Of a DNA stretch of 50,943 bases, positions 1-50,943 are shown one piece after another; position 1 is the stretch's first letter, and every line of letters begins with the position of its first letter. The DNA is from Nemertoderma westbladi. Its lineage: Eukaryota; Animalia; Xenacoelomorpha. The translations under genes and the position numbers were made by a program. Where the stretch lies: positions 1 through 50,943 of the forward strand of contig JAUCBJ010004597.1 in assembly GCA_032718475.1 (NCBI GenBank). The letters run 5' to 3'. The notes under the pieces are model-generated. The model was not told the DNA's origin. It was given only the letters and a program-made list of their open reading frames with translations, and did no database searches.

Positions 1-1273
1 CTTGGCCTGCTACCTAATGGATGCTCTCCTGTTTCCTATCACGTGCTTCCCTCCCCCCTATTGGCTAATAGGCTACTTCTCACCCTGGCACTCTCTGGGA
101 GTGTTTCCCCTCTGCTGCTAGCCTCTACTAGCTGTGTTCCCTCCGAGGTAGTTTGACCTCTAACCTTCCTTTCTATGTGGCTTTGGGGCTTGTGACGCCC
201 CCCCCCCCCCCCAAATGTTGGTTATGAGACGAGATTAATATTGCTAATATCGTATCTCCAACATATTGCTAAAATGCCACCATCCCATTTTCTGGTGGGT
301 AATGAAGTGGAATTGAATCCGCTTACATTTATATATTTATTTTTTATTTTAAATCGAATTTATTTATATAAAAATTTATATAACGAAACGAAACTAAAAT
401 TTAACCAATCCTAACACTTATTATTGCGTTTTTCATTTCGTTATTTTCATTTATTTTATTTGGTTTGGTTTTACATTTACTTTTCAAATGGATTAGAATT
501 ACCGGCACCCCCCCCCCCCCCCCCCCTCCCTCACGCACGTAGGCGCTCTCTTTGAATCTTATTGTTATAATTAATTGTAATAAATGCAAATTAATCTCAA
601 TTTACTTCATAGTTCAACATCGTACTCTGATATATCCGCACTGGTGGGTGGTATACCATGCGGCCGGATTTATGAAGACCTAAATCATCGTTGGTAAAAA
701 ATATTTTTTTGGTTTTCAAGCTCTGCCTTTGTGCACTGAATAATATGTACTGTACATTTACCCACGCTATATTATAACAACCCAAATCCCGCCCCAATTT
801 CGTGAGTGAGCCATGATTCGTATTTATTGTGCTAGACCTATGTGCTAAGTTCATTTCACTGGGCCGTGTTATGTTGTAACTGTTGTGTTGGTATAATGAT
901 TTTGTAACAAAAATGTATCTTTATAAATGACGATTATGATTATAAATAAACCAACTATGTGGGTTTGAAAAATTAATTTAAAACATTAAGGGAAAGGCTA
1001 CCCCCCCCCCCCCCCCCCCCCCTTACCACAGCTATAGGATAGGGTTACCCCCGACCGTTCCACCCCCAACCCCAGTTACAGTTATGGTTAAGGGTTACCA
1101 CCGACCCTTCCACCAACCCCCCCCCCCCCCCCCCCACCCTAAAAAAAAATGTCCCCACACTAAATTGCTGTATGACTACCGGTTCCACACTATGGATTGT
1201 TTGAATATGTTTGAAAATTGTGCACATGATTTATGAAGAAGAATTCATTTTTGTGCAAGGAAACAACACTTAT

Positions 1274-1629
1274 AATGCTCTCTGACACATCTGGTGTGTT
1301 CCATAAGTTACTGGGATTGAACAATTGTAATTGGAATACATCTTCATGTGGATTTCATTGTGATTAAGTAGAGCTTTAAAGGTTCAATATTACATTTTTT
1401 ATTAAGTAATACTTTTTGTTTTTTTTTGTTAATTTGAGTACTTCTGTATTTGCAATGCTCTCTGACATGTCTGGTGTATTTCAAAATCACTGGGGTTGAA
1501 CAATTGTTTATTGGAATACTCCCTCATGGGTTTTATTTGTGATATTGGAGCTTTAAGTTCAATATTAAATTTTTTATTAAGTGATACTTTTTGTGTTTTT
1601 TTTGTTAATTTGAGTATTTCTGTATTTGC
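1274..1629. repeat. Two-copy ~180 bp diverged tandem duplication
   Basis: Units at 1274-1453 and 1454-1629 both start AATGCTCTCTGACA and end TTGTTAATTTGAGTAyTTCTGTATTTGC. Confidence 0.85.
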
Positions 1630-1927
1630 TGGTATTGTATTTTGGGTCTTCTTTTGTTATTAATTTTGGTATTAATTATTTTTTATTAGTCCAGGGAATA
1701 TCCTTATTAACTCAGGGTCCTCACTCGTTAATTCAGAGACCATCCTCGTTAATTCAGAACCATGATTAACTCAAAAAATTTGAATAATCTTTTTAACTAT
1801 TATAAGGTTTTCTAAGGTGCTGAATTAATTGATTGAAAATGGTTTTAAATGGGCTGCTTTTATTGTAATTCCATTTCGTGTAATGTGTTTCGTGCCACAA
1901 ATTTTGTAGTATAAATTGGGGGGGTAT

Positions 1928-1963
1928 TTGCGCCTGTCGATTTATACGAATCGACAGGCGCAA
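1928..1963. other. Perfect 15 bp inverted repeat (hairpin/cruciform) in AT-rich DNA
   Basis: TTGCGCCTGTCGATT-tatacg-AATCGACAGGCGCAA. Confidence 0.85.
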
Positions 1964-3699
1964 CAAGAGTATTTGGAACATTACGACTACGCCCATGTAT
2001 AGTTATATATATTAGCCTACAAGTATAAATAAAACTGACCTTAACAAAATCAAGGTAGGCATTATTATTTACCATCAGCATCATGTGCTAATAATGACTC
2101 TCTAGTAATACCGAAATATTCTACTGTAGAACAATACCACATGGCCAACGCAGTCGGCCATGCACTCGCATGGCGCAAATTCTCCATTTGCGCTCTCCAC
2201 CTGGATAGTATAGTACATGTGTTGCTCCTTCAGTTGTTCAAAATACTACCGGGTGGTACTCAGGCGCGTCCTAAAAATCTCTCAAGAGGACATCTTAGTA
2301 AGATTAATAGGCAGAAGAACTGCCACCAGACTAATGTTGTGCGAATCAAACTCAGTCCTAAATAAATATTGGCTTACACATTCTTTTAGGTTGGTAGCGT
2401 AGCTCGCCTTGAACGTGTCCGTCTGAGTTACTGGCATTCACAGTGATATTGTTTTTTGTAGAGCAACTGAAATTTGTAGTCGACAGGTTGATGCAATCAA
2501 ACACAACCTGATTGGTGGTTCCTTCCATGAAAGGGGGGCAATCTATCGGGACTTCCATGTACCTAAAAGAGATTATTATTACACTTATTATTTAATATTT
2601 AATATTAATCTGTATCGTATTTTCTTTACTTATATCAACCTTTGAGGAAATATTTTGCACCCAGATTTTAACTATCTCATAAAAAAAGTTAATTTTCTTC
2701 GGTCGTTAGGCCAGCGATTAGGAACAAATTCGTTCGACTTATTATTATTTATCTTTAGAAAGGGGGGGGGGGGGGGGTATACCTTAGGGTGGTTCTTAAA
2801 AATCGAAAATGTGATTTTTTGATCGCTCAGGGTGTCAATTGTGTCCATTCCATGAGAAAACACACCAAAAAAAATTTGAGCATCATATTTCAAATTTTAG
2901 GGTGTGCTCAAGCACATTGAAGTTTACAAATTTTAAGCGCGGCAGTCCACCTTGTGGGTTTAAGCATTATTTTTCAAATATCAATTTGTTCATATGAAAA
3001 TACACTTTTCTATACAATTGAACGATGCTGATTCCGAATCGGCTTTTGGATTTGCTAGCATGTCAAGTTCACTCGCTGTAATCAATTCAAGTTTAAGTAA
3101 AGCTGCGATAAGAATCAGTTATAGGTTATATAGTAATATAGGCAATAGGTCCAGCAAGGGTGGTCCAAAAAAACTTTTATTTCGAATTTCAACTCAGTTC
3201 GCACATCAGATGTCATCAAATGGGCCCAAACTTCGATAGATACCAAAATTTTGATTTGGAGATGACAGGAAATATTCCTACAGGCACATGGCCAGTTCCC
3301 GCCCTTGGCGGAAGTGAGTCATATTCCCCATTTTTATGATGTTCAACTTCTAGTATTCCTACTGCATTGATATTATGCTCATTAGAACCGCAATGACCGA
3401 TTTAGTTGGTGTAGATACCTTCAATACAAGCATAGAGCGAATAGTTATTGAGATATTGCAGAAAATGTGAAGTCCGGCACAAGTCAACATTAGCGCGTTG
3501 ATGCGATATTGACAAATACACTAAAAATGATAAGTCTTCTAATTATCTCAAGGCGTCCAGAATTCACACATAACTTCAATGATCAATTTAGGTGATGTTG
3601 ACACTCTAAAAATATGAGTTGAGTGATTAGTTCTCGAGTTATTGTACAAAATATCAAGGCTAGGTCCATCAATTTATGACCTTATTTTGAGTTGGGATA

Positions 3700-4049
3700 T
3701 TGAGTATTTATTGAGATCTTCCCTTTTGTCGTATTGAATGTAAGAGGTCTGCTGTTCTCAATTGCTTCTATTTGGACGATTACTGTATGTAATTGGTCTA
3801 GTAATTGGTGTAATTGGTTGTAACTGATCTACCTAGAACTTTCTTCATGCATCCCTTAGTTCAACCGACCATACGTTCGATGAAACCGTATACTGAGGGT
3901 TTAAGAGGTACATTAAATTCCCAATGTATTTCTTGTTTGCCGAATTCGTCTATTACTGCTGGACAATTTAACAATTTGTTTTGTAATACAATAATGTTGA
4001 TATGAAAATTAGAGGCATTGTCAGAAAACATATGAATGGGTATTCCGCG
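3700..4049 (-). pseudogene. Decayed BEL/Pao integrase core, downstream half (split by the 4050-7764 insertion)
   Basis: Minus strand reads RGIPIHMFSDNASNF...EFGKQEIHWEFNVPLKPSVYGFIERMVG*TKGCMKKVLGR...NSRPLTF. This resembles the integrase of the BEL at ~39110-39420 (RGIPQYIFSDNAS...WKFNVPLNPSAYGFIERLVG). Left boundary is approximate. Confidence 0.85.
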
Positions 4050-4775
4050 CGGCCCTTACATGCCAAAACCGTCTAACTCAGTTTTTTAGAAAAATGACAT
4101 GTGCATATTATTTGGAATCAGAAAACCGAGGCGCATCTTTCTAGCCAAGTCTTAAGACGTAATTATAAAGTCCTAAGGAGTTATATTTTTGCCAAAACCG
4201 TCTATCTCAACAATCTGTCAATAATAGTAAATCCCAAAACCTGGATTCAATATCTAATAATTATTCATTTGTATTGGCCAAAACAATCTATCTCTATGAT
4301 CTACAATACAATAATGACTGTAAACTTGCCTTATAGCCTAACAATTATGCTTTTACTAGTACCTAGTTTTACTAGTGTCCTAATATTTAGTGGGCTATCC
4401 AACATCGCAAATGTCATTTATATAGCTACAGTATGTTAGTTTTCGTGCCATGGTAACTTTCTGACACCCATCTCCAGTATTTTTCGTTCTAAAATTAAAT
4501 TAAAATTAAAAACTAACTAAAATAAATTGATTTGCGGTATATTTAGTTTTTTGGATGTTGATGACGATTGTAGAAACTCAAATATAACATTCGAGAAATT
4601 TTTTTGTAATTTTGAATGTGCCCCCTGGGGAACGAAAAAACAAGCAATCAAGCCAATTTTATGACCTTTATTGAAATATTTGATTTTTTTTGGAGTGCTG
4701 ATCACGAATATGACACAGAAATGTATTGCTTAAGGTCGTAGCAAGCCGACTTAAGGGCGTCACAATGATCCATTA

Positions 4776-5404
4776 CAAGGGGTTGGTGGAACATGAGTTT
4801 TATAGCCCCGGAAGACAATTAAAATTTAATTTTATCATAATTTTAATTTTATCATGGACTTATGTACGTCTCAATCTATTTAGCACTATTTTTTCGTAGT
4901 GGTTTGTAGGAATATTTGAAGTTTTGGAGACCGTAGGAGAATGCAGTTATTCCAGATCTCTGTTGCTTTCATTTACGTCTAGCCTGGAAATTAGGTGCGC
5001 ATGATCAAATTTAATTTATTGTAATGTAATTTGATTTTGTTATTATGTAAGCTTAGCCTATATCATAGTTGGGGGCGTTTGTTTAGCATTGTCTTATAAA
5101 GATATACTGTAGGTTCTGTTGTTCTAGGTTCTACTGTCTTATAAAAATATACTGCATTTATATAATTTTTTGGAGATATACTGTAGGTTCTGTTTAGCCA
5201 GTCATGAGTCTGATGTCCCTTACTGCTTTACATTGCATACCGGTACCGGTGTTTCATACCTTTGTGTTTTTGCAGTTTTACCAGTTTGTTTTAAGTAATC
5301 AGGCCCCGACGATACCCCAGCGGGGAGAAATATATAGGCCGTTGTTTAATTTATCTTTTAATTGTCTTCCGGCGCTATAAAACTCCTGTTCCACCAACCC
5401 CTTG
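4776..5404. mobile_element. MITE with ~50 bp TIRs flanked by TA (Tc1/mariner-like signature), nested in the 4050-7764 element
   Basis: TA-CAAGGGGTTGGTGGAACATGAGTTTTATAGCCCCGGAAGACAATTAAAA ... TTTTAATTGTCTTCCGGCGCTATAAAACTCCTGTTCCACCAACCCCTTG-TA. The true ends could lie a few bp further out. Confidence 0.8.
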
Positions 5405-6194
5405 TACTGGAATATATCGAACCTTGTTGATTATGGCATTTTTAGCAATGTGTCAATGTGCGGCACGAAAAATATAAATGTAGAATAAATTTGTTAATAA
5501 AAAATCATTACTATATCAACCTTATTTCATGACATTAGGGGTTTTCTGAGAAGTTGATCACGAATATGAGACACAAAAATATCATATTATCAAACTAAAT
5601 TCAATTTTTGGCATTTGTAAGTTTTATGCTACAGTAAAAAAACGTATTAAATTTTTGCTACATCTACTTTTCAACCTGGGGTATCAGAATGGCCCCAAAA
5701 ATGACGTTTGATGTACGAGAAATATTATTAACAAGTTTCATCTCGATCAGAGACCTCGAAAACCCATATACCTTCGGAAATATCAAACCAAACACAACAT
5801 AATTTTTGTTTTCTAACCAATTACGTATTAAAAAAGCCGGGCCAGATAGGGTTTATATCTGAGATAGTCTGATTTGGCATGTAAGAATGCCTAGAACTTC
5901 AGGTTAAACAACAAAATTTATACATGCCAAAACAGACTAACTCTGAGATAGACGGTTTTAGCACACAAATGTCTACGAAAAAATAAAAGCAAATACCCTC
6001 TATCTCACATTGTACTATGTAGATAGGAGTTTCAGTTAAAAATATGCTGTTCAGAGAATTCTATGACTATAACTTACCTAATGACATCATTTCACAGGAT
6101 TTCCACCAATCAGGATTCAAATGACAGGCCTGGAATGTATTTTGCGTTTTTCTCAAAACTATGTAAAAATGAGATAGACGGTTTTGGCATTTAA

Positions 6195-7754
6195 CCCTGT
6201 TAAACCCGGGGGGGGGGGGGGGGTCAATATGACCCCCCCCCCGTGGTTTTTTTATTATAATTCTGAAACAAAAGTAGTTGGGAATCTCACATTTTATGAC
6301 TTTTCCTAAAAATCTATTGTCTACCTAGTAGTGAAAACCGTTTCAAAAATATTGGGTAGTGTTTGAGTTATAGCACCATTTTTTAACCCTACTTTTGGCA
6401 CTTTTTTTGAGACGTTTTTTGAAAATTACATTATGAATTATACATTACATGAAAATTACATATGAATTGTAACATCTCTATTTTTGATTTACACCGGTTT
6501 TTTGGTGTTAGCAATTGGACAGAATTCATATAAATTGATTTAGAAATTTCAAACTTGTTTTTTTCGGCGGGTGCCAAATTTTGGTGACAGCACCAAATTT
6601 TGAAATATGCCAATTTTGTAAATTGATTGTTTGAAACTTGTTTTTTACGCAATTGGGGTTTTTTGGGATTCTAGTTTCGATGTAATATATACGAGTTGCA
6701 CTAAGCGTATCACACTTGTATTTTTCGGTGCTGTGTGCAAATTTTGGTGCTAGCACGAAATTTTGAAAATCCATTCAATAGATAAAATTGCTGGTGACAA
6801 TTTATTTCTTGCGTTTTAGAGGTTTATGGCTGTTCTGAATTCAATGGAATATATATTTATCGAACTAGACATCTCGAACTTGTATTTTTCGGAAGTGGGT
6901 GCAAAATGTGGAGCTAGCACCAAATTTTGAAAACCATCAAATATATCAATTGATTGTGTCACCTTGTTTCTTGCGTTATACGGGTTTGTGAGGGTTCTGA
7001 ATTCAATGGAATCAGGAAAAAAATTTCATAAGAGATTTCAAACTTGTATTTTTAGCCGGTGGGTGAAAATTGTTGTGCCAGCACCACATTTTGGAAAATA
7101 AGCAAATTGATCAGTAGATAGTATCATATCGTTTCTTGCATTATACGGGTATATGAGGGTCCTGAATCCGTTGGAATGAATAAAAACAGCACCGGATATC
7201 GCAAACTTGTACTTTTTGGTGGTGGGTACGAAATTTGGTGCTAGCACGAAAATTTGCCAAAATACGCCGAAAAATACAAGTAGCAATGATCTGGCATATT
7301 AGAAATGTATTCAATTGGAATCAGCGCCCTAGAAAACCTGAAAATGTGAAATTATAGCATCGTATAAGTGAATTAAAAATTTTGTGTTCTAACTGAAAAG
7401 TCCTGGTTACTTGTTTTTTTCATTTTTTCCTACGTAGAGTAATCATATAATTTTTAAATATTTTCCAATGTACAGTTGCGCCCCAGAAAACCTGTATTGA
7501 AAAACAGTTAGCCGAAAAATGTAACTTTCAAATTTTGTGAAAATTGTGCACAACTTGTAATTTTGGTGATGCAATATAACCACCCCAGTACATTTTTTCG
7601 AAATTTTTTTTTTAGGTCGGATCGAGACTAGTGATACCTACGTACAAACAAAAAATCAGACGTTTTCGTAAAAATTTGTAGATTTTAGGGGGGGGGGGGT
7701 CGATCCCCCCCCCCGGTATTTGTACAACATTTTATAGCCCGGTACTAATAGGGG
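6195..7754 (+). mobile_element. piggyBac-like non-autonomous element (MITE), copy 1
   Basis: TTAA TSD at 6191-6194 and 7755-7758. Termini CCCTGTTAAACCCGG ... CCGGTACTAATAGGG(G). Subterminal G-run/C-run palindromes (GGGGTCAATATGACCCC on the left). Internal ~160 bp subrepeats. No transposase. Confidence 0.9.
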
Positions 7755-7764
7755 TTAAGGGCCG

Positions 7765-7880
7765 CGCGGCGCGAGATAAACCGATGAAATTCGGCAATAA
7801 ATGATTTTTGGCTCAGATCCCTAACAATTTCTAGGTGTATTGCCCTAATTAGGCCTACTGCACATTTAAACACGTTCGTG
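7765..7880 (-). pseudogene. Decayed BEL/Pao integrase, upstream half
   Basis: Minus strand reads FKCAVGLIRAIHLEIVRDLSQKSFIAEFHRFISRR and joins the 3700-4049 fragment in frame. Confidence 0.8.
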
Positions 7881-8199
7881 GGGCCTTCGCACAGCACGAA
7901 AGCCTATGTTAGAAAGTACATTATACTAATCTCTATTAGATATACGAAAACTGTCTTTCCTAAAATATATATGAGTGAAGGCGATGCTATCAGTTTGTGT
8001 TAAACTAGTTGTAAAAATAGAGATCCATATCAGTTTGCCCGCCCTTACACACTTTAACTCTCATTTGTAAACCTTCTAACGAGGGCTATTTAAGTTAAGT
8101 ACGACATTTTTATTTTACAATACTCTTCTCCTTCAGGGACTTTCTGGAACAGCTGGGCCTAGAATATGAGCCCTGCAAGCGACCCATACAAACTATAAC

Positions 8200-11100
8200 A
8201 GACCATAAGGAAGTGGAATCTGGAGAGGTGCAACTCAGCGTAAAAGGGGTTATGGCGTGTTATTAAAGGGTGAAACTGACCATTAAAAACGCCCTGGTAC
8301 ACACCGATCTCAGAGTGCGATTCCGACAATCCTCCGAATATGCACCTCTTATACAACTAGATCGGGAGTACGTGGACCTAAGATGCCCACCATTGGACGT
8401 CAACAGAATCACGTTACTTATCGGACTCGATACACCAGAGTTGCATATACCCACTGGAGATATCGCCCGTTCCGTAAAGCCAGACGACGGTTTCTACGCA
8501 GAGCACACCATATTGGGATGGACGCTCTGCGGGATTAAAGAGGAAACCACCGATACCTATACATACCTCCCGAAGTGTCAGATTGAAGGAAACGCAACCT
8601 CCGTGGTTTACTGTTCAGCGACAGAATAAATGAGGATCTATTCTTGGAGACAAAGAAGACACAACAGGAGATGACGAAATACTTTAACCTGGAAACACAG
8701 GAATTCGCCGAAAAGGACGAAAAGCCATCGGAGGAGGACCAATACTGTGTGGACGTTCTAGACAAAGCAGTGTTTAAGGACGGACATTGATGCTCGCCAA
8801 TGTTATGGAAGGATCCGGACAGACCAATGGCTAGCAACGCTAGTATGGCCCTGAGGAGGCTAAAGGGAATCTTGCGCAGGTTGCACGAGCTACCCGAGGT
8901 CAAGGAGAAATATAACAACGTAATTAAGGGATACCTGGAAGATGGACTAGTGGAGATGGTTCCCCAGGACGAATTGCAGGGGACAAAGAGAACCTATTAT
9001 CTTCATACCCACTACGTGGTAGAGGCCCGGAAGGCCGGAAATATCCGGGTGGTGAATGATGCTGCAGCTATGTATCAAGGTGAGTCGTTGAATAGCCAAC
9101 TATACACCAGACCCAACATATACAGCACGCTAATCGGCGTATTGATCCGATTCCGGGAGAATAAAGTAGCCTTCACGTGTGACATCAAAGCAATGTTCCA
9201 CCAGGTGCGAACTTTACCACGAGATTCTGACTGCCTCCGTATTCTAAGGACAGACAAAACATTAACCCCACAAGGAATAAATCAACTTACCTTGGCGGAT
9301 GTGGATGTAATGCGGATGATCGTCCGGATTCGCCAGTCGCGTGTAGCGACATGCTGAAGAAGACTGCGACCATGTGCGAAAATGAGTTCCCTCCGACCGT
9401 CATCGAGACCATCCGGAGATGTTTCTATGTGGACTACGGATGCGCTGGCGCCGATAATGTTGACGAGGCATATCAGCTCGCAATCGGAATGGTGGAATGT
9501 TTAAAGAGGGGAGGTTTCCCCCTAGTGAAGTTTAGATCACATAACAAAGAGCTTATGGAAAAGCTCCCGGAAGAGATCAACAGCGTACTCGTTATTGAAT
9601 GGGACGTAAAATTGGACCAGTTTATCTTCAAACATAACCCCTTACCCAAACCAATGACAAAGAGGGGATGTTTATCCGTGAAGAGCGCCATCTTCGACCC
9701 TTTGAATTTCATATCCCCGGTAACGTTAGCCGGAATGAATCTCATTAAAGAAATGTGGATCGAAGGACTGGGATGGGATGAAGAACTCCCCCCTCACCTA
9801 AGCGCCAAATGAAGAAGTGGACGGAGCAACTGGAACAGCTCCACCTCATGCGGATTCCTCGACCGTTCTTCCTCGACAAGCTGCCCACCAACATATTCCA
9901 GCTCCATACCTTCTCGGATGCCTCGAATACTGGAATCGGGGTAGTTACGTACATCCAGAGGTTAAGCCAAGATGGAAACGGTGATATTAGTTTCTTGTTC
10001 TCCAAAGCGAAGACGGTATCTGGGGAATTTGTGGCAACTATCCCAAGGCTCGAGCTGCAAGCCGCAATCTGGGCCGTAAGACAAAACCGCATGATTATGC
10101 GAAACCTGAGGATCCCCATTGAATCTCAACATTTCTGGGTCGATTCCAGAATAGTGCTCTACTACCTCCACTCACCATCACGATGACACACAACATTCGT
10201 GGCGAACCGAGCCACGGAGATAAAACAGTGCACCAATCGAGAACAGTGGCATCATGTAAATGGGAAAGAGAACCCGGCGGACTTATCGAGCCGAGGCGCC
10301 ACCCCATGACAGCTCGGTAGGAGTAAACTCTGGCTTACAGGCCCGGAGTTCCTAAAGCAACCGCAACGGACCTGGAGCACCCGATGTGATCCCGGATTAG
10401 ATAGTGGTAAATACTCGGAGGATGATAAGGAGATCTGCAAGGTCCGTGAGAGCGCCACCGTGGAGATCTATAGTTGTCTGACTAAGCCTGCAAAGGACTC
10501 GGACAGGCACTATAATGTTGCGACACTGAGCAACCAGCCGCCTCCTTACGACTCCTCATAGAGCAGACGATGAAACATCTCATCCATCACGTTATGACCG
10601 CCCGTAATTTCCTGCGTGGAAGGATAACAAACCGATAGTTCAGCGGAGTGTACAAGAACTCGTTATCGCAGGGAAATGTATTGTAAGATATGTTCAGAAA
10701 GAAAGTTTCCCCGACGAATGGGAGCAGCTCAATGCGGGCAGGACCTTGAAAGCTGATAGCCCGGTCTACCAGTTGAGACCCATGATGGGAGATGACGGAT
10801 TGATCCGCCTTAATACCCGGATGGCGAACGCCCTGGTTGAGTATGAAATTAAGTATCCAGCACTTCTGCCAGGAATGTCTACACTAGCTAAGCTGCTAGT
10901 CCAACAATGTCATGAGGAAAACCATCATGTGGGCCAAAACTGGATCATGGCCAATATCCGGCAACGATACTGGATCACCCACATCCAGCCGCTAATTCGG
11001 AAAGTATTGAAATGGTGTTTCTCTTGTAGGAGATATCTATCGCCACCACTCACCCAAAGAATGGCCGACCTGCCGGCCACGAGACTCCAGTCCGACTCGC

Positions 11101-12066
11101 CGCCGTTCTACGTAACTGGCGTAGACTGCTTCCGACCATTTACAGTTATAGAGTGACGATCCAACATCAAATGTTGGGGAGCCATCTTTACATGTCTACT
11201 GTCAAGGGCGATTTACCTGGACCTTGTAGTGAACCTCACGCAGCACGCATTCATCAACACCCTGCGTCAGTTCGTAGCGAATAATGGTTCATGTACTCGG
11301 ACAATGGAACTAACTTTGTGGGAGGAGAAAGGGAACTAAGAGAGGCTATTGAAGGATGGTTCACTAACGAAACTGCGTCACACATCTGGAAGGAACACCA
11401 CATCCAATGGCACTTCCAGACACCCTTAGCACCCCATACAAGCGGGGTATGGGAGAAACTCATTGATTTAGTGAAACGATCCATGTGGATTGCGTTATGG
11501 GATACCAGGGTCACTCATTGCACACCACATTCTGCGAAATCACGGCTACCCTAAACAACTGGCCAATCATTCCCATCCATGACGACCCAACCGATCTGGA
11601 GCCCCTCACACCCAGACATCTCCTTGGTAGACCTAAGTCCAACATACTTCCAGAGGCCATCTTCCCGGATCCCAATGACATTGCGAAACACACAAACTGG
11701 AAGAAAGCCCAAGCGCTGGCGGCGCATTGGTGGAGAATTTGGGCCCAGGAGTACCTTATAACCCTTCGAATGAGGAGGAAATGGAATGATACGTACCGGA
11801 ATGTCGCAGTTGGGGACATGGTACTCGTCAAGGATGACCTTAAAGACTGCGTCCACTGGCCTGTGGCGCGTGTCATGGAAATAACCCCAAGCAAAGATGG
11901 ACTTGCGAGAACGGTGACGATACGAATGGCAAAGGGCCACTACCAATGCCCTATCCAGAGGCTTTGCCTTCTCGAAGGCAATGACAGTGGTGACTCCATG
12001 AGAGGTGATAAGTTCCCTACTCCGGATCCTGCTGCGGACATTGGTGACACTGATAAACCCGTTTAA
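8200..12066 (+). pseudogene. Decayed BEL/Pao pol (protease C-terminal region, RT, RNase H, integrase, C-terminal domain); 5' part absent
   Basis: Motifs in order: LLIGLD..TILGW; RVVNDAAA..GESLN..LIRFRE..CDIKAMFHQV; FYVDY (YxDD mutated); IFDPLNF; LHTFSDAS..TIPRLELQAA..WVDS; [10 protein letters not shown]; HEENHHVG..CFSC; YSDNGTNFVG..GVWEKLI; VGDMVLVKD..WPVARV..GLARTV. Many stops and frameshifts. Confidence 0.95.
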
Positions 12067-12335
12067 CACATCCCATCCTGTTGACAAACTCTTTAAATGT
12101 GATTTACCGACAATGATTATGGACCCCCCTTAAACCAACTGTAACCACGCATGGTATTTGTGTTTCCTCGTGTGTTATGTGGAGTCCAGCGTCACCCTGC
12201 AGATGTTTCGACTGACGCTGGGTAGTTTATGTTTTGTTCACCCTGATTTTGGTCATCAGGACCAACTACCTTGGTTTATTGGAAATAGGAAAGTTTCGAA
12301 GTGTAAGTCATTGTGTCTATTATGTTTGTCCTGTG

Positions 12336-12698
12336 TTGTCCGTTACGTGTGCAGTTTGGGGCGTAGGCGGTGTAATGAGTCCAGCTGTAGATCCCAGACT
12401 GCCGCATAACACCCCCTCTATCGCGTTATTCTGGTGGGTCCATGGTACATTCCACATGACTTCGTCGATAGAGACTTTATGTTCCTCAGCCACGTTATTC
12501 TGGTGGGTCCCTGGTGCATTCCACGTGACTTCGTCGGCTGAGCTTTATGTTTCTGGGAGTGTTATTCTGGTGGGTCCCTGGTGCATTCCATGTGACTTCA
12601 CTTCCAGCGTTCTATTCATTGTCCGTTACGTGTGCAGTTTGGGGCGTAGGCGGTGTATCGAATCCAGCTGTAGATCCCAGACTGCCGCGTAACACCCC
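12336..12698 (+). repeat. ~80 bp direct repeat (12336-12416, 12619-12698) enclosing three ~68 bp tandem units
   Basis: TTGTCCGTTACGTGTGCAGTTTGGGGCGTAGGCGGTGTA...CCAGCTGTAGATCCCAGACTGCCGC occurs twice. GTTATTCTGGTGGGTCCmTGGTrCATTCCA occurs at ~12425, ~12494 and ~12561. Confidence 0.9.
12358..12370 (+). promoter_or_regulatory. Putative polypurine tract of the 8200-12066 BEL element
   Basis: GGGGCGTAGGCGG immediately before TGTAA, ~300 bp after the pol stop. Confidence 0.55.
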
Positions 12699-13305
12699 TT
12701 CCACAACGAAAATTTCCCAAGAAGATGGCTAAAAGTAGTACGAAATGATGGAAAGAAACAGATAACTCAACTATAAACTGAATGATGACTTGTACTATTA
12801 TGATGATGAGAATGTGATGATGTGCATCCCTGGTGTCTTGCGCTTATAACCCAATGATGATAGCCGGGGGGCTATAACCCCAATGAAATGGTGAAATAAA
12901 TGATGAAATGTGAAATAAATGATGAAATGTGAAATAAATAATGAAATGTGGAATAAATGATGAAATGTTAAATAAATGATGAAATGTGAAATAAATGATG
13001 AAATGTGAAAGAAATAATGAAATGTGAAATGAATAAACTATAGAAATAAAAAAGACAAAAAAAGGTATAAAATGTAGAATGGAAAAAGAATTTAAAAAAG
13101 AAGCGGACATGCGGACAAAAACTGGTTGGATAATAATGAATAGCTTTAGTAACTGTAAATACTGAATTTAGTACCAATAAGATGATAGATGCCTATATAT
13201 CAATAATATTACTTACATTAAAAATAACTATTCTGCAGTCGCTATAGAATCAGACTTTCTGGATTTATAATTAACTGAATTAATTTGTAACGGACGTAAT
13301 TTACA
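12371..13305 (+). repeat. Putative LTR A (~935 bp, TGTAA...TTACA) between BEL pol and exonuclease ORF A
   Basis: Starts TGTAA after the PPT and ends TTACA (inverted termini). It is followed by ATA and then TGG (13309). It contains internal tandem repeats and a TATA-like CCTATATAT at ~13192. No second copy in the window, so LTR status is inferred. Confidence 0.55.
12880..13035 (+). repeat. 19 bp minisatellite (ATGATGAAATGTGAAATAA)n
   Basis: About 7-8 slightly diverged units are directly visible. Confidence 0.9.
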
Positions 13306-13307
13306 AT

Positions 13308-15924
13308 ATGGACCCGAATCGCCAGATTCTCGGCGAATTACGTACTACAATTGATTTATTGGAAAATCCACTGGATCTCCTAGTTTTGATTTGATGTTTA
13401 GATGTTTAGGTTTAGATGTGAAATGGAATGCCCTGTTGAGCGAGAATGTGCGAGTCATTCGTTTCTCTGGGAGGGAGGTCCTGGATACCCATAACCTACA
13501 GGCGCTCCGGTTGTCCGATGCTAGTACAAGCCTGAAAAGGACTCGGAACGCTGAGGCAACCGGAGGAGGAGAGTTGTCGTTCTGGGATACGTTCCGGCGA
13601 AGCGTCTACAAATCCCGGTGCTTGATATACGACAATGAGGGCAACGCGATGCCAACTCCGAAGGCGGTTACAATGGCGCGATGTCAGAGTTTCATCGATG
13701 ATAAGAGTACATATCTCGCACACTGGGGAAACCTGGTGGAATGTACAGCGACGCTGTGAGAGGACTGAATGACAGTCATCCAAAACCGAGACGACTATAA
13801 AGAAAAATACAGGACAAAAGAGTACGGTCGGTCGCTAATCGTCATCCTCGGAACCCTAGACGGATTGGTACTGGTGTGTCGAATATTTCCAACACCACAA
13901 CAGGAAATACGGACAGCTGGAGTGATCTGGTTACTACCATCGGAGATCCAATAGATCCTGTTCGACTTTGATATTATCAAAATCGGATCAGATATAAAGG
14001 CGGACCTCCGAAACGACTACATCAACGCTCCATTCGGAAGGAACTGTAGAGAGGACATCAGCGCAACTTCATTGACACCCAAACCCTGCTGGTCTGGTTA
14101 CGGGTCACAGACTTTATGGGCGGGTTTAGAGAGGTGAGACGGACCAAATCCGGTATCGGCTACCTAGCAGTGCTAAACGGCGGTTTAGATTTTAAACCAC
14201 AGAAGTTCCCGGACTACAATAAAATCTACAGCGCGCATCCGGATCTAGCGATACATCATGAGCGGGAGAACCGTTGGAGGGATGTAGAGAGGAAGTGGAC
14301 GATCCACCAACGCTGGGATAATCTGGATCGCCAAAACTACATCTACGTAACGATGGAGTCTTACACGGTCGCCAAGTTTATCTGTAAAACCCTCGATAAG
14401 CATATTAGCGCGGTCCCCAACGCCTTCATAGACTACGAATGGAACGAGGTGATCGAACATGCATTCAAGGCGGTACAGAATATCCAACTGGGAGATACCA
14501 AGATGCTCGACATAAACGAATCCTGGGATCTGCATGGACCATTCGATATCCCAACGATTAACGATCTCCTTGGCGCAGAGGAACTTATAGTGTTGTCGGA
14601 AGGGGAGGAGTTATGGAAACACGAATGTGTTCTGTTATCCACACCGAAACGTCAACACATACCGGAAGTTGCCTACGGATCAGCCGCTAAGCGAATTGCC
14701 GCGACTGAGCCTACGATGGACTCTGGTGTAACTACTCCGCTTGGTTCCGGTAGTCCGGCGAGAGAACTAGTTACCACACTCGCACTCATTGACTTAGATT
14801 ATACATGCAGGAGGTTATCTCCTTACCCATTTCCTGGAGGAGAGGATTGGTCCACGGAAACCCCAAGTACCAGTACCCAGCCGACCCGATCTGTAATCCA
14901 AGTTACGAAGGGCCCTAGTATACCACCAACCCCGAGAGACCTCCTCGGGATTCCTTCGGCGAATATTCCGGCACTCCATCGCCGACTGGCTATTGCGACG
15001 GCTCCCACCATTCCAGAGGACCCGATGAGACTCACCCGATGGTACACGGAACAGAGGGAGTGGATTCATCGTCAGAAATGAGCACCCGAAATGCGTCCAG
15101 CAGACAATAAGGAGGGATACCGCAGCGAGGCCCAACACCGCGACAGCACAGCGTTCCGCGGGCTTCCTATGACGACGATTATCCCCAAGAAGGATAGACG
15201 ATTGGAATATTACGCCGGCGTACAGATCCCGATCTTCTTCGGTCAGGAAATGCAACTAGATGTTTGCAGTAGCTGTGGTTCGGATCAGTGTCCTCGCGGT
15301 AAGAAACAACGAGTAACCGAACCGTGTTTCCAAATCCTCGGGATAATATATTGCCCATATTGCGCCACCCCGGGCCATGACGTAGCAGTTTGCCCGACAC
15401 TTTATAACGTCTGTACGACGTGCAGCTTCCGTGGGCATATGGCGAGCCCTCGGTGCAACATTAAATGTCCTACCAAGGATGTTACAGCTACCGGGAACAT
15501 GGTTATGTTCGAGACATACGCCAATGTCCACGTAAAGACCAGAGCGTGATTGAGCGCTCGAAACGTTGCACAGGAGATGGCGTGCAGATATTTCTTGTTC
15601 CCCGAACGCCTCCATACGGTAAAGACCTTGCCTTTCCACTATGTGGATTTATTGCTTAGCGCCAATCTATTCGGTCTCTTCGAAGTGATTAGACGTCTAT
15701 ATTCGTATACCGAAGCGTTTGGAGATGGAGAATGGTTCCAGGTGGCACGAACCATCAAGCTGGAAAGGAGAACAGATCTCATCTCGATTCCCCCCCGAGG
15801 AAGGGCTGCCAGGAGGCAGGCAGCGTCACTTCTCATGTCGGCCAATGATGCCCCTCTACCCGCATTTGCGATAGATGAAAGTCGACGGGCGAAGAAAATG
15901 AAAGCATATCAAAGCAGGAGATGA
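13308..15924 (+). pseudogene. Decayed ~870-codon ORF A: DnaQ/WRN-like (DEDDy-type) 3'-5' exonuclease, Pro/Thr-rich linker, three CCHC-type knuckles, unknown C-terminal domain
   Basis: ExoI CLIYDNEG; VILGTLDGLVLV; LPSEIQ*ILFDFDIIKIGSDIKADL (ExoII); KSGIGYLA; RWDNLDRQNYIYVTMESY (ExoIII). Then CSSCGSDQC (degenerate knuckle), CPYCATPGHDVAVC and CTTCSFRGHMASPRC. ORF-track fragments 13391/13769 share one frame and 14116/15091/15550 share another. About 2 frameshifts and several in-frame stops. Confidence 0.75.
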
Positions 15925-16444
15925 AAGACCAGGACATTTATAGACACTTATTCGAACATTTATTTTTATATGTACGTAAACTAACTCTAGGACAAATTAA
16001 TCATAGACTATGCAATAATAAAAATTGGGTTTTTATATGGGGAAATGACCTTACGCAAACTCGATCCACCGATAGACCTCACGAAGGTCATTTGGGGGGA
16101 CTGTTCGCGGTATTTCAATTTATCATTACGCGAGTTACATATTTTTTGGATTTATATTTTATGAATGTTCCAATATCATTGGTGGGTGCGGGAACACAAA
16201 ATTTGGGCACATTTGATAGACTGGGGGCGATTTAAGGGCGAAACTTGGGCGGACTTAGGGGCGCGGGAACCATCTCAGATATTTAAGGGCCATGGGTGGG
16301 AGGTAAAATCAAGCAATACTCTCGGCTGTCAGGGTTGCCTGATAGTTACTAGAGGTCTAGACAACCTCCTTCTACTTCGGTAGTTGGTATCCCGCTAGGC
16401 CTGGGGACAAGGACTGCCCTTAGAGGTCCCTGGCCATCAGTGGT

Positions 16445-17000
16445 GACTGAGCCTGAAAAGGACTTGGGCGTTGCTCGATGCGCTAGGGATTTGCGACGGG
16501 ACTGATAGATCCTAAGCGGTTCCCGGTGCGTTGGCTACGACTGAGCCTGAAAGGGACTCGGGTGGAGTCTTCGCATTGGGGACTTGCGAAGGATCGACTG
16601 ACCGGACGGAAAGGAAGGGTTCGACGAGAACTGACTTCCTGGCATGGGCTCCACGACTGGCGTTAGTACGAGCCTGAAAAGGACTCGGAAGCTCCGACAG
16701 TTGGGGCTCACAACGGGCCGACAGACCCCTAGCTAAGCCGTACCGCTTTCCTGATGACCGATCCCGTTAGGGTTCGGGAAGGGTGGGTCGGACATGCGAC
16801 AGGGTCGAAAGACAGAGGACCGGACTTTACTGGCCTACCGACTATTCGGAGCGGGTTCTCGACTACTAACGTGACTACGAGCCTGAAAAGGACTCGGAAA
16901 GCTTAGGTGGCTGGGACCCTGCGATGAACCAACAGACCCCTATCTAAGCCGTACCGCTTTCCTGATGACCGATCCCGTCAAGGTTCGGGAAGGGGGGGAC
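16445..17000 (+). repeat. GC-rich diverged repeat array with a conserved GAGCCTGAAArGGACTyGG core
   Basis: Cores at ~16450, ~16543, ~16670 and ~16879. The last two units also share ACAGACCCCTAkCTAAGCCGTACCGCTTTCCTGATGACCGATCCCGT. Confidence 0.85.
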
Positions 17001-17450
17001 AGACAAGCGAACGATCGACCGACACTGACACTACGGTACCGGGACTAGGACCGAGGGAAAATGGGGAACATTAGTTATGTCAAAAATCTGAAAGTTAAGC
17101 GAACAGTGGGTAATTAAATAATTTACTGTAGGAATTTATATTGTGTATTATTGTGAATATTTGGTATATTGGTGTGTGGGGAAGCCCAAATTATTCTTTT
17201 GCTTATTGTTTCCCCGTAGGTTGTACACAGTATGTACACTCAACAAAGAATATATTGATGAACACTACTAATGAACACAGCTGAACTGTACTGTACTAAA
17301 TTGATAGATTGCGCAAATGCACAGTCACATGCTACTAATTTAGTTCTAGCCACAAGGTGTTCTGTTTGTTAACCTGACCTTTCTAGGTAACAAGCTGGGG
17401 TGTTAATAGGCCTAATTGTCTTTAGCAATTAAGATTTTATTCACTTTAGG

Positions 17451-19258
17451 CTGACTGACTGACTGACTGACTGACTGACTGACTGTCTGTCTGACTGACT
17501 GACTGACTGACTGACTGACTGACTGACTGACTGACTGACTGACTGACTGACTGACTGACTGACTGACTGACTGACTGACTGACTGACTGACTGACTGACT
17601 GACTGACTGACTGACTGACTGACTGACTGACTGACTGACTGACTGACTGACTGACTGACTGACTGACTGACTGACTGACTGACTGACTGACTGACTGACT
17701 GACTGACTGACTGACTGACTGACTGACTGACTGACTGACTGACTGACTGACTGACTGACTGACTGACTGACTGACTGACTGACTGACTGACTGACTGACT
17801 GACTGACTGACTGACTGACTGACTGACTGACTGACTGACTGACTGACTGACTGACTGACTGACTGACTGACTGACTGACTGACTGACTGACTGACTGACT
17901 GACTGACTGACTGACTGACTGACTGACTGACTGACTGACTGACTGACTGACTGACTGACTGACTGACTGACTGACTGACTGACTGACTGACTGACTGACT
18001 GACTGACTGACTGACTGACTGACTGACTGACTGACTGACTGACTGACTGACTGACTGACTGACTGACTGACTGACTGACTGACTGACTGACTGACTGACT
18101 GACTGACTGACTGACTGACTGACTGACTGACTGACTGACTGACTGACTGACTGACTGACTGACTGACTGACTGACTGACTGACTGACTGACTGACTGACT
18201 GACTGACTGACTGACTGACTGACTGACTGACTGACTGACTGACTGACTGACTGACTGACTGACTGACTGACTGACTGACTGACTGACTGACTGACTGACT
18301 GACTGACTGACTGACTGACTGACTGACTGACTGACTGACTGACTGACTGACTGACTGACTGACTGACTGACTGACTGACTGACTGACTGACTGACTGACT
18401 GACTGACTGACTGACTGACTGACTGACTGACTGACTGACTGACTGACTGACTGACTGACTGACTGACTGACTGACTGACTGACTGACTGACTGACTGACT
18501 GACTGACTGACTGACTGACTGACTGACTGACTGACTGACTGACTGACTGACTGACTGACTGACTGACTGACTGACTGACTGACTGACTGACTGACTGACT
18601 GACTGACTGACTGACTGACTGACTGACTGACTGACTGACTGACTGACTGACTGACTGACTGACTGACTGACTGACTGACTGACTGACTGACTGACTGACT
18701 GACTGACTGACTGACTGACTGACTGACTGACTGACTGACTGACTGACTGACTGACTGACTGACTGACTGACTGACTGACTGACTGACTGACTGACTGACT
18801 GACTGACTGACTGACTGACTGACTGACTGACTGACTGACTGACTGACTGACTGACTGACTGACTGACTGACTGACTGACTGACTGACTGACTGACTGACT
18901 GACTGACTGACTGACTGACTGACTGACTGACTGACTGACTGACTGACTGACTGACTGACTGACTGACTGACTGACTGACTGACTGACTGACTGACTGACT
19001 GACTGACTGACTGACTGACTGACTGACTGACTGACTGACTGACTGACTGACTGACTGACTGACTGACTGACTGACTGACTGACTGACTGACTGACTGACT
19101 GACTGACTGACTGACTGACTGACTGACTGACTGACTGACTGACTGACTGACTGACTGACTGACTGACTGACTGACTGACTGACTGACTGACTGACTGACT
19201 GACTGACTGACTGACTGACTGACTGACTGACTGACTGACTGACTGACTGATTGACTGA
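17451..19258. repeat. (ACTG)n tetranucleotide microsatellite, ~1.8 kb (~450 units)
   Basis: Near-perfect array, with small variants only near each end (CTGT near 17485, GATT near 19250). Confidence 0.98.
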
Positions 19259-19650
19259 TCTCCAGCCAAAACCGCTCTAACGAGCTCTAACTGGCTGGCT
19301 GGATTATAATGTCACTGGCATGATCGGCTACTCCGTCCATAGCACCTGGGCTTGAAAAATAGTCATAAACCGACAAAAGTCATAGGCGCAATTATAAAGT
19401 GCACATGAAAAATTGCTAGCGGGAGCAGTAGCGGGAGCGTAGTAATGCTATTCAATAGGGAGGGCCCAACTAACAACAAAGTACTTTGTATGCCAAGTTT
19501 ACTCACTTACTCTTTCATCACAGACAAACATTAACTGCGTTAGTGTACTTAAAAATATTTGTGCCAACATAAACATTTTGGAGAGGATTACTCTCTTTGA
19601 GAAGTTTATAAGGCTGAAATGTTTACTCAGTCTCATATAATTCGCAATAG

Positions 19651-22600
19651 GCCACTGCCAGGATCGGCATGCTGCATTGCAGCTGCATTTTTAAGAATGC
19701 TGTGCCGGCTTGTCGACAAAATTGCACCGCTACAACTCCCTATCACCCATGACATTTGCTAGATCATCCGTATCTTCAAGGCCAGTGTCCTTTAAGATGC
19801 GTCTCAAGAAAGTCATGGGCTGTCCATGAGGCTGCCAAAGTACAAGATTATGCACTGGCTGGTCCTCATGGCGAAAGCAATGTCCTGCAAAGCGGAGGCG
19901 ATTTTGTTCTAGTGTCAAGCTTGGGGGAACCAATGAGACACCTCCAATGTTATATAATGTCAGGTTGGAGATGTGTGCATTGTACTTGACACAATGAACC
20001 CGGCGTAGCATTGTTGTGAATGTGACATCCAGAGATTTGGTGTCCTAAGCAGTTAGAGCCCTGTCATGGACTCCCATAGAGGAGTACTGGAACTACTGCT
20101 GCTCTAAATAATCGGACCTTAAGTTCCCGATTAATTCTCGGTGACTTCCAAATCCTGGAAAGCCTATTCAAGGCTGCCCATACCTTTCCCTTACGTATTC
20201 GAAGGTCCTCACCTGACTTCCGGATCCATGATCCCAGGTAATAGAAGTCGTCCACATGCTCAAGCACACCATCCTTTGATCTTATGCTCATTCAATCAGA
20301 GACTTGCTGAGGACTTTCAAAGTTAACTGTCAAAATTTTGGTCTTTCTGGAGTTAATAAAAAGACCAACACTAGAAGCAGCATGCAGCTGAGGAGGCGTT
20401 GGGCTCCCCCTAGTGATTCTGAGAGTACTCCTAAGTCATCAGCAAAGTCTAGATCAGTTAGGTACTTGGCAGGATTTCCTCGACTTCTGGAGCCAGTAGG
20501 TGGAGTTATCATCACCCCATCATCATTATGATGATCTAAGGACATGCGTAGAACATAGTCAACCACAATTATGAACAAGAATGGTGCAAGTGTGTCTCCC
20601 TGGAAGACGCACCATAGCACTTCAAATGGTTCTGTGTCACCATCAACAGTAGACACAAATGTTGTCAAACCATCGTATACTGATCTGATTGCTGCAATAA
20701 TTTCATCAGGAATCCCATATAATGAAAGTATGCTGAACATACGTGAGCGAGAGACTGAATCATAGGCCTTGAAGAAGTCAACAAAGATAACAGCCAGATG
20801 CCTGTCTTTCTTTTTTGATAACTCTTCAATTATCCTTCTAAGTGCCAAAATGGGCTCCATGGTCCCACGACCTTTACGGAACCCATTCTGATTTCCACGG
20901 AGCAGTCTCTCAATGGGATCCCTGATGCGATTTAATAGAATTGTATTGCATAGCTTTGCAGCAATCGAGATCAATGAGATTCCCCGAAAAGAACCATAGA
21001 GTGTTAGGTTGCCGTTCTTGGGAACTGGTACCCTGTCATTATTGAGGAGCTTTTCAAAGTGGGCCTTCCAACCATTGAGGCGATCGGCTGGTGATTCAGC
21101 TTTAACCTTGGTGGTTGGTTGGCTTTTCCGACCAGTAAGCAAGTTGATCGATTTCCATGCCTGGGATGATTGCCTGCTGTCGTCAGCATCATTGATGGCA
21201 TCAACCTGTTGGTTTATTAGCTCCTGTAGATTAACAGAGTACTGCCTGTTCAGGGACCTAGATGCAGCCTTAACTGCATTCTTGGCTGCTGTAGTCTGTT
21301 TGAGTCGGGACTCTTTCTGCGCCTTATATAGCGGTCATTTCGGCACTTCTGATTTTGTTGTCAGTCCAGGGGGCCCTTTTCCTGTTTCGAGGGTATACAG
21401 GAACTGTTTCTGTAGCTGCTAACTTAACTGCTTCTGTGAAGGCAGTATAGCCCTCACAGTGATCTGCCGCCTCAGAGGCAAGAACCTCATACCTGTTGCT
21501 CAGCTGTAGTGTGAAGCTGATCTCACACTTGACTGTTGCAACAGAGAGGACCAGTCATGCCGCGGCAAGGAAGATGCAGTCTGATTGGCCACAATAAGGC
21601 GGTGATCACTGGATAAGGGTTGAAGTGTAAATGCATTACGCTCTTGTATAGAGCTCCTGTATTTCCTATAAAACAGAATATGGTCTATCTGGGACTTGTG
21701 ACCACTGGGTCCACTATGAGTCCATAGCTTTCCAGTTCGCTTCTGGACTGGGTTCCAGCCGAAAACAATCCATTTCCAGAGATAAAATCCTGAAGATGGA
21801 CGGAATTTCGGTTAACACTATTGCTATAGACCCAGGGCGATGTTAAGAATGCATGCTGATCCACTCCATCAGTAGCTGCTTGTAGATTGTGGTAGAAATT
21901 TTCCACCTCCTCTACAGGGGCAACACTAGTTGGAGAGTAGCGCACAATTAGAACCACCTTAGGAAATTTCTTAGCCAGTCTTCCAGAACATGAGAAGTGG
22001 CAATGGATGATGCGGTTAGAGATTTGGTCTAATTTGTCCAATGCTGCATGTGCAGTTGGATTCATCAATAGACCAATACCACCATTGCCACTATCATCTG
22101 CTGACGCGAGGGCGAGTCGCCAACCGCCCCCCATGTCTTTAATCAGAACCTCATCAGTCTGTCCAGTCTGCATTCGGTGCTCTTGAACACCTACTGCGCT
22201 AAGAGAAAGCTTATCTGCCAAGGCAGTCTGCTCACCTTGTCGCATTGGGGACCCGAGTGTTACGGTGTTTACTGAGGCTAGTCTAGTGACTTGCCTCAGA
22301 TTCACCAATGGCTTTGTTGGTCGGGGTGGAACATGATACCACACCCTGGTTTGCCATTCCACAGGGTGGGTGTCGCAGTGGGGTCAGATATGAGGCCCAT
22401 CCCCCATATCTACTCTGGCGCACATGACCCACCATTGGCAGTGCAGCTCATCTGCTGGGTCATGCCCTGTACCCCTGCTGCCAGGTGCAGGTCGCAGTGA
22501 AGTGCACTCAGGGTGGACATGAGAACACTCTACTCCTGACCAGCCATTGGTAGATCACCATCCGTCTGGCCAGGCCATATACCCCTGCAGCCAAGTATAT

Positions 22601-22775
22601 GGGTCCTTAATCCAGGACCAAGGGCGTCCTTCCTTATCCCAGAACGAACGGGGTCCTAGTTACAGGACCAGATTTGCCCTAGTAAGAGGGTCTATGCAGC
22701 TACAGGTGGCACCTCCTTACGCTGCATGGAGGTGGCAAGTTTTCTTGATCAATGACCTAGAATACCTGACCTGAC
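19651..22775 (-). mobile_element. Near-full-length decayed RTE-clade LINE (APE endonuclease + RT)
   Basis: APE motifs ASVNTVTL..VGVQEHR..GGIGLL..YSPT. RT motifs RGISLISIAAK..NQNGFRKGRGT..FVDFFKAYDSV..QGDTLAPFLF..LDFADD..YLGSWI..LLYGS..RLRFAGHC. The 3' end matches the (TAG)n-tailed fragment at ~32600-32790. Stops and frameshifts present; ends approximate. Confidence 0.9.
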
Positions 22776-23029
22776 CTTGTTTAAAATTACAGTTTGAAAT
22801 GAAAACTCAGTTAACCCAGAGAATCTGTATCAGGTTACTGCACTAGGGTGTTCAAAACGTTTTATAGGTGAATGAAATTTAGCGGCTAAGATTACACTCT
22901 GTCAGACACCCTTCAAAACATAGGCAAACATTAATCCTACTATGAGTTTGTAATTTGCACTGAATCGAACGAAATAGAATATCTAATAGCTTAATGAAAA
23001 TTTTAAATGATACTCAGATTTTGTATCTG

Positions 23030-23310
23030 AATAATCGAATTTGTAACTGGACAGTCTGATCTGCTCATAAAATTTGTTACATTAGTGCTATGATTTGTTA
23101 CCGGTTATTTGGATTTGGATACTGGGCAGGGGCTATGTAACAGGGTGCTCAGATTTATAAACATTTGTAACAAATCATAACCAGGGTCATCAAGTTACGA
23201 CAGGGTGCTCAAATTTGTAACCAAACCTACTGATTTATAACGAGCAACACAGATTTGTAACCAGGTTCTCAATTTTGTAACTGGGAATGCCAATTCGTAA
23301 CCGGGCACTC
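23030..23310. repeat. Degenerate ~20/41 bp tandem repeats (ATTTGTAACCAGGGTGCTCA-like)
   Basis: TTTGTAAC and CAGGGTGCTCA motifs recur at regular spacing. Confidence 0.65.
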
Positions 23311-25639
23311 GATCGAGTTATTAAGGTTAAAATATTGGAGCACCAGACCAACAGAACGACAGGTGTATTAATTAATTAATGCTAAGGCTCATGATACTTC
23401 GTGGCTCGCCCCACAATTCTAGTCTTTGTCAAATGTTAGATTGCTGATGACACATTATGGGGGTGCGTGGGGTGGGGGTTACATCTAATATATTTTATGG
23501 AAGGTGTTTGTTTAACGTTGATAGTATTTTACGTGGTTTTTTGTGTATTTTTTCATAAGAAAGAAATGCTTGAAGAAAGAAAATGTCCCCTTAAAATATA
23601 ATATTTGTGAAAGTACAGGTAGCAATTAATAACTTTTAGACACTCTATTTTTTATAAGAATGGCTTCGCTTTTGTAATAAAGACACTCCATCAGAACGCT
23701 AAATTCTTTCACTTACAAAAGTACAGAATGTTGTGTTGATAGTTATTACATAAAAAGTAAATGATGATGTGCCTGTAATAACAGAACTGTACAGGTAGTA
23801 CTTAACTCCTGTTGCTGAACAAATCGGTGTGGCGCTTGTTAGTAACGCTTATCCACTAACCTAGTTTTGGTACTGCAGGTGAAAGTCACTCCCGCCTGCA
23901 GTGGCCATCGTACAGGTGGTATGTATGTATGTGTTCACTGATTCACAGGTGATGTTGGGTTGTAGGGGTAGAGCACCTGATAAAATGTAAAATATGAAAA
24001 ATAATTACTGTAATTGCTTATAGCATAATCGGTTACTACTCGTTATACTTTATACATTTTTTAAAGTTTTACAATTCGAGAGGTAAAAGTTGGAAGTACC
24101 AGAGCTTGCTTCAAGCTTTTAGATCCCGAATTGTAAATCTATTAAACCCTTGTAAAGCCGGCGGAGGGGGTCTACATGAACCCACTTTTTGGTTTTCGGT
24201 TTTTTGTTATATGTGAAGGGATCCTGGTTGGCTAATGGAATCCCGACCGGATTGACTGATGTCTTAGTTCCTACGCGTCGCCGCTTTAACTGTTGTTGGA
24301 AAATACTGATGGCCGAAGGCCGGGTAAATAAAGAGTTTGTTGTTGATTGTCGTTGTTAATATATCAGAATTTACCGTTAGTATGATTACAGCACAAATCA
24401 GTATAATGTTATAGACAACAGACGGTGGAATCTATGCGACATCCTACATAAATGATAGTCAACTAAGCCAATAGGCAGCACGTGATACCAGCATATATGG
24501 ATATCAGCATATATATACTCAACACGTATGGCTGCCCAACGAATCGATACACATGATCTGGTAATTGCCATCTGTGGCCCTCCCATTGGTCGGCTTATCC
24601 TATCCTCACAATTCCTATGCACCTTTGGCTCTTGTTAGCCCCTATCCCCTGAGGTGTGTTTTTAAACCACCTCATGGATAACATTGTTACAAATGACATT
24701 ATCTGGTATGCATTATTGGTTGCATATCTCAACTGATTGATAAATCGGCTCACCCCCCATTTATTGGTTGGTAGTGTGCTACGGAATGGATCGGCTTGCA
24801 CTCCCCCCATGCTATCTTCTCAGTAAGATGATAGCATCAATGATAAGTGCTCTCCATTCAGGGGAATCCAATCTAGCATTGGATGTGGGGTTGAAATATA
24901 TTTTCACTGAGACCAGTCTCCCAATTTGTTCCCACTGGGTCTGGTCTCACTACCCTACCTTGTCACACCTGCGAGCTAAGTTGTTCCAGGGTATGTGGCG
25001 TCTCTATTTTAGATGATTGCACCTCCACACTCAATTTTAAATTGGGTACCGTTGGATCCGATCTGCCGATCCCCCAATTTCATCACTTCTCACTCACCTC
25101 ATTAGTCCCATAGGACTCATCTTCATCCTGGCTAGCTCCCCACACTTTCCTGGATGTTGCACCCTTCATCATTCAACCTCCCAAACGCACACAAACATTA
25201 CACGTTTCTAATCAACTTAATGCACTTTACTCCAGTCGGATCCCCACAATCCCATTTGTGAGGCCTCACTTGAGAAATGGTATCCATCCTATGTCTCATC
25301 CTCCTGTTTCAGTCAATGAGTCCCCCGTCCCAGTAGATAGTTGAGAAAGGTTACACTTGACTACATAATACATACTTGGTGATTATATTATCTAGATCTA
25401 AGCGTTAAAGGCAGGAGTGTTCTTGAAACATTAGTTTGTAGTCGATGATGCCTTCCAGGCATATTGATGTTATCCCGTCAGTTTAGAGCTTTCTTCCCAT
25501 TCAGTTCGGAAACCATCGCAGATCTTTACCTCTGTCATCATCCTGCCTCGGGTGTTTCCTATTGTGCCACTGGTTCTTCATTGCGGTTGTACGTGCTGCA
25601 TGACCCTGCTGATCCCTGTGGTTGGTTCTTTGGGCGGGG

Positions 25640-28600
25640 CCATTATCGTCTCTCAAATATCGTTTTGCTGGTGATCCCATCAGGTGCCCTTCTTGTCCAC
25701 CCCTTGTGGCATCCCACATGATGATCCTCATCTCGCGGGAATGTGTTCTTTAAAGAATCCCCTAAACTCTGCTTTCCTTTCCACCAACCACCTACCCAGG
25801 TATCATTGGGTGTTGGTAGCCCCTCCAAGCGATGCTGCTGTAAACCCCTTTCTGGTAAGTAAAGGGTATCTTCCTGTGAATCAGCTCGTGATGGGTTTCC
25901 TTGTTGAAATTGAAGAAGTCCCACCGGAATTCTTGGGCCTTTTTCCTTTGTTTCGTCATCAACCCCACATCCGCCCAATGTTCGAACACCTGAAATTTCT
26001 CCCCATTTCCCATTCCGTTGCAGTGGCGCTCGAAATGGCCATGGAACTTCCACTTATCACATCTGTAGTGTAGTTCCGGAGATGCACCCATGGTATGCCT
26101 GAAGTCGCGACAATACTTATGGCTCACTCCTTTATTGTATCGATATGGACAGTTCTTTCTTTGGTGGATTAATCACCCACAGTAGTCGCAGCCATCTATT
26201 ATGGCTTGCCTCCCGAACTCGTCCTTCTCACTATGCGTCCGTTTGGGTTTGTGGAGTCATTGATATATAAACATTTCAATGTTCGCATTGCGACCCATAT
26301 CTATCTCTGTTTCCTCCCTCAGCACCACTCAGCGCCGAATACTACTTGCAGTGCCATTCCAGGTTGTTCCCCTAGTCTGATCGCCACTGCCGTGAAGTCG
26401 GTTACTGGTTCTCCATGTTCCCGAGCTCTTTTACCTGGGACATCCCATAAACCTCTCGCCCCGCTGGCTGTCACCACTCTTCCATCTACCCAGTCCGTAT
26501 CTGCCGGCCCAATCTGTTCTATCAGCGACATTTCCCCGATCTCATCCTGTTCCATCCTTTCCAATGGGCATGGTTCCAGGCCTGGAATTATTTCCGATCC
26601 TGATATCTTTCTCTGGACCAGTTCTTGTATGAGAACTCCCCACGTCCGCTCTCGACCTCTTCCTTGCATAGTTGCTCTCGGACCCCGCAGGTATTGGCAT
26701 CATCTGCAATCAAGACATTGATTGAATTGGTGATCCCTTAGGATATCTCGGCATCCTTCCCTCTTCCTCCTCAAACCAAAACCCGCTAGAACTAGAGCCC
26801 TCCGAGGGCCATCTCAACTTATCCAGGTCGTGCACCCGAATTCATACTCGTCCTCCCATCCTTTCTCTATCTCATACTCTCATCCTCTCTCATTCTCTCC
26901 CTGCCGCATCCTTTCTTTCTCTCCTAGCGGCCTCTTCCTCCCTGTATTCCTCTTCTCGATCTGCCTCCTTCTTCTCCCATCATTGGAATGCTCGATCTGC
27001 CTCCTTCTTCTCCCATCATTGGAATGGTGTATCTATGCCTCTAACCACTAGATGCCTTTTATTATAGTATAACCGACTCACCTTTCCATCCCGGGTGGTC
27101 TGCAAGATCTTCCAGAGGTACCTTAACCCTATTAAACCCGGGGGGGGGGGGGGGGGGTCAATATGACCACCCCCCGTGGTTTTTTTATTATAATTCTGAA
27201 ACATACGCAGTTGGGAATCTGAAATTTTATGACTTTTTCTAAAAATCTATTGTCTTCCTAGTAGTGAAAACCGTTTTCAAAAATATTGGGTACTTTTCGA
27301 GTTATAGCACCATTTTTTAACCCTACTTTTGGCACTTTTTTTGAGACGTTTTTTGAAAATTACATTTCATTAAATATGAATTGTAACATCTCTATTTTAG
27401 ATTTACAACGGTTTTTTGGTGTTAGAAATTGGATGGAATTCATATAAATTGATTTAGAAATTTCAAACTTGTTTTTTTCGGTGGGTGCCAAATTTTGGTG
27501 CCAGTACCAAATTTTAAAATAAGTCAATTTTGTAAATTGATTGTTTGAAACTTGTTTTTTACGCAATTGGGGTTTTTTGGGGTTCTGGATTCGATGAAAT
27601 ATATACGAGTTGCACCAAGCGTATCGAACTTGTATTTTTCGGTGCTGTGTGCAAATTTTGGTGCAAGCACGAAATTTTGAAAATCCATTCAATAGATAAA
27701 ATTGCTTGTGACAATTTATTTCTTGCGTTTTAGAGGTTTATGGCTGTTCTGAATTCAATGGAAAATATAATTATCGAACTAGACATCTCAAACTTGTATT
27801 TTTCGGATGTGGGTGCAAAATGTGGTGCTAGCCCCAAATTTTGAAAACCATCAAATATATCAATTGATTGTGTCACCTTGTTTCTTGCGTTATACGGGTT
27901 TGTGATGGTTCTGAATTCAATGGAATCAGTAAAAATTCCATAAGAGTTCTCAAACTTGTATTTTTCGCCGGTGGGTGAAAATTGTTGTGCCAGCACCAAA
28001 TTTTGGAAAATATTCAAATTGATAAGTAGATAGTATCACCTTGTTTCTTGCGTTATACGGGTTTATGAGGGTCCTGAATCCGATGGAATCAATAAAAACA
28101 GCACTGGACATCGCAAACTTGTAGTTTTTGGTGATGGGTACGAAACTTGGTGCTAGCACCAAAATTTGCCAAATTACGCCGAAAAATACAAGTAGCAATG
28201 ATCTGGCATATTAGAAATGTATTCCATTAGAATCAGCGCCCTCGAAAACATGAAAATGTGAATTTATAGCATAGTATAAGTGAATTAAAAATTTTGTGTT
28301 CTAACTGAAAAGTGCTGGTTACTTGTTTTTTTCATTTATTTCCTACGCAGAGAGGACTAAACAGCCATTTATAGTAATCATATCATTTTTAAATATTTTC
28401 CAATGTATTTTGCACCCCAGAAAACCTGTATTGAAAAATAATTAGCCGAAAATGTAACTTTCAAATTTTGTGAAAATTGTGCACTACTTGTAATTTTAGT
28501 GCTGCAATATAACCACCCCAGTACATTTTTTCGAAATTTTTTTTTTCTATATATATACCTACGTACAAACAAAAAATCAGACGTTTTCGTAATTATTTGT

Positions 28601-29649
28601 GGATTTTAGAGAGGAGGGTCAATATGACCCCCCCCCCCCCCCGGTATTTGTACAACATTTTATAGCCCGGTACTAATAGGGCTAAAGGCTCTCCTATGGC
28701 TCAGTGTTGATCCTAAAAGTAGAAATGCTGTCGGCTCCTTGCCAATGACCACCATTACGAACAGGTTCACCAACCTGATCATTATCCAATCCTCCTGCAA
28801 GATGTATTCTGGTCCAACTTGATTACCCCCTTTCGGAATTGATATATCTCTTCCCTCCTCGGCCTGAGTGAGTTTTGAGTGAGACCATCAGTTCCACTCC
28901 ATTTTCTCCTCGGAACTTCTTCCACTCCATTGGTTTATGAGACACGAGTCCCATCAGTTGTCCCATGGCTACGGCAACATATTGTCCCATATTCTCCACC
29001 AATCCCAGCCCGTCTGGTTTCGTCATAGCCATGTAGATTACCTGCATGTCCAGAAGGCTCGGGGTGTTTGGTCCAATGATCCGTTCCGCGTCGTCACGGA
29101 TTGCCGATCTGATCTTGACCATCAACTTGGTCCTAACTAACTACTGGACGGCTTCCAGCAGGTTTAGTTTAGGCCCGTCCTTCTTTCTATAGGTCCCCAA
29201 GTCGAACAGAAAAATATCTCCCTTCAGCACTGCCATATGCAGCAATATGGTTCTACCCGACCCCATTGACTCCCTCCTTGTCTCCTCATGATCCTCTACG
29301 GTCCCTCATCGTCCAAGACTATGCAGCATTCCCTCTCTATTGACTCCATAAACTTCTTCCATTCCTTCCTCGGTAAATTTCTCTTATGAGTCAGGATCCC
29401 AAAGGAGGCTTCTTTCTCTTTCACGACATAGTGGAAATGCTCGTTGATCGCAGTGTCTAACAATGGCGTCCCGTAGATCCCCACGTGCAGGCTCCGATAG
29501 TGATCCTGCAGTCCGTGTGCTTTCTGGCTCTTATGGAGTCGCTGGTAGTACTTCCTTGACTTATTCTCCGGCTCCCTCCTGGTGAAATCGACTAACAAGT
29601 CCTTCTCGCTCTTTTCCAACATTCTCTTCTAGAGTCATTTCTCCGCCAT
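25640..29649 (-). pseudogene. Decayed ORF B, divergent homologue of ORF A (exonuclease, charged linker, three CCHC-type knuckles, shared C-terminal domain), split by a piggyBac MITE
   Basis: EWKKFMESIERECCIVLDDEG (A: FWDTFRRSVYKSRCLIYDNEG); LLHMAVLKGDIFLFDL; LVRTKLMVKIRSAIRDDAERI; LLDMQ; EYILQED. FGRQAIIDGCDYCG*LIHQRKNCP (A: FGQEMQLDVCSSCG). KYCRDFRH..PELHYRCDKWKFHGH (A: PYCATPGH..PTLYNVCTTCSFRGH). FEHWADVGLMTKQR..KIPFTY (A: FETYANVHVKTRA..TLPFHY). 3' boundary approximate. Confidence 0.75.
27127..28681 (+). mobile_element. piggyBac-like MITE, copy 2
   Basis: TTAA at 27123-27126, CCCTATTAAACCCGG ... CCGGTACTAATAGGG, right TSD mutated to CTAA (28682-28685). Colinear with copy 1. Removal restores the ORF B reading ...HRRAFKVPLEDLAD... 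Confidence 0.9.
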
Positions 29650-29671
29650 CCCTATCTTTCTCTCACCAAAC

Positions 29672-30557
29672 TGATGGTGGCGCCTTGGAAAGGCTCAGTA
29701 GGGCAAGAGACAACTAATTTTATTCCAATCAGTATTATCAGAGATGGCCTACACTCCTTTTCGCCTTATTCTACAATTATTTTCAAGTGTCAATTTTCCC
29801 TACATTCGCAATTTTGTCCATCTAGAATTTTATTTTTCTAGCTCCTACGTTTTCTTCATTTTGGTGTAATTATTTATTTCTACATTTTCGTTACTCATTA
29901 AGTAACGCTACATCAATTCCATCAATTACTTTGTAAGTAATTCTTCACTACTTATTGTTTAGCTTACAGAAAAGACTAGCTACAATTACTTCTATTGTTA
30001 TACTACCTTTCCACCAGACAGCTTCCTGGGTCAGTAGCAATACTGTAAGTCTGCACCCTATGTTAAGCGTTATAGTAGTCTAGCTTATGCAGCCTACACC
30101 AGCTAGCCTATCACGCCTATATATCCATTAAACCCCTCACGTGGCGCCCTCAGTGCCCACAATAGTACCTATTATCTACTAGTATTGCTCCCATTGACCC
30201 AGCATCCCATAGTACACTCTATCTATGGTGGTATGTTAGTACCCTTCTAATCCTAAGTATGGTCCCATTGACCCGGCATTCCATAGTACACTCTATCTAT
30301 GGGGTAGTACTTATGTACTCATCTAATCCTAAACATGGTATTTATGTACCCTTCTATTCTTAGTTTTCCCATAGTACACTCTATCTATGGGTAGTACGTA
30401 TGTACTCTTCTGGCTTATGTAATTATGTACATTAGTACAGGTGTACTCATCAGACGTACCTTGTATGTACATTAGTATGTATGTACTCATCTAAACCTAG
30501 TTATATTTTTATTTATTTATTTTAATTCATTTTTGTGGGTAGGGGGTATCGCCCTCA
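29672..30557 (-). repeat. Putative LTR B (~886 bp, TGA...TCA) between a BEL integrase C-terminus and exonuclease ORF B
   Basis: Minus strand: PPT-like GAGGGGGGTGGGAA, then TGAGGGCG; internal tandem repeats (CCCATAGTACACTCTATCTATGG on the + strand, ~30200-30400); AATAAA ~45-50 bp before the end ...CGCCACCATCA; then GTT, TGG (29668), and an ATG at 29649. No second copy in the window. Confidence 0.55.
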
Positions 30558-30591
30558 TTCCCACCCCCCTCAGTGTAATTTATTGGACGAT

Positions 30592-30895
30592 TCAACTAAT
30601 GTAGGGTGATTCTTCCAGCAGGCAACACTTTCCTACTGCCCTATTGTAAGTTTTCCTGTCTTTCGCTCCAATCTTCACGCCAATCCTGAATTTCCTGACT
30701 TTCCTGACTCTCCTGATCCTGATCTGACATTCCCATCTACTCCGGGATAGCACTCGATGACTCTGGCGAGTCTCCACTGATTGTTGATGACCGTGACATC
30801 CATCACTATTATTAAGTCGCCTTTCTTCAGCTCTCGTTTATTATTCTTCCAATTACTCCTCTTATGCAACGTCGGTAGTGATTTGGTTATAATTT
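30592..30895 (-). pseudogene. C-terminal fragment of a BEL/Pao integrase
   Basis: LPTLHKRSNWKNNKRELKKGDLIIVMD..NNQWRLARVIECYPGVDGNVR..KTYNRAVGKCCLLEE. Confidence 0.85.
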
Positions 30896-30899
30896 GAAT

Positions 30900-33579
30900 A
30901 CCATGAGGAACTCATTAAATGCATGGAAAGGATAGGTATAAACATAAATCCTGTTGAGCAGGAAGAATACATAAAGACGGAATATCAACAAATGAGACAA
31001 GTTATAATTAATGCTAAAGCATATAATAAGAGTACATGCATGGCCATTGAACAGAGAGAAAGAAATAATACTATAAAGAGTTTCCAATTGAATTTCAGAA
31101 TTTCAGCAGAAGGTCCCAGTGGAAAAATTGAGATTCACATGAAAAGCCTTCAAGATGATGTTTCAGAATCACATATTGAATAGAACCACCAAGAATTGTA
31201 CATTGAGCTGGAAAGTGTAAAAGGTTTATATACAAAATTCACCACACTCATTAATGAATGCGAAGATGAAGAAATTGTGCTAAGGAATATTATGCATGAG
31301 ATTGGGAGGGCAAGTAATCAAACTATAGAATATCTAGATAAGCAATCCGGAAATACCAATTTAACACAACACGATTTACACCAGATTTGTCTATGACAAG
31401 AGATAAAGTTTACCATGGCAGAGTAAAACTCGAAGCAGTTCCCATTCCAACATTTCTGGAGGTTACACCAATTGGCCAACATTTATAAGCACTTGGAAAA
31501 GGATTGTAGAAAAACATTATTCTCCCGAATTTTGGAGTACAATGCTGAAGGAGAAATTAAAGGGAGAAGCTTCAAAGTTAGTGTCCGCATGTGATGATGA
31601 TTATGAAGAAATGATAAGGCGCCTTTCAAGGAAATGTGGTGATAGGAAGAAGGTCAGTTAATCAATATTGGCTGAAATTAAAAACATTAGACCATTAGAG
31701 AATGAAAATCATGCGGATTTATAAATTTTATTAATTGTATTGAAAAGGCTGACATGAAATTAAAGCAACTGGATATGATCAGGAAATGAGCACATCGGGC
31801 TCTATGGCTGAAATTTAAAAACTATTACCTGATGATGTCCGAAATGAGTGGGTAAGGTATATTACTGATAAGGATGATGAGGTAAGAGCTAATCCTTATC
31901 CATTAATGATTCCTTTCTTATTAAGAGAAAAAGAATGTGTAGAAAAAATTTATTTAATGCATCTAGATCGAATGTTAAAAAACAAATAAATAATGTATCG
32001 AGTCACTTTCAAGAGGTAGAGAAAGTTCAACATGATGAAGAGCCAAGTCCTATACCAAATTTCCAAAATCCAACCATAATTTGTTTCAAATGTAATTACG
32101 GTGGCTATATTTCTCGCCAATGTCCTATGAATAAAAAATATTTCACCTGTTGTGCTTGCAATAGCAATGAACATTTGAATAACAACACCTGTGAAAAATT
32201 TTTATCGCTTACACCTAAAGAAAGAAAGGAATTACTTAAAAGACAAAGTAGTTGTTATAGATGTTTTGGAAGACATTTTATCGCCGCTTGTAAAGGGTTT
32301 AGTAGTTGTAAAAGATGTGGTAATTCGGGGCATCATACAGTGCTTTGCTTTCATAAGGAAGATATCACTGGAAGAGTATCTTCTGGTTTGGTAGAAAATT
32401 CATGGCCAAATCTAGAGCAAGATAATAAGGATATTGGATCTGATGCAAATACTATGTTAAACATTATGTCTGTTACAGGACCTCACTTAAAGAGTAAAGT
32501 AAACATACTCTGGGATCCAGGAAGTACTGGATTGTTTATTACCAATAAGTGTGCGGAACGATTCAAATTCCCAAGTAAAGATTGTAAGGAAGAGTAAAGA
32601 TCATCTCCAACCAGACAGCCCATGACTTTCTTGAGACGCATCTTAAAGGACACTGGCCTTGAAGATGCGGATGATCTAGCAATTGTCATGGGTGATAGGG
32701 AGTTGTGGCGGTGCAATTTTGTTGACAAGCCGGCACAGCATTCTTAAAAATGCAGCTGCAATGCAGCATGCCGATCCTAGTAGTAGTAGTAAGTGGTTGA
32801 TGTACGAGTTTTACAAGGTCATATTGAAACAATAGAAACTCGAGTTTATACCATTACTATACATGATCGTAATAATAAACCTCATGTATGCCAAGCTTAT
32901 GGGATAGATGTAATATCAAATAATATATCACCAGTGAATATGGAAGTCACACAAAATATATTTTCTACTACACCAATTAACGATTTGAGACGACCTACCA
33001 GTGAAATAGATATTCTAATTGGGAATTATAAAGCGGGATAAAGCGGGATAAGCGGGATAAGCGGGACGGCATGGAACAAAGCATAAAGTCGGATAGTAAA
33101 CACTTGCTTATTCTAGAGAATATATTTGGAAGATGTTGGGGAGGATCGCGCACCCATCCATCACGGAACTGACAATAAAGAAAATGCATAATTGGATAGA
33201 TGCAAATCATCATGTATGGGTAAGTGCTGTGACTGTATCGAATTATCACATTGAGTTATTACCAAATTAGTGTAATTTCGGAATTTCGGAAGTAGTTCCG
33301 AAATGTGGAGGATGTCGCTGTGGTAAATGCCCCAGATCTGGTCATACTTACAGCTTCAGAGAGCTTGAAGCCTTTAATCCTAATAGCTCCACTACTCCTG
33401 TACGAATTGTATTTGATAGCAGTCGAAGAGCAGGGAAATATTCCTTGAATAGTTGTTTAGCCAAAGGACCAGGATTTGCAGGTTTAGAGAGGGTCATTTT
33501 GCAATGCAAGCTGACATAAGAAAGATGTACAATTCAGTGGATATTGAAATTCAAGATCAACATTGTCATAGATTTCTCT
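30900..33579 (+). pseudogene. Old BEL/Pao element, gag-protease-RT part (host of later insertions)
   Basis: VKLEAVPIPTFSGGYTNWPTF..LKGEASKLV; knuckles CCACNSNEH, CYRCFGRH, CKRCGNSGHHTVLC; protease LWDPGSTGLFI..IDILIG; PKCGGCRCGKC; TTPVRIVFDSS..SLNSCLAKGP..ADIRKMYNSV..CHRFL. Many stops and deletions. Confidence 0.9.
32598..32790 (+). mobile_element. 5'-truncated RTE 3' end with (TAG)n tail, inserted in the BEL protease region
   Basis: Highly similar to the reverse complement of ~19660-19825 (CCCATGACTTTCTTGAGACGCATCTTAAAGGACACTGGCCTTGAAGA...GCATGCCGATCC), followed by TAGTAGTAGTAG. BEL coding resumes VVDVRVLQG. Confidence 0.9.
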
Positions 33580-33755
33580 TCCATTCAATGGATAAAATTG
33601 CTTGTGACAATTTATTTATTGCGTTTTAGAGGTTTATGGCTGTTCTAAATTCAATGGAAAATATAATTATCGAACTAGACATCTCTAACTTGTATTTTTC
33701 GGAAGTGGGTGCAAAATGTGGTGCTAGCACCAAATTTTGAAAACCATCAAATATA

Positions 33756-34094
33756 TGTTATGTAATGTGATCTGTAATAATGAAACCAATACGTAGTAAA
33801 TTGCAATACATTGTTTAAATTGATTAGCCAACACACTAAGTATATAATGTTTGCCCCAGAAATAAATCCGCGTAAAGTCTATCCATAGAAGCCATTAATT
33901 AACTGTAATGTGCAAATTAATTAGACTAACCATATGTTAACCTCACAGTTTGTGCAGTACGTAATATATAGTTGTTAAAGAATGTATTCTAACTAGTGCC
34001 AAATTGAGTTCCAATATATAGTATCTTTCCGTATTTAGTACACTATTATTTTCCATTCCATAAATGGACTTCCACTTGGGGAAGATCCACAACA
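33756..34094 (+). repeat. 5' LTR (339 bp)
   Basis: TGTTATGTAATG...GATCCACAACA. By eye it differs from the 3' LTR only by a 1 bp and a 2 bp indel. Confidence 0.97.
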
Positions 34095-34096
34095 AT

Positions 34097-34106
34097 TGGC
34101 GCCCGA
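34097..34106 (+). promoter_or_regulatory. Primer-binding site, probably tRNA-Lys
   Basis: TGGCGCCCGA 2 nt after the LTR matches the first 10 nt of the classical Lys3 PBS (TGGCGCCCGAACAGGGAC). Confidence 0.7.
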
Positions 34107-34198
34107 TATTAAAAACTCATTTAGTTCATTAAATAAATACATTACATTATTGTGTAAACTGTTCATCGTCATTATTCGGCAAGTTCATTACATTCACA

Positions 34199-36736
34199 AT
34201 GAGTAAAAAAGATCCAACCCAACAATTTCACGATCCAAGCCACGACGAAATCGAGTTCAAACGACTCATAAGAAGTAGAGGAGCAAAGCGGTCCGCAGCA
34301 ACGAAAATCCTCAACGAGTTGGATGCAGAGGATCTTAACCAGTTGACATTCGAAAAGAAACGATCGAAGCTCAAAATCCTCAACTCTTACACGGAGAGTC
34401 TCGACAAATTCGACGACGAAATCTGGGGTCTACTCGACCAATCTCAAATCAACAAAGATATCGACGAAGCAACGAATTATAAGGTTAGACTCACTGAAAC
34501 TATAACTCTGTTAGAAATGTCTCTTTTAGCAGCCTCAAATCTACCTACAAGCACGAATGTTAGTAGTGGTGCAATAAATCCAGGTTCTAGTGCAGTTAGT
34601 AGTAGTACATATGCTATAAGTAGTCAATATGCCAGATCAGTGCTTCCAAAATTGGATAGACCTATTTTCAGCGGTGACGTTTTAGATTTTTGTGGTTGGC
34701 GAGATTCATTCCGTAGTGCTATACACGATTCTGGTCTTCCAGATGTACTTAAGTTACAACATTTAATGCAAGCTGTGCAAGGTGAAGCTAAAGCAGTAGT
34801 TGCTGGTCTATCAATCACTAGCGAAAATTATCCAGTAGCCATGGATCTTTTAGAACAAAGGTATGGTTCGAAACACCGAATCATACAGGCACACATAGAA
34901 AAGCTACGAAATATTGCGAATAAACAATTAACATTGAGACAAGTACACAATACATGTATGACACACATACGAGCATTGGAAGCACTTGGCACTAATCCAC
35001 AACAATATCAAATAACTGTGATACCAGACATCATGAAAACTTTAGATTTTGCATATGGCACTAAAATACTAGAAAAGAAAAATAACAACATCGATGATTT
35101 ATTGTGGCTAATGAACCAAATAGGTACACGATTAGCAAGTGAGGAAGTGATGAACACATATAAAAATGAAACAAACGGAACAAATTCCATAAACAAAATA
35201 ACAACACCGAGACAAAATGATAGATCAATGACATCTACAGTAGCGGCATTTCCAATTACTGCCAATGCAACAAACATTGTAAAGCCCAAACAACAACAGG
35301 GAAATTTTCAACATCAAAATAAATCACAAGTACCGGTAATAAAGTGCGTATTTTGTGATCAAACGCACTATTCATCAAACTGTCAAGTCATTACAGATAT
35401 TGAGCAGCGTAAACACATTCTATCAAATAAACGACTGTGTTACAGGTGTATCAAGGGTGGCCATATAGCAAGGGACTGTCCACGTGACAAACCTTGTTAT
35501 AATTGCAAGAAATATGGACACCACGCTGCAATATGTAACAAACTGACAATGTCTCGTCCACAAATCCAAAAACCATTAAAAGATATCAACAAAACATCGG
35601 TTAACGTAATATCTGTTAATAATAGTTCAACATTGTCTGTTCAAGTTTCAGGTTTATCGGTAATAACTTCAAATGGTATTCTTCAAACAGCAATAATGAA
35701 TTGTCAGTATCAGTCGGTTAATGATTCAAATTCATGTCAGGTTAAAGGATTTTTTGATCAAGGAAGCCAGCGGTCATTCATTGTGAAATCCATAATTCAA
35801 AAATACAACTTACCCATTATAGGAACCGAACTTATTGAAGTCAATAATTTCCAAGGAATTCCAGGTGAGGATGTCAATTCAAATGTTTCATTGTTAGAAA
35901 TTGCTCAGATTACATTAATTCTACGTGACAAGAAAACGGTTGTCGTATCAGCATTGGTTGTAGATAACATTTGTTCCCCAATTCAAAATAACATTTGTTC
36001 TAAAGACATTACGGACAGTATTAATTCAAACATAGTAGACGACATACTTAATAAAAACCATAGTGATCAACCGTTTGAAGTTGAAATTTTAATTGGCTCA
36101 GATTACTACTGGGATATAGTAACTGGGAAAATGTTTCGTATTTCCGGAACGGGATTGGTAGCTCTGGACTCAGGGGTGGGTTGGCTACTTTCCGGTAAAA
36201 TGGAAAGTGATACAAATGTTAGAGAAAACAAAATTCAAAATAACAGTACAAGTACATGTATGTTGGTTAAGTCTGAGTTACAAAGGCAAAGTACTGGAAT
36301 CTCGGTCAATGAAAATTTTTTCGAAATCCTTAAAAAATTTTGGGCATTAGACAGTTTTGGGATATTTCCACCAGAAAACGAGATATCATCCAAAGAACTA
36401 TTAAATATACGGTTTGACACTAACGGTTTATATACGGTTGATTTGCCTTGGACATTACATCACGACAAATTAATTGACCATTATTCCCTATGTAATAAAC
36501 AATTACATTCTCTAATTCGTCGTTTACATAAGACTGGCCTATTAGAGAGATACAACAGCGTATTTCAAGAACATTTATCAAAGGGATACATTGAACCAGT
36601 TTCACTTGACGAACCAACTCAGACCCAAGTACATTACATACCACATCACGGCGTGCTACGTGAAGAACGAGAATCAATCATGTGTTGTTTTCAACGGCTC
36701 AGCAAAATGTTATCCTGGGGACACTTCATTAAATGA
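34199..36736 (+). CDS. gag: BEL/Pao Gag-protease polyprotein N-terminal part (frameshifts in early RT at ~36680)
   Basis: LPKLDRPIFSGDVLDF..F; knuckles CVFCDQTHYSSNC, CYRCIKGGHIARDC, CYNCKKYGHHAAIC; protease FFDQGSQRSFI..ILIGSDYYW; YIPHHGV. Confidence 0.93.
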   Translation: MSKKDPTQQFHDPSHDEIEFKRLIRSRGAKRSAATKILNELDAEDLNQLTFEKKRSKLKILNSYTESLDKFDDEIWGLLDQSQINKDIDEATNYKVRLTETITLLEMSLLAASNLPTSTNVSSGAINPGSSAVSSSTYAISSQYARSVLPKLDRPIFSGDVLDFCGWRDSFRSAIHDSGLPDVLKLQHLMQAVQGEAKAVVAGLSITSENYPVAMDLLEQRYGSKHRIIQAHIEKLRNIANKQLTLRQVHNTCMTHIRALEALGTNPQQYQITVIPDIMKTLDFAYGTKILEKKNNNIDDLLWLMNQIGTRLASEEVMNTYKNETNGTNSINKITTPRQNDRSMTSTVAAFPITANATNIVKPKQQQGNFQHQNKSQVPVIKCVFCDQTHYSSNCQVITDIEQRKHILSNKRLCYRCIKGGHIARDCPRDKPCYNCKKYGHHAAICNKLTMSRPQIQKPLKDINKTSVNVISVNNSSTLSVQVSGLSVITSNGILQTAIMNCQYQSVNDSNSCQVKGFFDQGSQRSFIVKSIIQKYNLPIIGTELIEVNNFQGIPGEDVNSNVSLLEIAQITLILRDKKTVVVSALVVDNICSPIQNNICSKDITDSINSNIVDDILNKNHSDQPFEVEILIGSDYYWDIVTGKMFRISGTGLVALDSGVGWLLSGKMESDTNVRENKIQNNSTSTCMLVKSELQRQSTGISVNENFFEILKKFWALDSFGIFPPENEISSKELLNIRFDTNGLYTVDLPWTLHHDKLIDHYSLCNKQLHSLIRRLHKTGLLERYNSVFQEHLSKGYIEPVSLDEPTQTQVHYIPHHGVLREERESIMCCFQRLSKMLSWGHFIK

Positions 36737-39700
36737 ATGCCTTCATAAAGGACCAAACAATGTTCCCCTGTTACTCAAAGTTCTCATACGATTAAGAGAA
36801 CATGCTATTGTAATTACGGCCGACATAGAGCAAGCATTTTTGCGATGCCAAATTAATACATTAGATCGAGATTGTCTGAGGTTTCTATGGGTACCGGATA
36901 TAGAAAACATTAATTTTGATTCATTGGATATTTGCGTTTACAGGTATACTCGAGCACTTTTCGGTTTGATATGCTCATCCAATATTCTGGCGGAGACGCT
37001 TGATACACATCTTGAGACACAACGTTCAATCTTAGACAAATCTCAACATTCAGCAATCGATAAGTTGAAAGATCTATACGTAGACGACTTGGCCACAGGT
37101 GTTAAAACTATTCAGGAAGGTATAAAATTCAAGACAGACGCGTGCAACATTCTTCAAGCCGGAGGATTTAATATTCGTAGGTGGGTGACAAATTCTCCAG
37201 AATTACAAAGAGAGTTTGATAAAGAGTCATGTGGTAAGTTAAATAATAACAATACAATTTTAACAGAAATAGTAGAAGACAAACAAACATATGCCCAATC
37301 TTCTTTGAACATACCTTTGTCTCAAACATCAGACATAAAACGTGTTTTAGGCCAAGGCTGGTCCACAAAGAACGACACATTTTGTTTTGATGTAACACCA
37401 GTTTACGATTACGTAAAATTATTAACAAAAAACAAGAAAGCTATTTTACAGCTTTCTGCTCGTTTATATGACCCTTTCGGCATTTTAATCCCATTCACTG
37501 GTCTCATAAAAGCGGAATTTCAAACTTTGTGTCAAACAACAAAAAAATGGGATGAACCGCTTTCAGGAGAATTATTAACAAAGTGGAACAATTGGTCGGA
37601 TAAATTATTATATTTAAACCGTGTGGAAATCCCGAGAAATTTGTTTGCAAAAACCAAAGATGTGCTTACTGTGGAATTGCACGGGTTCTCGGACGCCAGC
37701 AAAAAGTTGTGCGCTGGTGTAATTTACATCAAAACAACATACACAGACAAATCGTGTTTAGTGGAATTTTTAATTGCTAAGTCAAAGGTATGTCCATTGT
37801 CGCATAATAAATCAAAGAAACCAAAGGTCATACAAACCGAGGGTGATGACACTTCAATCCCTAGAAAGGAACTTTTAGGAGAGGTACTGTTAGCAAATCT
37901 TATAGACTCTTCAGTTTCAGCGCTAACCACTCCATTAGACAAGCTATTCATGTGGATGGATGCATATGACGTATTGTATTGGTTAATAGGGAATTCAAAT
38001 AAGTACAACGAGTTTGTGCATAACAGAGTAGAAGTAATTCGTACAATTTCATCTCGTTTGTCCATAGAATGGCGTTACTGTCCCACGTCATTAAATCCAG
38101 CTGACATACCAACACGAGGTTTATTACCAGATAAACTTGTAGATTCTAGTTTGTGGTTTAACGGTCCAGAATACCTCCAACAAGATTCTCAACATTGGCC
38201 TGTGCAAAAGATATTGTCAGAACATTTATCTCCAAATGGAATTAAGGAAATTAAATCAACCAAGGCCAAGCAAACAGTCTCAATCTTACAAACAGACACG
38301 AAACCGTCAATCTTACAATTAGTTAATTGTTCAGATTCAAGCCACATGGTGGCGCTCGTCAGGAAAGTAGCTTTGATCTACAGGTTTGTTAATAATTTAA
38401 AAGCGAAGTGTAAAGGAATTTCAGGAAATAAATTAAGTGGAGCGCTAACTAGAGAAGAATTAGTTGTAGCAGAAGGAGTAATTATTAAAGCGATACAGCT
38501 GGAAACATTTCCAAGTGAGTTAAACTATTTGCAGAAATATAATTCGAATCTCAAACGTCCGACAATGTTAAAGCAGTTGAATCTGTTTTTAGATCAAACC
38601 GGTATAATTCGTAGCAAAGGTCGTGTGCAAAGTCCATTCATTTCATGGCATGCTTGTAACCCAATACTTCTTCCACAATCACATTACTTTACGCGATTAG
38701 TTATCCTTGAAGCTCATGAAATAGTCACTCACTCTCGCGTGAGGGATACTTTAGTTCAAGTTCGGGAAAAATTCTGGATAACTCGCGGTAGACAAGAAGT
38801 TCGCAAAGTCATACATGGATGTATTACATGTAAACACGTACAAAGTAAACCTTATACGGTTCCCGCAACAAGTCCATTACCTACAGAGCGTGTTTCATCA
38901 GATTTAGGACCATTTGAAGCCGTTGGTATCGATTTTTGTGGTCCCTTAACGATAGTCAACCCTCAAACGACCATTCCAAATAATAATCAATCTCCTTTTT
39001 TCAAGGTTTACATTGCATTGTTTACTTGCGCTAACATTCGAGCAGTACATTTGGAGTTGGTAAGCAATCTAACATGTCAAGCCTTTATTGCAGCTTTCCA
39101 TCGATTCATTGGAAGAAGAGGTATTCCTCAATATATATTTTCAGATAACGCGTCAATTTTTAAACGGACGGAGCAGGAAATCAAAGCACATAAAACATTT
39201 TTAGAAAGTGACGAGGTAGTACAGGAATTTGGAAAACTGCACATGGACTGGAAATTCAATGTCCCATTGAATCCATCAGCATATGGCTTCATAGAAAGGT
39301 TAGTTGGTCCATCAAAACTTATCTTGAAGAAGGTAATAGGACGAGCAATACTAACATTTGAAGAACTAATGACATTTCTTGTATCCGCAGAAGCAACAAT
39401 TAATAGCCGTCCACTTACATTTATTTCAGATGACCCCAAGGAATCATACCAAACATTAACACCCGCACATTTTCTTGTAGGTCGGCGATTATGTTCTCTA
39501 CCTTACGTTACAGGCAAAGTTAAGTTAAGTTTAATAAACCAACAAAGAATCAATTGGTTGAATCATTAAAACGACAAGAAAGAGCCGCTAACCATTTTTG
39601 GCAAATGGAAGGAAGAATACGTAGTTAGTTTAAGAGAAAGTCACAAAAAATGTAATCTTGATCCCAAATCACCAGTGGTCCCTAATGTAGGTGACATTTG

Positions 39701-40084
39701 TTTACTGGAGGACAGACTTCGTCCTCGTTGCTTTTGGAAATTATGTAAAGTAGAAAAATTAATAATAAGCAAGGATGGGAAATGTAGAGCAGTACAAATA
39801 TCAGTCGCGAAACGAAAGAAAGCACTAAACTTATCAGATCAATCAAACGAGTAATTCCATTAGAAGTGAACGAAAATGACAAAGAGGAAATATCAACTGT
39901 CGCAATACAACAGACTTACAATAAACCAAATACAGACAAAGTCAGTAACAGTAAAGTCACAATTATCGCAAATCAAAAAAATGACAAGCAAGCTTTACCG
40001 AGTACATCACAACCTGCCGTTGGACGTACTCGCGATCTGTTGCCTAGAAATGCCAAAAAGTTAAAAGTTGGCGTTTACAAATAA
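36680..40084 (+). CDS. pol: BEL/Pao Pol (RT, RNase H, integrase); open to 39569, then further frameshifts in the integrase C-terminus
   Basis: VVFNGSAK..ADIEQAF..FGLICS..LYVDD; LYDPFG; HGFSDAS..NPADIPTRG; H-x4-H..CITC; IDFCGP..SDNAS..FIERLV. After 39569, shifted frames give HFW, WKEEY, VGDICLL and IKRVIPLEV. Confidence 0.93.
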
Positions 40085-40631
40085 GCAAATTTTAGTAAAT
40101 TTGCAACTACTGTTTTGCATTTTGTATGTACAGTAATACAGTTATGTGTAAAGTAAGTAGTACAGTAGACACTTATATTTGTTTTGTTGGATGAAGACTC
40201 TTATATATTTGTTTTGTTGGAAGATTAAATATGAATATATTATGTAAATTTATGTAATATTATGTAAACAAAATGCCTTTCTAGTAAAGTAATATTATTT
40301 ATTTAACGGTAAACGAACTCCACTATGTAGTAAGTATAGTACCATTGTTAAAAACTCAATTGGTGTTGTTTATAATATTATTTGTGTCATTAATCGTATG
40401 TAGTAAAGTTAATTACGTGATGTTTGCATTATTTATTAATTATAATATTAAATACGGTATATTAATTTTGTTTTGGTATAAATGGTAGATATGGTTATTA
40501 GGTTATGAATTATTGCATTATTTAATTCATTTGTACAAATATATTATTTATACTGAAGTTAATTTCTCATTTAGCATATTACCTTCATTAACTTAAAATG
40601 CAATGATATTTTGTTCTACTGCATCGTGAAC

Positions 40632-40669
40632 AAAGGGGGAGTGTTATGTAACCAAAGCAAAAGGGGGAG
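40632..40669 (+). promoter_or_regulatory. Duplicated polypurine tract plus LTR start
   Basis: AAAGGGGGAG-TGTTATGTAA occurs at 40632-40651 and again at 40660-40679. Confidence 0.9.
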
Positions 40670-41007
40670 TGTTATGTAATGTGATCTGTAATAATGAAAC
40701 CAATACGTAGTAAATTGCAATACATTGTTTAAATTGATTAGCCAACACACTAAGTATATAATGTTTGCCCCAGAAATAAATCCGCGTAAAGGTCTATCCA
40801 TAGAAGCCATTAATTAACTGTAATGTGCAAATTAATTAGACTAACCATATGTTAACCTCACAGTTTGTGCAGTACGTAATATATAGTTGTTAAAGAATGT
40901 ATTCTAACTAGTGCCAAATTGAGTTCCAATATAGTATCTTTCCGTATTTAGTACACTATTATTTTCCATTCCATAAATGGACTTCCACTTGGGGAAGATC
41001 CACAACA
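40670..41007 (+). repeat. 3' LTR (338 bp)
   Basis: Near-identical to 33756-34094. Confidence 0.97.
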
Positions 41008-41855
41008 ATATATCAATTGATTGAGTCACCTTGTTTCTTGCGTTATACGGGTTTGTGAGGGTTCTGAATTCAATGGAATCAGTAAAAATTTCATAAGAGT
41101 TTTCAAACTTGTATTTTTCGCCGGTGGGTAAAATTGTTGTGCCAGCACCAAATTTTGGAAAATAAGTAAATTGATCAGTAGATAGTATCATCTTGTTTCT
41201 TGCGTTATACGGGTTTGTGAGGGTTCTGAATCTGTTGGAATCAATAAAAACAGCACTGGACATCGCAAACTTGTACTTTTTGGTGATGGGTACGAAATTT
41301 GGTGCTAGCACCAAAATTTGCCAAATTACGCCGAAAAATACAAGTAGCAATGATCTGGCATATTAGAAATTGAAATATTAGAACATTAGAATCAGCGCCC
41401 TAGAAAACCTGAAATGTGAATTTATAGCATCGTATAAGTGAATTAAAAATTTTGTTTTCTAACTGAAAAGTGCTGGTTACTTGTTTTTTTCATTTTTTTT
41501 CCTACGCAGAGAGGAGTAAACAGCTATTTATAGTAATCATATCATTTTTAAATATTTTCAAATGTATTTTGCGCCCCAGAAAACCTATATTGAAAAACAA
41601 TTAGCCGAAAAATTTAACTTTCAAATTTTGTGAAAATTGTGCATTACTTGTAATTTAGGTGCTGCAATATAATATAACCACCCCAGTACATTTTTTCGTT
41701 CGGATCCAGACTAGTGATACCTACGTACAAACAAAAAATCAGACGTTTTCGTAAAGATGTGTAGATTTTAGAGGGATGGGTCAATATGACCCCCCCCCCC
41801 CCCCCCCCCCCCGGTATTTGTACAACTTTTTATAGCCCGGTACTAATAGGGTTAA

Positions 41856-43372
41856 ATGTATGCCAATCCGGAAGAATATACTCGTGTGCTTGGAATAATT
41901 TGGGACTCGACAAGTGATATTTTTAAATTCAAGATTAAACTAAACTTTTCTAAGAAAGAAAAGAACTGGACTAGACATACTGCCAGAAAATCTGTTAATC
42001 AGTTTACCGCCTATACTTACAAGAAGAGTGGTAATGAGTCAAGTAATGACATTATTTGACCCCTGTGGATTATTAGTTCACTTTAACATCAAGGAAAAAA
42101 TACTAATACGTGCAACTTGGATGCATAAAATAGAGTGGGATAGTCCATTACCAAGTTGTTTGCAAGAAATATGGATAGATTTCTTTAAGGAGTTATATGA
42201 AGTAAGTTCTTTGGAATTTATGAGATGCATTAAGATTCTATAGGATGCTATAGGTGAACCTCAACTGATTATTTTTTCAGATGCAAGCCAAGAAGCTTAT
42301 GGGGCTGTGGCTAATGTCAGGTGGGAACTCAGCAACAGAGGTTGCTCATGTCAACTTGTTGTAGCTAAAGGGTAGATAGCATCACCTAAAAGTCTTTCAA
42401 TACCGAGATTAGAACTAAATGGTGTAGTTATGTCAAAACATTTGCGGAAATTCTTAGAGAAGGAAATGAGGTTAGAATTTTCTGAAATTATTCATATTAT
42501 CGATTCCACGGTTGTATTGGGAATGTTGAAGAAGACGAATACACGCTTTTCAAATAATATGGGAGTTCGGGTTGGTTAAATTCAAAATGCCACTGTGTAT
42601 TCCGAAGAAGGTGATCTGCAAGAATGCTTTTGGATTGAAGGGTCTAAGAATATTGCAGACTTAATCACTCGAGGATGCAAGCCGATTGAGTTACATTATT
42701 CCCACAGTATTTGGCAATCTGGACCTGAATTTCTTTACAAGCCAAGATGTGAATGGCCAATAACATCAAATGTAACAACCGAGCTATCAGAAACTGCAGA
42801 AGAGAAAGGAAATATCAATGTGCAAGAATATAATATTTCTTCAAATCAACATGAGCCAATCCCAAACATTTCTACCATCATTAACCCATTGGGGTTTAAT
42901 TGCTTCATAAAATTAATCAGAGTCATTGCATGAGTAATGGGAATTTTATATATAAAAGAAGATGCAAAGCGACATTTGAAAAGCATGTTTGATGGTCTAT
43001 TATTGAACAGTGAAATTCAAATTGCTGAGTTATTATTAGTAAAGAAAGTACAAGGGATCATTGAAACTGAGCTTAAATTATCTGTTGGCAGTTCACGAAC
43101 TAGAAGATACCAAACTATTAATGATTGATGCACATGGGCAAGGACATGTAGGAGCTGCAGCTACTCTCATTAAATTTCGCCATGAATATTGGGTTGTCAA
43201 TGGATTGAAGCTAGCAAGAAATATTCGGAATAGATGCACAGTTTGTAGAAAAATTGACTTGAAGCCCGAAAAACAGGTGATGGGCGCAGTTCAAAAAAAA
43301 CTTATAATGCCTGCTCCTGTTTGGGCGTATGTAGTTGTTGATCAATTTGGACCATATATCGTAAAAGGGGAA
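41856..43372 (+). pseudogene. Old BEL/Pao element continued (RT C-terminal part, RNase H, integrase N-terminus); probably the same element as 30900-33579
   Basis: RVLGIIWD..LFDPCGLL..IEWDSPL..LIIFSDASQEAYG..SIPRLELNG..DST..NIADLITRG..WQSGPEFL..AHGQGHVG..CTVC..DQFGPY. Confidence 0.9.
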
Positions 43373-44346
43373 GCTATGGACCTATCAATACCCTAATGGA
43401 ACCAAAGCACAACTGGATTACATCCTTATAAACAAAAAGTGGAGAAATAGCATGATCAACTGCGAGGCATACAGCTCGTTCAACCTAATTGGTTCGGACC
43501 ACTGAATTGTGACTGCAGAGATCAGTTTGAGAGCCAGCAAACCCAGGACAAGCAAGCAAATCAACTATGACTGGGAGAAACTCAGAACTGACAATGCTGT
43601 AAAGGATGCTTACACAGTAGAAGTTCAAAACCGCTTTGAAGCACTTCAGTCAATGGATGAAGACCAATCCACCAATTCAATATACCAGAATATAATAACA
43701 GCCCACAAGGAATCAGCTAAGAGGCATATCCCCCAGAAACCCAAACGAAAACAGTATGTGCCATGGCAAAACTCTGAGGTTACTTGTAAGAGAGATGATC
43801 TTAAGATAGCCTACAAAGTTAAAACCGACCAACCAACAACCGAAAACATTAACAAGGTTGGGAAAGCTAAGGACGATCTTAAATTGGCCTACAACATCAG
43901 TCAGGAAAAGTACATACAGGATAAAACTGAAGCAATTACAACTGCTCAAATACAGCAACAATCAAGACTTACCTGGCAAACTGTAAATTAGGTATCTGGT
44001 CGGAAAAGTTGTGCAAAGGGGCGCCTCAAAGCCGATAGTCCTGAAGAACGTGTTGGGAAGTGGAAAAATCACTTCAGCAAGTTGCTTGGGCAGCCACCAA
44101 ACATCGAGGTCAGCCCTACAATGAAAATATATGACAAGACACTACCTATAGAAACAGGGGACTTCACACCTGCCGAACTCCAAAGAAGCATTAAAAGCAT
44201 GTCCAATAATAAAGCGAGTGGATTAGATGAAATCCTAGCGGAGGTATGGAAACTGGAGTGCTAAACAGACCATTATTGAATGTTTGCAACCGGATGTTAA
44301 AAGGGGAAAAGCCACCACCAATTTGGACTAAAGGTCAACTAAAGCC

Positions 44347-47300
44347 TATAATATAATATAATATAATATAATGTATATTTTTCCAAAACAAGTTGGGCCG
44401 ATTCAATAACAAGTTGCACACTTATGTGGAGTCGTCTCGGCCAGAATAATTACAAACAGGTAAGGCACGGAATACAAATATACAATATATAAATGATATA
44501 CATAACATAAGTAATACTTAATACTATACAGTTACAATACACTTACCATGCACGCACATAGCCCCATACAATACACACTGTCCCCCCCAGAAACCCTCTG
44601 CCAATCCCGCTGCACCCCACCCACATCCATCCCACCCTGAATGGAGAGAAACCCGACCTGCTCGCCGCATTAAGTCGCTGATGTCACAAAGGTGCTTTTA
44701 AGCAAGGTATGGCGAAAATAATAAGTTGAGTGTAATAGTCTTCACCTGGGAAAATAACCACGAATCACGATTGAGTGGTGCACAATAACATTTGTTTAAT
44801 ATTAATGCAATTTTTGAATAATTTTGACAAGATATGCCACACCATCACCCACTTCTTAGTAAAATACGAAAAGCAAGATAAAACATTCTGACTGGGACAA
44901 TGAAAAAAGAAAATGAAAAAATAAGGAATATTAGTAACCCAGCGCATTAAACCTGTTTGTTGCCTCGATAAAAGTTGCCACAGCCTAAATAAGGACAGGT
45001 GCTTTAGATGCAACGATGCTGGGGCTGCCAGTAGGTCCATGTAAGATAACATGAACCGAAAAACGGAGGTCAAGTTGTAACATGGACTGATTAAGTACCA
45101 ATCGAGGGCCAGTGTACCGCGTGCATTCCATAAAATAGTGGTACACATCTTCGCAGGGATGGCCGCACCCACAAGTTCTATAACTAGTAACCTTTGCACG
45201 AAATAAGTCGTCATTTAAAGACGAACAGATGCATCGCATACGAGCAAGCAGGCCGTTAATTTTTGGGCTACCGAGCAAGTAGTATGATGGCACTGCTGCG
45301 GATGGGTAAAGGTGATTACTTGCTAAATTTTTAAAACTATTAGCAGATGTTGCATTACGTATATTATCCGGTAAGTCGTTCCATATTCCTATGGAAGATA
45401 GTAAAAATGAATTTTTAAAGTAATTATTCCGAGCAAAAGGTACCCTATAATTATCTCGATTTCTTGTACAATATGGGGAAGACTGAGCCAAGGTTTCTGG
45501 AAGTAATTCGCGCAGATGTGGGGGAGCTGAATTTTTTGTCATTTTATATAGAATAATTAATTTTTGAATTGTCCTTCTATTTTGTAGGGTCGATATTCCA
45601 GATTCAGTATATAAACTGACAGTTGAACAAGAAATGGTTAATCGGCATATTATCCTAATGGCTTCCTTATTTATCAGCTCCAGTTTATACTTTAGTTCGT
45701 TAGAACAATTGTCCCACACTGGCCCTGCATACTCCAGACCAGAACGAATAAACGCCACATATATTTTGAGAAGTGCTGCCCTATCTACTTTATATTTAAC
45801 AGCGCGCAACATATTTAGTTTAAGCGTAGCTTTAGTAATAATATTTTTAATATGAGCATCCCATGTTAAATCAGACGATATAGTACATCCAAGATGTTTA
45901 TGACTCTCAACTTCTTCAATTATGTCATTATTCAAATAAAGGATACCATGTTCAATATGCCTAACCTGTTTGTGGGAGACCAACATTGCCTCAGTTTTTG
46001 AAGCGTTATATGTGACTAACCATTTTTTGCCCCAATCAAAAACATTAGCCAGGTCGGCATTAAGAGCCGCCGTGGCTACACTAGGTTCCCCCACAATAAC
46101 GTACAGAGATGTATCATCCGCAAATAACTTTACTTTAGAACTAACAATATCGACAATGTCATTAATAAAAACTAAAAATAACAATGGACCTAGCACAGAA
46201 CCTTGTGGAACCCCTGCAAGCGTTAATAACCACGTGGACTGACACCCATTAATTAAGACGCACTGCATATTGTTGGATAAATAACTTTGAAACCATTTCA
46301 ACAGAGAGCAAGATATCCCCATCCGCTCTAGTTTATGTAGTAGTGCGGCATGATGAACCTTGTCAAATGCTTTACTGACATCGAGAAATACCAATCTTAC
46401 CTCTTTACCCTTGTCAACGGCACTAACCAACTCGTGGTACAATGTAAGTAATTGGTAAACACATCCGTCCCCGCGGCTGAAACCAGATTGAAATTTTGTT
46501 ATATAACCCTTTATATGATTGATTACGTATTTAAATATAATGCGTTCGAAAAGTTTACCAAGGCAGCTCGTTAGGGACACTGGCCTATAATTAAGACATT
46601 CAAATCGTAAACCTTTTTTAAAAACCGGGGTAACGAACCTTTTTTTCCAAGATGCGGGATGCCATGCCTTATCTAATATAAGTTGAAAGAGTTTGGAAAA
46701 ATTACGAGCCATAAAAGGTAAAGCAGATAAAATCATTTTATTTGAGATTTTATCCCCAGGTGACGCAGCTTTACCAGGACACAGATCTTTGGCTGCAGCT
46801 AAAACGTCAATTCTAGAAATGTTTATTTCAGTAAGTACAGGCTCAGGCATTGGCCCCTCTGGGATAATAAAGTTCGAACAATCTAGTTTATATTGGTCTG
46901 TAAAATAGACATTAAAGAGATCAGCTTTTTCACGACTATTAGTCGCAATGTGATCCCTGTAGTATACTGGCGGAATCTCAGGTTTAACCTGGAGGCCAAT
47001 TACAGATTTGCAGATACCCCACCATTTCTTTTCAGTGATATTATTGTCAAAGCACAATTTGTCGGATAACCCTTGGTAAAAATCCTGTTTTGCAATTTTA
47101 CACTTATTAGTGTAATCACCGCGTATTAATCTAAACCTTGCCCAGGCAATTTCGGTATTCTGTTGACATGCTTGCTTATGTTTCCTGTTTTTTTTATTAG
47201 CCAGTGCAGTTACTGGAGTTATACCAAGGTTTATCACATGGTCTAATTGTTACATACTTATTTGGTAGAGCAGCTGCTGCGCATTCTAAAAATTTATCAG

Positions 47301-47473
47301 ACCATTTAGAAATAACTGCATCAACGTCATCAGTTTCGTTATTAATTATATCGTCCCAGTTAATATCGCGCAGGCAGTCCAAAAAAAGTTGATAATTGGC
47401 CTCATTATATAACCAAATGTGGCGTCTATATGCTGTTTCTTTGTATATTTTAAAGTTATATTCGAATTTTACT
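44347..47473 (-). mobile_element. 5'-truncated CR1-group LINE inserted antisense into the RTE
   Basis: (ATTAT)n 3' tail at ~44347-44372. The RTE frame KP|LPKKGD is rejoined across the insertion. Confidence 0.9.
44985..47470 (-). CDS. CR1-group ORF2 remnant: RT with C-terminal Cys/His finger; one frameshift at ~47200
   Basis: RHIWLYNEAN..KPWY; NYRPVSLTSCLGKLFE..FQSGF..FLDVSKAFDKV..GVPQGSVLGPLLF..LFADD..HKHLG; CGCGHPCEDVYHYFMEC. 750 aa open. Confidence 0.9.
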
Positions 47474-50400
47474 CTCCCCAAGAAAGGAGACCTCGGCATA
47501 CCAACAAACTATCGTGGGATCTGTCAGCTTGTGGTTGCTGCCAAAATATACAATAAAATGATTCTATATAGGATTAGGCCTCAAATAGAGAAACTACTGC
47601 GTAAGAGCCAAAACGGCTTTCGACCAAGTAGATCAACAATAGCTCAGATACTTGCACTACGGAGACTGATTGAAGGAATTAAGTCGAAGAATCTCCCCGC
47701 AGTCATGACTTCAAGAAGGCATTCGACTCCATCCATAGAGGCAAAATGCTTGAAATCTTAAGAGCTTATGGAATACCAGAAGTAATTGTTGCTGGCATTG
47801 GATTGATATATTGTGACACAGAAGCGCAGGTACTCTCACCAGATGGTGAAACTGAGTTTTTCTCAATCCTGGCTGGGGTACTGCAAGGTGACACATTAGC
47901 ACCATTACTATTTGTAATTGTGCTGGATTACGCAATGAGGACAGCCACAAAGGGTGAAGACCTGGGATTCACACTTCAAGAACGCAGAAGTAGTAGATAT
48001 CCGGCAACTACAGTCACAGACACCGACTTTGAGGATGACATCGCCCTGCTCCCTAATACCCTAGCAGATGCACAGCTTGTACTAAATAAAGTGGAGAGGG
48101 CTGCTAAGGAGGTTGGATTGCATATAAATGCTACCAAGACCGAATTCATGACCTTTAATGTTGATGGAAACTTGACAACCATTGACAATAATCAACTAAG
48201 AAAGGTTGACGACTTCCAGTACCTTGGATCATGGATAGAGAGTAGCAAAAAGGACATAAAAGTTAGGAAAGCAAAGGCATGGGTTGCTCTATCAAAAATG
48301 GATAGTATCTGGAAATCAGATCTCTCCAGGCACGTGAAGACTATGTTCTTTCGAGCCACAGTGGAAAGTGCATTTTTATATGGGGGTGAGACCTGGACAC
48401 TGACTAAATCACTTGAACAACGAATTGATGGTTGCTACACAAAACTACTGAGGGCAGCCCTAAACATCAGCTGGAGTGAACACATGACAAACGCCGAGCT
48501 TTATGGTACAATACCACCTGTATCAACCACCCTCCATGAACGCAGATTAAGATTCAGTGGGCACTGCTGGAGAAGTAAAGACGAGGTCATACCAGATCTA
48601 CTTCTCTGGCAACCAGTCGTGGACGACCAGCCATAACATATATAGATCAACTTGAAAGGGATACTGAACTTGGGAGAAACGAAATTGCGACAACTATGGA
48701 GAATCGGGAAGCCTGGAAGGATCTCATTTCCACTGTCCGAGTTCGCTCGACCTAGTAGTAGTAGTAGTAATTTCATAATATATATCGTGATGTGCGCACA
48801 GCTTTTGATCTCTTAAATCAGTTCTGAGGAAATACATTAATATCAAATTACACCGTAATACTGCATAATTTAGAGAATAATTATTGCACTTCATTTTAAG
48901 AGTTTATCAACAATCTAACTGTTGATTGATGCAATATTATTGTTTGTGAGGTGTATATCGCATGGTATAACTCGGTCTATGCTATATAGCTAGACAATAT
49001 GAAGATATCAATAATATAATTTCAACTTACCTGTACTGATCCTTACGAATAATGCAGTGAACAACAAAAGGCTATGAAACATCATGGTTTCTAAGTTTTA
49101 AATAAGTTAGTTTGTCCTTGGGAGTCGTAGTCTATCCTTGGAAAATATTTAATTTCGGGCTTTTGGAACCTATAAATCATAAATAATAATTAATTAGTTA
49201 GGTAATTATTATAATTTACTGTTTTTCTAGAGATGGCAACGTATCCTGATAAGCACGTTTTAAGTAATGCACTGGTAAAACAGAGAGGTGACTTCCCCAT
49301 GTATTTGTCATGCTAAGGGTGAAGTTGGATGCGGGTGAAGCTTCCCGCGTGCGATGTTTGCTGCGTAACTCCAGTGAGAAAGATAATAAACTTGACAATG
49401 GAATGTTTAGTTAGAATTACATACCATTGTACCCTGCCCCGTTCCCTTATGTGTATGATATTGTTAGCGGAACCATTCCACTATGCATTTCCAACCATAA
49501 AATGGGTGTGGAGTCGATTTACCACGTTGGCTGGGCAGTGGATTCACGATCCACCTCGTGGGTTGAGGCTAACAAAAACCTAAGGTAGGTCGATTTTAGG
49601 TGAGCTGACCAATGGGATGCCAACACATGTTGGTTTTGGAAGTATATCAGTTGGAGGACAATAAACGTGTAAGCCTAAGAGCAATGTATTTCCCCCTTTT
49701 CATATATATATTAACGGTCACATGTATTCTAACCAGTTGGCATTTATTCATGTTGAACGATGAGCAGTTTTAACCGTCAGCCGTAACCAATACTGATTGT
49801 GCTGTAATAATTTAATGGTAACTATATTCTGACCTATTATACATTAACAATAACTATTAACAACATCAGAACTAATATCTTTGCAAGGCTTTCAGCCATT
49901 CAGTATTCCCTTAATGCGGCAACGCATAGCAAACATTACAAAATCAACCCGGCGAGATCCATTGCCAACCAGGATCACGTCACAATGAAAACTGTCAGTC
50001 AGTTAGTGAAAACTGCGTCAAAATTTTAATCGGCAAACGATGAGATTCTGCCAATGACTGAAGGATGAGCAAACTCAGGATGCCCCAGATTAAGGGAAGG
50101 GAGAGTACACCACTGCCTACTCCCAGCAAGATGGATGCAACCATCTGGGAGGCTGCGACCCAATGGCAACAGCCCACTACACCAGATCTGTCACCAGCAG
50201 ACAGGTCGTTTGGATAGGAGGAAGGTAGATGGGTGCTGGGAGACAATAAACGCGGGTCGACAAGGGATGACGACGAGTGTACCGAGACCACCAGCCAACT
50301 CAGGGCGGCAGGCGGCACATGGCCCAACGGAATGGTGATGGGCGGGCCAACAGTACAATGCTGGACAAGGAGGGGCAACAAGGAGGTCCAGGACGGGGAT

Positions 50401-50943
50401 GTGATGGAAAGTCAGTGGTTGACGAGGGGCTACAACACTGCAAGGAGACTCCAGTGAGTGTAACAAACTTTTTCAGTATTTAGTCCAATTTGGGCAGGGA
50501 GAACTGGCGAATGAGAGAGCAAGGGAGGTTACTACTGAACTCTTTGAATTAAGGAGATCTGAAATGATTGACGTATATAGAGTGTACGTAGTGCCCTATC
50601 TGGTCAATACACGGGGGATTAAGAGGTGGGACAAGGGTGGGTTTATACGACACAGATCCTGAGGTAAACCCAGAGGATTCAGAGTCATCCATCAGTAGGG
50701 CCAAAACAGCCAGCAAGGCCAGTTAAATCGATAGATGATGGAGGTCTATTGTTAGTGTAAAGTCTGCAACATCCTCCTTAAAAGCAAGAAGGGTGTCGGA
50801 AATAGATGCGGCGTGTCAATTAGACCTGCTTGCATTGGATCAAAGTGAGTTGGAAAGCATTTAGAGGAGGAGAGTGCTTCCTTAGAGAGAGGACGGGAGT
50901 TGGCAAGAGAGTGTAAAGAGTGGGCAGAGAGGGAAGCAGAGCA

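Follow-up and report, generated by a model that had tools for sequence, protein, structure and literature searches.

Retroelements are usually described as gag-pol(-env), and to our knowledge enzymatic accessory genes are rare among them. DEDDy enzymes typically carry a D-T motif after ExoII, and the proteins that share their fold include Egalitarian and EXD1, which are inactive RNA binders. Exonuclease add-ons of mobile elements, as far as the published descriptions used here go, have been documented in bdelloid rotifers and in Dada DNA transposons. In the rotifers, a DEDDy exonuclease ORF3 is described for the Juno and Vesta LTR retrotransposons and for the Athena/Terminon Penelope-like elements (Rodriguez, Kenefick and Arkhipova 2017, PMC5408684). 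In the Dada transposons of Laccaria and Ectocarpus, the DEDDy domain is an insert in the transposase, with a proposed role in 3'-end processing during transposition (Kojima and Jurka 2013, PMC3706591).

Here we analyzed a window of 50,943 nucleotides from Nemertoderma westbladi (contig JAUCBJ010004597.1), in which a long coding region, ORF A, lies downstream of the pol gene of a BEL/Pao element. This copy is dead and encodes no protein. We consider it reasonably likely that ORF A is the remnant of a BEL/Pao ORF3, placed between pol and the 3' LTR, and that its intact relatives have a predicted DEDDy-fold 3'-5' exonuclease joined to nucleocapsid-like knuckles. As in the rotifer ORF3s, this would be an extra non-env gene 3' of pol with an RNase D-like DEDDy domain, and the rotifer change of DEDD to DEED has a counterpart in the ExoIII Glu that we find here; in the rotifers, too, the function is unproven (PMC5408684). 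In contrast to the rotifer elements, which are Ty3/gypsy-like or Penelope-like, the element here is BEL/Pao, and whereas the rotifer ORFs are said to have "strong homology" to DEDDy enzymes, the ORF A family is missed by Pfam (PMC5408684). The ORF A family also adds three CCHC knuckles and a new C-terminal domain, while the description of the rotifer ORF3s that we draw on gives only a Cys-His-Cys motif, in Vesta2 and Vesta5, and no mention of a zinc knuckle; it is by this published description that we set ORF A apart from them (PMC5408684). Dada resembles ORF A in being a mobile element with a DEDDy domain, but its domain lies within a DDE transposase, conserves all four DEDD residues and is unrelated to BEL/Pao (PMC3706591).

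Reading frame, decay and relatives of ORF A

ORF A lies on the plus strand and is read in frame 2 to about 14047 and in frame 1 from 14050 to 15924. It comprises the following parts:

13784-14047, plus strand: first half of an exonuclease-like domain, frame 2 (BLASTP E 3e-9 against relative P0009 and 3e-6 against P0003)
14030-14065, plus strand: frameshift from frame 2 to frame 1 within the exonuclease-like domain, where the homologous alignment resumes in the other frame
14050-14466, plus strand: second half of the exonuclease-like domain, frame 1 (BLASTP E 2e-7 against P0003 and 1e-4 against P0006)
14068-14082, 14149-14199 and 14344-14358, plus strand: motifs of the second half, respectively IDTQ, GIGYLAVLNGGLDFKP and YVTME
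14467-15264, plus strand: low-complexity linker of poor conservation, interrupted in frame by a stop at 15079, with the lowest summed depth within the repeat
15265-15456, plus strand: three CCHC-type knuckles (BLASTP against relatives, motif spacing)
15457-15924, plus strand: C-terminal domain and basic tail (five-homologue profile), with the terminal stop at 15922-15924

A profile of five homologues, built from foreign sequences only, matched the window at 13829-14014 (E 4.7e-8), 14056-14466 (E 5.3e-14) and 15247-15672 (E 9.7e-22). The part of ORF A that we regard as confirmed begins at 13784. Upstream of about this position there is no significant similarity to any relative, and the ATG at 13308, which had been proposed as the start, is in a different (third) frame. 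This upstream sequence includes a 30-nt motif at 13523-13552 that recurs at 16.4-17.1 kb. The original prediction of an intronless frame of about 870 codons was right in that there is a long coding region without introns, but this is interrupted by at least one frameshift and five in-frame stops, at 13757 and 13766 immediately 5' of the exonuclease-like domain, at 13952 within its first half, at 15079 and at 15547. One of these stops is private to the copy in the window when compared with contigs of the sequencing runs. Because of the stops, the frameshift, the replacement of the ExoI Glu by Lys and the deletion of part of strand beta1, this copy makes no protein.

An exhaustive phmmer search of 1.84 billion proteins returned seven relatives at E<=1e-3 (best 3.4e-9), all of them unnamed and hypothetical, and BLASTP matches to the relatives span both halves of the N-domain and the knuckle/C-terminal module. 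Five of the seven (P0003, P0004, P0006, P0008 and P0009, hereafter the long relatives, with an overall identity of 24-25%) share the full layout of N-domain, linker, three CCHC knuckles and C-terminal domain. In five cluster members (P0005, P0007 and P0010-P0012) the exonuclease domain is missing and the knuckles and C-terminal domain are present; the knuckle/C-terminal module can thus occur without the nuclease. Word-indexed protein searches found nothing with the window read-through and only P0009 itself with the family alignment, and they returned no longer forms fused to pol, which is weak evidence on that point. Scans of metagenome contigs and viral contigs did not find the contigs that encode the seven relatives.

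Exonuclease-like domain, knuckles and C-terminal domain

The original prediction placed ExoI at YDNE (13628-13639), which is not the homologous place. The D-x-E of the relatives aligns instead to D-Y-K at 13793-13801, an ExoI remnant preceded by a five-residue gap, in which D-x-E is absent. D-x-E is found in four of the five long relatives (DVE, DVE, DLE and DTE), and P0004 has DFK. The other two motifs had been located correctly. The ExoII-like KIGSDIKAD (13979-14005), downstream of beta2-beta3 at 13832-13888, is at a position conserved in the family, where all of the long relatives keep the Asp except P0004, whose sequence is degenerate there. The ExoIII-like YVTME is likewise at its conserved place (14344-14358) and corresponds to Y-x3-E in P0009, P0003 and P0006 and to Y-x3-D in P0008, with no motif in P0004. 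Thus the ExoIII Tyr is retained, and the canonical Asp is replaced by Glu in three of the four relatives that have the motif. P0004, although a long relative, has lost the ExoI Glu, the ExoII Asp and ExoIII altogether. That four of the five long relatives keep the acidic residues at an identity of only 24-25% fits selection on a metal site.

We examined the fold on a single AlphaFold2 model of the relative P0009 (12-row alignment) and not on the broken protein of the window, whose sequence aligns to this exonuclease-like domain of P0009, and to that of P0003, by BLASTP. The pLDDT of this model is 70-90 over residues ~30-160 and 220-275. A Foldseek search of the PDB returned 67 matches at E<=1e-3; those listed were all DEDDy-type exonucleases or exonuclease domains, the best being EXD2 (1.6e-6), followed by Egalitarian, T. 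brucei RNase D, Rrp6, EXD1, NrnC and E. coli RNase D. With VIA-align, the EXO domain of Nibbler was matched at Z 14.5 (rmsd 3.1, 194/219 aligned), NrnC at 13.6, and RNase D and the WRN exonuclease at 12.8 each, and in BFVD the matches were 3'-5' exonucleases of giant viruses and phages. The N-domain of the family is therefore predicted to have a DEDDy exonuclease fold, and the suggestion of a WRN/RNase D-like exonuclease of DnaQ fold is borne out at the level of the fold and for the family, as modelled on P0009, while its ExoI assignment fails.

The family shares with Nibbler, EXD2, WRN and E. coli RNase D the fold, the order ExoI-ExoII-ExoIII and the D-T motif after ExoII, but it has no significant sequence similarity to them and mostly Y-x3-E in place of Y-x3-D. 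It also differs from cellular DEDDy enzymes in longer inserts between ExoII and ExoIII, in its other partner domains and in its multi-copy mobile context. Among cellular proteins, T. brucei RNase D (PDB 7c42-7c4c) has a similar succession of a DEDDy domain and a CCHC knuckle in one chain, and it matches the N-domain of P0009 with a Foldseek E of 1.9e-5 and a Z of 12.9 over 200 aligned residues; the knuckle region of the family profile also matches it, at E 0.038. Its structures are deposited under the name "CCHC-type domain-containing protein". It differs in being a cellular protein in which the C-terminal domain of the family is not seen, and the identity in the structural alignment is 17-18%.

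Sequence searches did not detect this relationship. No Pfam exonuclease family was found on six stop-free fragments, two read-throughs or the seven relatives; for DNA_pol_A_exo1 this holds with the cut-off at E=10 for the window read-throughs and at E=0.1 for the relatives. On fragments of the window, neither DNA_pol_A_exo1 nor zf-CCHC, the families that had been expected there, gave a match above threshold. In a PDB sequence search with the family profile, EXD2 was matched at a non-significant E of 1.7. Of the two window read-throughs, P0001 had no match in a phmmer search of the PDB, and P0002 matched antibody light chains by chance alone. No named host family was matched significantly in Pfam or the PDB, and the ESM Atlas gave no usable match for 14050-15078 of the window.

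Two of the three predicted zinc knuckles are in good condition in the window. Knuckle 2 (15352-15393) is CX2CX4HX4C with the exact nucleocapsid-type spacing and knuckle 3 (15412-15456) is CX2CX4HX5C, while knuckle 1 (15265-15300) is present but degenerate, with its His missing. In the relatives there are three knuckles, and the Cys and His columns are invariant. The family profile matched the knuckles to Lin28 (E 6.4e-4) and HIV-1 NC (2e-3) in the PDB, with a range to 1e-2, and Pfam zf-CCHC stayed below its cut-off in two of the seven relatives (E 0.046 and 0.06), as did zf-CCHC_4 in the window (E 0.15). Like the knuckles of retroviral and LTR-retrotransposon nucleocapsids and of Lin28, these are CX2CX4HX4C units with short spacers. 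Unlike those of nucleocapsid, they are found outside Gag, in a separate gene, between an enzyme-like domain and a C-terminal domain. The C-terminal domain is recognised by FE.YA (15508-15522) and LPFHY (15628-15642), between which the stop at 15547 falls, and all relatives share this conserved FE..A...PF.Y domain (15508-15642). The fusion of knuckles to an unrecognised C-terminal domain, as originally described, is thus shared by the relatives. The AlphaFold model of P0007 has a mean pLDDT of 43 and gave no Foldseek match in the PDB at E<=1e-3, and residues 50-200 of P0007 gave only knuckle-driven leads in the ESM Atlas (score <=0.86).

The strongest competing explanation, which we regard as possible though clearly the less probable one, is that the family is a catalytically inactive RNA-binding adaptor, whose DEDDy fold only provides a surface for recognising RNA (like that of Egalitarian, EXD1 or Maelstrom) and which, with the knuckles, packages or localises element RNA instead of trimming it. 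The best structural matches include Egalitarian and EXD1, three of the four motif-bearing relatives have the ExoIII Glu for Asp, P0004 has lost its acidic residues, and short forms without the exonuclease domain exist. The rotifer paper, in the part we draw on, likewise raises inactive DEDD derivatives (PMC5408684). Against this, every long relative except P0004 has retained D-x-E, the ExoII Asp and the ExoIII Tyr with an acidic residue, and the top matches in VIA-align (Nibbler, NrnC, RNase D) are active enzymes.

Repeat context and the second locus

The surroundings of ORF A on the plus strand are as follows:

8267-12066, plus strand: decayed, 5'-truncated BEL/Pao pol with protease end, RT, Peptidase_A17, integrase H2C2 and DUF5641
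12067-13783, plus strand: spacer between pol and ORF A with very high-copy segments, including the unsupported extension from 13308 and YDNE
15997-17238, plus strand: putative 3' LTR with a depth of 5.6k-25k and three ~210-nt repeats, ending in ...TGTACA where the depth collapses

The pol is broken into at least six ORF pieces (Peptidase_A17 E 1.1e-22, Integrase_H2C2 2.3e-8, DUF5641 7.3e-28), and the confirmed part of ORF A begins 1.7 kb 3' of it on the same strand. The spacer holds a 69-nt tandem repeat (12424-12599) and a 19-nt minisatellite (12883-13034). ORF A is part of a high-copy dispersed repeat in the sequencing runs of this organism: 13000-16300 is covered by 1183, 1047 and 926 contigs of runs X1-X3 at an identity of >=80%, with recurrent internal-deletion joints seen in two to three runs. 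The depth of the repeat is unbroken from pol to 17240 and then collapses (~100-130 in bin 17241-17440). Within the window, self-comparison and tblastn found no second DNA copy of 12000-17400, and 12000-17500 contains no Rfam RNA family. Both loci in the window are truncated and no LTR pair was found; for ORF A we attribute this to the 5' truncation of the element, and we infer that 15997-17238 is its putative 3' LTR. That LTRs would enclose ORF A is suggested indirectly by the end of the depth profile at about 17240 and by a joint 16828 -> 11219.

A second, diverged locus is found on the minus strand:

30720-30878, minus strand: BEL/Pao integrase C-terminus (DUF5641, E 4.4e-11)
28904-29371, minus strand: exonuclease-like remnant with beta2-beta3, an ExoII-like KIRSAIRDD and LLDMQ
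27167-28635, strand not assigned: copy of a 1.5-kb dispersed repeat (families D1-D3, D5-D8, D10, D12 and D13)
25852-26211, minus strand: decayed knuckles and C-terminal domain (profile E 1.2e-20)

The two DUF5641 copies are 36% identical over 50 residues (E 9e-8), and the knuckle/C-terminal part matches ORF A by BLASTP at E 3e-7 and 25% identity. The exonuclease-like match is weak with the profile (positions 96-218, i-E 0.0023), and hhalign against A2 gives it a probability of 86.6% (E 4.5e-6). The 1.5-kb repeat copy interrupts the locus between this part and the knuckles. Two diverged loci therefore have one gene order, with the C-terminus of pol followed by the exonuclease-like domain, the knuckles and the C-terminal domain. 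Given the high-copy repeat, the position 3' of pol and this recurrence of the order, ORF A is most likely a BEL/Pao ORF3. The original prediction had not remarked on this placement, nor on the published DEDDy ORF3s of retroelements.

It is unlikely that ORF A is instead a separate mobile element, of a class we cannot name, that landed or tends to land 3' of BEL/Pao pol remnants. The missing LTR pair, the very high-copy segments of the spacer and the summed depth, which is about 10-fold higher for pol than for the linker inside ORF A, would fit such an element, and recurrent internal-deletion derivatives are also known from DNA transposons. However, order and strand are alike at the two diverged loci, and pol and ORF A share their composition (GC 0.49-0.50 in both, with a background of 0.34-0.38). 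No convincing terminal inverted repeats surround ORF A (at best, a pair of 26 nt at 73%), there is no transposase or RT in 13.1-17.2 kb, and the joint 16828 -> 11219, present in all three runs, ties the downstream repeat to pol.

Many LINE ORF1 proteins have three closely spaced CCHC knuckles, as the family does, and the minus-strand copy at 25852-26211 lies upstream of a minus-strand LINE ORF2 (19730-22383). We nevertheless consider it very improbable that the knuckle/C-terminal module is the Gag-like ORF1 of a non-LTR retrotransposon, with ORF A as an ORF1 that has an added N-terminal domain: this copy lies more than 3 kb away from the LINE ORF2 and is instead collinear with the BEL/Pao integrase C-terminus and the exonuclease-like remnant, and on the plus strand no RT follows ORF A. 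A host origin of ORF A, as the processed pseudogene of a conserved exonuclease gene, deserves almost no credence, although its lack of introns and a fold akin to host Nibbler, EXD2 and WRN could be cited for it. Where a single-copy gene had been the alternative, about 1000 contigs per run, at 80-100% identity, cover both this stretch and its flanks, and the flanks belong to the same repeat. The few relatives are unnamed hypothetical proteins, and no named host family is matched significantly, in line with the original view that this is not a known host gene.

Possible role and significance

We infer that the family may have a biochemical role of the kind originally proposed, such as trimming the 3' ends of RNA or cDNA of the element or interfering with small-RNA silencing. 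The mechanism in active elements would be that the knuckles, like those of nucleocapsid, bind the single-stranded RNA or cDNA of the element within the particle and thereby offer its 3' end to the exonuclease domain, which trims it. Candidate substrates would be the 3' ends of genomic RNA, remnants of primers, or cDNA ends before integration, and the conserved C-terminal domain may anchor the protein on Gag or on the particle. A role beyond mere service to replication, in which the DEDDy nuclease, knuckles and new C-terminal domain of this BEL/Pao family, unrecognised by domain libraries, act together in counter-defence, seems to us quite unlikely; such a protein would bind host piRNAs or siRNAs directed against the element and degrade or over-trim them, or destroy immunostimulatory nucleic acids of the element.

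Published work has already described DEDDy ORF3s in rotifers, in retroelements of classes other than BEL/Pao (PMC5408684). In the open PMC and bioRxiv literature, a scope that leaves Repbase outside, we found no report of an exonuclease ORF3 in BEL/Pao. What is likely new is the BEL/Pao host element, the nucleocapsid-like knuckles, the new C-terminal domain, and a family that domain libraries do not see. If our reading is true, different retroelement classes would have repeatedly recruited 3'-5' exonucleases, and the exonuclease module would be able to diverge beyond recognition by sequence libraries. This would point to a recurring need, either for 3'-end processing of element RNA or cDNA or for interference with small-RNA defence. 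A small family that has been annotated as "hypothetical" until now is thereby defined and given a testable activity.

Reading frame and relatives of ORF A

ORF A occupies a long but broken reading frame on the plus strand (13307-15924). Frame 2 is readable from ~13355 to 14137, with stops at 13757, 13766 and 13952 and an extra one at 13352, inside the unsupported 5' part, and frame 1 is readable over 14050-15924, interrupted at 15079 and 15547 and closed by the stop at 15922. The homologous reading leaves frame 2 for frame 1 somewhere between ~14030 and 14065. With this switch and five internal stops, four of which are TGA, the gene is not intact as first supposed, and the ATG at 13308, taken as its start, falls in yet another frame. 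At 13757, essentially all other contigs carry a letter different from the window's, so this stop is private to the window copy.

Pfam searches detected no exonuclease or zinc-knuckle family above threshold, either in the six stop-free pieces of ORF A or in its two read-throughs (P0001 and P0002), in which stops are written as X. There was no relevant match when the read-throughs were compared with PDB sequences by phmmer, and no match in a word-indexed protein search with an ORF A read-through. An exhaustive phmmer search with P0002 as query, covering 1.84 billion cluster representatives, returned seven proteins at E<=1e-3 (best 3.4e-9, nothing at 1e-10 or below). All seven come from metagenome assemblies, sit in clusters of 1-3 members and have either no name or only "hypothetical protein". 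Five of the seven share the overall layout of ORF A: P0003 (715 aa), P0006 (717 aa), P0008 (642 aa), P0009 (648 aa) and P0004 (633 aa). Five cluster members of 345-447 aa (P0005, P0007 and P0010-P0012) have the knuckles and C-terminal domain only.

By BLASTP, the knuckle and C-terminal region matches all seven relatives (1e-13 to 6e-9), and the similarity extends beyond the knuckles: P0001 160-241 matches P0009 54-138 at 3e-9 and P0001 matches P0003 at 3e-6, while P0002 7-165 matches P0003 241-397 at 2e-7, P0006 at 1e-4 and P0009 at 0.004. A profile made from the five long relatives alone matched the window at 13829-14014 (4.7e-8), 14056-14466 (5.3e-14) and 15247-15672 (9.7e-22). Judged by these sequence matches, the homology of ORF A is far beyond chance.

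Exonuclease-like domain, knuckles and C-terminal domain

In alignments, the N-domains of the relatives share two hydrophobic strands and the motifs K-[VG]-G-S-x-[IV]-x-x-D, [LIW]-D-T, G-[IVL]-G/A...D/N-F/L-K and Y-x3-E (Y-x3-D in P0008); the acidic residue of ExoIII is mostly Glu across the family. At the ExoI position of the long relatives, a hydrophobic strand leads into D-x-E (IDVE, FDVE, MDLE, IDTE; VDFK in P0004). The window copy retains KIGSDIKAD, IDTQ and YVTME, and its D-x-E position reads D-Y-K, preceded by a 5-residue gap (BLASTP). The original prediction was right in placing ExoII at KIGSDIKAD and an ExoIII-like motif at YVTME; these match the first and last of the shared motifs. 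Its ExoI, YDNE, lies ~55 codons upstream of the relatives' D-x-E position, at a non-homologous site. P0004 has lost the Glu of ExoI, the Asp of ExoII and the whole of ExoIII, and its knuckle and C-terminal module is present twice, in tandem. Frames that are otherwise open can therefore carry a doubled module and a decayed nuclease site.

An AlphaFold2 model of P0009, built from a 12-row alignment, was confident for the N-domain (pLDDT ~70-90 at residues 30-160 and 220-275) and mostly below 50 elsewhere. Foldseek gave 67 PDB matches at E<=1e-3, and all of the matches listed are DEDDy-type exonucleases or exonuclease domains, including EXD2 (1.6e-6), Egalitarian, T. brucei RNase D, Rrp6, EXD1, NrnC, diDNase, an exonuclease-bearing apicoplast DNA polymerase and E. 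coli RNase D. VIA-align matches, which span model residues ~28-285, were led by the Nibbler EXO domain (Z 14.5, rmsd 3.1, 194/219 residues), with Z 13.0-13.6 for NrnC and diDNase, 12.9 for T. brucei RNase D and 12.8 for both E. coli RNase D and WRN exonuclease. BFVD matches were giant-virus and phage 3'-5' exonucleases. Based on these matches, we accept a predicted DEDDy fold for the ORF A family, from one model of a relative. Sequence libraries alone give no DnaQ-fold hit, a result that by itself would have refuted the original prediction, and the only non-knuckle PDB sequence match of the family profile, EXD2, is non-significant (E 1.7).

The relatives have three CCHC units at six-residue spacing with invariant Cys and His columns, and the family profile matches Lin28 (6.4e-4) and HIV-1 nucleocapsid (2e-3) in the PDB. 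The triple knuckles proposed for ORF A are seen in full in the relatives and in part in the window, where unit 2 is exact, unit 3 is one residue longer and unit 1 lacks its His. The C-terminal domain, FE.[FYW]A..G..T..R...GFF.F...LPF.Y..LL, is kept in all relatives and was rightly called unrecognised: Foldseek with a low-confidence AlphaFold model of P0007 (mean pLDDT 43) found no match for it, and an Atlas search gave only knuckle-driven leads.

A dispersed repeat in a BEL/Pao setting

Contigs from three runs of the source organism matched 13000-16300 at 80% identity or above about 1,000 times per run (1183 in X1, 1047 in X2, 926 in X3), a depth from contigs and hence not a copy number. In X1, identity was at least 99% for 139 contigs, 95-99% for 253, 90-95% for 413 and below 90% for 378. 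Internal-deletion joints (13481 to 14159, 15651 to 15796, 14974 to 15222) recur in two or three runs. From this identity spread and these deletion derivatives, the ORF A stretch belongs to a dispersed mobile family; neither a host gene nor one lone processed pseudogene fits them, and the original view that ORF A is not recognisable as a host gene stands. A 30-nt motif just upstream of confirmed ORF A (13523-13552) returns in three ~210-nt tandem units of the putative LTR (16430-17070), and contigs that join 13548 to 16662, or 13550 to 16667, are suggestive of recombination between its copies.

The window contains the following elements.

8267-12066, plus strand: decayed, 5'-truncated BEL/Pao pol (Peptidase_A17 1.1e-22, Integrase_H2C2 2.3e-8, DUF5641 7.3e-28)
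30878-30720, minus strand: second locus, BEL/Pao integrase C-terminus, DUF5641 (4.4e-11; 36% identical to the first element's)
29371-28904, minus strand: second locus, exonuclease-like remnant (profile i-E 0.0023; hhalign against the family 86.6%, E 4.5e-6)
28635-27167: 1.5-kb repeat copy inserted within the second locus
26211-25852, minus strand: second locus, knuckles and C-terminal domain (1.2e-20; 25% identical to ORF A)
33756-41009: young BEL/Pao with ~340-bp LTRs (33756-34096 and 40670-41009, 99-100% identical)
34133-36736: its open gag-protease (DUF1759, zf-CCHC, DUF1758)
36546-39569: its open pol (Peptidase_A17, Integrase_H2C2)
6234-7714, 27167-28635, 41083-41797 (also 33580-33756): ~1.5-kb dispersed repeat with internal 163-nt tandem units, three to four occurrences
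17451-19258: (CTGA)n microsatellite, ~452 units, adjoining the LINE
19730-22383, minus strand: LINE (RVT_1 at 20330-21334, E 4.8e-20)
44985-47249, minus strand: reverse transcriptase (RT) ORF (RVT_1 8.5e-31)
47683-48636, plus strand: RT ORF (RVT_1 2.1e-17)

The first pol lies upstream of ORF A on the same strand, and both have a GC content of 0.49-0.50 against a window background of 0.34-0.38. Repeat depth runs unbroken from pol through the spacer, ORF A and 15867-17240, and drops to ~100-130 in the bin 17241-17440, just after an LTR-end-like ...TGTACA. Each of the three runs also has a joint from 16828 to 11219, which in some copies puts the downstream repeat ahead of pol, where an LTR would lie. 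Because no LTR pair for this element lies within the window, these signs fall short of proof. Directly past the pol stop, 11974-12431 has the top summed contig depth of the region (24,000-49,000), far over that of ORF A or pol. It looks as though this stretch also belonged to a far more abundant short repeat.

The strongest support for ORF A as a BEL/Pao gene comes from the second locus, whose minus-strand order is integrase C-terminus, exonuclease-like remnant, 1.5-kb insert, then knuckles and C-terminal domain. The same gene order in two diverged elements makes a chance juxtaposition of pol and ORF A unlikely. A family-profile search of the window found no exonuclease-like ORF3 in the young BEL/Pao, so the exonuclease-knuckle gene would be lineage-specific. 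One ~1.5-kb repeat copy splits the second ORF-A-like gene, and another is the young element's insertion target. The microsatellite is probably the LINE's 3' tail, and 32614-32784 holds an inverted 171-nt copy of the LINE's end. The two RT ORFs are probably non-LTR elements, unrelated to ORF A.

Known systems and possible role

RNase D-like DEDDy ORF3s, with one catalytic Asp replaced by Glu, are described in the sections consulted of Rodriguez, Kenefick and Arkhipova (PMC5408684) for the Juno and Vesta LTR retrotransposons and Athena/Terminon Penelope-like elements of bdelloid rotifers, with proposed roles in 3'-end processing of element RNAs or in silencing; those authors state there that such exonucleases had no earlier report in retrotransposons. 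Passages of other papers place a DEDDy domain within Dada transposases (Kojima and Jurka, PMC3706591) and a DnaQ-like exonuclease among the known accessory domains of LTR elements (a 2019 opinion paper, PMC6338049). Full-text searches, confined to open-access papers and not extending to Repbase, found no report of an exonuclease ORF3 in BEL/Pao, nor of an exonuclease fused to three knuckles and a C-terminal domain of the ORF A type.

The core of the original idea, a mobile-element-linked DEDDy-like domain with knuckles and a new domain, holds up, and ORF A is best read as a dead copy of an accessory ORF3 carried by BEL/Pao elements. The intact protein may have trimmed the 3' ends of element nucleic acids, guided by its knuckles. 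It could instead have been an inactive RNA adaptor, or a nuclease acting against silencing. Read as a BEL/Pao ORF3, ORF A adds a variant to an already known class of retroelement add-on.

What the first reader, a model, noticed from the sequence alone, without database searches (positions are those of the whole stretch)
25640..29649. ORF B: hidden divergent homologue of ORF A on the opposite strand
It is invisible in the ORF track because stops, frameshifts and a 1.55 kb MITE fragment it. Block-wise similarity to ORF A holds across the exonuclease (W..F..S....C...D.EG; K.gS.I..D; KP..F/W) and the knuckle/C-terminal region, while the linker is unrelated (Glu/Arg-rich versus Pro/Thr-rich). Conserved motifs with low overall identity suggest an old, diversified family that was under purifying selection, not a recent local duplication.
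Basis: partly seen in the sequence, partly recalled or inferred. Interest (0 to 1): 0.7.

Follow-up and report, generated by a model that had tools for sequence, protein, structure and literature searches.

The report
BEL retrotransposon exonuclease-knuckle third gene
This is a broken copy of a gene related to a second broken gene in the same window; both sit just behind the end of a BEL/Pao jumping gene, so they are likely that family's extra third gene, predicted to encode an RNA-trimming enzyme joined to RNA-binding zinc knuckles.

Summary
ORF B (29649 to about 25855, minus strand) is a decayed homologue of ORF A (13308-15924, plus strand, itself broken), split by a piggyBac-type MITE. The knuckle/C-terminal block is clearly homologous (0 of 150 shuffles, 0 of 96 decoys). 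The N-terminal block is borderline (1 of 150; not significant). The linkers are unrelated.

Each ORF lies 1.0-1.2 kb behind a BEL/Pao integrase end (DUF5641) on the same strand. Both ORFs share the GC3-rich codon use of the pol next to A, and both regions have diverged copies in two studies. They are most likely the third gene (ORF3) of a BEL/Pao lineage.

A DEDDy exonuclease domain is supported only moderately (hhalign E=0.0034, 0 of 150 column shuffles; no Pfam, PDB or fold hit). No homologue was found elsewhere, and the deepest search never ran. DEDDy ORF3s are published for rotifer Juno/Vesta and Athena elements; my searches found none for BEL/Pao. Verdict: new variant of a known kind; function untested.

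The parts
25855..29649 (-). ORF B: decayed ORF3-like gene from the first ATG to the end of similarity with A; broken by stops, frame changes and the MITE
28730..29361 (-). B, putative DEDDy exonuclease domain: ExoI-like D.E at 29313, ExoII-like D block at 29119-29090, ExoIII not recognisable; frame change near 29300, stops at 29143 and 28825
27123..28685 (.). piggyBac-type non-autonomous element (TTAA target, CCCT/AGGG ends, internal 162-bp repeats), very high copy
   Evidence: thousands of contigs laid; the piggyBac label is recalled from the end pattern
26220..27122 (-). B linker, purine-rich on the coding strand, with a 36-bp tandem duplication; unrelated to the linker of A
26020..26190 (-). 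B, three CCHC-type knuckles (first with canonical spacing and a stop inside; second and third degenerate)
25855..26019 (-). B, conserved C-terminal segment of no known family
   Evidence: no Pfam or PDB hit
30181..30411 (.). 74-bp tandem repeats in the spacer between the BEL integrase end and ORF B
30678..30911 (-). BEL/Pao integrase C-terminal remnant (DUF5641) upstream of ORF B on the same strand; the rest of this element is not found in the window
   Evidence: Pfam PF18701 E=4.2e-13; tblastn to the pol end next to A, E=4.6e-5
8267..12066 (+). broken BEL/Pao pol (RT to integrase, DUF5641) upstream of ORF A; gag and 5' LTR not seen
12336..13034 (.). 69-bp, 83-bp and 19-bp repeats in the spacer between pol and ORF A
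13308..15924 (+). ORF A: homologue of B, about 870 codons, broken by 5 stops and 2 frame changes; D.E (13631), D (14003), Y and E in the ExoIII position (14344-14361), two canonical CCHC knuckles (from 15352 and 15412)
10485..16897 (+). six copies of an 18-nt motif (10485, 13529, 16450, 16544, 16671, 16880) that can fold as a short tetraloop hairpin; ties pol, ORF A and the 3' region together
   Evidence: 6 found, 0.02 expected; hairpin in 4 of 6 full, 1 partial, 1 other fold; z -0.9 to -2.3

Best explanation
ORF B is a broken homologue of ORF A, and both are likely decayed copies of an accessory third gene (ORF3) of a BEL/Pao LTR-retrotransposon lineage, predicted to encode a DEDDy-type 3'-5' exonuclease, a variable linker, three zinc knuckles and a C-terminal domain of no known family. 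Shown: homology of the C block, position behind a DUF5641 integrase end on the same strand in both cases, diverged copies of both regions, MITE insertion and decay. Inferred: both belong to their neighbouring elements, and the N-terminal domain has the DEDDy fold. Hypothesis I commit to: the intact protein, made from its own subgenomic message, bound the element's RNA through the knuckles and trimmed RNA 3' ends during particle assembly or reverse transcription. A and B come from two subfamilies that split long ago and inserted separately; this B copy is dead.
For: Same layout twice: pol stop 12066 to ATG 13308, and integrase-end motif 30607 to ATG 29649, each spacer with tandem repeats. GC3 0.57 (pol next to A), 0.54 (ORF A), 0.57 (ORF B) against 0.24-0.32 for the other BEL genes and 0.33-0.43 for LINEs. 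An 18-nt motif shared by pol, ORF A and the 3' region. Contigs 80-95% alike cover all 30 bins of 7800-17430 in 3 of 4 runs, with 7-18 contigs per listed site in ORF A in X1; at least two diverged copies of parts of B in X1-X3. DEDDy: with an HMM of 40 bacterial PF01612 domains, B scores above all 300 shuffles and A above 298 of 300, both on the ExoII register; A/B pair profile against the same set E=0.0034 over 112 columns, 0 of 150 column shuffles. Precedent: DEDDy ORF3 in rotifer elements (PMC5408684).
Against: No Pfam, PHROGs or PDB exonuclease hit for any piece. Atlas features point to CCHC for the C block (0.79-0.83) but to unrelated nucleases for the exonuclease piece, all below 0.9. HMM scores are 1-2 bits; four subgroup HMMs were weaker, and reversed B scored 3.1 bits against one of them. 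hhalign probability is 9.5%, frames at the breaks were picked by eye, and a differently registered pair gave E=0.51. A has about 46 more residues than B after the ExoI-like motif; the last ExoIII residue is E in A and not recognisable in B. No LTR pair, gag or target-site duplication was found for either element, and no contig was seen to bridge pol and ORF. The integrase end next to B is not closer to that next to A (score 85) than A is to the ORF3-less element C (98). No homologue outside this organism.
Confidence: 0.65

Rival explanations
1. It is a BEL/Pao ORF3, but the exonuclease-like domain works as an RNA-binding adaptor without cutting, as EXD1 or Egalitarian do, helping to package or localise the element's RNA, perhaps through the repeated hairpin.
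For: E in place of the last ExoIII D in A and no ExoIII in B; three knuckles; six copies of a hairpin-forming motif in element A; PMC5408684 notes inactive DEDD derivatives that keep RNA binding.
Against: ExoI D and E and ExoII D are kept in both A and B across about 73% divergence; the motif is absent from the B element.
Confidence: 0.15
2. It is a BEL/Pao ORF3 whose N-terminal domain is not a DEDD nuclease; the motifs are chance look-alikes and the protein is a second nucleocapsid-like protein of unknown fold.
For: No library hit; weak HMM scores; N-block A/B homology only borderline.
Against: Five motifs in DEDDy order, with A and B falling independently on the same columns from the second strand to the GL-like motif; 0 of 150 column shuffles; the knuckles show no special kinship to the BEL Gag knuckles of the window (E=0.044 over 15 columns).
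Confidence: 0.12
3. The ORFs belong to a separate repeat (or to host-gene retrocopies) that landed next to BEL fragments by chance in a repeat-rich region.
For: BEL remnants are common in the window; no LTR pair encloses pol and ORF; no bridging contig was listed.
Against: The same strand, order and spacing twice; shared GC3; the 18-nt motif in pol, ORF A and the 3' region; unbroken multi-copy cover.
Confidence: 0.08

Closest known systems
DEDDy exonuclease ORF3 of bdelloid rotifer LTR retrotransposons Juno1/2 and Vesta2/5, also in Athena Terminons (PMC5408684; main text read)
   Same: Non-env gene behind pol, same strand, DEDDy-type motifs, no activity shown.
   Different: Carrier here is BEL/Pao; the ORF is about 870 codons with a linker, three knuckles and an extra C-terminal domain; the acid pattern in A reads D-E-D-E where the rotifer ORFs have DEED; homology there is strong (HHpred), here weak. 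Rotifer sequences were not compared.
Belpaoviridae / Semotivirus with an env-like third gene, such as Tas and Cer7 (PMC8742986 whole text; PMC554778 passages)
   Same: BEL/Pao pol with DUF5641 followed by a third gene.
   Different: The third gene here shows knuckles and nuclease-like motifs and no fusion-protein family hit. I recall that some nematode Cer elements may also carry an exonuclease domain; the papers were not held, so this is unchecked.
Cellular DEDDy proteins of PF01612: RNase D, Rrp6, WRN-exo, EXD1/Egalitarian, mut-7 (PMC3985635 passages)
   Same: Order and spacing of ExoI, the two following strands, ExoII and the D.Q and GL-like motifs.
   Different: No significant library hit; no HRDC detected; repeat-borne and multi-copy.
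Gypsy ORF3 with Rrp6-like exonuclease, HRDC and CCHC (earlier scan notes e1-7469866, e1-9570289; unchecked)
   Same: Exonuclease joined to a knuckle in the ORF3 slot.
   Different: Gypsy carriers, another genome, clear Rrp6 likeness; no sequence link to A/B was found.

Membership tests
BEL/Pao (Belpaoviridae) element | pol with BEL-type RT, RNase H and integrase ending in DUF5641 | tested here: met
   A: H2C2 and DUF5641, tblastn to the BEL pol of element C, nearest database hit a BEL polyprotein at 36%. B: only the DUF5641 end.
BEL/Pao (Belpaoviridae) element | LTR pair, PBS, PPT and gag enclosing pol and the third ORF | tested here: inconclusive
   No LTR pair for A or B in self-blastn; one PPT-like site plus TG at 17053 after A, none after B; both elements are truncated.
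ORF3 accessory gene of an LTR retrotransposon | separate ORF downstream of pol, same strand, recurring with the element | tested here: met
   Seen twice in the window; multi-copy cover runs across pol and ORF A; linkage in other copies not seen directly.
ORF3 accessory gene of an LTR retrotransposon | expression from a spliced or subgenomic RNA | not testable with these tools
   No RNA holder was listed.
DEDDy 3'-5' exonuclease (PF01612) | ExoI D-x-E and ExoII D | tested here: met
   A 13631 and 13976-14005; B 29313 and 29119-29090; ExoII aligns to the family column in both, ExoI in B and in the pair profile.
DEDDy 3'-5' exonuclease (PF01612) | ExoIII Y-x3-D | tested here: inconclusive
   A has W..L...Y-x3-E at 14314-14361, placed by eye (MAFFT did not align it); not recognisable in B.
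DEDDy 3'-5' exonuclease (PF01612) | profile match above the curated cut-off | tested here: not met
   No PF01612 hit on fragments up to E=10; only directed tests pass shuffles. The whole domain could not be scanned in one frame.
DEDDy 3'-5' exonuclease (PF01612) | RNase H-like fold | tested here: inconclusive
   AlphaFold2 without depth gave mean pLDDT 38; no fold search was run.
CCHC zinc knuckle (retroviral type) | C-x2-C-x4-H-x4-C | tested here: met
   Canonical in A (15352) and in B (26190, with a stop inside); further variant or degenerate copies; Pfam only at E=0.15.
piggyBac-type MITE | TTAA target duplication and CCCT...AGGG ends, no transposase | tested here: met
   TTAA at both ends of the 6191-7758 copy; one change in the right-hand site of the copy in B.

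The most novel reading that the evidence does not exclude
An old BEL/Pao lineage replaced env with its own RNA-handling protein, a DEDDy nuclease fused to a triple zinc knuckle and a new domain, which recognises a hairpin repeated six times along the element's RNA and so selects, protects or transports that RNA against host silencing. It would be a third, independent capture of such a nuclease by retroelements and the first with a candidate cis signal.
Probability: 0.12. Interest if true: 0.72.

Novelty: new variant of a known kind. Interest (0 to 1): 0.42.

Why it matters
Why retroelements carry 3'-5' exonucleases is an open question posed for rotifer elements (PMC5408684). A BEL/Pao case would extend the pattern to a further superfamily and suggests repeated capture with a shared benefit; the knuckle fusion and the repeated hairpin give a testable link to the element's own RNA. 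It also shows that BEL/Pao third genes need not be env. This locus itself is dead sequence; its value is as a pointer to a family that standard libraries miss.

Tried and rejected
No whole genome is held. Word-indexed protein searches found no relative of A's 624-residue read-through (0 of 5167 candidates, lengths 343-1092) or of B's exonuclease part (0 of 43); the pol end gave 1 hit of 827, a plain BEL polyprotein. The full HMMER search of cluster representatives never ran, so remote homologues remain unsearched. Viral and metagenome contigs: nothing. PDB sequences: nothing meaningful. Two AlphaFold2 models had mean pLDDT 38 and were not used. Rfam: no hammerhead or other family at the repeats; 3 sub-threshold matches elsewhere. 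No RNA holder listed. Runs X5 and X6 hold little or none of the ORFs; not used as evidence. A first profile comparison on a mis-registered MAFFT pair failed. Rejected: recent local duplication (no DNA match); endogenous RNA-virus gene (no viral hit; BEL context); origin of the knuckles from the window's BEL Gag; an alternative genetic code (other elements have 750-1000-codon ORFs under the standard code). Earlier scan notes by place, by sequence and two word searches were empty.

Full report
Setting. The window is eukaryotic, about 36% GC outside coding repeats, and filled with mobile elements: several BEL/Pao LTR retrotransposons, LINEs, a 1.8-kb (CTGA)n array and three copies of one MITE. 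No whole genome is held. ORF A was not defined in the finding; the quoted motifs identify it as 13308-15924 on the plus strand.

Observation. All quoted motifs occur in B at the stated place and in the same order as in A. About 92-96 codons precede the W..F motif in both. The C block (knuckles plus about 55 further residues) is clearly homologous: tblastn E=7e-4 within the window; frameshift-aware score 98.5 against 38.6+-5.7, reached by 0 of 150 codon shuffles and 0 of 96 window decoys; 0 of 1000 residue shuffles; 30% identity. The N block is weaker: 1 of 150 shuffles and 0 of 64 decoys, 2 of 1000 and 6 of 500 with frames picked by eye, but not significant in the first test (49 against 43+-6); 47 of 175 aligned columns are identical. 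The linkers do not match. There is no DNA match between A and B. The MITE boundaries are right. ORF A is also a pseudogene here, with 5 stops and 2 frame changes.

Context. ORF A starts 1242 bases after the stop of a broken BEL/Pao pol that ends in DUF5641. On the minus strand, about 960 bases upstream of ORF B, lies another DUF5641 integrase end (Pfam E=4.2e-13; tblastn E=4.6e-5). Both spacers hold tandem repeats. GC at third codon positions is 0.57, 0.54 and 0.57 for the pol next to A, ORF A and ORF B, against 0.24-0.32 for three other BEL genes and 0.33-0.43 for three LINE ORFs (the row for the short DUF5641 piece of B was out of frame and is left out). An 18-nt motif occurs 6 times (0.02 expected), only between 10485 and 16897, in pol, in ORF A and four times behind it. 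The young element C (LTR stretches 99-100% alike) has no such ORF. Against: no LTR pair, gag or target duplication encloses A or B, and the integrase end next to B is not closer to A's (85) than A's is to C's (98).

Copies. Three of 6 listed runs, from 2 studies, hold B; one may be the source of the window. Laid contigs show the same locus in the second study (15 other letters and 2 gaps in 1180 bases) and diverged copies: 80 other letters and 44 gaps over 28982-29724; a contig that matches 25408-25792 and then 26171-26622 and so lacks the knuckle part; 98 other letters over 25924-26419. For 7800-17430, 3 of 4 runs cover all 30 bins, mostly with contigs under 95% alike. Contigs are not copy numbers, and alleles add to them. 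Of 40 rows shown (of 1239), 14 lie in ORF A, one of them at a stop that the other contigs do not share; 4, 8 and 2 fall on codon positions 1, 2 and 3. That fits private decay of this copy against a conserved family, but the rows are selected and few, so selection is not shown.

The N-terminal domain. Pfam, PHROGs, PDB and the ESM Atlas gave no exonuclease hit on any piece. As a directed test I built profiles from 40 bacterial PF01612 domains, picked by hand from the matches to cover WRN-like, short RNase D-like, RNase D and PolA types. With all 40, B scored 2.2 bits (0 of 300 shuffles) and A 1.2 bits (2 of 300), both over ExoII; the four subgroup profiles were weaker (A 3 and 15 of 300 or no hit; B 4 to 96 of 300), and reversed B scored 3.1 bits against the RNase D profile. 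Added to the alignment, A and B fall on the same family columns from the second strand through ExoII and the D.Q motif to the GL-like motif. A pair profile aligned without DEDDy guidance gave E=0.0034, probability 9.5%, 112 columns from ExoI on, 0 of 150 column shuffles; subgroups gave E=0.015-0.43, and a mis-registered pair E=0.51. I put the DEDDy assignment at about 70-75%. ExoI D/E and ExoII D are kept in both; the ExoIII position reads Y-x3-E in A (by eye) and is lost in B. Structure prediction failed.

The C-terminal part. There are three knuckle-like units; A has two well-formed ones and B one canonical and two degenerate. Atlas leads agree (CCHC, scores 0.79-0.83, below the reliable range). 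They show no special kinship to the BEL Gag knuckles of the window. The segment after them matches no family.

Mechanism. Shown: homology, position, multi-copy state, decay. Inferred: membership of the element and the DEDDy fold. From established knowledge, DEDDy enzymes trim RNA or single-stranded DNA from the 3' end and CCHC knuckles bind single-stranded RNA. The most likely working model is a helper protein, made from a subgenomic message, that binds the element's RNA and trims 3' ends. The rivals are a non-cutting adaptor, a non-nuclease domain, and chance adjacency. The repeated motif folds as a tetraloop hairpin in 4 of 6 copies, in part in a fifth (z -0.9 to -2.3), and 16640-16940 folds better than all 100 shuffles (z -2.5). 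It is a candidate cis signal, but B's element shows no counterpart.

Literature. PMC5408684 (parts 1-3 of 5 and passages) reports DEDDy ORF3s in rotifer Juno and Vesta elements and in Athena Terminons, untested for activity. PMC8742986 (whole text) lists only an env-like third gene for Belpaoviridae. Passages of PMC2774666, PMC6338049, PMC5718144, PMC3118150, PMC3985635, PMC11662393, PMC554778 and PMC8220671 name no BEL/Pao exonuclease ORF; PMC3985635 mentions an uncharacterised Caenorhabditis PF01612 subgroup. The Egalitarian preprint 10.1101/2025.08.03.668247 was seen as a listing only. Ten searches showed no such report among the rows listed. Malik 2000 and Ganko 2001 were not held, and I recall, unchecked, that Cer elements may carry an exonuclease. 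No supplement was read; the element sequences in the supplement of PMC3118150 may hold unannotated relatives. Earlier scan notes describe Gypsy ORF3s with an exonuclease and a knuckle in other genomes; these are unchecked leads.

Verdict. Real feature; dead copy of a likely BEL/Pao ORF3 with a probable DEDDy domain and knuckles. New variant of a known kind; interest 0.42.

Noticed in passing
window 10485, 13529, 16450, 16544, 16671, 16880 (+): An 18-nt hairpin-forming motif occurs six times in element A only, twice inside coding regions; some contigs in X2 and X3 skip about 3.1 kb between the copies near 13548 and 16662, as a deletion between repeats would.
   Followed up: partly
window 13952 (+) and 29143 (-): A and B each have a TAG after a Gln at the same aligned position just before ExoII; probably coincidence, read-through not excluded.
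   Followed up: no
window 30893-43396: Nested insertion: a BEL element (gag from about 30.9 kb, pol remnants 41.9-43.4 kb) is split by the MITE, which is split by a young BEL element with near-identical LTRs (33756-34018 and 40670-40933).
   Followed up: partly
window 17451-19258: 1.8-kb almost pure (CTGA)n array directly after element A.
   Followed up: no
window 19654-19824 and 32614-32784: A 171-nt RTE-like LINE piece occurs twice in opposite orientation (96%); the second copy interrupts a BEL gag-pro region.
   Followed up: no
window 3619-4055 and 7763-7873 (-): Remnants of a further BEL integrase on the minus strand, separated by small inverted-repeat elements and the MITE.
   Followed up: no
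window 5849-5955, 4769-5411, 24048-24157: Long imperfect palindromes; the first scores below threshold for MIR399 on both strands and is probably a small DNA-transposon end.
   Followed up: no
window 24212-24404 and 49790-49984: Inverted 70% match of about 200 nt, an old repeat of unknown kind.
   Followed up: no
window 16828 to 11219: One contig in each of X1-X3 runs from the 3' region of element A back into its integrase region, which suggests a rearranged or nested copy elsewhere.
   Followed up: no
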